From: Leptospiraceae bacterium
GTDB taxonomy: Bacteria; Spirochaetota; Leptospiria; Leptospirales; Leptonemataceae
NCBI GenBank assembly: GCA_020441025.1
Contig: JAGRMX010000001.1
Location: 1-38,152 of the forward strand
Length of the DNA stretch: 38,152 nucleotides
Direction of reading: 5' to 3'
In this document: positions 1 through 38,152 of the stretch, piece by piece
Layout of the letters: every line of letters starts with the position of its first letter
How positions within the stretch are numbered: the first letter of the stretch is position 1
Notes under the pieces: generated by a model
What the model saw: the letters and a program-made list of their open reading frames with translations, nothing else
Told to the model about the DNA's origin: nothing
Databases searched by the model: none
Made by a program: the position numbers and the translations under genes

Positions 1-139
1 GGCACACTCCATTGTGGGCCACGCTTTCATCCGGACGGAACTCGGCGGCCAGATTCGATTCAAAGCGATACACCGTATTTTCGCCGGAGGTCCATTTTTC
101 TTTGAGCAGTGCCTGGGTTTCAATGATTCCGGTAAACAT
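1..139 (-). CDS. ribE: Riboflavin synthase alpha chain, N-terminal fragment; the gene runs off the left edge
   Basis: The reverse complement of 1-139 reads MFTGIIETQALLKEKWTSGENTVYRFESNLAAEFRPDESVAHNGVC. The MFTGII start and the SVAHNGxC motif are the hallmark N-terminus of riboflavin synthase. It is absent from the ORF track because it is truncated. Confidence 0.8.
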   Translation of the reverse strand, partial: MFTGIIETQALLKEKWTSGENTVYRFESNLAAEFRPDESVAHNGVC

Positions 140-259
140 AATTCGATTCTATTGCTCTGATAATCCTGTTCTGAAAAATAGCAGTCATCTCAATGCGGCA
201 TGGAGGCGGCTTTGAGATGACTGATTGTCTGCGAATTCGGGACGCCGTGCAAAATAAAT

Positions 260-1234
260 TCACAAACGACTGCCGGTCAATCGATCTCCGGCCCGATTTT
301 GATTCCAGTAGTCGGTATAATATAATTCTGAAATGGTAAACTGTCCGCCGTCATTACGCTCCCATTTTAAAAGCAAGCGATTCGGATCGTTCATATCCAC
401 GTAAAAGGTATCGATTTTTTTCGCGCCGCCGTCTTCGAAGGTAATCGTAACTTTGAGTACGTCTTGAAAATTTCTGCGGGCCGCATTCAGCGTCACGCGC
501 TCCGTGTTTACAATTGCCGGTGTATAGGTCGGTTTACGGGCGGGATGGCCGATGTCCCAGTCCGATCGCATGACCTGGGACGACATGAGCATAGGAAATA
601 GATATACGCGACCCGCTTTCTGCAATTGTTCGGTGCGCACCGCCAGCGGCAATTCATCATAGAGTATATACAGGGTATCTTCATGCGGATCTTCGATGTA
701 CATTTCACCCACCGCTTCGTCTTCCCAGTACGAGTTGTATGCCAGACGCAAGCCGTCGCCATACCGACGGGCTTCTTTAAATGTTTGTCCGCACCATTCT
801 TGTGTGGTCATGCTGGCCTTGAAAAAATCACCCGTTGAAGCGTTCCAGAAAACGGAATTCATCTGGCTGTAGGGATATACGCCGGTTTGATATTTTAAGA
901 CCTGATTTTGTTTGAGCGCCGTGATGGCGTTCTCTCCCGACTCGGATTTAACCACCTGGCGGGTATTGAAAGGTTCGGTGACGGTAATCAACGTCAGGGA
1001 GGCGGGGCGTTGCTGACGATAACGGACCACCGTACCGTCATAAACCGCGACTTCCGCTTTGCCGCGCCAATCAGCTCCTTGTAGCCAGCCGAATGTGAGG
1101 CGATCCGAATCATCGGACGCCAGCAGAGTTCCGGCCAACAGGGCCGGCAGTATAATGGCGCCGACGGCGCGCAGTCTGCTTTTAAAGCCGGGCGAAGGCG
1201 ATTGTAAGCTCTGAGGTTTTATGTGAGATTGCAT
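260..1234 (-). CDS. Hypothetical exported protein (N-terminal signal peptide); no family recognised
   Basis: 324-aa ORF. AAAGGAG lies 5 nt upstream of the ATG at 1234. A hydrophobic signal-like segment (AVGAIILPALLAGTLLA) is present. Same orientation as ribE and directly upstream of it. Confidence 0.6.
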   Translation of the reverse strand: MQSHIKPQSLQSPSPGFKSRLRAVGAIILPALLAGTLLASDDSDRLTFGWLQGADWRGKAEVAVYDGTVVRYRQQRPASLTLITVTEPFNTRQVVKSESGENAITALKQNQVLKYQTGVYPYSQMNSVFWNASTGDFFKASMTTQEWCGQTFKEARRYGDGLRLAYNSYWEDEAVGEMYIEDPHEDTLYILYDELPLAVRTEQLQKAGRVYLFPMLMSSQVMRSDWDIGHPARKPTYTPAIVNTERVTLNAARRNFQDVLKVTITFEDGGAKKIDTFYVDMNDPNRLLLKWERNDGGQFTISELYYTDYWNQNRAGDRLTGSRL

Positions 1235-1629
1235 AATGGCTCCTTTGCGGTCTGAATGCTCAATTCGACGGATGCGATTTTGTTACGGAAGTTCTTCACG
1301 TACGTGGACGAATTCATTATCCTTTAAACGGGTTGAAAATTCAACAGCCTGCTATTAGAGACGCATAAACAGCCCGAGCGTCACAGCGATCAGTTTGTGA
1401 ATTTCGGGGTGATTGCGCATCTTCTTTTTTGAGCCGGGAGTATGGCCGGTCCGGAACGCGTCAGAATTGGGCTGTATTCCCGCCTGCGCGGTGGGGCGAA
1501 ATCCGACGTATGGCAGGGATGCCGCCGGCCCGGATTTCGGTAATGACCTACATGGATGTGGGTCATCAAACTGATTATAAAAGAGCTTTGCAGTATATAC
1601 GCCTTTCAAAGTAGCGTAACATAGCGATT

Positions 1630-2502
1630 ATGGCACAGTCAAATCTCGATCCTATTGAGCTCTCCATAAATGTAAACGCCACTCCGGCTCAGGTATACCG
1701 GGCGCTGACATCTCAAAACGAACTGCGCAAGTGGTGGGCTCCCCGGGTGATTATGTCCAAAAATCTGGTGGGACAGGAAGAGGATCGTCTTATTGAGATG
1801 CGCTTAATGCAGGCAGAGAAGTACCATCTGGTACGGTATAGCTGGTGGGGCCAGCAATGGGACTCGCATCAGGATGTAACCGTCATAACTTTTCAAATTC
1901 ATGATCTGGGCGCATCGCGCAGCCAAACCGGAGAGGGGCTTGTGCTGGAGGTTTCGCACGACGGATGGGCCGACCTGGAAGAGCGCAATCGCCAGGAGCA
2001 AATCTGGAAGATGGCCATGAATACTCTGGAGGGTCTGCTGGCCGGGAAAACGTCCAAGCCCTGGTGGGAACAAAAAGCGACAAAAGGCTCGTACCGTCAG
2101 GTAAAAATGCCGGCTCTGAAATCTTTCGTAGAGAATATAGAGATTGGGCGCAATGCTCAGCAGCGGCGTAAACTGAATCAGGGCATCTGGAAGGTTTGCT
2201 CGGGACTGGATGAACTGGGCACCTGGTTCCTGAGGGAAAACGAAGAGGAATTCGAACTACGGCACGGCAGTCATCGTATATTGGGAATGAATCGGGAAGG
2301 CGAATTTTTGTTATTCTGGCCCGAGTTAAAGAAACTGCTGGGAGCCAATATTGATGAATTTCAAAACCGTCTGTCCGTCGAGCAGGATGTTGATGTGAAT
2401 ATAGACGCCGCCCATCAGAAATTCCGGGCCGACACAATCAGTATCGAGCTCTGGATTCGTTGGTGTCAGGATGTTTTTTCCCAACTGCACAGCCTGGTAT
2501 GA
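1630..2502 (+). CDS. SRPBCC / AHSA1-like (activator of Hsp90 ATPase homolog) domain protein with an uncharacterised C-terminal half
   Basis: The N-terminus (IELSINVNATPAQVYRALTSQNELRKWWAP...) matches the typical start of SRPBCC/AHSA1-family domains. 290-aa ORF. Confidence 0.6.
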   Translation: MAQSNLDPIELSINVNATPAQVYRALTSQNELRKWWAPRVIMSKNLVGQEEDRLIEMRLMQAEKYHLVRYSWWGQQWDSHQDVTVITFQIHDLGASRSQTGEGLVLEVSHDGWADLEERNRQEQIWKMAMNTLEGLLAGKTSKPWWEQKATKGSYRQVKMPALKSFVENIEIGRNAQQRRKLNQGIWKVCSGLDELGTWFLRENEEEFELRHGSHRILGMNREGEFLLFWPELKKLLGANIDEFQNRLSVEQDVDVNIDAAHQKFRADTISIELWIRWCQDVFSQLHSLV

Positions 2503-3104
2503 TCCAATTTCAATGGGAACTCATCAGCGATAATCGTTTTCAGATTCGCATTCGCACTCCCCAGACTCTGGTCGGTACTTTACATCGACTGTGCGTGGCC
2601 ATGTACGTTATGGGATTGAACGTCATCTCCGGCAATGTGCTTACGGAAGTAGAAGACGGCGTCGCTTTTACGCACGATAATTTCGTGTTAAAAACGCCCG
2701 ATCGACCGGAAACTCATTTCAGTATCAATGAATCTACGGCGCGTCTGGGAGCACTTATGGAAAGCGTGTTGCATCCTTCCAGCGATCCGGATGCTTTGCT
2801 CGGCGAACACAACGTCACACCACCCGATCCGGAGGTGATTTTTGCCCTGCCGCATAAAATCGATTTTTCCAATGCGACCGGCAGCGGATTGACCCGTATG
2901 TACATTGAAACTCCCGATAGACGCGGTTTGCTTCTGCACATTACGCGCATCCTGGCGCGCATGGACATAAACATCTGGAACGCTGTGATTCTGACCACGG
3001 ATACGGGCATAGCGGAAGATACTTTGTACTTACAATACGAAGGGCAAATGCTTTCGGTAGCCATGCAACATCAGTTGCGGGAAAGACTGGAACACGGTTT
3101 TTAA
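2499..3104 (+). CDS. ACT-domain protein (two GlnD-like ACT repeats)
   Basis: The C-terminal segment LTRMYIETPDRRGLLLHITRILARMDINIWNAVILTTDTGIAEDTLYLQ is a classic ACT fold signature, and a second copy lies near the N-terminus. The ATG at 2499 overlaps the upstream stop codon (ATGA). The track ORF begins earlier, at 2460. Confidence 0.6.
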   Translation: MIQFQWELISDNRFQIRIRTPQTLVGTLHRLCVAMYVMGLNVISGNVLTEVEDGVAFTHDNFVLKTPDRPETHFSINESTARLGALMESVLHPSSDPDALLGEHNVTPPDPEVIFALPHKIDFSNATGSGLTRMYIETPDRRGLLLHITRILARMDINIWNAVILTTDTGIAEDTLYLQYEGQMLSVAMQHQLRERLEHGF

Positions 3105-3253
3105 CGGCCGATAAAATTCGCCGAATCCCTGAAAATCATTTTGAGATTGCTCCCCGATTTCTTCTATTCTAATAACATTGATTAATATGATTACCGGTCT
3201 GCATGCTGCCGGTTTGGAATTGACCGGGTACGGCCCCACCGGAGCATGGCAAT

Positions 3254-3451
3254 ATGGCCTACAGCATTTATAGAGTCAGTCCGGATGGAACGCGGATTCT
3301 GATGAGTACCGCAGGTACCATCAGTGATCGCCAACGAGCGCTCGAAAAAGCCCGACAGTACACCGATCGTTTGCGTCAGGGCGATCCGGAAACCGAGGAT
3401 CGTTTTATTGCCAGTGATGACCGGGGCCGAGAGCTTAAACCGGCTTCCTGA
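3254..3451 (+). CDS. Small hypothetical protein (65 aa)
   Basis: Open frame with GGAG about 11 nt upstream of the ATG. Charged, helix-prone sequence; no family recognised. Confidence 0.35.
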   Translation: MAYSIYRVSPDGTRILMSTAGTISDRQRALEKARQYTDRLRQGDPETEDRFIASDDRGRELKPAS

Positions 3452-3468
3452 TGATTGCTCCCGTTGTG

Positions 3469-3693
3469 TTAAGTGCTCTTTATGAGAGCATGGACATGCT
3501 CGGTGTAAGAATGGCCGCGCGCGGAAAAATCGTAATCGGATTGCCAATTTTCCCGATGTTTAAAAAATAGACCATCGCATGTTAAACATGATTCTACATA
3601 TGTCAGCGAAGCGTCGTACCACAAACTGGTATGTCCCGGCATTCGTATGCCCGCGGACTCCTCGCTGGACCGGTAGAATGAAGCCATAATCAT
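3469..3693 (-). CDS. Small hypothetical protein (74 aa)
   Basis: The open frame has a plausible residue composition but no clear Shine-Dalgarno sequence. It lies antisense to the stretch that ends at a plus-strand terminator. Confidence 0.3.
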   Translation of the reverse strand: MIMASFYRSSEESAGIRMPGHTSLWYDASLTYVESCLTCDGLFFKHRENWQSDYDFSARGHSYTEHVHALIKST

Positions 3694-3722
3694 AATCTAC
3701 ATAAACTGAATCCACGAGAGAG

Positions 3723-3750
3723 GCCGCGGCAAATCACCGCGGCTTTTTTT
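3723..3750 (+). terminator. Rho-independent terminator
   Basis: Perfect 7-bp GC stem: GCCGCGG (3723-3729) pairs with CCGCGGC (3737-3743) across a 7-nt loop. TTTTTTT follows at 3744-3750. Confidence 0.7.
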
Positions 3751-3775
3751 GTGACTTTTTCAAAGGAGGCAAATC

Positions 3776-4945
3776 ATGAATGCCCGCACAGCCGGCGGGT
3801 TACCACTCGCCGGCTACATTTACATGACCCTGGCAGCTCTGGGCTTTTCTTTTAAGTCCATCTGGATTAAAATGGCGTATCGCTATGGAGTGGAACCCAT
3901 CACTCTATTGTTAATGCGTATGCAATTGTCGGCCGGTTTTTTCGTACTGGCCCTGCTCTGGCTTCGACAGCGTGAAAAACGTCAGATCCGGCTCACGCCC
4001 GGAGCGCACGGCTCTTCCGGCGCGCATTCTGTTAATGCCGGAACCCTCGCCGTGGAATTGGTCGAACCGTTCAGCTTCTTTGAGAAGAAAGTGTGGCTGC
4101 GTCCAGAGCTACGCGCCGTTACAATTCGGCGGGCAATTACGTTGGTGTTAATGGGCGTGTTGGGCATCGGCGGCGCCACGTATTTTTCGCTCGAATCGAT
4201 TCATCGTCTGGAAGCGTCCCTGGCAACGTTGATTGTGTTCATCTATCCGGCCATTACGGTGGGCATACTGGCCATTTCACAACGTCGGATTGATATGGGC
4301 CAGTTGCTTGCGCTGGGTATCGCTTTCACGGGCTTAATTCTGATTCTGAGGGTCGATCGTCTGGACGTTTTTACCGGTGTGATCAATCCCGTGGGTGTTA
4401 TGTTCGGCCTCGCCTCGGCTACATGCTTTGCGATGTACAACGTAATCGGTGAGCGCGTATTACGAACGTTGCATCCCATTCGAACGGCGGGGTATACGGT
4501 TTTGAGCTTTACGATTTTGATCAGCCTGGTGTTCGGTTTTCGCGAGTATCCGGAACAAACGGAAGTGTGGTTGCTGGCTCTGGCGCTGGCCAGTATCAGC
4601 GGTTTCTTTCCGTTTATTCTGTTTATGTACGGTATACGCCGCATCGGTGCCGGGCCGGGAACCATTATCAATATGAGCGGACCGGCGTTTAATTCCGTCT
4701 GGGCATATTTACTATTACAGGAGACACGCGATTGGGTTCAGCTGACGGGAATCGTATTGATTCTATTCGGCATTATGAGTCTGAAGTTAAAGCTGCCACA
4801 ACTGGCTTTGCGTATGTATGGTTGGCGACATGCATTTTTTGGCGGACTGCGACGATGGTCGGAGCCGGAAGTAGGAATGTCGCGTCCGTACAGCGGTATG
4901 TTTCGCTCGCTCAGTTCGGGCGCGCGTGTGAAGCATCGATTGTGA
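3776..4945 (+). CDS. EamA/DMT-family (drug/metabolite transporter) permease
   Basis: AAAGGAGG lies 6 nt upstream of the ATG. About 10 predicted TM helices. The N-terminal pattern (ALGFSFKSIWIKMAY...PITLLLMRMQLSAGF) is typical of EamA domains. Confidence 0.8.
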   Translation: MNARTAGGLPLAGYIYMTLAALGFSFKSIWIKMAYRYGVEPITLLLMRMQLSAGFFVLALLWLRQREKRQIRLTPGAHGSSGAHSVNAGTLAVELVEPFSFFEKKVWLRPELRAVTIRRAITLVLMGVLGIGGATYFSLESIHRLEASLATLIVFIYPAITVGILAISQRRIDMGQLLALGIAFTGLILILRVDRLDVFTGVINPVGVMFGLASATCFAMYNVIGERVLRTLHPIRTAGYTVLSFTILISLVFGFREYPEQTEVWLLALALASISGFFPFILFMYGIRRIGAGPGTIINMSGPAFNSVWAYLLLQETRDWVQLTGIVLILFGIMSLKLKLPQLALRMYGWRHAFFGGLRRWSEPEVGMSRPYSGMFRSLSSGARVKHRL

Positions 4946-4968
4946 TCGGCGCGCAATCAGCAGGGCAG

Positions 4969-5005
4969 AGGAGCATTGTAAATATAATGTTCCTTTGCTT
5001 TTTTT
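4969..5005 (+). terminator. Rho-independent terminator of the EamA gene
   Basis: An 11-bp stem, aggagcattgt (4969-4979) pairing with ataatgttcct (4984-4994), includes two G-U pairs and closes a 4-nt loop. It is followed by ttgcttttttt. Confidence 0.65.
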
Positions 5006-5164
5006 GAATAATGGGCGGTAGCCTCGTTGGCATCGATTATTCAACACGTCGACGTATTCGCGAACAGCAAGCAGTAAATGGCTAATCGAAGCAAAACCTG
5101 GCTATCGGATGTTCGCTTGATTTTATGCGGATTCCATTGGACGCACGTTTGATACTATTTATAT

Positions 5165-6376
5165 TCAAGCCGGAACACGTTTGGTTTCATAGCGCGCAAT
5201 AATCTGTTTTTGAATTTCCGATGTGCCGCCGCCGATTTCCGCCAGTTTGATATCCCGATAAAGACGGCACACCCGGTATTCCTCCATGTAACCCGCACCG
5301 CCATGAATTTGCACCGCCAGGTTGGTTACTTCACGCGCATATGTGGAAGCCATTAATTTGATTTCCGCGGCCCGGGCGGTCAAATCGATAGGATGTCCGT
5401 TGTGCATGTATCGACCGGAGCGTCCGCCCTGTACGCGATGTTCGGCAATGCGGTCGAACAACCAGGCGGTTTCCATCAGCAGCCAGTAAGCCGCTTCATA
5501 TTTCGTGAGAATGTCCGCGAGCATGAAAGCCACGCTCTGGTGTTTGATGATCGGTCGCCCAAAGCTTTTGCGTTCTTTAGCGTAGCGCCGCGAATCTTTG
5601 AAGCAGGCTTCCATTACGCCCACGCTGTAGGCCGCCAGCGCCAATCGTTCCCGGTTGAACGCTTCCATGGTTATGCGAAAACCCTGACCCGGATTCCCCA
5701 GCAGACTTTCGGCTGGAACGGCCACGTCTTCAAAAAATAGCTCTCCGGTCGGCGAAGCCCGCAAGCCCATCTTTTTCATGGGTCGCCCACGGGATACGCC
5801 CGGACTGTTCGCATCTACAATGAAATGAGTTAAGCCGGGTTCGCGGCCGTTCTTCAGTCGCAACCGGGCTAACACCAGAGCGTAATCGCAAATGGGTGCG
5901 TTAGTAATATAAGTTTTCTGGCCGTTCAGCACAAAGCCATCGTCGGTTTCGGTGGCCGTGCAGGTCAGGCGCGAAACATCGGTGCCGGCGGCCGGTTCGG
6001 TGACCGCCAGAGCGCCGATCTTTTTGCCGGTAATTATATCGGGCAGGAACCTTCGCTTCTGATCCGGGCTGCCATAATCCGCGATGGGGCTGCCGAACAA
6101 TCCGGCGGAAGCGCCGGTCGTAAAAAACGTGGAGCCGCAACTGGCTGCCAGAACAATCTGCGCGAGGGTGGCCTGGAAATAACTGGCGCCCTGTCCGCCG
6201 TATTCGGCGTCGTGCAACAGACCCAGGTAACCGTTGGCTCCCAGAGTTGTGAAATGCGATGGCGGTATTTCTCCGTTCTCATCGGCTTCGGCTGCGGCGG
6301 GTTCGATTTCACGCTCACACAGTTTTTTGAATTGGTCTACAAATTCACGATCTTCCGCGCTTAATTCAAAATCCAT
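5165..6376 (-). CDS. Acyl-CoA dehydrogenase
   Basis: 403 aa with the full ACAD architecture. It ends with the typical EIGGGTSEIQKQIIAR motif. GGGAGAG lies upstream of the ATG. Confidence 0.9.
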   Translation of the reverse strand: MDFELSAEDREFVDQFKKLCEREIEPAAAEADENGEIPPSHFTTLGANGYLGLLHDAEYGGQGASYFQATLAQIVLAASCGSTFFTTGASAGLFGSPIADYGSPDQKRRFLPDIITGKKIGALAVTEPAAGTDVSRLTCTATETDDGFVLNGQKTYITNAPICDYALVLARLRLKNGREPGLTHFIVDANSPGVSRGRPMKKMGLRASPTGELFFEDVAVPAESLLGNPGQGFRITMEAFNRERLALAAYSVGVMEACFKDSRRYAKERKSFGRPIIKHQSVAFMLADILTKYEAAYWLLMETAWLFDRIAEHRVQGGRSGRYMHNGHPIDLTARAAEIKLMASTYAREVTNLAVQIHGGAGYMEEYRVCRLYRDIKLAEIGGGTSEIQKQIIARYETKRVPA

Positions 6377-6481
6377 GTCTTATGCTCTCCCGTATTTCAT
6401 ATAACTCAGTCGTAAGCCGAACCGTGGTATCGCCTGTTCAAATCACCTGCTCGAATCGAATTGAGGACGATCGATCCGTAC

Positions 6482-7627
6482 TTAAATATTGGCGGCGATA
6501 ATGCTGCGCATCACCTCGGATGTTCCGCCCCCCAGCGTTCCCAGGCGCGCATCGCGATACGATCGTTCGATGGGATACTCGTGAATGAAACAATAGCCGC
6601 CGTGAATCTGGCCCATATCATAAGTGACGTCGATCATGGCTTCGGTGGCATAAACCTTGGCGATAGATGATTCTATGGGTGCCGATTCTCCACGATCTTT
6701 CTTTACGGCGCTTTTATACAGTAGCAGACGGGCCGCATCCAGACGCATGCGCGCCCGTGCGATTTTATCCTGAATGGCCTGGAAACGTACGATCGGTTCG
6801 CCGAATTGCACGCGATTTTTCGCGTACTTCACGGATTGATCGAGTAAATATTGAATGGAACCGATGGCGCTGGCCACCAATACGGTACGTTCCCATTCCA
6901 GAGTAGCGCGCCCGACGCGTACGAAACCGGAATTTTCTTTCGTCAGCAGATTCTCTGCGGGTACTTCCATATCTTCGAAGATCAACTCGCTGGTAGTGCT
7001 GGTGCGCATGCCCATTTTGTTGAGCTTTTTGCCGACGCTGAATCCTTTGAAATCTTTCTCAACAATGAATACCGAAACACCCATGGCGCCTTTTTTCTTA
7101 TCTGTAACGGCCATGACCACGAACACATCACCGATCGGTCCGTTGGTGATGAACATTTTAGACCCGTTCAGCACGTACCGATCGCCTTTTTTTTCCGCTC
7201 GGGTTTCCATGCTGCCGGCTGCGTCACTGCCCGAGCCCGGTTCGGTTAAGCCCAGGCCGGCGGTCCATTCACCGGTGGCCAGTCTGGGAATGTACTTCTG
7301 TTTTTGTTCGGGCGTACCACATAGCACAATCGGCATGGAGCCGATGATGGTATGCGCGCCCCAGGCCAGGGTCACTCCGCCGTCGGTGGCGCCTTCGGCG
7401 AAAGCTTCGGTGGCCACGGTGGTAGTCAGACAATCGGCACCCTGGCCGCCGTACTCCTCCGGAAAGGGCAGACCCAGCAAACCCATTTCACCCATCTTTT
7501 TCCAGATGTCGGCATCCCAGCTGCCCTGCGCGTCGCGTTCTTCGGCGGTGGGCTGCACATAAGTCTGCGCGAACTTTTTGACCATGTCACGAAATTCAAT
7601 GAGATCGGGTGGCAGAGCAAAATTCAT
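6482..7627 (-). CDS. Acyl-CoA dehydrogenase (short/medium-chain type)
   Basis: 381 aa. Motifs include GLLGLPFPEEYGGQG, LTEPGSGSDA and GGGTSEVMRSIIA. The start lies 1 nt after the tetR stop, and the GGAGG RBS sits inside the last tetR codons. Confidence 0.9.
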   Translation of the reverse strand: MNFALPPDLIEFRDMVKKFAQTYVQPTAEERDAQGSWDADIWKKMGEMGLLGLPFPEEYGGQGADCLTTTVATEAFAEGATDGGVTLAWGAHTIIGSMPIVLCGTPEQKQKYIPRLATGEWTAGLGLTEPGSGSDAAGSMETRAEKKGDRYVLNGSKMFITNGPIGDVFVVMAVTDKKKGAMGVSVFIVEKDFKGFSVGKKLNKMGMRTSTTSELIFEDMEVPAENLLTKENSGFVRVGRATLEWERTVLVASAIGSIQYLLDQSVKYAKNRVQFGEPIVRFQAIQDKIARARMRLDAARLLLYKSAVKKDRGESAPIESSIAKVYATEAMIDVTYDMGQIHGGYCFIHEYPIERSYRDARLGTLGGGTSEVMRSIIAANI

Positions 7628-7628
7628 G

Positions 7629-8303
7629 TTAACCTCCGAAACTGCCGCCGTGAATAAAGGCGCGCATATTCCGTTTCACTTCTTTTAACTGACGCGAGTC
7701 CGGTGTGGTGGTTTGATCATAAACACCGGTTACCAGCGCGGTGAGCAACATTTCAATCGCGCCAAAAAACGCGAAACTCAGCAGGCGCGTGTCCGCGTCT
7801 TTAGAAAGCTCTCCGCTGACGATGGCCGCTTGAAAAATATTTTCAATCTGTCCGATTATCCGCCGCACAATCTCCAATTGCGGTAAATCGGGAATATGAT
7901 GTGAGTGTACAATCTCGTGCACCAGAATCTTAATGATGTCCGGTCGAGCGATAAAGGTATCCAGCATGTAGTCCGAAATCTCCGCCAGTTTGTGGGTGGC
8001 CGGTATTTCCTGCGCGCTGATGCGGGCAATACGCTCGCCGAAACGCTCCCATAGATTTTCAAACAGGGAGGAAAGGATGTTCTCCTTGCTGCCGAAATAA
8101 TGATAAACCAGCCCATAAGCCACTCCGGCCTTCTCGGCAATGTCGGAGATGCGGGTATTGTGATAGCCGCGCTCCGCGATTACCTCAATGGCCGCCTGTA
8201 ATATGTCCGATTGGCGTTCCTGACGCTGCCGTCGCCGTAAAGACCCCGGAGGATTGTCCTGCTCCGGTTTTGGGCGCTTCCTGTCTGGCATGGGGCGGGC
8301 CAC
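7629..8303 (-). CDS. TetR/AcrR-family transcriptional regulator (FadR/YsiA-like by context)
   Basis: N-terminal HTH (ILQAAIEVIAERGYHNTRISDIAEKAGVAYGLVYHYFGSKENIL). It is the first gene of the tetR-acd-acd operon. The start is either the GTG at 8303 or the ATG at 8291. Confidence 0.85.
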   Translation of the reverse strand: MARPMPDRKRPKPEQDNPPGSLRRRQRQERQSDILQAAIEVIAERGYHNTRISDIAEKAGVAYGLVYHYFGSKENILSSLFENLWERFGERIARISAQEIPATHKLAEISDYMLDTFIARPDIIKILVHEIVHSHHIPDLPQLEIVRRIIGQIENIFQAAIVSGELSKDADTRLLSFAFFGAIEMLLTALVTGVYDQTTTPDSRQLKEVKRNMRAFIHGGSFGG

Positions 8304-8316
8304 AGCTTCGATTCCC

Positions 8317-8346
8317 GAAAGTTGATTGATTTGTCAATCAACTTTC
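8317..8346. promoter_or_regulatory. Putative TetR operator: perfect 13-bp inverted repeat with a 4-bp spacer
   Basis: GAAAGTTGATTGA (8317-8329), tttg, TCAATCAACTTTC (8334-8346). It lies 14 bp upstream of the tetR start. On the minus strand it contains TTGACA. Confidence 0.55.
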
Positions 8347-8387
8347 GCCCGTTTTGCGATCTCTGCGGAAAGGTTTTCAGCGGGCCC

Positions 8388-8453
8388 GGCTTGCGCGCTT
8401 TTCTTAAAAGGTTTTTCGCCGCTGTGGACTTTCGCCGATCACACGGTACATCC
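8388..8453. repeat. Partial repeat copy A1, matching the 5' part of repeat unit 2
   Basis: 64 of 66 nt are identical to 8809-8874. Identity ends exactly where the P2 loop apex lies in the full copy. Confidence 0.85.
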
Positions 8454-8486
8454 TGTTGCTCGCCTGGTTTGTACGCCTTATATATG

Positions 8487-8590
8487 GATTTCCGGAACGC
8501 AGAGTTTCCGCCGTCGACACGGTGCGTCCTGCACCGGGTCGACGTAAGCCCCGTCCGTGGAGCTTGACGTAAACTCTGTGTCCGGAAATC
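8487..8590. ncRNA. Candidate structured element H1 (three-way junction); transcribed strand unknown
   Basis: P1: 8487-8507 with 8571-8590. P2 outer: 8512-8518 with 8538-8544. P2 inner: 8520-8525 with 8531-8536, loop gtcct. P3: 8547-8552 with 8559-8564, loop gtccgt. Confidence 0.45.
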
Positions 8591-8774
8591 GACCGTACAC
8601 GCGCAAACAGACTCGCGGGGAAATGAGTGTGGGTGGTATGGGTGCTGATGTGCGGGGATAGTAATGTTTTTTTATATTCAGCGTGCGATTTGTCGGTTTG
8701 ATCCGATTCTCCGGCGCGGATTTTGCTATATTTGTACTATAATATGGGGCTGCCCAACCCCTCCCCCTACTTAC

Positions 8775-8783
8775 ATTATAGCA
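8775..8783 (-). promoter_or_regulatory. Possible extended -10 promoter element (TGCTATAAT) on the minus strand, in module B1
   Basis: The plus strand reads attatagca, so the minus strand reads TGCTATAAT, a perfect TGnTATAAT. An identical copy lies at 9104-9112 in B2. There is no convincing -35. Confidence 0.3.
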
Positions 8784-8797
8784 CGACCCTGTGACAC

Positions 8798-9127
8798 GTT
8801 GCTCGCCTGGCTCGCGCGCTTTTCTTAAAAAGTTTTTCGCCGCTGTGGACTTTCGCCGATCACACGGTACATCCGTGTACCGGGTGATCGGAGGCTCCGT
8901 CCCTGGAGCCTGACTCAATTCCACAGCGAGCGAAAAACTACAATCTGCGCGCAAGCAATCTCGCTGTGAATGCACGTTGGTGATATTGGTGCGTTAGTGC
9001 GGGGATAAAAATTCGTTTAACTATTTTCCCTGCGATTCTCTGGCGCGGATTTTGCTATATCTGTATTATAATATGGGGCTGCCCAACCCCTCCCCCTACT
9101 TACATTATAGCACGACCCTGTGACACG
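8798..9127. repeat. Tandem repeat unit 2 (junction 13-mer, fold H2, tail, 88-bp module B2)
   Basis: It starts with the same gttgctcgcctgg. Module B2 (9040-9127) is 85/88 identical to B1. Confidence 0.8.
8831..8939. ncRNA. Candidate structured element H2 (same three-way-junction architecture as H1)
   Basis: P1: 8831-8849 with 8920-8939. P2 outer: 8856-8863 with 8884-8891. P2 inner: 8865-8870 with 8877-8882, loop atccgt. P3: 8893-8898 with 8905-8910, loop gtccct. On the minus strand P1 is followed by TTTTT. Confidence 0.45.
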
Positions 9128-9212
9128 GTGCCGGCCGACAATGGATTCGCAAGTCGGGACGCATGTCGGGAATAAGCGTGGTATTACTGCGTTTGTGCGG
9201 ATAAAAAGTGAG

Positions 9213-9776
9213 TTACTCTTCTACAATCAGCGTAACTACGCGGCGGGCGCGATCATTGTTTTCCATGCTTTCGATATTGCGAACGCGCATGGTAGGCGGC
9301 GCCATATGCCGGGAATGCAGTTCACCATCGGGAGTAAGCATCCAGACCAATCGCACGTAGCCGCCGGCGGTTTGAAATCTAATATAGGCATGCACCTGCT
9401 CGGACCGCGAGCGACCGTACGTAATCCAATGGGCGCTGGTATCGGCCGCGACAATCTCACCTTCGCGTGGAGCGATGTGCCAGACTCCGCTCAATAACCC
9501 GGAAGCGCTGAGCGTTAAATTGGAGGCGGTTCTATTTACTATTACACAACGAACCGATCGTGCTCCGGCCATGGTGACTACCGGTGTTGAAGGCGATTCT
9601 TCGGTAGTCGCCGTTGGTTGTGTCCGGTTCTGCTCTTCGGTTGATTGGCAGCCGGTGACGGTGGCCATAAAAAACAGTCCGACAACGAATACGACCGGAG
9701 CGTGGTGTACATTCAAGCTGAAGATGGATTTCACCTTTACGATACTAAATCCTGAATGTGTTATCGACAAACCCAT
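9213..9776 (-). CDS. Hypothetical lipoprotein, beta-rich
   Basis: Lipobox FFMATVTG-C. A GTG at 9734 would give the cleaner signal peptide MKSIFSLNVHHAPVVFVVGLFFMATVTGC. No family is confidently recognised. Confidence 0.55.
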   Translation of the reverse strand: MGLSITHSGFSIVKVKSIFSLNVHHAPVVFVVGLFFMATVTGCQSTEEQNRTQPTATTEESPSTPVVTMAGARSVRCVIVNRTASNLTLSASGLLSGVWHIAPREGEIVAADTSAHWITYGRSRSEQVHAYIRFQTAGGYVRLVWMLTPDGELHSRHMAPPTMRVRNIESMENNDRARRVVTLIVEE

Positions 9777-10177
9777 TCCGATACGTGTACGGCCGTACCG
9801 CAGTATTCATTGCGGGTACCGGAGGTCGGCTGACAGGGGCCTACTTCCGTTTGCAACGTACCGGTAATCTGAACGTCCTGCGCGCAATCAATCGCATTGT
9901 TGCTGATGAAAATCCATTGGCCGAATTCGGTTTCCCAGTACGATTCGACTTTTTCAAATTGAGTAATGGGATGCTGTAGAACCATCTCCGGACGATGAGC
10001 GCTGAGGCGCACGGACTTCCCATTGCATTGCTGTAGTGCGTCCTTTTTCAGAGTACAGAATTCGTTTTGGGTTTCATTGCCTGCCTGGCAATGTGCAAAT
10101 AAAAACAATGCCACGCAGATACCCAAAGCCTTATGACGAAAGTTGTTTCTATTTGAACTTTTATAATTTATGCGCAT
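9761..10177 (-). CDS. Small secreted cysteine-containing protein (138 aa)
   Basis: The internal ATG at 10177 (MRINYKSS...) is preceded by AAGGAA. Signal peptide ALGICVALFLFAHCQA. The longer track ORF (to 10375) has an implausible N-terminus. Confidence 0.5.
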   Translation of the reverse strand: MRINYKSSNRNNFRHKALGICVALFLFAHCQAGNETQNEFCTLKKDALQQCNGKSVRLSAHRPEMVLQHPITQFEKVESYWETEFGQWIFISNNAIDCAQDVQITGTLQTEVGPCQPTSGTRNEYCGTAVHVSEWVCR

Positions 10178-10457
10178 GATTCGTTCCTTTCGTTCCGGAA
10201 AAAGTAGATATCCCTGATTGCCAAAACCGAGAAGAAGGCATTGTTTTGAGATGAGTTCTGAGCTTCGAGAGAAATTATGCGTCAAAATTTGTAAATCAAA
10301 TAACCGCTCTCTCGTGTGTGATTGCTTGATGGCAGCGATTTGAGCATGTTTATGATTTGAATCAGCCCGGCGCAAACATGAAATGATTGCTCACAGAATA
10401 CCGGAATTGCATATGATACCGGCCATTATAACAGACCACTATAACAGAGGTACAATT

Positions 10458-11147
10458 ATGCAAACCGATCAGAGTAAACTGGATTGTGCCCGGATCGATT
10501 CGGACCTGGAGGCAAGCCTGGACCCGATCGAGGCGCGGGCCGAATTGGTGCGATTCAGTCATGCTTCCGCTCGCGCCGGGTTGATGGGATCGACCTGTGG
10601 CAATGCCAGTTTGAAAATCGACGCCCATCGCTTCCTGATTACCGGCACCGGCACCGAACTGGCTCATTTACGAGATAACGAGATTGCGTTGGTATCTATT
10701 GATGACGGCCGCCACCTGGATGGCCCGCGTCCATCGGTCGAAGCGGAGTTGCATCGATTGGTATACGCCGGGCGTGCTTCTGCCCGGGCCATCTTGCACT
10801 GCCAGAGCAGGGCGGCTACCCTGGCAGCCTGTATGGTGGACCCGCCCGAAAATCTGGATTTCATCGGAGAGATTCCGGCCTATGTCGGTCGCTTTGCCAG
10901 CGTGCCGTTTTTGATGCCGGGCAGTCCGGAACTGGCGCAGGCCGTTGCGGCGGCTTTTACCGATCCGGAAGTAACCACCGTGCAGATGCGCAACCATGGG
11001 CAGGTGCTGATTGGTTCTTCCTGGGCGAAGGCGATTCGTCGGGGCGTATTCTTTGAACTGGCCTGCTGGATGGCGGTGCAGGGCGTTCCGTTAACGCGCA
11101 TTCCCACCGAACAGGCCGATGAATTGCGCCGTATGTCGTCGGTTTGA
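10458..11147 (+). CDS. Class II aldolase / adducin N-terminal domain family protein
   Basis: GNASLKIDAHRFLITGTGTEL...PSVEAELHRLVY...ILHCQS matches the class II aldolase fold (fuculose-1-phosphate aldolase / MtnB type). AGAGG lies 8 nt upstream of the ATG at 10458. Confidence 0.8.
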   Translation: MQTDQSKLDCARIDSDLEASLDPIEARAELVRFSHASARAGLMGSTCGNASLKIDAHRFLITGTGTELAHLRDNEIALVSIDDGRHLDGPRPSVEAELHRLVYAGRASARAILHCQSRAATLAACMVDPPENLDFIGEIPAYVGRFASVPFLMPGSPELAQAVAAAFTDPEVTTVQMRNHGQVLIGSSWAKAIRRGVFFELACWMAVQGVPLTRIPTEQADELRRMSSV

Positions 11148-11152
11148 TTCCG

Positions 11153-11178
11153 GCTCACAATGGTGAGCTCGCATTTTT
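11153..11178 (+). terminator. Weak terminator-like hairpin
   Basis: gctcac aatg gtgagc, followed by tcgcattttt. It lies between convergent genes. Confidence 0.35.
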
Positions 11179-11206
11179 AGCTTTCTAAAGCGTTCACTCG
11201 ACGGTA

Positions 11207-13138
11207 TTATTCTTTATACATGTGATGGATTTCGTTTTCGAATTTATCGAATACGACGTTACGCTTCACTTTCATGGTCTCGGTCATCTCGACCCCTTTT
11301 TCCAGTTCCTTGTGCAACAGGTGAAAGGTCGTTACGCGTTCGAATCCTTTGAATCCGCTGGCGCCGGAGACTTTTTCTTTTATAATTTGATGATAGAATT
11401 CATGGATTTCGCGGTTCTCATGCCAGGCAGCGGGATCTTCCGGCGCGGCGATGCCTCTGGCTTTTAACTCCTCACGCGCCCGATCCCAGTTGGGTACCAG
11501 AATGGCGCCCAGGGTTTTGCGGTCCTGTCCGACCACTACCGCCTGATTGATAAATTCGCTTTCCTGTAATTTAATTTCAATGGGACCGGGTTCCACGTTT
11601 TCACCGCCGGCCAGTACTATCGTATCTTTGGCGCGACCGGCAAACTTCAACTCACCCGTTGTGGTCCACGTAAAGATGTCGCCGGAATTTAACCAGCCAT
11701 CCTGTAAAACATCGGCCGTTTTGCCCGGCTCTTTATAATAGCCACGCATTACGTGCGGTCCTTTGTGCCAGAGTACGCCGCGCGCTCCCGGGCGCGTCAC
11801 CACCCGACCGGTTTCATCGCGTAATTGTATCTGAACGCCAGGCAACGGTTTGCCCACCGCGCCGCGCTTGGGCCAGGGTAGCTCGCCCACTACCGACAGA
11901 GCGGTGGTTTCGGTCATGCCGTACCCGTCCAGAATGGGAATGCCTACCGCGCGGAAGAAAGTGGCCACATGTTCGGGTATGGCTCCGGCGCCGGAAATGG
12001 CATACTGCACGCGACCACCGAGTACATTGCGCACTTTCTTTAAGATGATTTGGGCGACGGCATTCAGTACAAAGAAAGGTATGAACAATAATACCGAAAT
12101 GGTTTTGCGCACAAAGCGGGCGCGCGGCTTTTCATCTTCGGTAACCGCAAAACGATCCAGCAGATGGTCGACAATGTCGGTGTAAGTGAGGGCCGTATCC
12201 TTCGCAAAATTAAAAATCTTCTGCGTTTTCTCATCCTGCTTGCGCACATTATCAAATACGCGCTTATACAATCCTTCCCAGACCCGTGGAACGGACACGA
12301 CCGCCGTAGGTTTGATAGTACCCAGATCACCCGCCAGATGGATGATGCTGGACGGGGCCATACTGGAACCGCAGGCCATCAACGTGACTTCCAGCACCCG
12401 CTCGGCTATGTGCCAGGGTGGCAGGAACACCACCACCCGATCGCGTTCGTTCAGCGGCAGGGTCTGTTGCACCTGGGAAACCTCCCAGCAAAAGCTGCGG
12501 TGTTCGAGCATAACTCCTTTGGGAGCGCCGGTAGTTCCGGAAGTGTAAATGATAGTGGCAATGTCGTGCGGGCGAATCGCTTCGCCGCGCTTTTTCAATA
12601 AGCCCTCACCGTGCTGTTCCAGCAGTTCTTCGCCGATGGTAAGCGTATCCAGAAAAAAGTGCAGTTTGACTTTGCCGAGCTTTTCTTTGATTTGCTCCAG
12701 CTTCTTAAATTTGGAAGCGGGTTCGATCGCAATGATATGTTTTACGTGCGGCAAGTCCGCCAGTTGCTCGGCCAACTGTCGGATCATTTTTTCGTTTTCG
12801 GCTACCACAACGGCGCATTCGGTATGATTCAGGATGTATTTAATATCCTCTTTGGTGGCGTCGCAACCCCGGGGCACATCAATTCCGCCGATGGTGTCGA
12901 TGCCCATGCAGATCATGTTCCATTCATAGCGATTGTCACATATCAGACCGACCGGCTCGCCGTGTTTAAGGTTCAATTTGTAGAGCAGATAGGCCGACCA
13001 GCGCTTCATGTCCGCGCGCCAGTTGAAGTAAGAGACCGCGTGAAAATTCTGGCCATCCGGTTTTACCCAGTAAACCGGCCGTTCCGCATAGGTAGCGACG
13101 GTATCCCGGACAAGGTAGTACAGCGATTCTTTTTCCAT
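11207..13138 (-). CDS. Long-chain fatty acid-CoA ligase (AMP-forming acyl-CoA synthetase)
   Basis: 643 aa. AMP-binding motif IIYTSGTTGAPKGVMLEH, and GYGMTET; the length and layout resemble ACSL-type enzymes. Confidence 0.9.
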   Translation of the reverse strand: MEKESLYYLVRDTVATYAERPVYWVKPDGQNFHAVSYFNWRADMKRWSAYLLYKLNLKHGEPVGLICDNRYEWNMICMGIDTIGGIDVPRGCDATKEDIKYILNHTECAVVVAENEKMIRQLAEQLADLPHVKHIIAIEPASKFKKLEQIKEKLGKVKLHFFLDTLTIGEELLEQHGEGLLKKRGEAIRPHDIATIIYTSGTTGAPKGVMLEHRSFCWEVSQVQQTLPLNERDRVVVFLPPWHIAERVLEVTLMACGSSMAPSSIIHLAGDLGTIKPTAVVSVPRVWEGLYKRVFDNVRKQDEKTQKIFNFAKDTALTYTDIVDHLLDRFAVTEDEKPRARFVRKTISVLLFIPFFVLNAVAQIILKKVRNVLGGRVQYAISGAGAIPEHVATFFRAVGIPILDGYGMTETTALSVVGELPWPKRGAVGKPLPGVQIQLRDETGRVVTRPGARGVLWHKGPHVMRGYYKEPGKTADVLQDGWLNSGDIFTWTTTGELKFAGRAKDTIVLAGGENVEPGPIEIKLQESEFINQAVVVGQDRKTLGAILVPNWDRAREELKARGIAAPEDPAAWHENREIHEFYHQIIKEKVSGASGFKGFERVTTFHLLHKELEKGVEMTETMKVKRNVVFDKFENEIHHMYKE

Positions 13139-13259
13139 AATTCCGGAAAACGGTCGGACAGGCCTGATTACCGGTCAAGCGAAACCCTTCCCGGAATAAG
13201 CCGGAGTTCCGACGATCGAATTGGATTTGCCGGGGAACTTTTCGGGTAGAAAATGAGCC

Positions 13260-13928
13260 ATGCTCAGAAAAGTGATAATTCTCATCTGTGTATTGATGGG
13301 ATTGAGTTGCGAAACTCACAGCACGGATGGGGGTATTTCAAATGATATTCCGGCCGGGAAGATACAAATCGCAATGGAGCGCAGTGTTCCGATTTATGCG
13401 GGCATGGGACCGGTCGCGCATGGCAGCGGGATGATTGTGGCCCCCAATCGCATTGTTACCTGTCTGCATGTCGCCGAGCACGCAAAAAATGACATAATGA
13501 TTGAGTATGAGGGCGAACGTCGGTCGGCTCGCTTGCTTGCGCAATTTCCTCCCGCGGATCTGGCGTTGCTTGAAGCCGAAGTCGAAGATTTCGGTGTTAT
13601 TGAAGTTGTCGGGTCCGGTGATTTGCGTATTGGTCAGTCCGTTTTCTTAATCGGTTCCGCGTATGGACTGACACGTTCTTTTATGCGGGGATATATCGGA
13701 CATCTGGATCGAACGGGCAGCGATGTTCGCTTTCCCGGCATCCCGTTTATACAGACGGATCGTATTTCCTATCCCGGCAACTCGGGCGCCGGAGTTTTTA
13801 CGGCGTCGGGAGCTTTCATTGGAATCAATCGGGCTTCGTTTGGATTTGCGCCCGGGTCCGGAATCGGCTTGACTGTACCCGCCCGCATAGTCGTCCTTTT
13901 TCTCAGGGAACAGGGCATTGCTCTGTGA
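13260..13928 (+). CDS. Trypsin-like (S1/S1C) serine protease lipoprotein, no PDZ domain
   Basis: Lipobox LMGLS-C. The catalytic triad context is TCLHV (His), DLALL (Asp) and GNSGAGVF (Ser). Confidence 0.75.
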   Translation: MLRKVIILICVLMGLSCETHSTDGGISNDIPAGKIQIAMERSVPIYAGMGPVAHGSGMIVAPNRIVTCLHVAEHAKNDIMIEYEGERRSARLLAQFPPADLALLEAEVEDFGVIEVVGSGDLRIGQSVFLIGSAYGLTRSFMRGYIGHLDRTGSDVRFPGIPFIQTDRISYPGNSGAGVFTASGAFIGINRASFGFAPGSGIGLTVPARIVVLFLREQGIAL

Positions 13929-13986
13929 ATCAAAAACGGAAAGGCGCTGCGTCGGCCGAGCGCTGCGGGTTTGTTTCTTAAAATAC

Positions 13987-14017
13987 GAAGCGAATTGCCA
14001 TCTATGGAATTCGCTTC
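13987..14017. terminator. Hairpin between convergent genes (possible terminator for the minus-strand gene)
   Basis: gaagcgaatt (13987-13996) pairs with aattcgcttc (14008-14017) across an 11-nt loop. The minus-strand side continues GTATTTT. Confidence 0.4.
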
Positions 14018-14049
14018 GATTGACCTAGTTCTGTGTCGATAGCGTCGAC

Positions 14050-14964
14050 CTACTGACAGATGCCCGTGCCGGTATCACAGGTGAGCGTGGTATTCAGTGA
14101 AGCGCTCAATGTGACGGCCTGACTGTTCACAGTTCCGCCTATATTATAGCTACCGTTTACGGTCATACTGATGGTCGAACCGGAAACTGTAATCGAACCG
14201 TTGACATTGCTTTTATCTGTCAGATCAAAAGAAAGACTCGTTCCGGCAATATTCAAATTGCTGGAAGTGTATGCCATGTTATTATTCGAACTGAAATTTG
14301 TAGTGCTCCCGCTTACGCTGCCTTGCGTACTGGTAGTGCCGTTCATGTTCAATGTGCCCGAATTGATGGTCGCACTTTTGTAAGCCAGGGTGGGCAGCTG
14401 GGCGATGTCGATATATGTGGCGATGCAGCTTGTGAAAGAAACATTACCATTCAGGGTCATGGACAGGTTGTAATTTGTACCCGACGTGGCCGTTCCCGTC
14501 ATGTTGAGCGACATACCGTTATACGTTATGGTGCCGCCTCCGGCACAGTTGGCGGTTCCGTTAATAGTTTCATTTGCCCCGAAGTTACAATTTCCATCCT
14601 GGCAGGTGATGGCGGTTTCAAACGCACGAGGCATTTCGAATCCGTTCTGTTCCTGAAATCTTTGTTTCAGGTGCGCCAGCATGGTATCCCTGTGTTTTCC
14701 GGGTAACATGTTAAAAGAAAAGCCGGAGCCGCTGGCGGAACCGGCTACTCCGGAACTTGCCGCTGTGGCCGCGCCGAATGCGCTGGAAGCGCCGGTGCGA
14801 GCTTCGTCGCTGCCGCTTGAATTATTTAAAGCGTACAGCAAAGCCAGGTTGGTCAGCTCATCGCCGTCATCTTTCGGTTCGCAGGAGCCGGCAAAGATCA
14901 ACAACCCAATGATGATTGTTGCGAGCCCCAGAACATATGAAAACTTAAGGGTGTGTTTTTTCAT
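14050..14964 (-). CDS. Ser/Thr/Asn/Gly-rich lipoprotein, function unknown
   Basis: The ATG at 14964 (MKKHTLKF...) has GAGGA 7 nt upstream. Lipobox IFAGS-C. The body is low-complexity and beta-strand-like, with conserved Cys pairs. Confidence 0.65.
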   Translation of the reverse strand: MKKHTLKFSYVLGLATIIIGLLIFAGSCEPKDDGDELTNLALLYALNNSSGSDEARTGASSAFGAATAASSGVAGSASGSGFSFNMLPGKHRDTMLAHLKQRFQEQNGFEMPRAFETAITCQDGNCNFGANETINGTANCAGGGTITYNGMSLNMTGTATSGTNYNLSMTLNGNVSFTSCIATYIDIAQLPTLAYKSATINSGTLNMNGTTSTQGSVSGSTTNFSSNNNMAYTSSNLNIAGTSLSFDLTDKSNVNGSITVSGSTISMTVNGSYNIGGTVNSQAVTLSASLNTTLTCDTGTGICQ

Positions 14965-15192
14965 TGGAATTCCTCGTATTTTTGAGATCAATCCGCCTGT
15001 TGATTATGATGGTCAAATAATATTCCAGAGATAAGAGAATTTGTGAGTTACATGTCAAATATTGAAGTATCCGGCGGATAATAGCTCCGGTTATTGAATA
15101 CTCTGAAAGTGATTGCTTTTTGAAAATAGAATCGCTTTAAATGTATTTTGAACTGAATTTTAAAGTCGATTGAGGGAATGGAGTCGATTAGC

Positions 15193-15489
15193 ATGCAATT
15201 CTTGAAAGTCAAAAAGCTGGAGCACGACGATACCCATATGCGCATCACCTGGAACGATGGAAAGGTGTGCTCCTATGATCTGCTGGAGTTGCGGAAGGAT
15301 TGTCCCTGCGCCAATTGTCGGGGCGGGCACGGCACTCATACCACGCGCACGACCGATAACATCCAGACTATTCGATTGCTGGGCTGGAAAACCGTCGGGC
15401 GATATGCTCTGCAATTCACCTGGTCGGATGGACATGACCTCGGAATGTACACCATGGATAATCTGCGGGAGCGCTGTGAGAATCAGTAA
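15193..15489 (+). CDS. DUF971 (gamma-butyrobetaine hydroxylase-like N-terminal) domain protein
   Basis: MRITWNDGKVCSYDLLELRKDCPCANC...YALQFTWSDGHDLGMY is the characteristic DUF971 pattern. GGAG lies 9 nt upstream of the ATG at 15193. Confidence 0.7.
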   Translation: MQFLKVKKLEHDDTHMRITWNDGKVCSYDLLELRKDCPCANCRGGHGTHTTRTTDNIQTIRLLGWKTVGRYALQFTWSDGHDLGMYTMDNLRERCENQ

Positions 15490-15582
15490 AATCAAATAGA
15501 CGTCAATGTCTTGAGTACGCGGACATGCGTCTTCGAGTCGCAAATTCAAGCGGTCGATTATTGATCCGGCACGTGGAAGATT

Positions 15583-18500
15583 ATGATTGGTATGCGAAAC
15601 AGGCGCTTCCGTTATTTGTATTTGCCGCTGGTAGTACTGGCGCTTGCTGGAATCATCCGATGCAACTCAAACCAGGGGCCTGCGGCTGTCGCCGGTACGC
15701 TCGATTTGCGCGGGCAGGAACGGCTTCTGGAAAGCGGTGTACTGGATCTGGACGGGCAATGGGATTTTGCCTGGCGTCAGTTTACACAATCCGATCAGAC
15801 GGGCCCGCCTGCGGATGCTCCGGATTATGGCGCCGGATCGAAGGCGGAATATGAAGTCGAATCGATCGTCGTGGACTCACCGAACCGTCGCCTGTTTCAG
15901 TCCGTCGACGTACCAAAATCCTGGTCGGCTTATGAAATCGATGGTCGGCATCTGCCTCTGTACGGATTCGGTACGTATCGCTTGAGAGTACTGGTCGATC
16001 GACCTGTCGATAATCTGGCACTACGGGGAACAATCGGTTCCGCATTCCGCGTATACGTTAACGGTCGTCTGGTGCATAGCGCCGGTCGCGCAACTGTGAA
16101 TGGAATTGAATTTCGTCCGGATATGACTTCGGCACTTTCGGAACCCTTTGTTCTGCAACCCGAAACCGAGATTGTCGTAGAAGTCGCCAATTTTGATTAT
16201 TTTCGGTCGGGCATCTATCACAGTCTGGAATTCGGTAACCATGAACTGCTGGCACGTAAAAAGAAGCTGCTCGCCTGGGTTGATATCTTCTTAACCGGCT
16301 CATTGTTTTTTGTTTCTCTGTACCATTTGATTTTATTCGGCCTCGACCGTCGGGAAATCTCTGCGCTATATTTTGTGATCATGTGTATCGGTATCAGTAC
16401 CCGTATTATGCTGGTTGACGAGCGTTTCCTTCTGGACCTTCTGCCGCCAATTCCGTTTAATCTGACAAACCAGGTTTTGTTTGCCGGTTCGTATATTCTG
16501 ATTCCGGCCAGTACGCTTTTCATTCATGCATTGTTCCCGGATCCAGAATCCAATTGGTTCGTGAAAACCATTCTGGGCTTATCCGCCGTACAATTGTTGG
16601 CCATCTTTATTCTGAATCAGCAATGGCTGGGTTATACCATCCCCGTATTTGGCGGGTTGATTCTGCTGGCCGCTATTGACGGCATCACCACCATGCTGCG
16701 CGCGTTGCGGAAGAAAAGGCCGGGCGCGCTGACGTTCTTAATCGCTTTTCTGTGTTTATTAGTGCCGAGTCTCAATGATTTTTTATATGTAATGCAAATC
16801 GTCAATACCGGTTATTACGTAACTTATGGTTTTGCGGCCTTTGTGTTGGTTCAGGCCGCTACCGTTTCCAATCGAATTATTCGGGGGCGGCAGACTTCCG
16901 AAAAATTGACGGCGGATCTGGAAGCGTCCATTCGTCGTCTGCGTTCGCTGGATCAATTGAAAGACGATTTTCTGGCCACCACATCCCATGAGCTACGTAC
17001 TCCATTGCAGGGGATCATCGGCATGGCCACTTCTCTGCGTGATGCGACCGAGGAGCCCCTATCCGAATCGTCACGGCGGCAATTGGAACTGATCGCCATC
17101 AGCGGGCGGCGACTTTCGGGGCTGGTGAACGACATACTGGAGTTCACGCGCCTGCGCAATCAGGATATTCGGCTCCATCCCGTCGCTATCGATCTAAGCC
17201 TGTTGATAGATTTGCAGCTGGAGTTGATTCGTTTCGGAATGGAGCGGGATCATAAGATCGAATTATATAATGTAGTACCGACTGATTTTCCACCGGTCTA
17301 TGCAGACGAGTCTCGTATCACTCAGATACTGCAGAATCTGCTGGGCAACGCGGTGAAGTATACCGCGCAGGGCGAAATTCGGATAGGGGCCATGGTTCGT
17401 CCGGGCGGCTTCGCGGAAGTTTACATACAGGATACCGGGTCCGGCATCGCCCCGGACGATCAGGAGCGCATTTTTCAACCGTTCGAACAGGGACGCACCG
17501 ATATCAATCGGAAACCGGGCAGCACCGGTCTGGGTTTATCGATCGCCCAATCTCTGGTGGAATTGCACGGCGGTCGCCTGTGGTTGGCGGACTCATCGTC
17601 CCGGGGTTCGCGTTTTCATTTTACCATGCCGTTGCAACGCCCGGATGGTACGCCGCAACTTACCGAAATCGATTCCAGCGCCATCTCTTCTACTCAGGGG
17701 TTGCAGGCTATTTTTCGTACCGATTCGGCTTTCGATGTACGCCAGAATCATAATGAAATCGATTCGGAAGTACAGGCCGGCGTATTGCTGGTGGATGATG
17801 AATCCATCAACATTGAAGTTATGCGCAATTATCTCGGTACCGTGGACATACACGCCGAGTTCGTTAACAGCGCGGAAGCGGCCCGGGAGCATTTATCGGC
17901 GGAGCATTTGCCCGAATGTGTGGTTCTGGATATTATGCTACCGGGTATTTCCGGATTGGAATTGGCCCGTGAATTGCGCGAAAAGTATGATCTGGATGAA
18001 CTGCCGATTTTGATGGTCACGGCTCGCACCCGCACGACCGATTTAATGGCGGCGTTACAGGCCGGTGCGAACGATTATTTAATCCGTCCTTTTGAACGGG
18101 AAGAATTTATTTCCAGGGTCAACAACCTGGTTTCGCTGGCCCGTTCTCGCAAAGACGCCACCCGCAGTAAACTGGCTCTGCGAGACGCGGTGCGTCAGGA
18201 ACGCGCGCGTATCAACGCCGATTTGCACGATCATCTGGGCGCCAGTCTAACCGATCTGCAATTGTTCAGCGACGCCGCCGTGGAAAATCCCGAACTGGAT
18301 AGAAATTTTACGCTCCGACTGCGTAACATGGTAACTTCGGCCGTGCAATTGTTAAGGGGCGACCTGCTCAGCTTAGAAGATCTGGAAATGCTGGAAGAAA
18401 ATTTTCTGGACGGAATGCAATTGATTTTGTTGCGGCGTTATGTGGAAGCCGGTCGGGAGATTCATTTTGAGGTGGAGCGTTCCGCCGCTATGGGCGAAAA

Positions 18501-18846
18501 AGCGGGAGCTCTGTTTAATGAAACGCAAATCGATACGTTGTATGCGGTTTTGAAAGAAATGGCTACCAACGATCTTAAATACGGCAGCGGTACGCCCGAT
18601 TGGCATTTCCGGTTGTCGGAGAACGAAATGCGATTGGAGTTCCGCAGTCAATCGCACTACAAGGTCAGTCGACACGGCACCGGGCGCGGTACTTCCGGGA
18701 TGATTCGCCGACTGTCCGGAATCGGCGGCACTCTGCATATGCGTATGGATGCTATCGGCGACGATTCCATGGCAGCCGATGCCGGCCCCCGTCTCGATGA
18801 ACCCGAACAGGCCACGATTCATATTGTTCTGCGCGTTCCGCTTTGA
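15583..18846 (+). CDS. Hybrid sensor histidine kinase: 7TMR-DISMED2 + 7TM + HisKA/HATPase + REC + second HisKA_3-type kinase module
   Basis: Periplasmic LDGQWDFAW motif and seven TM helices. H-box TSHELRTPL. G-boxes DTGSGI and GSTGLGLSI. REC has VVLDIMLPGISG. The C-terminal ERARINADLHDHLGASLTDL is a NarX/DesK-type DHp motif, followed by an ATPase-like end. Confidence 0.9.
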   Translation: MIGMRNRRFRYLYLPLVVLALAGIIRCNSNQGPAAVAGTLDLRGQERLLESGVLDLDGQWDFAWRQFTQSDQTGPPADAPDYGAGSKAEYEVESIVVDSPNRRLFQSVDVPKSWSAYEIDGRHLPLYGFGTYRLRVLVDRPVDNLALRGTIGSAFRVYVNGRLVHSAGRATVNGIEFRPDMTSALSEPFVLQPETEIVVEVANFDYFRSGIYHSLEFGNHELLARKKKLLAWVDIFLTGSLFFVSLYHLILFGLDRREISALYFVIMCIGISTRIMLVDERFLLDLLPPIPFNLTNQVLFAGSYILIPASTLFIHALFPDPESNWFVKTILGLSAVQLLAIFILNQQWLGYTIPVFGGLILLAAIDGITTMLRALRKKRPGALTFLIAFLCLLVPSLNDFLYVMQIVNTGYYVTYGFAAFVLVQAATVSNRIIRGRQTSEKLTADLEASIRRLRSLDQLKDDFLATTSHELRTPLQGIIGMATSLRDATEEPLSESSRRQLELIAISGRRLSGLVNDILEFTRLRNQDIRLHPVAIDLSLLIDLQLELIRFGMERDHKIELYNVVPTDFPPVYADESRITQILQNLLGNAVKYTAQGEIRIGAMVRPGGFAEVYIQDTGSGIAPDDQERIFQPFEQGRTDINRKPGSTGLGLSIAQSLVELHGGRLWLADSSSRGSRFHFTMPLQRPDGTPQLTEIDSSAISSTQGLQAIFRTDSAFDVRQNHNEIDSEVQAGVLLVDDESINIEVMRNYLGTVDIHAEFVNSAEAAREHLSAEHLPECVVLDIMLPGISGLELARELREKYDLDELPILMVTARTRTTDLMAALQAGANDYLIRPFEREEFISRVNNLVSLARSRKDATRSKLALRDAVRQERARINADLHDHLGASLTDLQLFSDAAVENPELDRNFTLRLRNMVTSAVQLLRGDLLSLEDLEMLEENFLDGMQLILLRRYVEAGREIHFEVERSAAMGEKAGALFNETQIDTLYAVLKEMATNDLKYGSGTPDWHFRLSENEMRLEFRSQSHYKVSRHGTGRGTSGMIRRLSGIGGTLHMRMDAIGDDSMAADAGPRLDEPEQATIHIVLRVPL

Positions 18847-18997
18847 GATGGGTGGGGCCATCGATTCATCTATTTGTTCGGACGGTCATTTGAATTACAC
18901 TGCTGCGCGATTCTAAGCGAGTTATGGGAGCCTGCCGGGTACTTTTTTCACATAATTATGCGATTGCGTTTTTCGGCCGTTATTGTAGACTTTCGCC

Positions 18998-19657
18998 ATG
19001 GATAATCGTACGGAAATCGGGGATCGTCAAATTTCGGTGGGTGTAGTCGAGAACGACGAGTCGTACATCGAAAAAATTCGATCTATGTTGTCCGAGTTGT
19101 CCATGGTGCGGGAAGTGCGTTGCTGGACCTCCGCCGAAGAATACTGGCGCGATCGAAACGGACAGAAGCTGGATGTGTTGCTGCTGGATATCAAGCTGCC
19201 GGGCATGGACGGTGTGGAACTGGCCGGACGGGTTACGGTTCGCAATCCGGACATCAGCATCATCATGCTTTCCAACCTGAATTCGGATAACTTGATTTTC
19301 CAGGCCCTGCGCAACGGCGCGATCGGTTACATCCTGAAAGCGGAATTGCGCGATCTGGGGGAAACTCTTCAGACGGTTTTGAGCGGCGGTGCCACCATCA
19401 CGCCCACAATCGCGTTTCGGGTGCTCACCAGCTTTCGTAAATCGAATCCCATTCTGGAAGCGCGGTTGACCGAGCGCGAAAAACAAATCCTGGAATTAAT
19501 GGTGAGCGGCAAGACCATTGCGCGGGTGGCGGACGTTCTGGGTGTCAGTGTAAACACGGTCAATCATCACGCTAAGAGTATTTATCGCAAACTGAACGTT
19601 CATAATCGTACGGAGCTGGCGCGCAAAGCCGCCGCCGCCGGATTGCTGGATGTGTGA
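18998..19657 (+). CDS. NarL/FixJ (LuxR-type HTH) response regulator
   Basis: REC with LLLDIKLPGMDG. The C-terminal LTEREKQILELMVSGKTIARVADVLGVSVNTVNHHAKSIYRKL is a LuxR HTH. Confidence 0.9.
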   Translation: MDNRTEIGDRQISVGVVENDESYIEKIRSMLSELSMVREVRCWTSAEEYWRDRNGQKLDVLLLDIKLPGMDGVELAGRVTVRNPDISIIMLSNLNSDNLIFQALRNGAIGYILKAELRDLGETLQTVLSGGATITPTIAFRVLTSFRKSNPILEARLTEREKQILELMVSGKTIARVADVLGVSVNTVNHHAKSIYRKLNVHNRTELARKAAAAGLLDV

Positions 19658-19792
19658 TGTGAGTTATGAATTCCGGGAGCCTAATTGATTCAATTGATCC
19701 GCTCAAAAGCTCCGCCCTGCGTCCCGCCCGCATCCTTCTGATAAGTGGACCGCTTTTTTCCCGCCTCATATGCATACAATAATTGGGCGACT

Positions 19793-20074
19793 ATGCGCAT
19801 CGGATCCGATGAAATCGAATTGTTACGTCCTTTCGCGAAGTATTCCTGGAAGTTCAATCGCATGCGCGGCTGGGATTTTGTTGAACGCCGCGGAGTTCGA
19901 ATTGGTATCGATCATGTGCTGTGCTTTTCCCTCGAAGGATCGCCGACCGGTGCGGAAGAGTTTGTTACCGTTGCATTAACTCCGACCATAGAATCGATGC
20001 AATATGAAACAATGAGCGAGACTTTACGGCGATACATGCATGCCCCGCAGATTGTTATTCCGAATTGCGGTTAA
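19793..20074 (+). CDS. Hypothetical protein (93 aa from the ATG; the track ORF starts at a GTG at 19745)
   Basis: Open frame downstream of the response regulator. No family recognised and the RBS is weak. Confidence 0.35.
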   Translation: MRIGSDEIELLRPFAKYSWKFNRMRGWDFVERRGVRIGIDHVLCFSLEGSPTGAEEFVTVALTPTIESMQYETMSETLRRYMHAPQIVIPNCG

Positions 20075-20080
20075 GCAAAA

Positions 20081-20827
20081 TCAGGAACCATTACGACCCG
20101 TGATGGCCGTAGCGCAGCCGGAGAATAAGTTATGCTCGCGCACCTTCGTCATGCCGCGGCTTTTAAGAACGGTTGCCAGGCCGGAGCAATTTTGAAATTG
20201 CATGGTATAGAAGCCCAGCATGCGGTAATTATCCGGATTTCCGGAAAACAGCCGACCGATCAGGGGAATGATTCGATTTAAGTAGAACAAATAGAAAAAA
20301 CGCAAAATACGATTGGATGGCACCGAAATCTCGACGATCGAAAATCGTCCGCCCGGTTTTAATACTTTTTGTAATAAGCCGGCGAGCGCTTCGTAATCCC
20401 CGGTTGATAATGTCTTTATTCCGAAACTACAGGTAACGGCGTCGAATCGCGCCGATTGGGCCGCGTCATTTCCAAACTGAAATACATCGGTTTCACTCAG
20501 GGCAATGTTTGTGGTCCGACGTTCTCGCAGTTGCCGCGCGTGGCTGCCGGCGCGTTCCATCATCTGTCTGGAAAAATCCACGCCATGTAAGTACCCGTTT
20601 TGTCCGACAGCCGCGACTATACGAGCGAAGCACTCGCCCATTCCGCTCATCAGATCCAGAACATGATCACCCGGCTGCAATGCGGCCAGTTCCACGCACT
20701 GTCGGCGCCAGCGTCGAGCGAATCCGAACGAGGCAATCAGATTCACCGGGCCATATGTGGCGCTCATCTCGTTGAACAGCGCTTGAAGAGCGGAAGGCGA
20801 ATATGCCGGTGGCGGATTTTGGTTCAC
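20081..20827 (-). CDS. Class I SAM-dependent methyltransferase, UbiE/MenG (COQ5) family
   Basis: YGPVNLIASFGFARRWRRQ resembles the UbiE signature Y(D)xxNxxxSxGxxxxWR. The SAM motif is VLDLMSGMGE. GTG start, 12 nt after the upstream gene. Confidence 0.75.
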   Translation of the reverse strand: MNQNPPPAYSPSALQALFNEMSATYGPVNLIASFGFARRWRRQCVELAALQPGDHVLDLMSGMGECFARIVAAVGQNGYLHGVDFSRQMMERAGSHARQLRERRTTNIALSETDVFQFGNDAAQSARFDAVTCSFGIKTLSTGDYEALAGLLQKVLKPGGRFSIVEISVPSNRILRFFYLFYLNRIIPLIGRLFSGNPDNYRMLGFYTMQFQNCSGLATVLKSRGMTKVREHNLFSGCATAITGRNGS

Positions 20828-20839
20828 GGTCTCGAAATG

Positions 20840-21226
20840 TCACTGAGCGGAACGATTGCGATTTTGTTGTTTTTCCCGGAACTCCCGACCCAGTTGCGTG
20901 CAAAGCGCTTCATCCCGGGCAATTACTATAAAAAATTGATTATCCGGTTTTGCGCATTCAAATACCCACGCCACCGCGCCGTCATCGTCGGTTTGCCGGT
21001 ATGTTTGCTGCTCTATGGCGCCCGCGCAGGAATTCTTAACAATCTCGTTTTTCATGCCGTCCGGCAGAGTTACCGATCGGCAATTGTCCGAGCCGGCCAG
21101 GTATGTCCAACCGGTATCATTCTGCCAGTTGATGGGCGCGGCGCTGCCGGCTTCCGTATAATACGGACCGGATGCGCAGGATACGGCCAGCGCGGAAAGA
21201 GCAATTGTAATAATTCGATTATACAT
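20840..21226 (-). CDS. Small lipoprotein, function unknown
   Basis: Signal peptide with lipobox ALAVS-C; 128 aa. Confidence 0.6.
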   Translation of the reverse strand: MYNRIITIALSALAVSCASGPYYTEAGSAAPINWQNDTGWTYLAGSDNCRSVTLPDGMKNEIVKNSCAGAIEQQTYRQTDDDGAVAWVFECAKPDNQFFIVIARDEALCTQLGREFREKQQNRNRSAQ

Positions 21227-21265
21227 GAGAGCACTAAGCTTTATCGAACGTAAGTGGCAATCGTT

Positions 21266-21718
21266 TTAATCGTTTTGATTCGGTGCATGGGCCTCTATGC
21301 GGATGATGGCCAGCCGGGCAAAATAGTACTTCCATATTAAACCGTATACGATGGGTATAAAGCATAGAGAAAATCCGACGCCGAGCGTGGCAGTTTCAAT
21401 CTCGGGCAGGTTTCGTAGTATTCGAATGAAAGCCAGCAGTCCGGAAATGAAGGCGGCCGCCAGACCGACGTCGCCCATTGCCTGATAGATGCCCCTGATC
21501 TTTGCGATGCCGCCTCGATCTTTTAGATGCGCCAGGAACAGTTGCGCTATGGCCGGTGGGAATTGGCGCGGCGCGACGGCCAGACCGCCCAGCAAACCGG
21601 GCAGGACCACCCAGATGATGGCGGGAATATTGAACACATCGAGAGGCGATAGTCCCACCAGAGTCGGTTCGATAATTAATGAAATTATCAATAGAAAGAA
21701 CAGGATGATTGCGTGCAT
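21266..21718 (-). CDS. Small 4-TM membrane protein with weak MotA/TolQ/ExbB-like features
   Basis: 150 aa. The N-terminal helix plus the FNIPAIIWVVLPGLLGG segment, and a later GDVGLAAAFISGLLAFIRIL helix, resemble a proton-channel family core lacking the cytoplasmic loop. The assignment is tentative. Confidence 0.5.
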   Translation of the reverse strand: MHAIILFFLLIISLIIEPTLVGLSPLDVFNIPAIIWVVLPGLLGGLAVAPRQFPPAIAQLFLAHLKDRGGIAKIRGIYQAMGDVGLAAAFISGLLAFIRILRNLPEIETATLGVGFSLCFIPIVYGLIWKYYFARLAIIRIEAHAPNQND

Positions 21719-22007
21719 GGTTGATTCCTGAAAAATTTGAACGGATTTTTCGCAATAGTGCGATAGCCGTTCGTCATCGTCATTGAGAAAAATATCACAT
21801 TAGATTAATATGGATTCGCAATGGAAAGTATTGTTTAACCGATCGAATCGCTGTTTTTCTGTTGCATTATGCGAATCCTTTAAAAAGATCTTGTTCGCAT
21901 ATACATCCGCGTTCGGTCAGCCTGCGATGAAAGCGCACTTTTAAAAATGATCGATTGTGCGGAAACTATATGCCGCCTTTGATAAGTTTAAGCAGGAGTA
22001 ATCGACT

Positions 22008-22103
22008 ATGGATCTGGCAATCACGTTGTCCCTGGGTACAATCGCGTTCTGTGTTGTTTTGGGTGTTTACATTTTTATTGTAGTTCGAAAAAAGCTCGGC
22101 TGA
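22008..22103 (+). CDS. Candidate 31-aa single-TM small protein
   Basis: AGGAG lies 7-8 nt upstream of the ATG. The peptide is MDLAITLSLGTIAFCVVLGVYIFIVVRKKLG, and a 7-bp hairpin (cggattc caacc gaatccg) follows the stop. It falls below the ORF-track length cutoff. Confidence 0.35.
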   Translation: MDLAITLSLGTIAFCVVLGVYIFIVVRKKLG

Positions 22104-22257
22104 TTTCCGGATTCCAACCGAATCCGTCATAATACAAGCCCTTCTAAGCGTTCGAGTGCAAGTTCTGTTTTGAACGGTTAAACGGGTTATCAATCGTCAT
22201 GTCCATATTTGTTGCGAAAAACTTGCGAACGATTATCAGTCGCAGAGTATCGTCCAT

Positions 22258-22977
22258 ATGAAAGAATCAGCGACTACCGGCATAGCCCTCGACGGCGGTG
22301 CCATGCGCCTATCCTTCTTCGGCGGGTTCTTGCAGAAAATACAGGAAGAGGGATACCCGGTCGATGAGATGGTGGGCATTTCCAGCGGCGCTCTGGTGGC
22401 ACTGGGATTCATGGCCGGATTTTCCATGCAGGAAGTGTATGATACGCATCTGCAATGGATTTATGAACGGCGTCTCCAATACAATATTTACGAAAAGTAT
22501 CTGGATCATTTCGATTATTTGCTGACGGATGAAATGATCGCCGGTCTGAATGGTCGCTTGAAGATAGTGGCCAGTCGCCTGACTCTGTTGGGGCCCAGGA
22601 CCGAAGTGTTCGATCACTTTAAAGACAAAGCCGATCTTAAAAATAAAATTCTGGCATCCGGCAGCATTCCGTACTTTAATCAGTTCCCGTTATGGATGAA
22701 TGGAAACCTGTACGTGGACGGCTATGTGACCTGTCGCAATCCGGCGCAGTACCTGTCCGCTTCTGATAAACTTTCCGTGCTCGCCATTCGGGAGTTTTCG
22801 GATAGTGATGGTGCCGCAAGGTTGGGTGATACGGTTGAGATGCGTTCTTTTGAAGGCTTTCCCGCGGTGTATACATTTGTCGCCAGCAAAGACGCGATTC
22901 AAGCATGGTTCCGGTACGGCTACCGGCAGGCGGAAGAGTATTTATCGCGGACGAATCGAATTTGCTTTCATCGTTAA
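22258..22977 (+). CDS. Patatin-like phospholipase
   Basis: The oxyanion region GIALDGGAMR, the nucleophile elbow GISSG (GxSxG) and the catalytic Asp in VDGY occur in the canonical order. Confidence 0.8.
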   Translation: MKESATTGIALDGGAMRLSFFGGFLQKIQEEGYPVDEMVGISSGALVALGFMAGFSMQEVYDTHLQWIYERRLQYNIYEKYLDHFDYLLTDEMIAGLNGRLKIVASRLTLLGPRTEVFDHFKDKADLKNKILASGSIPYFNQFPLWMNGNLYVDGYVTCRNPAQYLSASDKLSVLAIREFSDSDGAARLGDTVEMRSFEGFPAVYTFVASKDAIQAWFRYGYRQAEEYLSRTNRICFHR

Positions 22978-23023
22978 AGTCGGCTTACACCTGATGAATC
23001 GTATATGGCTGCGGCATATCTCT

Positions 23024-24115
23024 TTAGATACGTGCTTTGGTGTGTAACTCCTGCATGATTTCTTCCATTGCTCTATCTATAGCCGATTCGGGTGAGAGCC
23101 CAAAATCTTCCACTTCTATCGACCAGAGAATGCGATTGGTTTCCACTGAAATGCAACGTACGGTTAAATGCGCGTCATAGGAAGAGCTATATGCGGGGCG
23201 CACCGTGAGTGTAGCGGAAACCAGGCGATCCACATTAAGCTGATGACCGAGTCGATTGCGGGCCGATTCGGTCAGGCCCGACTGACTGTGTGCCAGCTCA
23301 TCCAGCACCAGATCCATTTGTTCTCGTTCAACGATGATTGCACCGGAACGAACAAAGTGGCCTTCGAGTATGCGGCGCGTGCTGATTGCATAGTCTTCCT
23401 CCGCTTCAACCGGACCGATTGCGTATACGGGTTTTGCGCCGATCGTAAAGTGTGTTAACAATGTTTCATCACGAGCCAGGTCCGAACGCAGATCGGCTTC
23501 GAATTGATTGAAAACGACCTGTGATAGATCCGGATTGCGTTCATTGGAGCTCATGGAAAAGCGTTCTGAAACCAGAGCAAAAACAGGACCGGCAAGTGCA
23601 ATGGCCCAGCCAACCAAAAAGCGATGTTTTACGGGATAGCGATACTCTTTGATTATTTCCCGTCGCTTGCGGTCAAACAGCGTGAATCCCATCATGCCCT
23701 TTGTATCGCCGTATCCCGGGAAAGTACCCAGCGTGAGAAAAAATGGGATCTGAGTAAGATTGTCTTTATCGGTAAACTCCAGCAATTCGGGCCTGACGAT
23801 TATAACTACGTTTGCGCCGGAATCCAGGCGAAAATGTCGGCTGGCACGGAAGGATTGGACGATATCCCCGGAAAAATAATTGGCCACCAATTGTCGATTG
23901 ATATACGATTCACTGTAGGGCGTGGGCGCCGGACGAACATTGCGTCCGGCTTCATCCAGATGCAATTGTATCGGCAGGGTCTCATCGCTGCGATCCTCAA
24001 ATGATTTCAACAGTGGAGCGGCGCCCAAAAGATCGCCTTCCACGTTTACCTGATGCATGACACAGCTATTATTCGAAAGTACGATTGCTGTGATTATGAA
24101 CAGTGCACGGCGCAT
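23024..24115 (-). CDS. Lipoprotein; C-terminal region resembles CsgG/LpoB-type domains
   Basis: Lipobox LSNNS-C. The C-terminal pattern IIVEREQMDLVLDELAHSQSGLTE...LGHQLNVDRLVSATL is typical of CsgG/LpoB-like lipoproteins; this call is from memory only. Confidence 0.6.
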   Translation of the reverse strand: MRRALFIITAIVLSNNSCVMHQVNVEGDLLGAAPLLKSFEDRSDETLPIQLHLDEAGRNVRPAPTPYSESYINRQLVANYFSGDIVQSFRASRHFRLDSGANVVIIVRPELLEFTDKDNLTQIPFFLTLGTFPGYGDTKGMMGFTLFDRKRREIIKEYRYPVKHRFLVGWAIALAGPVFALVSERFSMSSNERNPDLSQVVFNQFEADLRSDLARDETLLTHFTIGAKPVYAIGPVEAEEDYAISTRRILEGHFVRSGAIIVEREQMDLVLDELAHSQSGLTESARNRLGHQLNVDRLVSATLTVRPAYSSSYDAHLTVRCISVETNRILWSIEVEDFGLSPESAIDRAMEEIMQELHTKARI

Positions 24116-24231
24116 TGTGATTCAATGAATCGCGCCTATATTGTTTTTCAGCAATCAAAAATTTTCATTCTGAAATGCGTCGGTTGGCTTAAACAGGGCG
24201 AAAAAGCCGTTTTGTTATCATAATTTCCGCT

Positions 24232-24492
24232 TTAATGCATTGCCTGCGTGGTTCGACCCCGAACCCGGAGCGCCGAGTCGGCCCGCCTGTTTTGAGATTT
24301 TCGCTTACGCTTGCGAAAATCGGTCAACAATAGTTTATACGAAACGATCATTGAAACCACTACATTGCCGGCGATTAATATCATCATGGGAATGAAAAAT
24401 AGAGATGTAACGGAACTACGCACAAACGTATCAAAAAAATATGTAAACATTGAGACCATGATTACATTCAGGCCGGCATAAAACCAGCGCAC
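24232..24492 (-). CDS. Membrane protein fragment or small membrane protein (2 TM, basic tail)
   Basis: GTG-started 86-aa ORF. It is in the same frame as 24565-24834, and no stop other than one TAG separates the two. Confidence 0.4.
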   Translation of the reverse strand: MRWFYAGLNVIMVSMFTYFFDTFVRSSVTSLFFIPMMILIAGNVVVSMIVSYKLLLTDFRKRKRKSQNRRADSALRVRGRTTQAMH

Positions 24493-24564
24493 CTGTCGAG
24501 ACCAGGAAGTGTTGGTGCAAATAATACCCCGGATGCCGAAATCCCGGAAAGCGTCGTTGGGATT

Positions 24565-24834
24565 CTAGTCGGGGGAGCAGAAATAGGCCCATACCGCAGC
24601 GCAAATGGCGAACATAATGAAATGGTGGACATAAATCCAGGCATTGAATCGTAGAATTTTAAAATCTAAGATCATCAACAGACAGGATATGCTGAAGATC
24701 GATACGAATACGGTTCTGTGCGGCCGTAGTGGCGTGAAGGCGGGGACTGTCTCGATTGCGTACAAAACGCATCCGCCCCAGAATAAAAAGTGTAATGAAG
24801 CTTTTCGGAAATTCCAGAGCATCGAGTTACGCAT
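24565..24834 (-). CDS. Membrane protein fragment or small membrane protein (3 TM)
   Basis: 89-aa ORF with hydrophobic helices. It ends at the TAG at 24565-24567. Confidence 0.4.
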   Translation of the reverse strand: MRNSMLWNFRKASLHFLFWGGCVLYAIETVPAFTPLRPHRTVFVSIFSISCLLMILDFKILRFNAWIYVHHFIMFAICAAVWAYFCSPD

Positions 24835-24955
24835 GCGTCGACTCCTGGATATTAAAACTAACAGGAAGCATCGGCGCGACCATCGGTCAAGAATAACTGA
24901 GAATTGTTATTAATTGATGTATTTTTTAATCCTGTAGATTAATACATTTTATAAT

Positions 24956-25001
24956 GGAATGAACAGTGGAAATGCATTTGCGAGTATCCACTGTTCATTC
25001 C
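24956..25001 (-). terminator. Strong hairpin downstream of the DUF1566 gene
   Basis: Perfect 14-bp stem: ggaatgaacagtgg (24956-24969) pairs with ccactgttcattcc (24988-25001) across an 18-nt loop. An AT-rich tract follows on the minus strand. Confidence 0.5.
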
Positions 25002-25036
25002 GTTTTAAGCTCCGCTTGTTGCGATTTCCGCGCCAA

Positions 25037-26506
25037 TCAGTTGCGAACGCAACGCACATACATGCCGTCTTCGCCGTTTCCATCCCGGAGAATATCGCCC
25101 TGCGGTCCCCAGTAGAAAAAGGTTCCGAAACCCACATTGGCGGAAGCGGCGCCGCCTTTTGTGGAAACGTCGTCCTTATCGTCGCTGCGCTGCGATCCGG
25201 CGCCATGTACATCCTGCACTGAATTTAGATAATACCCCAGGGCTCTTCCGAAGGCCATATAAGCGCCGGAAGTCACATCATCCGTTCCGCCGCAAGTGCT
25301 GGAGGCGTTATCACACGCTACATGCGTGGTGGAGGACCAATAGGTGGCATAATCGGTTATGCCTTCTTCATTTGTAAATGAAGTGGCGTTAAAAATGGAA
25401 TTAATAGCCGCCGAGCCCGTATAATCCGGTGCGCGGGAATAATCCAGAATACTCTGCAACTCTTTAATGTTCGGTACGCGCCAGTTTGATGATCCACCGA
25501 GGGAAAGACCTTCGCAATAGGTCAGGGCCTGGTCGAAGGTGCGTGAAGTTCCGCTGTCGCCCTGCTGCCAGGTCAGTCCGGTCGCGTTATCCGTAATCGT
25601 ACCGTTGCCGTTATTGGTGAAGTTATTCAATCCGTAATCTGAGTTTCCTCGCACACATTGTACGTAAAAGGTCTTTGTGGAATTGCATTCGTACCCCTTG
25701 ATGCGACCATCCACAAAGTTCACCCCAAAAACACCCGTATCCGTATCAAAGATTTTGCCGCCATAAACGTTGGTGGAAGCGTATTGCCCGTCGATCAATC
25801 GCTCTCCGGAGGAAGTGTCGCCAAAGCCGACGCTGAAGACGGAGTCATCCATGAAGGTTTTTCCGCTCAGGTTGCCGGAAGCGCAATTCGTACAGGAACT
25901 CGGATCGCGTCCCTGACCAAAGTTCATTAATGAATAGAGCTCTTTCACCGTAGGCAATCGCCAATCACTATGACCGGCATACGTTAACGATGAGCAATAT
26001 GAAACGGCGGAAGACTGAGTTAGCTTGTCGCTGGAATTGATCGAACTATCGCCGTTCGTATCAGCCGAGTTAACCCACATTAGACTCGTGCGATTGTCCG
26101 TGATGGTGCCGTCCGCATTGTTGGTATAGCTCGGCGTATTGCCGGTATAAAAACCGTCCTGTGCCGCCGTGCCGCCACCCGAACACCCCACCGTGCCGCT
26201 ATTGGTGCCGTAGCAGGTGGTCTGACCCGTATCCACAAGGGTATAGTTGCCCGTACTGGTGGTCGTTGTAATACTTTGCACCTGATAGCTGCATCCGTCG
26301 CTGCTGCTGGAAGTTGTGGATAGCAGCAGCAGCGCCAATAACTGAGTCGAATCGTCGTCGTCTTCATCCGTAAGGCCCAATAGATCGCATCCCGCTATGG
26401 ACACAGTCACTGAGAGCGTTGCACTTAAAAGCAGGCGTGGAAGCCAGGTCGATATGAATTCGATTCTTTCGCCCGGGTTCAGTATTTTAGGTTTCATCTG
26501 ATTCAC
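25037..26506 (-). CDS. DUF1566 (Lcl C-terminal domain) lipoprotein, two domain copies
   Basis: Lipobox VSIAG-C. The signatures DWRLPTVKELYSL and NWRVPNIKELQSIL are diagnostic of DUF1566. Confidence 0.85.
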   Translation of the reverse strand: MNQMKPKILNPGERIEFISTWLPRLLLSATLSVTVSIAGCDLLGLTDEDDDDSTQLLALLLLSTTSSSSDGCSYQVQSITTTTSTGNYTLVDTGQTTCYGTNSGTVGCSGGGTAAQDGFYTGNTPSYTNNADGTITDNRTSLMWVNSADTNGDSSINSSDKLTQSSAVSYCSSLTYAGHSDWRLPTVKELYSLMNFGQGRDPSSCTNCASGNLSGKTFMDDSVFSVGFGDTSSGERLIDGQYASTNVYGGKIFDTDTGVFGVNFVDGRIKGYECNSTKTFYVQCVRGNSDYGLNNFTNNGNGTITDNATGLTWQQGDSGTSRTFDQALTYCEGLSLGGSSNWRVPNIKELQSILDYSRAPDYTGSAAINSIFNATSFTNEEGITDYATYWSSTTHVACDNASSTCGGTDDVTSGAYMAFGRALGYYLNSVQDVHGAGSQRSDDKDDVSTKGGAASANVGFGTFFYWGPQGDILRDGNGEDGMYVRCVRN

Positions 26507-26741
26507 TCCTTCCCGATTTGAATCGCAAAGCGCATTCCGGGGGATTTGAACAGATACTATACCGATGCGATGATGCGATCGTCCGAGCCGTGCGGTTCGG
26601 ACTGTATTAAGATTCTATCTAACATAAACATGTGATGCTTCATCTTATCAAATGTTCAGGAGATTCTCCGGGAGCGGAAAAAACTTGCGGTTCGAGGTTT
26701 GAATACGCTGGAAAACTATCCGGCGCTTATAAAATCGTGTT

Positions 26742-28016
26742 ATGCATATTTTACCGGCCGCCATGTTCGGATTCTGCATGTTTTCAGCTCTGTTGATCGT
26801 ATTCAGCGGTCGGAGCGCGGCGCGCTACTATCTTGTGGGGCTCCTGGTGAACCTATCGTTCGGACACCTGGTGCATGCGGCGGATTTTTTTTCAAATGAA
26901 TCTCCTCGAATTGTTATGCTGGTGATGAATGCGCGCGTTTTTTTGTATGGGCCATTGATCTATTTATTTCTCGTGCAATCCATTAAAATGCGGCGAAAAT
27001 GGCATCCGGGTGATGTGTTGCATTTCTTTCCGGCGATATTGTCATTTGTCCTTTTATTGTTTGTTTCTGTTCAAAAAAATGAGCAATCGAGAATATTTTT
27101 ATTTTCATTAATGTTACATGCTCAGATTTTATTAATGTCCATTTATGGAGTTCGCATCTATTCGCAGATCCGGGATTATATACCTGATCCTCTGGCGGGA
27201 AAAATCAATCGCAACTGTCCGGGCGGGCAGGGTTTGCTCGTCGCTATTGTCATGTTTTTTTTACTCTGGATGGCGCAGCAGTTGTTGATGCTCTATCTGG
27301 AGGGGGATGCGGGGATATATAAGCACGTCAGGTTAATTCGCGGCATAATTATATTATCTTATACGTTGACCATCTGTTATGTCGCTGTGCGCATGTTTTT
27401 GACTGAATCGCGAAGAAAACCAATAGCTTCCATTGCGAACAACATGCAGGAATCGTCAGTCTCCAATGGTGAGATGGGGCATGTAACCCAATTGCACAAT
27501 GGGGTCCGAAACGGTTTGGATGGTAATGGTGATCAACTAAATGAACACTCACATGATTCTGAATGCGAACGCAAATACAGTCGTTCCGGATTAAAATCGG
27601 ATCAGATTCCGGTTGTTCTGGACAGAGTCGTTCATTATATGGAAACCTGTCGCCCCTATCTGGACCCGGAGTTTGCTCCCCGGGATATGGCCGCAGCGTT
27701 GGATCTGCCGGTAGCTCGTATCAGTCAGGTCATCAATCAAGAATTGCAGACCAATTTTTATGGTTTGGTGAATCAGTACAGAGTTGAGGCCGTCATCAAT
27801 GAATTGTTGAACGACCCGAATGCGTCTGTGAATCTTTTGCATCTGGCGTTGAACTCCGGATTTAATTCGAAATCCACGTTTAACAGCGCGTTCAAACGTA
27901 TAACCGGACAGACACCTTCTGAATTCAAGGCGGATCTTACCCGTGATGGATCGGGTTCCGCTTTGCCGCGGCATAAGTGTGAACCGAACAGATCATACGT
28001 ACAATCCAGTCAGTGA
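26742..28016 (+). CDS. Membrane-anchored AraC-family transcriptional regulator
   Basis: About 6 N-terminal TM helices. The C-terminal HTH_18 region is LVNQYRVEAVINELL...LHLALNSGFNSKSTFNSAFKRITGQTPSEFK. Confidence 0.8.
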   Translation: MHILPAAMFGFCMFSALLIVFSGRSAARYYLVGLLVNLSFGHLVHAADFFSNESPRIVMLVMNARVFLYGPLIYLFLVQSIKMRRKWHPGDVLHFFPAILSFVLLLFVSVQKNEQSRIFLFSLMLHAQILLMSIYGVRIYSQIRDYIPDPLAGKINRNCPGGQGLLVAIVMFFLLWMAQQLLMLYLEGDAGIYKHVRLIRGIIILSYTLTICYVAVRMFLTESRRKPIASIANNMQESSVSNGEMGHVTQLHNGVRNGLDGNGDQLNEHSHDSECERKYSRSGLKSDQIPVVLDRVVHYMETCRPYLDPEFAPRDMAAALDLPVARISQVINQELQTNFYGLVNQYRVEAVINELLNDPNASVNLLHLALNSGFNSKSTFNSAFKRITGQTPSEFKADLTRDGSGSALPRHKCEPNRSYVQSSQ

Positions 28017-28339
28017 CTCCGGTTACATGCGTCTATACATTAGAATAAACAGGCCGCTCCAGTAACCGCAATTTTGTTCGTCCATTAAAAGGAAGATGCC
28101 GGCTTGATCTTTCTGGAACGACTGCGCCTTGTAATGCGCGCATCAGAGAATTACCTATATCGCAGTGCGAGTTAATCTGATTGTCTGACGTAAAACTAAC
28201 GATTCATCGCCTTATTTCACTACCGATAGAAAACTCAATCGATATTACAGGATCGAAGCTTTATAAGAATTGTTGTTCGGCGGAATTTGCTCGAAATGAA
28301 AATGAACTCAAAACAAAAGAACGCCCCGTCCGCCTGCGT

Positions 28340-29716
28340 ATGGCTGAAAGGATGCGCGGGACTGTACGAGAATATGCTCGTTTCGGGAGATGTCGGGTGA
28401 ATCTCAAGCGAAATAAAACGATTCTACTGGTTGAGAATGAATCCATCCCGGCTAAGATTACTCTGAAGACGTTGCAGCAGGAAGGCTTTCGAGCTGTTCA
28501 CGCTGCCAGCGGGGAAGAAGCCGTCGATATGGCGATTCGAAACAATGAGATCAATCTGGTTCTCATGGATATAGATCTGGGCGACGGTATCGACGGTCCC
28601 GAAGCCGCCCGACGGATCCTGGCGGTCCGAGATATTCCCATAGTGTTTCTAACGTCGCATTCAGAAAAAGAATATGTAGAGCGAGTGAAAAAAATCACGC
28701 GATACGGCTACGTGGTTAAGGATTCGGGAAGCTTTGTGTTATTCTCTTCTATTGAGATGGCGTTTGAATTAAACCAGGCTCACCAGCAAGTCGCCAGCAG
28801 CGAGGAGCGATTTCGACAGCTTGCGGAGAGTACGGAAACATGGATATGGGAAACGGATGCTAACGGCCTGTTTGTTTATTCTAATAGCGTGGTCGAGCGA
28901 ATCCTCGGCTATACACCCGGACAGATAATTCAGAAGAAGCATTTTCATGACTTTTTTCCACGCTCGCAACAGATGTCGTTAAATCTGATGGCACTACAAC
29001 ATTATCAAGCGGGCGGGGGAGATCATAAATTTGAATGTGTCGTGAACCATCGGAACGGCAATCGCGTGATGATCGAGTCCTCCGGATTTCCAATTATCGG
29101 TAAAAACGGCGCCGTTACCGGGTATCGAGGAGTGAATGTAGATGTAACCGAGAAGTGCATTAAGCGTAAATGCGGGCTTATTTATTCGGAGTTTCAGAAT
29201 GCGGTGGCCGAAATTCGCAGTATACCGGAAGTGCTTACATTGGTCGTGGCCACGCTGACGAAGCTGCTCGGAGATAGCATAAACATTGTTTCCTACCTGG
29301 ATGAGTCGACACAAACGCTGCAAATAGCCGATTTTAACGGCCTGAAAAAGCCCATCAGCAAGCTGATTCAAATTCTCGGCCTGGACCCGCGCAAGCACAA
29401 GATTCATGTGGCCGATATTACGCCGGAAGAACTGGACATGTATCGCAGTGGTAAACTGGAATTGCTGGAAAACGGACTGTATGTTTTATTCGCTCGAAAA
29501 GTATCCCAGAAAGTATGCGACGCGGTCGGTTCTTTTTTAAATATTCGCAATGTTTACGCCGTAGGTTTTACCAATCGCGGTCGCCATTTTGGCGGAATCA
29601 TTATTCTGACCCGACAGGAATTAAACGCCGAAATCAGCACGATTGAACGTATGGCCGGATATGCCGCCATAGCCATTAAAAGGTTGGAAGCCGAGTCCGC
29701 CTCACTGGCCGTGTAA
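28340..29716 (+). CDS. Response-regulator receiver + PAS + GAF-like protein without a recognisable output domain
   Basis: REC: KTILLVENE...NLVLMDIDLGDGIDG...YVVK. PAS: EERFRQLAESTETWIWETDANGLFVYSNSVVERILGYTPGQ. The C-terminus is GAF-like. The start is uncertain: ATG at 28340, or GTG at 28397 with GGGAG upstream. Confidence 0.8.
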   Translation: MAERMRGTVREYARFGRCRVNLKRNKTILLVENESIPAKITLKTLQQEGFRAVHAASGEEAVDMAIRNNEINLVLMDIDLGDGIDGPEAARRILAVRDIPIVFLTSHSEKEYVERVKKITRYGYVVKDSGSFVLFSSIEMAFELNQAHQQVASSEERFRQLAESTETWIWETDANGLFVYSNSVVERILGYTPGQIIQKKHFHDFFPRSQQMSLNLMALQHYQAGGGDHKFECVVNHRNGNRVMIESSGFPIIGKNGAVTGYRGVNVDVTEKCIKRKCGLIYSEFQNAVAEIRSIPEVLTLVVATLTKLLGDSINIVSYLDESTQTLQIADFNGLKKPISKLIQILGLDPRKHKIHVADITPEELDMYRSGKLELLENGLYVLFARKVSQKVCDAVGSFLNIRNVYAVGFTNRGRHFGGIIILTRQELNAEISTIERMAGYAAIAIKRLEAESASLAV

Positions 29717-29910
29717 CGCTTACCGGGTCAACTTCTTCACATGGGGATTGCCCCGGTCGTCATAACAAAAATAGCTGGTTCATTCGGTTTTCGTATTTCA
29801 ATGAACTTATCATTGGAAAATCGGAGGCGGATCCTTAAACGGTTCCCGCAGTCAAAGCGCAAGTCAACGCACGGCTTGACTTTTAATTATCAAGCCCGCA
29901 TTCTGCCGGC

Positions 29911-31131
29911 ATGAGTACCCTGCCTCGCGATGAATACAAAGCGCGCTCCATGAGTCTGGTCGCAATCAGTACGACCATAATCATTTCTCTTATTACGGGC
30001 ATACTTGCGTTTATCCAGGCGCATCGTCCGCTGGAATTCGCCGGGGGAGTGGTGAACGTTGCGGGGGCGGTCGTATATATGCTGACCTTGTGGGGGCAGT
30101 GGAAGGGTCGTTCGCTGGCTCCCCGGTTGTTTTTTTTAGTTACGGCCAATATTCATCTGGGCCTGATTGTGTTCTGGTACGGATGGAGCTATGGAGCTTA
30201 TCTTTTTTATCCGGTAATGATGGCCCTGCCGTTTGTAATATTCACGCGCAGGCAAAAAAGACTTATTTTGCCGATGGCGGCGCTGGCACTTTTGATGCTG
30301 GTTCTAATGTTTTCTTTGTTTCAGTTTGCAGGAACAACGCCGATTGTGATTCGGCCGCCTGCGGAATCCGAATTACGCTCTACCATCGGCACGTCCGTAA
30401 ACCTGTTGCTGATGTCTCTGGCCATGATTTTGCTGATGAGGTATATGCGTAATGTTCAATTTCAGGCCGAAGATGGTCTGGAATTCGAGCGCCGCAGATC
30501 TGATGAGTTATTATTGAATGTTTTGCCCGCCCCCATCGCAGAGCGATTGAAAAAGGGAGAGCAACCGATTGCCGATCATTTTGACGCAGTGACCATTTTA
30601 TTTGCGGATATTGTCGGATTTACCGATCTGGCCGCCAAAAAATCGGCCGGCGAACTGGTGGAATTGCTCAATGAGATTTTTTCCGGGTTTGACGAACTGG
30701 CCGATCAATACGAGCTGGAAAAAATAAAAACCATCGGCGATTGCTTCATGGCTGTGGCCGGATTACCCCGACTCCGGGAGGATCATGCCCTGGCTGCGGT
30801 GCGCATGGCGGGTGCAATGCGCGACTTAATGGAAGTGATTCGTTCGCGCAAAGGCATTGAACTTCAAATTCGCATTGGCGTGCATTCGGGACCGGTGGTC
30901 GCCGGTGTAATCGGGCGGCGTAAATTCAGCTATGATCTGTGGGGAGACGCGGTCAACGTCGCCAGTCGAATGGAATCTTCCGGTGAAAGCGGCAGGATCA
31001 ATCTCTCGGAGAATACATACCGATTGGTAAACGTGTATTGTGAATGCGAGCACCGGGGGAAAATACACGCAAAAGGAAAGGGCGAACTCGATATGTATTT
31101 TTTGAATCGAATCAAAACGGAAGTTCTTTGA
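29911..31131 (+). CDS. Membrane-bound class III adenylate/guanylate cyclase
   Basis: Six N-terminal TM helices. The catalytic domain motifs are VTILFADIVGFTDL, KTIGDCFMAVAG and YDLWGDAVNVASRMES. Confidence 0.9.
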   Translation: MSTLPRDEYKARSMSLVAISTTIIISLITGILAFIQAHRPLEFAGGVVNVAGAVVYMLTLWGQWKGRSLAPRLFFLVTANIHLGLIVFWYGWSYGAYLFYPVMMALPFVIFTRRQKRLILPMAALALLMLVLMFSLFQFAGTTPIVIRPPAESELRSTIGTSVNLLLMSLAMILLMRYMRNVQFQAEDGLEFERRRSDELLLNVLPAPIAERLKKGEQPIADHFDAVTILFADIVGFTDLAAKKSAGELVELLNEIFSGFDELADQYELEKIKTIGDCFMAVAGLPRLREDHALAAVRMAGAMRDLMEVIRSRKGIELQIRIGVHSGPVVAGVIGRRKFSYDLWGDAVNVASRMESSGESGRINLSENTYRLVNVYCECEHRGKIHAKGKGELDMYFLNRIKTEVL

Positions 31132-31185
31132 TATTGTTTCGTTCTTTTCATTGTCATAAGCCCGGATAATATAGATTATGTTCAT

Positions 31186-31875
31186 ATGATTTTTGGCAGG
31201 CGTCATTCGTGTTTACCGGTTGGTAGTATAATACTCGTCGTTGCTTTTGCTGCTTGCAGTACAATCGATTCGTATGCTTACATGCGGCCGGAAGCGGACG
31301 GCATCGATGTGGTGGATACGTATTGGGGACCGCAAGTTCGGTTTTCATATCCGCGTTTTACGCTGCAGTATGGTCCCGTGGCCATGGGGTCCCATCGCGT
31401 GTCGGATGGCCCCTGTTTATTACCGGTGATTCCGGGCCGGGAGGAATCACCCGCTCCCCTGCAAATAGAGATACATTTACACGCGAACTCTCCGACGCGA
31501 ATTTATCCCGGCAATTGGTCGGTGTACGCGCGGGCGGAAGAGTTTGGTACCTTCATGGGAGATGATGTTTACACGCGTTACAATGCCGTCAATGCGGGCT
31601 TTTTTGATTCGCCGCCGCAAGCATACGATCAAAAAAACATCGGCCACTGGACGGCGGCGGATAATGCGCGTAATGATGCCGTGCTTATTGAATCGGAAGC
31701 GTACGGCGTGATTTTCTTTCCCGTGTATGATAACGAGTTCATCGATTTCAAAATGGAGGCGATTACGGTCGAAATAGAGGGCGAAACGGTGACAGTACCG
31801 GCGATCGATTGGAGTCGGCACGGCAACTGGAAATATGATGCCTTTACTTTAGAGCCGATGATGCCCGATTATTGA
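31186..31875 (+). CDS. Hypothetical lipoprotein
   Basis: Lipobox VAFAA-C; 229 aa. Its 3' end overlaps the convergent ankyrin gene by 7 nt. Confidence 0.6.
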   Translation: MIFGRRHSCLPVGSIILVVAFAACSTIDSYAYMRPEADGIDVVDTYWGPQVRFSYPRFTLQYGPVAMGSHRVSDGPCLLPVIPGREESPAPLQIEIHLHANSPTRIYPGNWSVYARAEEFGTFMGDDVYTRYNAVNAGFFDSPPQAYDQKNIGHWTAADNARNDAVLIESEAYGVIFFPVYDNEFIDFKMEAITVEIEGETVTVPAIDWSRHGNWKYDAFTLEPMMPDY

Positions 31876-33116
31876 GCGTGGTGGCTCAGTAATTGGATTA
31901 TTTCGGTATGATTTTTTTTCTGTGCCCATTGTAGCGCCGTGTCACCTCGCTGGTCTCGGGCGGATATTTCCGCTCCGGAATCGAGCAAGAGTTGTACTGC
32001 TTCGACATTCCCAGAATAAGCGGCCCACATCAGTGCGGTTTCATTATTCATTTCGCGTGCATTTACATTCGCTCCAGCACCAATCAATACGCGCATTGAT
32101 TCTGTGTGTCCACCCTGCGCGGCCAATATCAAAGGAGTACAATCGGAGCCGTGTCTGATATCTATCTTTGCGCCGGCTTCTATTAAAATCCGGACTGTTT
32201 CGACATGGCCTTGCATGGCCGCAATCATGAGCGGCGAAAAATACTCGCCGCGCGCAAATGCATTTATGTTCCCGCCGGCATCAAGTAATAATAAAATTAT
32301 ATTATTATGGCCGCCCCGGGAAGCCTGGACCAATGCTTCGTCCAATCCTTGCCTGGCGGGGTCTCGGCCCGCTTCGGCATTAATCAAATACGTTACGATC
32401 GAAGTTTGTCCATTTGAGGCGGCCGTCATAAGCGCGGTATTATTGGAATAGTCACGATGGTAAATATTGGCTCCATTTTCAACGAGTAACATTACGGATT
32501 CAAGAGAATCGTGCCGCGCTGCCCTGAATAGGGCGGTTGTTTCATACTGATCGGTGCTATCGACTTGCGCTCCAGCCTTCAGCAATAGATGCATGATTTC
32601 CGGTTGAACCGTGTCTGCTGCCAGCATCAATGCCGTTTGGGTGTCTTGATCCTGGGCCTCCGGGTTTACTCCGTTTGCAATAAGCAGGCGAACGATTTCC
32701 ATATGCCGATTTGCTATCGCGGCCATCATTGGAGTGCGCCCCTTAATGTCTGGCAACTCCGGATTCGCGGAAGCCTGTATCAAAAACTTCACAATTTCAA
32801 GAAATCCTCCCGAACTCGCCAGATAGAGAGCCGATTCGCCATAGTTGTTCCGGGCATTCGCATCCAGGCCGGCCTGGAGTAACATTAGTGCCGCGTCTTT
32901 ATTTCTTTCGGAGACGGCAAGCAAAAGCGCCGTATTTCCAGCGCTATCCCTGGCATGAATATCGGCGCCCGCATCGATAGCGGATTGCAAGTCGGCCACA
33001 TTTCCGGATCGGGCGGACTGTAAAAACTCCGTGTTCTTCTGTTTTAGAGACCAACTGTTGCAGGCCGAAAGCAGCGCTGCCACAGTCACGAGTACAATCT
33101 TTTGCTTTTCAGTCAT
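31869..33116 (-). CDS. Ankyrin-repeat lipoprotein (about 11-12 ANK repeats)
   Basis: Lipobox LLSA-C. Repeated xGxTALMxAAxxGHxEIVxLLLxxGAxxN units run throughout. Confidence 0.9.
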   Translation of the reverse strand: MTEKQKIVLVTVAALLSACNSWSLKQKNTEFLQSARSGNVADLQSAIDAGADIHARDSAGNTALLLAVSERNKDAALMLLQAGLDANARNNYGESALYLASSGGFLEIVKFLIQASANPELPDIKGRTPMMAAIANRHMEIVRLLIANGVNPEAQDQDTQTALMLAADTVQPEIMHLLLKAGAQVDSTDQYETTALFRAARHDSLESVMLLVENGANIYHRDYSNNTALMTAASNGQTSIVTYLINAEAGRDPARQGLDEALVQASRGGHNNIILLLLDAGGNINAFARGEYFSPLMIAAMQGHVETVRILIEAGAKIDIRHGSDCTPLILAAQGGHTESMRVLIGAGANVNAREMNNETALMWAAYSGNVEAVQLLLDSGAEISARDQRGDTALQWAQKKNHTEIIQLLSHHAQ

Positions 33117-33437
33117 ATTTGTAGCGTTTTCTCCGGATAACTAAGCTATACATACTATTCTGCCGGCATTTCATTTTTGCAATATGTTTATTTGAAATTG
33201 TAAAAATCCTGAAAACTTGATGCGGGTCAGTCAATCAACAAAAATCGGTATTCGGCCCGGTTGCGTTGTGGTTTCAGATTGTGCGGGGCAAGTCAGTTGC
33301 GTGGGTTGAGCATCTCCGGAGTAATAAAAAACAATAGACATCAAAAAATGAATGTCCGATTTCTGGAAATCGGGCGGCGTTTGGGCTTTTGTAAGCATCG
33401 TTACACCGTCAATATATCGAGGCCAGAGCAGGCGCAT

Positions 33438-35690
33438 ATGAGCAGGGCGGACGCGGAAAAATTTTATAATGAAGGTGTGGTGCTCGCTAATGAAGGCAAG
33501 CTGCGTGAAGCGCTGGCGGCATTTGATGAAGCGATTCGATTGGATAAGGATTTTGGGTTTTCGCACAATGGCCGGGGTAATGTTTTGTTCTGTTTGGCAT
33601 TTTATGAAGAGGCACTGGCGGCGTATGAAAATGCAATTCGATTGAATAAAGGTGATTCACTTCCTCATAACGGTCGCGGTAACGCATTGCTTTACCTGAG
33701 GTGTTATGAAGAAGCTCTGGTGGCCTTTGACGAAGCGATTCGTTTGGCTAAAGATTCTGCGCATCCTCATAACGGTCGCGGCAACGCATTGCTTGAGCTA
33801 AGGCGATCTGAAGAAGCTCTGGCGGCCTTTGATAAAGCGATTTGCCTGGATAAAGATTTTACGCACGCTTATAATGGTCGCGGCAATGCTTTGTTCGAAC
33901 TGAGTCGATATGAAGAAGCGCTTAAAGCATATGAAGAAGCGCTCCGTTTGGACAGGGAAAATGCGCATTCATACAATGGTCGCGGAAATGTTTTGTGTGA
34001 ACTAAACCGGCATGACGAAGCGCTCAGTGCATATGCTGAGGCTATCAAATTGGATTCTAATTTTCCGCTTCCCTGGTTAAATCTGGCCATCCTGTCCCGA
34101 AACATAGACGCAGGCTACAACACCGAACAGTGTCTCTATCGCTACTATTATTTAGAAGATAGAAGTATCCCGGGGGTAAAGTTTCAGATTTTTATCCAAT
34201 TCTTTGAGTATCAATTGTATGCGCCGTTGTTCGTATATCGACTCTTTCAGGAGTATGAGGAGTATCAAACCTTTCTTCAGTATGGGAATCTGATTCAGAC
34301 AACCCTGCAACAGTGTGCGGACGCCCTGTCGTTGATTGAGTATCTGGAATCGGATGCCTGCTCGCTGGATGCGATCGCACGAAAAAAATTACACGCCTTA
34401 ATTCGGTTTCACCTCGGCGATCCGTTTTACGCCCGACAGCTGTACGACCATGTGCTGGAAAGCAACGCGGATGATCTATGTGCGCATTACGGGCGAATCG
34501 GTTGCCTGTTTATGTACCTGGCCGACAATGAACTCGATTCGGCTTACGAGCAGGCCATGCAGGCCATGACTCGTTTGGGGGCCCGTGAATCGGATGATCG
34601 GCAGCCTGTCGAATACTATTATGCCGGACTGATAATGTATGAATGTGCTCCTGACAGTGTTGATAATCCGAGCGCGCGCGGAGTTTACCAGTCGGCGCTG
34701 GCTTACTTTGAAAAAGCGGGCGATTATTTGCCGGCGCTCTACATGCGCGCGTTGATGCTTGTGCTGTCGGACCGGAAACCCGAAGCGATTGAAATATATG
34801 GAGCCATTCTGAAAGAGGAGCGATTATTAAGGGCCGGCAATCAGCATGGCGGCTATCTATGCGGAGTTTCGGTCTGGGACATCGATTTTGATGATCCCGA
34901 ATTCCAATTGCCGTTTTATCACTATGCGCATGCTATCGAGATTTCCGAAGCGCTGGTTGTTTTGTTTGAATGGCTGGAGGAATGGGCCGACCCGATCGAT
35001 CATAAACTTGCGCAGGAGTTTCGAAATTTTCTCAAGCGGCATCCGATACAATTAAATAAAGAAACGCGATTGAATGCAAGCTGGCGGTTTACCGAGCACA
35101 CGAAGCAAAAATTAGCGCGGCTGAAAGAAATCGATATTGAGCAAAAGCTGGAAATTCTCGCGGTTCATTTGAGTCAATCTTTCCCCGCATGGGCAGAATT
35201 TCTGGAGCAAAACCCGGATCAAATCGCCCGGAGCCTGGGCCGGAGCATTCAGAATAAAGAACAGGAGGCGCTCGCTTATCATCGAATGATCGTTTATCTG
35301 TACGCCCGAGGAAAGTTGCCGGAACGGACCGCCGTTCTATTGCTGTTCTATTCGTTGATGACCCAATCGCCCCGGGAAATATTTAAGATAGGCCGGGCCG
35401 CGTTTTTCGGGCTGGCCTCGGAAATCTTTATGGAATATACCCTGGGTTCGGTGCTCGCGCAGACCGGGTTGCTGTTGCCGGGAGGATTGATTGGCATCGG
35501 AGTATTTATAATGTTTATGGAATTTGTGAAGAAAAGGTCGGATCAAAAGTCCGAAGTCATCGAATTTCGTGCATTCAAAGCGAATTTTCTCGCGTTTATC
35601 GAGCGGCGCAGGGTACAATTGGGTGCGGCATTCAGTGAAAAATACCCCATGGACAATCCGGAACGGTGGCTGGAGCAGTTAATGGATTGA
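33438..35690 (+). CDS. TPR-repeat protein with a long uncharacterised helical region and C-terminal TM helices
   Basis: Six near-consensus 34-aa TPR units (HNGRGNALxxLxRYEEALxAFDEAIRLDKD) are followed by about 470 aa of unknown sequence. Hydrophobic helices lie near the C-terminus (LLLPGGLIGIGVFIMFMEF). The start is uncertain: 33348, 33438, or the track TTG at 33261. Confidence 0.75.
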   Translation: MSRADAEKFYNEGVVLANEGKLREALAAFDEAIRLDKDFGFSHNGRGNVLFCLAFYEEALAAYENAIRLNKGDSLPHNGRGNALLYLRCYEEALVAFDEAIRLAKDSAHPHNGRGNALLELRRSEEALAAFDKAICLDKDFTHAYNGRGNALFELSRYEEALKAYEEALRLDRENAHSYNGRGNVLCELNRHDEALSAYAEAIKLDSNFPLPWLNLAILSRNIDAGYNTEQCLYRYYYLEDRSIPGVKFQIFIQFFEYQLYAPLFVYRLFQEYEEYQTFLQYGNLIQTTLQQCADALSLIEYLESDACSLDAIARKKLHALIRFHLGDPFYARQLYDHVLESNADDLCAHYGRIGCLFMYLADNELDSAYEQAMQAMTRLGARESDDRQPVEYYYAGLIMYECAPDSVDNPSARGVYQSALAYFEKAGDYLPALYMRALMLVLSDRKPEAIEIYGAILKEERLLRAGNQHGGYLCGVSVWDIDFDDPEFQLPFYHYAHAIEISEALVVLFEWLEEWADPIDHKLAQEFRNFLKRHPIQLNKETRLNASWRFTEHTKQKLARLKEIDIEQKLEILAVHLSQSFPAWAEFLEQNPDQIARSLGRSIQNKEQEALAYHRMIVYLYARGKLPERTAVLLLFYSLMTQSPREIFKIGRAAFFGLASEIFMEYTLGSVLAQTGLLLPGGLIGIGVFIMFMEFVKKRSDQKSEVIEFRAFKANFLAFIERRRVQLGAAFSEKYPMDNPERWLEQLMD
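33453..34064 (+). repeat. 102-bp-period coding tandem repeat (the TPR units)
   Basis: Successive 102-nt blocks beginning cataacggtcgcgg(t/c)aacgcattgctt... are visibly similar at the DNA level. Confidence 0.7.
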
Positions 35691-35843
35691 TAATAAGGGT
35701 TCTGAACTCTTATGCGCTCAATATGATATGTGCATATTAATACAATGCCCCCCCCCTGGAGAATCAGGCAAATCCGCGAAACCATCGGGCAGGACGAACC
35801 GGGCCCCGGTGGTGTATTATAGCTTCATAACAATGGAGGCACC

Positions 35844-36620
35844 ATGAAATTAACAGATAATACTATTCTAATAACCGGCGGCGGTTCCGGCATCGGTCTG
35901 GCCCTGGCCCGGGCTTTTCGAGAACTGGGTAATGAGGTGATCGTCAGCAATCGTTCCGAAGAGCGCCTGGCCGCCGCCCGGGCGGAGGGATTCGCAACCT
36001 ACGCCGTGGATATGGCCGACCCGGCCGGCATCGCTGCCATGGCCGCGCAGGTGCTGTCCGATTATCCCGCCTTGAACGGCGTGATTCAAAATGCGGGAAT
36101 CATGCAAATGGAAAATTTGCTGAACGGCAATACGCAACAGGTTCAGGACCATACGATCGCCGTCAATCTGCTGGGTCCCATGCGTCTCAACAACGCGTTG
36201 ATACCGCACTTATTAAAACAGGACCGGGCGTTCATCATGACGGTTTCATCCGGATTGGCCTTTTTGCCGGCCGCCATGTTCCCGACTTATAGCGCCACCA
36301 AAGCGGCCATCCACTCGTATACCCAGAGTTTGCGTTACCAGTTAAAAAATACTTCCATTCAGGTGATGGAACTGGCACCACCGTATGTGCAAACAACACT
36401 GACCGGTGAGCACCAGGCAACCGATCCGCATGCCATGCCGTTGGACGAATTTATCAATGAAGTAATGAGCATTCTAAAGCAGAATCCGGATACCAGGGAA
36501 ATATTGGTCGAGCGAGTGAATTTTTTACGTACCGCCGAAAGCAAAGGCATGAACGCTTATTATGAGTTGTTCAATGGATTTAACGATCAAATGGCGTCTA
36601 CGCGGACGACGTCGGTGTAG
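35844..36620 (+). CDS. Short-chain dehydrogenase/reductase (SDR) family oxidoreductase
   Basis: GGAGG RBS. The cofactor motif is TGGGSGIG and the catalytic motif is YSATKAAIHSY. Confidence 0.9.
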   Translation: MKLTDNTILITGGGSGIGLALARAFRELGNEVIVSNRSEERLAAARAEGFATYAVDMADPAGIAAMAAQVLSDYPALNGVIQNAGIMQMENLLNGNTQQVQDHTIAVNLLGPMRLNNALIPHLLKQDRAFIMTVSSGLAFLPAAMFPTYSATKAAIHSYTQSLRYQLKNTSIQVMELAPPYVQTTLTGEHQATDPHAMPLDEFINEVMSILKQNPDTREILVERVNFLRTAESKGMNAYYELFNGFNDQMASTRTTSV

Positions 36621-36629
36621 GATTACAAT

Positions 36630-37514
36630 ATGACTGTCGGTATTCCATCGGAGTTAATCGCTCTGGTTGAAAGATATTCCGGTACGGAAGCGCTCAGCGA
36701 TACGCCGCTGGAATCTTTAAAAATAGTCCGCCGGGATCAAAAAACAGGGCCCGTGCATTCGTTGTACGAGCCCTGTATCTGTCTGGTCGTACAGGGTGAA
36801 AAACTGGTTACGGTGGGCAGTAAGCAATATCGTTGTGCGCCCAGCCGTTTTTTTGTTTCGGCCGCGAACCTGCCGGTAGTGGGTGAAGTCGTAAAAGCTT
36901 CGTCTACTACGCCTTATCTATGTCTGGTGCTGCGCCTGGACCAACAGGTGATTTATGAGGTGGTGGATAAAGTGGGTCCGTCGCAAAATGGGACCAGGGA
37001 AACCGGGGTGTTTACCGATGACGTGACCGCTGTCCTGACCGACGCCTTCTTACGTTTGATGCGCTGTCTGGAAAACCAAAACGATCGGGATGTTCTGGCG
37101 CCAATGATCATCAGGGAAATCGTATATTATTTGATGAAATCGCGCTTTGCGAATGTGGTATATCAATTGGGCGTGAAAGGCAGTCAAATGCTGCGTATAT
37201 CGCGTTGCATCCAAAAAATACGTCGCGATTATGCGTCTCCGCTTACTGTAGATAGCCTGGCGCAAATGGCGCACATGAGTCCTTCGGCGTTTTATCAGAA
37301 TTTTAAAAAAGTGACTCTGTTGAGTCCCATTCAATTTCAAAAGCATGTGCGTTTACAGGAAGCGCGCAGATTACTGGCTACCGAGGTGGAGGATGTGACT
37401 ACCGTGGCGTACATGGTCGGTTACGAAAGTCCCTCCCAGTTCAGCCGGGAATACGCACGCCTGTTCGGGTTGCCGCCTTCCCGGGATCGGAAGCAATTGC
37501 AGGCCTTTGCATAG
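36630..37514 (+). CDS. AraC-family transcriptional regulator (AraC_N-type ligand domain + HTH)
   Basis: The C-terminus reads LAQMAHMSPSAFYQNFKKVTLLSPIQFQKHVRLQEARRLL...GYESPSQFSREYARLFGLPPSRD. It is adjacent to an SDR gene, a common pairing. Confidence 0.85.
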   Translation: MTVGIPSELIALVERYSGTEALSDTPLESLKIVRRDQKTGPVHSLYEPCICLVVQGEKLVTVGSKQYRCAPSRFFVSAANLPVVGEVVKASSTTPYLCLVLRLDQQVIYEVVDKVGPSQNGTRETGVFTDDVTAVLTDAFLRLMRCLENQNDRDVLAPMIIREIVYYLMKSRFANVVYQLGVKGSQMLRISRCIQKIRRDYASPLTVDSLAQMAHMSPSAFYQNFKKVTLLSPIQFQKHVRLQEARRLLATEVEDVTTVAYMVGYESPSQFSREYARLFGLPPSRDRKQLQAFA

Positions 37515-37797
37515 TATGTGGATTTGATCGCCGGGAATTTTGTTTTGCATAAATCGGGCTATGCACATCTCCGCCTTGCGTGCAAGTTAAACAGAGTATT
37601 ATTCCACGGCCGGTTTCCATTCGATTGAGGCGTATTGGCTCTCTAAAATTGCATCCTGCGTTATCATCGATAGGTCGCAATCAGTATTATGCAACCGTCG
37701 AACAGATCGATTAATAAATATCATCCGATCAAATCGATCTGGTTCGGAATAGGGCCGATAGATTGTTCGGATAAGGTTTGCAGACGCCGGGTAAAAA

Positions 37798-38055
37798 CTA
37801 AAGTCCCAGGTAGGATGGCGGGAAAAATCCACCCTTATTTTTATCTTCATCCGATGAAAACGCGAAAACTGCGCCTATGCATAACAAAATGAATAACGGG
37901 ATGAAAACGAATAAATTGGCATTAATACCCAAAATATTCTCAACGCCGTTCTGGTCCTGTAAAGTTCCTCCAAAAGAGTTCATGGTAAAAAACGAAATAA
38001 AGAATCCAGAATAGACGCCTATGCCGATCAAAAATATTTTTAGCATCCTATTCAT
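37798..38055 (-). CDS. Small membrane protein (2 TM)
   Basis: 85-aa ORF with two clear hydrophobic helices. It overlaps the weaker ORF at 37599-37850 in another frame. Confidence 0.45.
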   Translation of the reverse strand: MNRMLKIFLIGIGVYSGFFISFFTMNSFGGTLQDQNGVENILGINANLFVFIPLFILLCIGAVFAFSSDEDKNKGGFFPPSYLGL

Positions 38056-38152
38056 TGATTACCTGCTGGAATCGCGTTTCATCGTTCGCCCGGTTCGCAT
38101 CAGAGGCAATATTGTCCGCGCCTCAATCGCGACTGAATAAGGAGCGATTGGC

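Follow-up and report, generated by a model that had tools for sequence, protein, structure and literature searches.

A gap of 0.9 kb within the 38 kb stretch of DNA that we analysed (the window) carries two tandem repeat units, which in our judgement are rather probably two independently promoted small-RNA genes resembling the TwoAYGGAY family, with transcripts that are predicted to clamp CsrA dimers. This assignment draws on the repeat architecture, the covariation of the Y hairpins, an Rfam match close to threshold on the minus strand, and the conservation of a promoter-like box and of the loop motifs. The encoded RNA would be a TwoAYGGAY member or a divergent relative of that family.

Between positions 8384 and 9212 the gap consists of a 70-nt partial copy, two full units of 343 nt (A) and 330 nt (B) and a decayed tail of 85 nt (Table 1). 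An earlier note on this DNA had described two full units, a truncated copy and a decayed remnant at the right end, and this layout was recovered essentially unchanged from the repeat families and from an alignment of the four pieces; its term "array" overstates a region of two full units and fragments. One repeat family spans 104 nt (8704-8807 and 9033-9136, 94% identity, spacing 329), a second 70 nt (8384-8453 and 8805-8874, 96% identity, spacing 421), and the short motif TGCGGGGATAAAAA occurs three times, at 8651, 8998 and 9194. Overall, units A and B are 69% identical. In the alignment their constant module is 96% identical, and their interior approximately 57% with 24 gap columns, such that it is more diverged than the roughly 70% given in the earlier note. 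Tandem Repeats Finder did not report the repeats, which fits the limit stated for this tool, copies that are about 70% identical. Probes of 20-25 nt from both conserved modules found no further sites within the 38 kb window (0.00 matches expected from shuffles). The base composition of the gap is unremarkable.

The truncated copy is real, although it had to be redefined: on the minus strand it corresponds to a B-type hairpin of which only the 3' half is left, followed by the end motif, with the cut exactly at the apex of one of the two small hairpins. When the units are aligned, its first position falls at A|GGA, and so does that of an independent half-hairpin on the metagenome contig L006; a diverged copy of it lies at the end of contig L003. 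The tail, which adjoins the stop codon of a 187-aa gene, can be aligned to the part of units A and B that comes after the hairpin; the tail motif TGTGCGGATAAAAA at 9194-9207 is a member of repeat family D3. With two independent half-hairpins broken at the same loop apex and a tail that lacks exactly the hairpin, the earlier description of the element as recombination-prone also fits. Independent assemblies reproduced unit B together with the tail and the joint to the constant module (contig L001) as well as the start of the partial copy (L003), while unit A and the order partial-A-B are given by the window assembly only. Short contigs terminate inside the repeat. On L005 the unit array abuts an unrelated flank that is absent from the window, which means either a second locus or a variable context.

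Table 1. Repeat units, hairpins and promoter-like elements of the gap, with positions in the window.
Feature	Position	Strand	Description	Basis
Orphan half-hairpin	8384..8453	-	3' half of B-type Y hairpin, from P2-loop GGA on, plus unit end motif GAAAAACCTTTTAAGAAAAGCGCGC; without 5' partner	
Unit A	8455..8797	-	343 nt; minus-strand order: constant module, leader, Y hairpin A, end motif	alignments, fold
Y hairpin A	8486..8590	-	P1 8486-8507 / 8571-8590; P2 8512-8544; P3 8546-8565	folds
Constant module A	8704..8807	-	extended -10 box TGCTATAAT 8783-8775; predicted start ~8768; invariant GGGGAGGGGTT 8766-8756	
Sigma-54-like CGGCGCG-GATT-TTGCT	8712-8727	+	inside constant module A	
Unit B	8798..9127	-	330 nt; minus-strand order: constant module, leader, Y hairpin B, end motif	alignments, fold
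Structured domain B	8810..8956	-	P0 8810-8819 / 8947-8956; P1 8831-8849 / 8920-8939; P2 8856-8891; P3 8892-8911	folds, RF01731
Constant module B	9033..9136	-	extended -10 box TGCTATAAT 9112-9104; predicted start ~9097; invariant GGGGAGGGGTT 9095-9085	
Sigma-54-like TGGCGCG-GATT-TTGCT	9041-9056	+	inside constant module B	
Tail	9128..9212	-	decayed leader fragment of a further unit; without constant module, without hairpin	

Each unit folds into a long hairpin that leads to a three-way junction with two short hairpins. Compared to shuffled sequences the folds had z = -7.3 for unit B and z = -3.2 for unit A, such that the hairpins mentioned in the earlier note are real. Read on the minus strand, the loops of hairpin A are AGGAC (P2) and ACGGAC (P3), and those of domain B are ACGGAU closed by C-G (P2) and AGGGAC (P3). 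A covariance model built here scored hairpin A at 116.8 bits (minus strand), a value due to construction, as this hairpin was among the sequences used for the model. For the covariation analysis four hairpins were aligned: A and B from the window, B' from L005 and C from L006, the latter two being related metagenome contigs. All four fold in this manner and have 38 base pairs in common, and 98.7% of the cells are paired. Compensatory double changes were seen at 17 of the 38 pairs versus 5.9 ± 1.7 in shuffles (0 of 500 reached 17), and sliding the partners as a control left only 1-3 such pairs. While up to roughly half of the stem bases vary between hairpins, all eight apical loops obey CA(N)GGANG on the minus strand in the alignments. 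GGA is thus present in 8/8 loops; the strict AYGGAY is found in 3/8 overall and in 2/4 within the window, and half of the loops are pentaloops (AGGAC, AGGAG, AGGAA, with AGGAG and AGGAA being those of hairpin C) or have a purine at the Y position. The loops of P3 and P2 are spaced by about 28 nt. The stem bases read GCGCGC / GCGCGC and GATTTYCG / CGRAAATC.

Template-switch correction in a DNA palindrome can yield compensatory changes without selection at the RNA level, and we counted this caveat against the small-RNA reading of the covariation. It also forms part of an alternative in which the units are selfish or neutral repeated palindromic DNA that spreads like a mobile element, the RNA having no function and the stems being kept by template-switch correction. 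The fragments and apex breakpoints of the gap, the contigs ending within the repeat and the L005 flank, as second locus or variable context, would all be in agreement with such a spread, as would the situation in Pseudomonas, where TwoAYGGAY is multi-copy (median 11-23, up to 202) and truncated copies, flanking repeats and enriched doublets were read as mobile-element-like expansion (bioRxiv 10.64898/2026.09.22.753630). However, neither constant terminal inverted repeats nor target-site duplications were present at the four hairpin borders, no transposase or recombinase is encoded in the 38 kb, and neither sequence comparison nor the covariance model detected a further copy in the window. Moreover, the unpaired loop motifs, which template switching is unable to maintain, are conserved in 8/8 cases, and a promoter-like box accompanies each unit. 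We consider this alternative improbable; it is compatible with an RNA function and not exclusive of it.

In the public collections of genomes, metagenomes, viruses, plasmids and phages the element was not found. The hairpin-core pattern CACGGTN{8,12}ACCGGGTN{9,13}CCGTCCNTGGA and the pattern AACCCCTCCCCNTRCTTN{2,3}ATTATA each had 0 matches in genome and metagenome contigs, and the core pattern ACCGGGTN{5,12}CCGTCCNTGGAGC as well as the constant-module probe GGGGCTGCCCAACCCCTCCCCC had 0 matches in viral contigs. BLASTN against plasmids and phages gave no match. For the 187-aa neighbour no homologues were found.

A link to a known RNA family was provided by Rfam. When a stretch of 181 bases was scanned, RF01731 (TwoAYGGAY) matched the minus strand at 8817-8954, the whole length of the model being covered (36.6 bits, E 1.2e-4). 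On L005 the same family matched the minus strand, again with the whole model, at 42.7 bits (E 2.9e-5, for 1091 bases of L005 and L006, both strands and all 4227 families). Both scores fall below the gathering cut-off of 43 bits for RF01731. All RF01731 matches were on the minus strand, and they were limited to B-type hairpins; hairpins A and C had none at E<=10. A default gathering scan of the window and a scan over a 1 kb region gave no match either. Since RF01731 was seen only with short stretches, these earlier Rfam negatives are filter losses. We counted the sub-cut-off scores, the undetected hairpins A and C and the loops that deviate from strict AYGGAY against the small-RNA reading. The idea of duplicated RNA genes with conserved modules and a structured, divergent core, already put forward in the earlier note, is borne out by the covariation of the core hairpin and by its near-threshold RF01731 match, their regulatory role being putative; neither the family nor the strand had been recognised there.

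Several further observations concern the predicted strand of transcription. The consensus fold is more stable for the minus strand (-56.4 kcal/mol, 38 pairs) than for the plus strand (-45.9, 35 pairs), as are the summed single-sequence energies (-266.8 vs -254.0). In B' and C, U.G wobbles on the minus strand become C.A mismatches if read as plus. Among the 35 pairs found in both strand predictions, wobble pairs show no strand preference, and one internal G.U pair of hairpin A favours the plus strand. In the constant modules an extended -10 box, TGnTATAAT, is kept in 6/6 module variants (n being C, G or A), followed by 6-7 variable nucleotides. Across the window this box has three occurrences in total, of which the one outside the gap lies at 10433 (minus), about 50 nt upstream of the start of the next gene. 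Convincing intrinsic terminators were found on neither strand of the region; a U-tract after P1 sits within the P0 internal loop. The units agree in this respect with the small RNAs of L. interrogans, most of which have no intrinsic terminator (PMC5243855).

Transcription could alternatively start from the sigma-54-type box on the opposite strand, and a functional plus-strand RNA with UCC loops and the CCCCUCCCC tract would then pair with the Shine-Dalgarno sequences of its targets. The -24/-12 consensus of sigma-54 promoters is TGGCACG-N4-TTGCW, from which TGGCGCG-N4-TTGCT (9041-9056) differs at one position only. GG and TTGC are invariant in 6/6 module variants of the alignment, the loose sigma-54 pattern is absent elsewhere in the window, and the G.U pair of hairpin A points in the same direction; in Leptospira, sigma-54 promoters are well conserved (PMC5243855). 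Yet such an RNA would carry the family match and the better fold on its complement, hairpin A would have no promoter module upstream of it, and module B would drive the tail alone. As anti-Shine-Dalgarno sequences most plus-strand loops (AUCCGU, GUCCCU) would be poor, whereas their complements make good A(N)GGA sites. Given also that no gene for an enhancer-binding protein is present in the window, we hold a plus-strand RNA to be quite unlikely; the box may drive an antisense transcript instead.

Another possibility is that the units act in cis, as an extended leader or promoter region, on the tetR-acd-acd operon, which follows immediately downstream and has the same orientation. No terminator-like site separates unit A from tetR, and a search carried out partly by eye revealed no convincing sigma-70 promoter beside the TetR-type operator. 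A link with tetR-acd-acd is not supported, however: the element is absent upstream of the operon in relatives, and those that keep the operon (TetR 64% identical) have 88 bp or 211 bp upstream of tetR, a different neighbouring gene and no Y hairpin. Furthermore, unit B, with a promoter box of its own, lies at a distance of more than 500 nt from tetR, the unit array of L005 adjoins unrelated sequence, and the discoverers of TwoAYGGAY judged the family to be probably not cis-regulatory (Weinberg et al. 2010, PMC2864571). A leader function thus appears slightly less likely still than the plus-strand RNA.

For the small-RNA genes themselves we infer transcription, RNA ends and CsrA binding from the sequence as follows. 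Each unit would encode a structured non-coding RNA of about 290 nt on the minus strand, transcribed from the extended -10 box of that unit with predicted starts at ~9097 (B) and ~8768 (A). The RNA would begin with the invariant G-rich 5' end, continue with an A/U-rich leader and end in the long P0-P1 stem, capped by the three-way junction with the P3 and P2 hairpins. One CsrA dimer could clamp both GGA loops, and the RNA would titrate CsrA off its mRNA targets in the manner of the Csr/Rsm sponge RNAs, the duplication of the unit possibly raising the RNA dose. Long palindromic DNA is presumably unstable, and the fragments in the gap would be explained by copies that break at the hairpin apex or drop the hairpin.

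By analogy, transcripts of the units probably clamp CsrA dimers. A published prediction lists TwoAYGGAY, with two matches to the motif, among the small RNAs that bind CsrA (PMC4333381). The P2 hairpin of B, GUACACGGAUGU, agrees at 11 of 12 positions with the E. coli CsrA SELEX consensus RUACARGGAUGU (PMC8668096). In Leptospira, the GGA hexaloop of flaB leaders is bound by CsrA, and homologues of csrB and csrC are lacking (PMC8668096). The region contains 16 GGA in 909 nt where 16.6 are expected, i.e. GGA is not enriched and the region is not a dense sponge of the CsrB type. Conserved GGA sites amount to about 2-4 per ~290 nt, namely both apical loops, the 5' G-tract and the junction site. No csrA gene is present in the 38 kb window. 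We counted this and the missing GGA enrichment against the small-RNA reading, as well as the strand-neutrality of the 35 shared pairs, the G.U pair of hairpin A, the opposite-strand sigma-54-like box and the fact that promoter and strand are predictions. We know of no TwoAYGGAY RNA with validated CsrA binding. To our knowledge, CsrA control in the spirochaete-type lineage is thought to run solely via the protein antagonist FliW. That the units are genuine CsrA-titrating small RNAs with their own promoters, amplified in tandem in a spirochaete-type lineage, is a tentative proposal that we rate as less likely than its opposite.

Other classes of elements were rejected. A MITE or transposon-derived repeat disagrees with stem arms that differ between copies, with the absence of direct repeats at the hairpin borders and with the lack of another copy in the window. 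The stem bases have no AAC/GTT boxes of an integron attC array (RYYYAAC ... GTTRRRY was sought), and an integrase was not found. Neither a 24-48 nt repeat/unique-spacer periodicity nor cas genes indicate a CRISPR array, and the earlier note was right that terminal inverted repeats, a transposase and a CRISPR-like periodicity are all absent. ARAGORN returned 0 genes for a tRNA-like element. Reading the units as reverse-transcriptase templates (a retron or a UG27-type array of structurally conserved, sequence-diverse ncRNAs) is close to excluded: although such arrays share the structural conservation with diverse sequence, reverse transcriptase or accessory genes are missing and no such domain occurred in the scanned ORFs of at least 150 aa, the units measure ~330 nt and not ~150 nt, the hairpin matches a different family (RF01731), and the gene content of the window is ordinary chromosomal, not that of a prophage.

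Coding potential was dismissed as well. The 165-aa minus-strand ORF at 8478-8975, implausible already to the earlier note, has no Pfam match, and its true database relatives are only spurious ORFs across other repeat copies. Three long protein hits from an exhaustive search with this spurious ORF (P0124-P0126) are repetitive translations matched via many repeated stretches; P0126, for which alone the source was retrieved, derives from a chromosome of 12 Mb (presumably eukaryotic) without DNA similarity, and all three hits were rejected. Enumerating all small ORFs for a type I toxin-antitoxin system revealed none that was hydrophobic and none conserved in frame across copies. The leader ORFs of 12-13 aa change frame in the tail, a 16-aa ORF in the constant module is not kept in other copies, and neither is a 15-aa ORF in the 3' arm of P2, which is frame-shifted in L003.

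TwoAYGGAY is a widespread structured RNA that has been an orphan since 2010, with a role in CsrA binding as a prediction. The locus adds a divergent lineage in which three sets of stems with different sequences carry the same loops, and from the promoter-like box the likely strand and the likely extent of transcription can be fixed. In the host group CsrA is known for GGA hexaloop binding and no RNA antagonist has been found, which makes for a well-defined binding test. Should the CsrA-titrating reading be true, the orphan family would obtain a function, and RNA sponges and FliW would exist side by side outside Gammaproteobacteria. Without expression of the RNA, one more palindromic repeat is all that the locus would be. 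The fragments document palindrome decay by apex breaks and hairpin loss, which bears on the copy-number dynamics of TwoAYGGAY.

Among known systems, REP/MITE-like palindromic repeats are likewise intergenic, palindromic, repeated and fragmented, with contigs breaking there; in contrast to them, the stems found here vary with compensation instead of forming conserved terminal repeats, and target-site duplications are missing. The reverse complement of Bacillaceae-1 (RF01690) resembles the units by two adjacent GGA-loop hairpins opposite to the strand of the Rfam model, but has no long basal stem. Matches of RF01690 to hairpins A and C in this opposite orientation did not rise above chance (13.6-14.6 bits, E 1.6-2.8, cut-off 35). 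Bacillaceae-1 RNA has likewise been predicted to bind CsrA (PMC4333381). The Csr/Rsm sponges (CsrB, CsrC, RsmX/Y/Z) share GGA in C-G-closed hairpin loops within the wider consensus CA(N)GGANG, and the loop distance of the units would suit a CsrA dimer. Tandem duplication is known for rsm genes. The units differ from these sponges by the lack of GGA density and of an intrinsic terminator, and the Csr/Rsm families in Rfam gave no match at E<=10.

With regard to TwoAYGGAY, the host is Leptospirales-like, while the original report covered human gut, Gammaproteobacteria and Clostridiales (PMC2864571). The doublet is tandem with a period of 329-343 nt, whereas 68% of the Pseudomonas doublets are divergent, and each copy has a 104-nt constant module with a promoter-like box. 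In Pseudomonadota the extended TwoAYGGAY architecture comprises GMTBT(T) repeat arrays on the 5' side, additional hairpins and a pseudoknot at the 3' end. Here the GMTBT(T) repeats had 0 occurrences in the 200 nt upstream of each hairpin (0.6-0.8 expected), and extra hairpins of the Pseudomonadota type were not conserved in the leader, save for a small 5' stem. In common with TwoAYGGAY, the units have a long basal stem that leads into two consecutive hairpins whose loops centre on GGA (ACGGAU, ACGGAC, AGGGAC), the elongated form of this stem recalling the Bacillota versions. They are intergenic and, like small RNAs, have no fixed downstream gene, as seen from the operon relatives without the element and from the differing flank of L005. 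Finally, the close doublet is accompanied by truncated copies and flanking repeats, as in Pseudomonas (bioRxiv 10.64898/2026.09.22.753630).

The repeats that the earlier note had described between the tetR start and the stop of the 187-aa gene were recovered by repeat search and by alignment of the units. The repeat search returned a 104-nt pair (8704-8807 and 9033-9136, 94% identical), a 70-nt pair (8384-8453 and 8805-8874, 96% identical) and a short motif that is found three times in the gap, one copy being located in the right-hand tail. Upon alignment, units A and B were 69% identical overall, with 96% identity in the constant module and 57% in the interior, where 24 gap columns were required. 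Tandem Repeats Finder did not report the array in the window, as is expected for copies that are less than about 70% identical. Probes from both conserved modules hit no other site in the 38-kb window (zero expected by chance). Unit B, the tail and the junction are reproduced by an independent ENA contig (L001), and a Logan contig (L003), from a near-identical strain whose TetR is 99% identical, terminates in a partial copy that has diverged from that of the window. Both contigs end within repeated sequence; unit A and the full unit order are known from the window alone.

Features of the repeat-bearing gap and its surroundings
Feature	Position	Strand	Location or remark
TetR regulator and two acyl-CoA dehydrogenases			one side of gap
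tetR start	8303, or ATG 8291		one border of gap
Partial copy	8384-8453
Unit A	8455-8797		343 nt
Unit B	8798-9127		330 nt
Tail	9128-9212
P0, outer GC-rich stem, unit B	8810-8819 / 8947-8956		encloses hairpin and U-rich stretch
Extended -10 box TGCTATAAT	9112-9104 and 8783-8775	minus	constant modules
Sigma-54-like -24/-12 box TGGCGCG-GATT-TTGCT	9041-9056	plus	constant module, unit B
Sigma-54-like box, CGGCGCG variant	8712-8727	plus	constant module, unit A
Stop of 187-aa gene	9213		other border of gap
Two overlapping ORFs without Pfam domains	9213-9776 (187 aa), 9761-10375 (204 aa)	minus	other side of gap
Aldolase, then acyl-CoA synthetase-type enzyme			other side of gap, after the two ORFs
Signalling proteins, Lcl_C protein, ankyrin and TPR proteins			further out

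The gap is flanked by ordinary chromosomal genes. Metagenome-assembled genomes of Leptospirales, Leptospiraceae and Leptonema encode TetR homologues that are 43-60% identical, and other TetR hits are closer (64-67%); the host, with a GC content of about 52%, is therefore probably Leptospirales-like. Domain scans of the window detected neither a transposase nor an integrase, a reverse transcriptase or a cas gene, and this gene content contradicts an array of reverse-transcriptase templates. A leader of tetR-acd-acd is contradicted by relatives that carry the operon: two complete chromosomes keep tetR-acd-acd, with a space ahead of tetR of only 88 bp in one and 211 bp in the other, another neighbouring gene and no related hairpin. 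The 187-aa protein has a lipoprotein-type signal (…FFMATVTGC) and, apart from identical copies carried by two short contigs, no homologue among 5.8 billion proteins. Upstream of tetR, 13-44 nt from its start, is a perfect 14-nt inverted repeat (CGAAAGTTGATTGA-tttg-TCAATCAACTTTCG, 8316-8347) that is conserved in the L003 strain and looks like the TetR operator; no convincing sigma-70 promoter was found beside it. Two further repeats were seen elsewhere in the window. A 102-nt tandem repeat at 33603-33919 (3.1 copies, 78% matches) lies inside the gene of an 809-aa TPR protein and represents ordinary TPR repeat units. A 22-nt inverted repeat at 24949-25008 (91% complementary, 16-nt loop), in a 0.9-kb gap beyond the Lcl_C-domain gene (25037-26506, minus strand) and about 30 nt past its stop, looks like a terminator.

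A spurious 165-aa ORF running through the repeat, taken as protein query, retrieved two equally spurious ORFs from ENA, carried by the short contigs L005 and L006, whose plus strands correspond to the minus strand of the window. Four full and two partial units could thereby be aligned in window minus-strand orientation. Each unit starts with the constant module (GTGTCACAGGGTCG-TGnTATAAT, 6 or 7 variable bases, then invariant GGGGAGGGGTT), followed by an A/T-rich stretch, a moderately conserved segment, a Y-shaped hairpin and the end motif GAAAAACYTTTTAAGAAAAGCGCGC...GGCGAGCAAC. In the predicted fold of every unit a long hairpin (P1) is capped by a three-way junction with two short hairpins (P2 and P3); fold z-scores were -7.3 for unit B and -3.2 for unit A. 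The hairpins A and B of the window, B' of L005 and C of L006 have 38 pairs in common, with 98.7% of the cells paired. Both-side changes occur in 17 of these pairs, a number reached in 0 of 500 shuffles (5.9 ± 1.7) and dropping to 1-3 when the partners of the four hairpins are slid. None of the three stems of hairpin C has the sequence of its counterpart in B, yet the shape is the same. In the outer stem P0, a C-G pair is replaced in a compensatory way by U-A when the window is compared with L005. With the four hairpins as input, a covariance model gave no further match, either in the window or in the loci that were fetched, and two exact patterns, each scanned in genome and metagenome contig collections, returned no further copy.

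An Rfam scan of L005 and L006 matched the orphan RNA family TwoAYGGAY (RF01731) over the full model on the strand equivalent to window minus, with a score of 42.7 bits (cut-off 43, E 2.9e-5). When 8795-8975 of the window was scanned alone, RF01731 was matched again, on the minus strand (36.6 bits, E 1.2e-4). Scans of the whole window and of a 1-kb region returned no RF01731 match, which is a filter effect. Hairpins A and C, which carry pentaloops, did not match RF01731 at E≤10; their homology to B is based on our own alignment. The apical loops of the four hairpins, eight in total, conform without exception to CA(N)GGANG when read on the minus strand (ACGGAU, AGGGAC, ACGGAC, AGGAC, AGGGAU, AGGAG, AGGAA). 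The consensus fold amounts to -56.4 kcal/mol on the minus versus -45.9 kcal/mol on the plus strand, the summed single-sequence energies to -266.8 versus -254.0, and U.G wobbles in B' and C become mismatches if read on the plus strand. The 35 pairs predicted on both strands show no strand preference, so that the family match and the loops are the main strand evidence. The covariation of the hairpins and the sub-threshold family match bear out the leaning of the earlier note towards duplicated structured RNA genes. The element is not of a new kind; we regard it as a divergent, just sub-threshold relative of TwoAYGGAY, seen here in a new host group, in tandem arrangement and with a constant module bearing a predicted promoter.

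The main rival is a purely DNA-level repeated palindrome, on which the fragments bear. Long DNA palindromes are known to break at the hairpin apex and to be lost cleanly. Read in minus-strand direction, the partial copy consists of a 3' half-hairpin of B type followed by the end motif and starts exactly at A|GGA in the P2 apical loop; L006 holds an independent half-hairpin with the identical start point, preceded by unrelated sequence. The tail is a leader fragment reaching to the hairpin base and then passes straight into the constant module, such that the hairpin is missing. We read these fragments as decay products and not as functional parts. At L005 1-77 (plus strand) the array borders on sequence that the window lacks and that contains a small stem, ATCGC...GCGAT, which indicates a repeat family at a second locus or another context in another strain. 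A DNA palindrome agrees with the behaviour of TwoAYGGAY in Pseudomonas, where it occurs in multiple copies that often form close doublets and are in some cases truncated and repeat-flanked (10.64898/2026.09.22.753630), and leaves the conserved loops and the promoter box unaccounted for. The palindrome and an RNA gene are not mutually exclusive.

The constant-module variants carry TGCTATAAT, TGGTATAAT and TGATATAAT, which differ at n of an otherwise constant extended -10 pattern, TGnTATAAT; a purine 7 or 8 bases downstream is also conserved. Read on the minus strand, a predicted promoter box thus lies about 190 nt upstream of each full hairpin. No intrinsic terminator was found after the units; most small RNAs of L. 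interrogans are without one (PMC5243855). The window as a whole has three occurrences of the pattern. The one outside the repeats (TGTTATAAT, 10433-10425, minus strand) lies within a 13-nt tandem duplication (CCACTATAACAGA twice, 10423-10448) and precedes the 204-aa ORF, which starts at 10375, by about 50 nt, a position that makes it the likely promoter of the two-gene orphan operon. Facing the minus-strand box is the sigma-54-like box, which is close to consensus with GG and TTGC invariant in 6/6 module variants, and whose loose form is confined in the window to the constant module. A plus-strand sigma-54 RNA as the product of the repeat is contradicted by the RF01731 match. The predicted starts are convergent and about 30 nt apart, and the sigma-54-like box could drive an antisense RNA whose 5' end would share about 30 nt with the 5' end of the minus-strand RNA.

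Small ORFs were all enumerated as a possible coding product of the repeat and none was conserved. A 15-aa ORF (MYRVIGESPQRRKTF; minus strand, 8404-8451 and 8825-8872) has its AUG in the P2 loop and is present in both the partial copy and unit B, and also on L005, there with two substitutions. It is probably not coding, since its stop is shifted out of frame in L003.

Already prior to the family match the apical loops suggested the RNA-binding regulator CsrA. P2 of hairpin B (GUACACGGAUGU) agrees at 11 of 12 positions with the SELEX consensus RUACARGGAUGU. TwoAYGGAY was found in 2010 and judged to be probably an RNA and probably not cis-regulatory (PMC2864571); a 2026 preprint restated a CsrA-binding proposal for it (10.64898/2026.09.22.753630). 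The earlier prediction that it is a CsrA-binding small RNA rested on two motif matches, with the remark that CsrA sites are paired because CsrA is a dimer (PMC4333381). The CsrA of Leptospira recognises a GGA hexaloop of the flaB leaders; fliW adjoins csrA there, and csrB/csrC are absent (PMC8668096). From the loop match, this biology and the literature we propose that one CsrA dimer would be offered the two GGA loops of each RNA, spaced by about 28 nt, and that such RNAs would titrate CsrA. GGA is not enriched over the gap, for which reason a low-valency CsrA binder is proposed, one that differs in this respect from a CsrB-like sponge.

Follow-up and report, generated by a model that had tools for sequence, protein, structure and literature searches.

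What is a branched fold of roughly 105 nt that occurs twice in one intergenic region and keeps its pairing while its sequence drifts? The region (8300-9215, non-coding) lies in a 38,152-nt stretch of DNA from a Leptospiraceae bacterium (GCA_020441025.1 JAGRMX010000001.1:1-38152). This whole stretch was analysed and is called the window here, and positions are counted from its first letter. An earlier note had described two copies of a three-way junction, H1 at 8487-8590 and H2 at 8831-8939. Their coordinates and fold were borne out by RNA folding, DNA folding and a covariance-model match.

In H1, a closing stem P1 of 20 bp with one bulged A encloses the hairpins P2 (7 + 6 bp) and P3 (6 bp). 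The 7-bp and 6-bp parts of P2 are separated by a 1 × 1 A/G mismatch, which is conserved in H2. P1 has 19-20 bp across the two copies, each with one bulged A 10 bp up the stem, on the plus strand in both and on opposite arms. In H2, only the bulged A of P1 and the A/G mismatch of P2 depart from Watson-Crick pairing in the stems. The terminal loops are GCGTCCTGC at 8524-8532 and CCGTCCGTGG at 8551-8560 in H1, and CATCCGTG at 8870-8877 and CCGTCCCTGG at 8897-8906 in H2. On the minus strand, the P2 hairpin of H2 reads GUACACGGAUGUAC. The conserved positions that the earlier note had listed (the A/G mismatch in P2, TGAC 3′ of P3 and TCC in all four loops) were all present. It had also given P3 as paired in both copies; P3 does form in both, but in H1 it contains a C.A mismatch on the plus strand, which is U.G on the minus strand.

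The minimum free energies of the RNA folds were −60.3 (H1) and −66.8 kcal/mol (H2) on the plus strand, and −62.7 and −65.4 kcal/mol on the minus strand. The RNA z-scores of both copies on both strands were −7.6 to −10.4, and 0 of 200 shuffles folded as well. DNA parameters gave the same junction for H1 and H2, with z-scores of −8.3 to −12.6. The folding energies are equal on both strands, and hence folding gives no strand preference.

A covariance model built from H2 alone and its structure recovered H1 at 69 bits (E about 1e-16). Pairs were then counted on the model-guided alignment of H1 and H2. Standard pairs occupied 94.2% of the cells of the 41 aligned pairs, and this value fell to 29-44% when the partners were slid by 1-3 columns as a control. 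Both sides had changed in 14 of the 41 pairs (nine in P1, four in P2 and one in P3), in line with the earlier statement that structure is kept while sequence drifts. None of 500 shuffles equalled the observed pairing and double-change values. P1 is the least conserved part (identity 16/37); its two sequences had been called unrelated, which is incorrect, as the structural alignment shows 9 of its 19 pairs unchanged between the copies. Together, the match of the H2-only model, the pair counts and the shuffles confirm the observation. The three-way-junction structure and its maintenance are real.

Maintained pairing of this kind may also arise at the DNA level. H would then be a nested palindrome whose arms are kept complementary by template switching or hairpin-templated repair. 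It would have no sequence-specific function, and any role, such as that of an incidental terminator or a stabiliser of an mRNA 3′ end, would be a by-product. We consider this explanation rather unlikely, though deserving of weight. Template switching is documented for hairpins, which it creates and maintains (PMC8794818). On either strand the stems of H consist almost entirely of Watson-Crick pairs, and they fold as well with DNA parameters as with RNA parameters. They diverge as fast as the flanking spacer (58% identity between H1 and H2, 47/81, vs. 66%) and yet stay paired. The 14 double changes are divided equally between transversion type and transition type (seven each), as such copying would allow, and for the seven transversion-type changes no wobble intermediate is possible.

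Wobble pairs are rare in H. Each strand has one among the 82 pairs (a G.U in P1 of H1 on the plus strand, the U.G in P3 of H1 on the minus strand), and about two in 82 is low for an old RNA and counts against an RNA reading. With so few G.U pairs, either strand folds as well as the other, and the pairing favours neither. The unpaired positions are 76% identical (19/25). This conservation of loops and junctions exceeds that of the stems (47/81), in favour of a selected structure, but is not clearly above that of the spacer (66%), which counts against an RNA.

The palindrome explanation has its own difficulties. The A/G mismatch of P2 and the bulged A of P1 survive in both copies, which argues against blanket arm-to-arm copying, since such copying erases these features. 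The P2 and P3 loops are alike and vary only at particular positions. With 14 compensated and about three broken pairs between H1 and H2, repair would have to outpace mutation without selection, and the two copies have coexisted long enough for 34% spacer divergence. The pattern had been called the classic signature of a functional RNA. Pairing is indeed kept, but template-switch DNA repair fits it equally well, and the copies are paralogous.

Comparison of strains added two changes inside H1. In the contigs L001 and L002, which come from two other MAGs of the same species, the loop base at 8526 differs, and a U-to-C change at 8579 turns G.U into G-C, so that the wobble of P1 in H1 is polymorphic among strains. 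Both polymorphisms are structure-neutral. The comparison as a whole covers two and a half paralogues and three near-identical strains, from one species and one locus.

The half paralogue is H0 (8410-8453), a truncated third copy that is also present in L001 and L002. It was identified from the direct repeat D2 (8384-8453 vs. 8805-8874, 70 nt, 96% identical) and by alignment. H0 holds only the 5′ arms of P1 and P2; its positions 8411-8453 are identical to 8832-8874 of H2, and it runs directly into the linker preceding H1. The earlier count of two copies was therefore right for H1 and H2 but overlooked H0. Also overlooked were the tandem unit with its sigma-54 promoters, the variation between strains and, on the minus strand, the CsrA-type GGA loops.

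All copies belong to a tandem repeat unit of approximately 330-345 bp, with the order linker GTTGCTCGCCTGG, H, spacer, sigma-54 promoter and leader. Copy 1 of the linker is located at 8455-8467 on the plus strand and marks the unit boundary; copy 2 is at 8798-8810. The spacers are approximately 95-115 bp long. The first, from H1 to the first sigma-54 site (8591-8703), aligns with its paralogue from H2 to the second site (8940-9032) at 61 of 93 identical positions (66%) with 20 gap positions, and the conserved blocks are CGCGCAA..CTCGC and GTGCGGGGATA. The promoter and leader form a 104-nt plus-strand repeat, D1a (8704-8807) and D1b (9033-9136), with 94% identity. D1a contains the sigma-54-type promoter CGGCGCGGATTTTGCT at 8712-8727 and a weak AU-stem hairpin of 45 nt with a C-rich loop at 8737-8781. 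D1b contains the site TGGCGCGGATTTTGCT at 9041-9056 and its hairpin at 9066-9110. Both sigma-54 sites are exact YGGCGCG-N4-TTGCT. The folding energy of the D1 hairpin is not exceptional (z −0.4). Directly 5′ of H2 lies GCGCGCTTTTCTTAAAA(A) (8814-8830), which is also found 5′ of H0 at 8393-8409.

The genes around the array were then considered. All genes flanking H in the window are co-oriented on the minus strand. A TetR gene (7629-8291, minus strand, Pfam TetR_N) lies on one side, and the perfect palindrome with 14-nt arms at 8316-8347, which lies outside the repeat unit and is given for context, is probably the operator of this gene. On the other side, 9213-10997 holds four overlapping minus-strand ORFs without known domains; the neighbouring 187-aa ORF had no homologue among 5.8 billion proteins. 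ORFs across the region of H itself were rejected as spurious: a protein would give no reason for compensatory changes in the stems.

The related contigs point to the origin of the array. L001 and L002 are 99.7% identical to the window up to approximately 8703 and then diverge. Past this point they carry TGGCGCGAGTTTTGCA, a 135-nt leader and the gene of a ROK-family (NagK-like) kinase, with no H2 at the locus, which gives the order H1, spacer, TGGCGCGAGTTTTGCA, ROK gene. Contig L151 carries a 93% identical ROK orthologue; it starts inside the promoter and keeps only its TTGCA end and the leader. This leader, tatacgggggctgccggg...tttacattcc, shows evident homology to the D1 hairpin region, and the linker GTTGCTCGCCTGG resembles 'cgcttgccagg' of the ROK leader in L001 and L151. 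Judging by the layout of L001 and L002 and by the L151 leader, the array is a product of old and recent tandem duplications of the region upstream of the ROK kinase gene. H1-type and H2-type units are the old paralogues in this history, and H0/H2 and D1a/D1b the recent ones. L004, an independent metagenome scaffold, is 100% identical over the H2 region. Assemblies break inside the array (L004 at 8779, L152 in H0, L151 in the promoter). As the contigs indicate, the copy number of the array differs between strains. The locus as a whole is a strain-variable, assembly-breaking array beside a sigma-54-controlled sugar-kinase gene and a TetR/acyl-CoA dehydrogenase operon.

Several of these features agree with the palindrome explanation. 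H0 is truncated, the array varies between strains and assemblies break there. In addition, compared with the ROK leader (L001/L151), the D1 hairpin seems to have had its 3′ arm remodelled so as to complement 'ctataat'.

The promoters suggest another function at the DNA level. H may be a cis-regulatory element of the sigma-54 promoter, an enhancer or architectural element that provides binding sites for an enhancer-binding protein or is extruded as a cruciform and so assists looping. Each complete H precedes an exact YGGCGCG-N4-TTGCT, by 122 bp (H1) or 102 bp (H2), and the 20-bp difference is close to two helical turns. Both distances are those of a sigma-54 upstream activating sequence (UAS), which is located approximately 80-200 bp 5′ of a GG-N10-GC promoter. 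The interval from H to the promoter contains an AT-rich tract. In L001 and L002, H is 5′ of the promoter ahead of the ROK gene, so that before the duplication H stood ahead of the promoter and outside its transcript. Dimeric DNA-binding proteins conserve the half-sites of their targets and not the centre. Conserved dyad half-sites, as expected of a UAS, are not found in H: the stems that would serve as half-sites co-vary between H1 and H2, those of P2 are unlike those of P3, and conservation is confined to the centres (the loops). This is the opposite of a dimeric protein site and disfavours the promoter-element explanation. Furthermore, 20-bp arms at 65 bp from each other match no known enhancer layout, no gene for an enhancer-binding protein is present in the window, and distant ROK orthologues have neither the promoter region nor H. 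We regard a cis-regulatory element of this kind as improbable. NtrC-type sites were considered separately and rejected (half-site order reversed, not conserved in H2), as was an invertible switch, for which the 65-bp segment is too short.

Searches for relatives of H were performed at several levels. Rfam 15 gave no match at gathering thresholds over the whole window, and at E ≤ 10 the region 8250-9300 gave three chance-level matches of 15-17 bits against thresholds of 35-104. H is thus outside any Rfam family at both levels, as the earlier note had supposed. A tRNA/tmRNA scan found none. Beyond H1 and H2, the H2-only model found nothing, either across the window or at the relatives' loci, and model and pattern searches of the 38-kb window showed no copy of H outside 8384-8939. 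A scan of a genome collection with the short pattern CCGTCCNTGGAGCNTGAC returned at least 117 chance matches, and none of those listed has the P2 context. A 19-base P2 pattern gave 23 matches in the JGI metagenomes, none with flanking complementarity. Two patterns gave no match in viral contigs, and BLAST gave none against E. coli genomes, plasmids and phages. The orthologues of TetR (64-67% identity) have short upstream regions without H, and those of the ROK kinase (60-65% identity) stand in other contexts with short upstream regions that contain neither the promoter region nor H. These searches of genomes, metagenomes and orthologous loci yielded no homologue outside this species. The H element belongs to no described family. 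Without homologues outside the species, it may be young and dispensable, and its confinement to one lineage is also consistent with the palindrome explanation. A retron was rejected, as reverse transcriptase is absent.

The same searches bear on the explanation that H is one copy of a dispersed REP/REPIN-like or MITE-like repeat, found here two and a half times by chance. H is intergenic and is a highly stable hairpin of approximately 100 nt, the size of a REPIN doublet; assemblies break at the locus, and the view of this genome is confined to 38 kb. However, no further copy was seen in the window, by model or by pattern, or in the JGI metagenome scan. Conservation is lowest at the termini of H, and P1, which would form the terminal inverted repeats, thus shows the reverse of what is found at transposase-recognised ends. 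No target-site duplications border H, and no transposase or RAYT gene is present in the window. The copies were not inserted singly but form part of a larger unit that was duplicated. A dispersed repeat is disfavoured by the variable termini and by the lack of other copies in these searches, and we consider it very improbable.

The terminal loops of P2 and P3 are nearly the same in sequence. Their consensus is C-N-UCC-N-UG on the plus strand and CA(N)GGA(N)G on the minus strand. The minus-strand loops are CAGGACG and CACGGACG in H1, CACGGAUG and CAGGGACG in H2, and CAGGAUG in the remnant H0. Between 8380 and 9140, CA.?GGA.G occurs five times on the minus strand and 0 times on the plus strand. 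Where the four loops differ from each other, and where L002 varies, the site is always an N of CA(N)GGA(N)G.

Read on the minus strand, each of the four terminal loops agrees with the CsrA/RsmE hairpin consensus and carries its GGA within the loop. Of the 12 positions of RUACARGGAUGU, the CsrA consensus of E. coli, 11 are matched by the sequence GUACACGGAUGU of P2 in H2; this match was noticed after the fact, and the P2 and P3 loops of H1 and H2 are not independent samples. Each module has two GGA motifs approximately 29 nt apart. A CsrA dimer, which binds two sites, could bridge a spacing of this length. The density of GGA is ordinary and close to chance (15 on the minus strand vs. 13 on the plus strand in 761 nt), which argues against a sponge of the CsrB/RsmZ type. 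In the most specific reading, a transcript of the array from the minus strand would be a putative CsrA-binding RNA, a partner or antagonist of CsrA in a spirochaete, with one dimer bridging two clamped GGA hairpins. This proposal is doubtful in our estimation, and we hold it equally doubtful that such an RNA would have arisen recently through duplication of a promoter-upstream region.

Leptospira CsrA was shown to bind GGA hexaloops, and in Leptospira genomes, which have no csrB or csrC homologue, fliW adjoins csrA, its product FliW being the presumed CsrA antagonist (PMC8668096). One 'CsrA-like ncRNA' was reported in L. biflexa as a computational prediction only (PMC4863578).

Transcription of H is plausible on both strands. 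For the plus strand, the exact sigma-54 sites point at H2: the promoter at 8712-8727 faces H2 approximately 94 nt downstream, with no terminator between them. For the minus strand, the co-oriented neighbours, TGCTATAAT in each D1 (8783-8775 in D1a) and the U5 tract after H2 make transcription plausible. The signs of a minus-strand promoter are limited to TGCTATAAT, with no −35 element, and the consensus scan found nothing. The U tracts derive from GCGCGCTTTTCTTAAAA(A), which on the minus strand puts a U5 run immediately beyond P1 of H2 and a U4 run beyond H0. H1 lacks such a tract on both strands, and H2 lacks it on the plus strand.

We tentatively favour, at somewhat less than even confidence, the explanation that H0, H1 and H2, which are paralogues, represent a structured RNA module specific to this lineage and offering a pair of similar loops to a partner. 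In this module, P1 is a long clamp helix, free to change its sequence provided that pairing stays, and holds two hairpins with near-identical terminal loops. The twin loops would be the working surface, and a dimeric loop-binding partner may bridge both. The most specific candidate for this partner is CsrA acting on a minus-strand transcript, which H2 could also terminate, given the U5 tract that follows it. As the plus-strand alternative, the sigma-54 promoter at 8712-8727 would fire toward H2.

Each explanation would have its own consequences. If H acts as an RNA, it represents a new structured family of unusual design, with two identical loops of protein type held by a rigid clamp. With CsrA as the partner, RNA-based control of CsrA would be extended to the spirochaetes, for which the literature cited here (PMC8668096, PMC4863578) offers only FliW and one computationally predicted ncRNA. 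If template switching maintains the arms, the locus would be a clean bacterial example of apparent covariation without selection. It would then be a caution for RNA discovery based on covariation, as the 14 'compensatory' pairs come from two paralogues within a few hundred bases of each other.

H was also compared with known systems. Like integron attC sites, H is an imperfect palindrome of the 57-141 nt class with conserved unpaired bases. Unlike them, H is not placed after each ORF, and its copies are part of a larger duplicated unit. An attC site was rejected, as the ends of H1 (GATTTCC...GGAAATC) and H2 (AGTTTTTC...GAAAAACT) are unlike RYYYAAC/GTTRRRY and there is no integrase in the window. 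REP/REPIN elements and MITEs are similar in being stable intergenic imperfect palindromes of approximately 100 nt in more than one copy; H is only local and tandem in the available sequence, and its outer arms are the most variable part. A MITE was rejected because its would-be termini in P1 are the least conserved (16/37) and no direct repeats flank H1 or H2.

Purine-type riboswitches and hammerhead ribozymes share with H a P1 that encloses two hairpins and partly conserved junction strands (TGAC; CGCCG). On the plus strand, the junction strands of H are UUUCCG or CUUUCG, 0-2 nt, and UGACGUA or UGACUCAAU. A P1 of 19-20 bp is far too stable to switch, unlike that of riboswitches, and the loops of H are alike and not complementary, so they form no loop-loop kiss. 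Neither strand has a downstream ORF or an expression platform. A riboswitch was rejected on the stability of P1, the lack of an expression platform and the absence of an Rfam match. The hammerhead was also rejected, in agreement with the earlier note: CUGANGA and GAAA are outside the required junction strands on both strands and in any permutation, and cmscan gave no match.

Intrinsic terminators resemble H in that on the minus strand a U tract follows the stem of H2 (U5) and that of H0 (U4), and H2 is downstream of a co-oriented operon. They differ in that H is branched, the base of its stem is A/U-rich and H1 has no U tract; a consensus terminator scan did not report H. The TwoAYGGAY RNA motif is similar in having two adjacent hairpins with GGA loops, and the loops ACGGAU and ACGGAC fit AYGGAY. 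Only two of the four H loops fit this consensus, and cmscan gave no match to the motif at E ≤ 10. To our knowledge, the TwoAYGGAY motif has no long closing helix.

The CsrA/RsmE-binding hairpins of the sponges CsrB, CsrC and RsmX/Y/Z and of hcnA-type sites share with the H array GGA loop hairpins, two sites per module and modules in tandem. No Rfam model of this group matches H even at E ≤ 10, and the host of H belongs to a family of spirochaetes where csrB/csrC homologues are absent, the proposed antagonist being FliW (PMC8668096). Sponges carry many GGA sites, whereas the density in the H array is ordinary. The hairpins of sponges are short stem-loops on a flexible chain, whereas those of H are long, rigid stems held inside a 20-bp clamp.

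The comparison of the window region 8704-9136 with positions 1040-1180 of L001 and with L002 (contigs from two other MAGs of the same species) showed structural variation at the strain level. Behind the sigma-54 promoter, the other same-species MAGs carry a ROK (NagK-like) gene. The place of this gene is taken in the window by the 104-nt repeat D1a, the three-way-junction copy H2, the second 104-nt repeat D1b, and an operon of ORFs. The promoter block (8704-8741) has an identity of only approximately 81% between strains, and the sequence to its left is 99.7% identical throughout. The operon beyond D1b consists of four overlapping ORFs on the minus strand (9213-10997; 187, 204, 101, and 109 aa) and is without known relatives: none of the four matched Pfam or NCBIfam, and the 187-aa protein had no homologue in a collection of 5.8 billion proteins.

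The hairpins of the D1 repeats (8737-8781 and 9066-9110) were compared with the ROK leaders of L001 and L151, a contig with a 93%-identical ROK orthologue. In these leaders, ACATTCCGAG or ACATTCCGGG is the counterpart of the D1 hairpin's 3' arm, ACATTATAG. The 3' arm looks as if it has been remodelled to complement the 5' arm CTATAAT, which may reflect a local template-switch event. This apparent change also yields TATAAT boxes on both strands.

The motif GTGCGGGGATA lies upstream of each sigma-54 site, at 8650-8660 and 8997-9007 (distances of 62 and 44 bp), and a degenerate third copy follows the array at 9194-9207. GTGCGGGGATA is a possible binding site for a protein within the promoter region.

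Independent metagenome and Logan assemblies are all interrupted within the repeat array: the scaffold L004 ends at the equivalent of window position 8779, L152 starts in the truncated copy H0, and L151 starts inside the sigma-54 promoter. The true copy number of the array in natural strains may therefore exceed that in the window.

Upstream of the TetR gene, 25 nt from its start codon, lies a perfect palindrome (8316-8347; CGAAAGTTGATTGA/TCAATCAACTTTCG) whose 14-nt arms are separated by a 4-nt centre. The start codon is the ATG at 8291; the longer GTG ORF has no record. The palindrome is probably the TetR operator, serving the TetR/acyl-CoA dehydrogenase operon.

Elsewhere in the window, a terminator-like hairpin (24949-25008) with a 22-bp stem (91% complementary), a 16-nt loop, and a following T run is positioned just after the Lcl_C-domain gene, and it adjoins a sigma-54-like site with one mismatch (25020-25035, minus strand). 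The gene cluster at 22258-35690 encodes a patatin (22258-22977), the Lcl C-terminal domain protein (25037-26506), a class III nucleotide cyclase (29911-31131), a 415-aa ankyrin-repeat protein (31869-33116), and a TPR protein of 809 aa, with five 102-nt tandem repeats in its gene (33507-33995). The members of this cluster resemble eukaryote-like or host-interaction genes.

Follow-up and report, generated by a model that had tools for sequence, protein, structure and literature searches.

TwoAYGGAY-type three-way junctions in a mosaic repeat of a Leptospiraceae bacterium, with loops proposed to dock CsrA

The window that we analyzed, a stretch of 38,152 nucleotides from a Leptospiraceae bacterium (contig JAGRMX010000001.1 of assembly GCA_020441025.1), contains elements that are very probably a TwoAYGGAY-type structured repeat with the minus strand as the functional one. 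An earlier note on this DNA had reported four loops of the form A(N)GGA on the minus strand, and we recovered all of them (ACGGAU, AGGGAC, AGGAC, and ACGGAC), seated on two three-way junctions that we call H1 and H2. In the explanation that we propose, the four hairpins would be the two arms each of two tandem TwoAYGGAY-type three-way-junction RNA modules. The module would be embedded in a mosaic repeat of about 320 nt that has been multiplied to dozens of copies, and the functional folded strand would be the GGA-bearing minus strand. For the loops themselves we favor a role as CsrA docking sites that hold or titrate the protein, a reading to which we assign a probability of roughly one-half.

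The TwoAYGGAY motif was described in 2010, without an assigned function, from the human gut, Gammaproteobacteria, and Clostridiales (PMC2864571, Weinberg et al. 2010). Its loops were matched to the CsrA site in 2015, when a decoy role was proposed (PMC4333381), and for Leptospira biflexa one paper mentions a "CsrA-like ncRNA" whose coordinates it does not give (PMC4863578). The idea is thus not new, although the earlier note knew of no such RNA described in this lineage. Both the motif class and the proposal of CsrA binding were already known, and the window is a modestly new instance of them. What is new here is the occurrence in a lineage with a FliW-type CsrA system, the extra modules of the repeat, and a quantified placement of the junction, at about 30 nt from a convergent gene's 3' end.

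A tandem array of folded repeats

Using nhmmer and alignment, we resolved positions 8380-9126 into two tandem units and one truncated unit of the mosaic repeat of about 320 nt. The array and its parts are as follows.

8380..8457, minus strand: truncated repeat copy (nhmmer 8385-8457 against repeat positions 1-74)
8458..8797, minus strand: repeat unit 1 (nhmmer 8463-8797, repeat positions 1-321, E = 4.9e-82)
8798..9126, minus strand: repeat unit 2, full length (nhmmer 8806-9126, repeat positions 1-321, E = 2.3e-97)
8484..8594, minus strand: three-way junction H1 (fold z = -8.5; covariance model R1, 107.8 bits on the minus strand)
8487-8507 with 8570-8590, minus strand: H1 P1
8512-8544, minus strand: H1 P2, loop AGGAC at 8530-8526
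8545-8566, minus strand: H1 P3, loop ACGGAC at 8558-8553
8829..8942, minus strand: three-way junction H2 (fold z = -8.8; covariance model R1, 115.8 bits on the minus strand)
8831-8849 with 8920-8939, minus strand: H2 P1
8856-8891, minus strand: H2 P2, loop ACGGAU at 8876-8871
8892-8911, minus strand: H2 P3, loop AGGGAC at 8904-8899
8820..8831: A/U-rich linker from P1 to the X hairpin, minus strand UUUUUAAGAAAA, plus strand UUUUCUUAAAAA (from sequence)
8704..8797 (unit 1) and 9033-9126 (unit 2): Y module (94% identical direct repeat, from alignment)
8783-8775 and 9112-9104, minus strand: extended -10-like box TGCTATAAT in the Y module
8712-8727 and 9041-9056, plus strand: sigma-54-like -24/-12 box in the Y module

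On the minus strand, H1 (8487-8590) folds at -62.7 kcal/mol (z = -8.5) and H2 (8831-8939) at -65.4 kcal/mol (z = -8.8), each judged against 200 dinucleotide shuffles, none of which folded as well as H1 or H2. The module runs from a long basal stem to a short hairpin and then to a long hairpin, which carries a conserved 1x1 internal loop, and each hairpin is tipped by C-A-(N)-G-G-A-N-G. In the minimum-energy fold of H2 P2, an A-U pair is closed and CGGA is left as the loop. The GGA triplets of one junction lie 27-28 nt apart, a spacing within the range that one CsrA dimer can bridge. The strict form CA(N)GGANG occurs five times on the minus strand of 8449-8905, set against a window-wide rate of about 0.63 per kb per strand. 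GGA as such is not enriched on the minus strand of 8384-9136 (15 observed versus 15.3 expected), in agreement with the earlier note, which was also right that the same strand has UUUUU (8831-8827) after the H2 closing stem.

Read on the plus strand, each unit consists of an X end, an A/T-rich linker, the three-way junction, a mid hairpin, a T-rich tract, and the Y module. The X end has the plus-strand sequence (G)CTCG-CCYGGTTTGCGCGC, and GCGCGCAAAC in the mid hairpin is able to pair with it. At the position of the linker, most paralogs in the alignment are T-rich and then A-rich. The linker could be a candidate pair of back-to-back U tracts belonging to two terminators that face each other. 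The U tract 3' of P1 is clear only in some subfamilies and weak in others. The Y module, about 95 nt long, is nearly invariant across copies, and in many of them it is the end that has been truncated. A promoter scan found no sigma-70 site with both hexamers, and the sole signal on the minus strand was the extended -10-like box. The X, mid, and Y extension modules had no counterpart when the repeat was compared by BLAST with 40 relatives. The truncated copy is 96% identical to 8805-8874 and, in the GGA sense, retains only the 3' half, made up of the 3' arms of P2 and P1, the A/U-rich linker, and the X end. Its breakpoint falls at the P2 loop, where the remnant CAGGAUG is left at 8455-8449 (minus strand).

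Conservation, strand, and family membership

The stems covary heavily across copies. In 18 paralogous junctions, 96.1% of pairing cells were paired, compared with 75.3% when the partners were shuffled, and only 36-47% of cells paired when the partners were slid by 1-3 columns. Compensatory changes on both sides were found at 26 of the 42 pairs. Meanwhile, CA(N)GGANG was kept in 34 of the 36 loops of these paralogs, with its outer C-G closing pair invariant; the long hairpin carried it in 18/18 copies and the short hairpin in 16/18, both exceptions reading CGA. CGA replaces GGA in the short hairpin of the copies C351 and C264 as well as in copies from three relatives, and this variant should bind CsrA more weakly. 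Whether homologous loci keep GGA in the loops had been put forward in the earlier note as a test of its idea, and the outcome favored it: paralogs and other genera retain GGA while the stems have turned over, with the short loop sometimes reading CGA.

The strand that matters was compared in the 18 paralogs, which had been gathered by a strand-neutral sequence search. The minus strand was the more stable in 15 of them, with summed energies of -1216 versus -1128 kcal/mol. The consensus fold reached -60.5 kcal/mol with 42 pairs on the minus strand and -39.5 kcal/mol with 33 pairs on the plus strand. Helix cells read on the minus strand contained 47 G·U versus 10 A·C combinations, and the G·U pairs common to several copies were all on the minus side. 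The GGA sense also folded better in 21 of 24 relatives, a proportion that may be inflated, since they were detected with a minus-strand model. From the fold energies and the G·U bias it follows that the strand under selection is the GGA-bearing one. The selected strand is thus the minus strand, as RNA or as single-stranded DNA, and the minus-strand reading of the hairpins in the earlier note is favored.

A BLAST search with the repeat against 40 related genomes returned no match. Homologs were recovered with R1, a covariance model that we built on the minus-strand junction. Of 41 other genomes from this family, 14 had full-length matches at E <= 0.01, spanning 7 other genera, and 13 had them at E <= 0.001, with E values down to 1e-14. 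In one genus of the sister family, one or two copies occurred in 7 of the 39 genomes sampled, at a fixed site beside a cluster of tRNA-Pro, tRNA-Arg, and tRNA-His genes; R1 matched nothing in the rest of a sample that spanned the phylum (outside the order). The basal stems of the homologs share no sequence with those of the window copies, and both loops keep CA(N)GGANG, the short one sometimes as CGA.

Through these relatives, the junctions can be tied to a catalogued family. The Rfam model RF01731 (TwoAYGGAY) matched one sister-family copy over its full length at 45.7 bits (gathering threshold, 43), and R1 connects that copy to the window copies. Elsewhere in this genome the RF01731 scores were 41.2 (C225), 37.7 (C633), 35, 32.3, and 28 bits, all below 43, and in relatives 40.2 (L126) and 38.2 bits (L145); the matches span the whole model and are always in the GGA orientation. 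The Rfam consensus, aligned over model positions 1-168, comprises a basal stem, a short hairpin CAuGGAUG, and a long hairpin CaUGGAuGG. The window shares this plan of a basal stem with a short and then a long hairpin ending in AYGGAY-type loops. Unlike the family as catalogued, however, the window matched no Rfam family at gathering and gave only chance-level matches at E up to 10, none of them to TwoAYGGAY. Just two of its four loops are strictly AYGGAY (ACGGAU and ACGGAC fit; AGGGAC and AGGAC do not). It further differs in its lineage, which lies outside the table of Weinberg et al. (human gut, Gammaproteobacteria, and Clostridiales), in the added X, mid, and Y modules, and in having the junction seated close to a convergent gene, about 30 nt from its 3' end. 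We conclude that the window copies are a diverged branch of the TwoAYGGAY motif. Hammerhead and other ribozymes, retron msr/msd, integron attC sites, group II intron ends, and IS110 bridge RNA were also considered and set aside, having no Rfam match and unfitting contexts.

Outside this lineage, extended TwoAYGGAY forms have been reported in Pseudomonadota, where a link to Csr/Rsm was proposed and left open; in Pseudomonas the copy number is hugely variable and the behavior resembles that of a mobile element (bioRxiv 10.64898/2026.09.22.753630). Tandem G·A pairs have been noted in one TwoAYGGAY stem (PMC4333381). The present repeat resembles these forms in being multicopy and clustered, with lineage-specific flanking repeats and a very variable copy number, and CsrA/Rsm binding has been proposed for both. 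In the literature on the motif, we found no demonstration of CsrA binding to any TwoAYGGAY RNA.

Placement of the copies at gene ends

The assembly of this genome consists of 743 contigs and is 68% complete. Iterated nhmmer searches of it returned 52 matches to the repeat, spread over about 38 contigs and often located at a contig end. The copies form at least five subfamilies whose stems are wholly different yet still paired. Chimeric and nested copies are present, and several are broken exactly at the P2 loop, as in the truncated copy of the window.

The repeat unit recurs at no fewer than 25 other places in the genome, in nearly every case flanked by convergent genes. On the plus strand, it begins 0-3 nt past the stop codon of a co-oriented open reading frame at 20 of 27 array ends, counting open frames of at least 80 codons. 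Because the stop codons and the few spacer bases vary from locus to locus, they are part of the genes and not of the repeat. The Y end, whose point of truncation varies widely, usually faces an opposite-strand gene. In the GGA sense, the junction is the 3'-terminal part and is separated by about 30 nt from the convergent gene's 3' end. Similar distances were found in other genera, where 11-46 nt separate the junction from the convergent stop codon (eleven junctions), and in the sister family, where the junction lies 24-27 nt from the 3' end of tRNA-His. A tRNA gene obeys the placement rule as well, so translation does not determine it. A position this fixed relative to gene 3' ends, across genera and for protein and tRNA genes alike, offers a concrete clue to how the element spreads or how it affects its neighbors. 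The window locus is an exception to the placement, with its X end facing the tetR promoter region. For the candidate gene beside the array, an open reading frame at 9213-9776 (minus strand), no relative was found.

In several respects the repeat is like REP/BIME, ERIC, BOX, and Correia-type elements, which are also dispersed, mosaic, strongly folding, and located between convergent genes, often right after stop codons. Unlike REP/BIME-type elements, it is built on a three-way junction, about 110 nt long, whose conserved loops are sequence-specific, and its structure persists from genus to genus as the sequence is replaced. The terminal inverted repeats, target-site duplication, and cognate transposase that mark MITE- and REP-type elements were not found here. 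Specifically, the ends (GCTCGCC... and ...CCTGTGACAC) are unrelated and form no terminal inverted repeat. There was no target duplication and no spare or duplicated gene end, and the flanks had nothing in common beyond the level of shuffled controls. Neither a RAYT-type or other Y1 transposase nor a reverse transcriptase was found. All of these absences are weak evidence in a genome that is only 68% complete. In DNA contigs from activated-sludge and wastewater runs, the contigs were broken with uninformative joints, and the summed depth was raised over the repeat.

CsrA docking and competing explanations

The loops fit the CsrA/RsmE consensus, as the earlier note had proposed. We take their motif to be the RsmE/CsrA consensus A/U-CANGGANG-U/A together with the core of the SELEX consensus RUACARGGAUGU. 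The latter, RUACARGGAUGU, is the CsrA consensus quoted in PMC8668096. Presence of csrA and fliW had been made a check of the idea, and both genes were found: csrA is encoded at C4:7638-7793 (87 bits), directly downstream of fliW (fliW-csrA, C4:7638-8185), which is the order of the partner-switch arrangement. All 26 high-quality genomes of the family (26/26) carry csrA, and co-occurrence with the motif is therefore nondiscriminating. In Leptospira, CsrA binds GGA hexaloops in flaB leaders (PMC8668096), no csrB or csrC homolog is known, and FliW is the presumed antagonist (PMC8668096, PMC4863578). The three flagellin leaders of the present genome have CANGGANG hairpin loops at or just upstream of the ribosome-binding site, and one of these hairpins, CUGGC-AGGGAC-GCCGG, has a loop identical to that of H2 P3.

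We favor CsrA docking because of the loop consensus, its conservation through the turnover of the stems, the strand bias, the parallel in the flagellin leaders, and the clan relationship, RF01731 and CsrB being confirmed as members of the same Rfam clan, CL00106. Like the Csr/Rsm decoys (CsrB RF00018, CsrC, and RsmX/Y/Z), the junctions present GGA in short hairpin loops, and they would act in the same way, by holding CsrA dimers. CsrB carries 18-22 GGA sites per RNA. In contrast, there are two sites per unit here and GGA is not enriched, so the repeat is not a dense, CsrB-like sponge; the earlier note had suggested a Csr-type sponge or leader. The repeat also differs from the decoys in that no dedicated promoter was recognized, in that its sites are spread over dozens of loci rather than one or a few genes, and in that its CsrA system is of the FliW type, whose known antagonist is a protein.

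On this docking reading, the module in the GGA sense would probably form the 3'-terminal structure of a transcript. Such a transcript would start in the Y module or in a co-directional upstream gene and would end at P1 and its U-rich tract, just short of the 3' end of the facing gene. The X hairpin may serve as a terminator for the abutting gene, and P1 as one for the GGA-sense RNA. With their spacing of 27-28 nt, the two loops would most likely act as a paired docking site for one CsrA dimer, and module-bearing transcripts would thereby hold or titrate CsrA. If the junction does bind CsrA, organisms with a FliW-type system would also own RNA decoys, here in a spirochaete-like lineage, and TwoAYGGAY, catalogued without a function, would gain a role. 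The sister-family genus, with its one or two copies at a fixed site, would be a simple test ground if, as we suspect, it is cultivable.

Copy expansion, chimeric copies, and fixed placement at gene ends resemble the behavior of a mobile element, and the loops could therefore serve a propagation factor instead. They would then be recognition sites, in folded single-stranded DNA or in RNA, for a factor that copies the element, or would serve another protein; CsrA would be irrelevant, and the cellular effect would be limited to termination or insulation. We regard this alternative, the main rival, as possible, if on the unlikely side. It accounts for the spread of roughly 50 matches over about 38 contigs, often at their ends, for the occurrence of tandem, nested, and chimeric copies whose breakpoints coincide with the P2 loop, and for units with one end fixed and the other truncated at many points. 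The precise seat at gene 3' ends in several genera, the tolerated CGA variants of the short-hairpin loop, and the mobile-element-like TwoAYGGAY of Pseudomonas with its hugely variable copy number (bioRxiv 10.64898/2026.09.22.753630) point the same way. Against it, terminal inverted repeats, target duplication, and a spare gene end are all absent, and the 68%-complete genome yielded no Y1 transposase or reverse transcriptase. Moreover, the loop motif is the Rfam consensus from distant phyla, which a universal host protein fits more easily than a lineage-specific mobility factor, and the single-copy, syntenic loci of the sister family resemble resident genes rather than active mobile DNA. Docking and spread can also be joined. 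A self-spreading TwoAYGGAY-type module may have put dozens of paired CsrA docking sites at transcript ends in a lineage where FliW keeps CsrA in check, so that convergent or read-through transcription would set the amount of free CsrA. The module would be targeted, in a way not yet described, to a distance of about 30 nt from the stop codon or, for tRNA genes, the 3' end, and would carry along terminators for both directions. We consider this combined account doubtful.

Two further explanations concern the immediate surroundings of the array. One, which we think improbable, is that the plus (UCC) strand is the working one, as the 3' untranslated end or terminator of the abutting gene, with CCUCC-like loops mimicking an anti-Shine-Dalgarno or anti-GGA sequence. 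At 20 of 27 array ends the repeat starts 0-3 nt past the stop codon of a co-oriented gene, which would suit this idea, as would the position of the relatives' junction 11-46 nt past a co-oriented stop codon or tRNA 3' end. In the plus sense, a small GC hairpin with a U tract behind it can form at the X end, and a T run follows one relative's copy. However, the plus strand folds worse in 15 of the 18 paralogs, the 47 G·U cells of the minus strand turn into A·C mismatches, and the Rfam model matches the minus orientation only. If the X hairpin terminates the upstream gene, moreover, the junction would be absent from that gene's transcript. The other explanation, raised in the earlier note, is that the junctions form a CsrA-controlled, cis-acting leader of the operon next to the array, which has the following features.

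7629-8303, minus strand: tetR (matches TetR_N)
6482-7627 and 5165-6376, minus strand: two acyl-CoA dehydrogenase genes (acd, acd)
8316-8347: perfect 14-4-14 palindrome (inverted repeat, 100% complementary)

The array does lie upstream of this operon and in the same orientation, the minus strand being the coding strand of tetR-acd-acd as described in the earlier note. Yet the GGA loop nearest tetR (8526-8530) is about 220 nt from its start at 8303, and no loop overlaps the ribosome-binding site. Between the array and the tetR start lies the palindrome, which is probably a TetR operator separate from the repeat, presumably with a promoter. The same unit recurs at 25 or more unrelated loci, normally facing a gene 3' end, and the tetR locus is exceptional among them. 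The distribution of the family comes close to refuting the leader idea, and we hold it to be very improbable.

A minor observation concerns the Y module. Its sigma-54-like box is on the plus strand and is oriented away from its own junction, which does not fit the model proposed here; rpoN is encoded in this genome.

Nested and chimeric repeat copies

Six copies of the ~320-nt mosaic repeat in the genome of the window were nested or chimeric:

C66, 3302-3676
C144, 10818-11179
C633, 527-974
C237, 4309-4550
C410, 11835-11965
C236, 172-382

In some of these, the 3' half of the outer three-way junction has been replaced by an inner junction, directly after the P2 loop. One copy has an internal duplication within P2, and two P1 3' arms are found in one copy. 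From these sequences, the P2 loop appears to be a hot spot for recombination within the repeat.

Features in and beside the window array

8316-8347: perfect 14-4-14 palindrome, arms CGAAAGTTGATTGA and TCAATCAACTTTCG
8712-8727 and 9041-9056, plus strand: box with sigma-54-like -24/-12 spacing
9213-9776, minus strand: 187-aa frame
9761-10375, minus strand: 204-aa frame

The palindrome, immediately upstream of the tetR start (8303), is probably the operator site for TetR in the tetR-acd-acd operon. The Y module, the nearly invariant end of the repeat unit, carries the box TGGCGCGGATTTTGCT (the unit 1 version begins CGGCGC), spaced as in a sigma-54 -24/-12 promoter. This box is kept in most repeat copies and is directed away from its own junction; rpoN was found in the same genome (C284). 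The 1.2 kb adjoining the array (9137-10382) contain only orphan frames. Searches of 40 related genomes and of a large collection of proteins gave no relative of the 187-aa frame. The sole match of the 204-aa frame, an antirestriction hit, fell below threshold.

Copies in related genomes

At two loci of the sister-family genus (L146, 1490-2100; L145, 1400-1620), the junction is present once or twice beside a tRNA-Pro/Arg/His cluster. Tandem copies there are separated by a duplicated ~22-nt 3' fragment of tRNA-His, and a further conserved stretch between them includes tRNA-like T-arm sequence. Model R1, the covariance model of the minus-strand junction, gave four weaker matches (36-41 bits) at L135 (G043:C69, 445494 to 457602), where a match falls within a 557-codon open frame; these could be spurious or could stem from a repeat in coding sequence.

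Flagellin leaders

C104, start 2309, minus strand: flagellin gene
C420, starts 494 and 1760, plus strand: flagellin genes

The predicted folds of all three leaders place CANGGANG in hairpin loops, at the ribosome-binding site or close to it; these are the CsrA targets one would expect. The second flagellin gene on C420 is also followed, after ~190 nt, by the start of a repeat copy.
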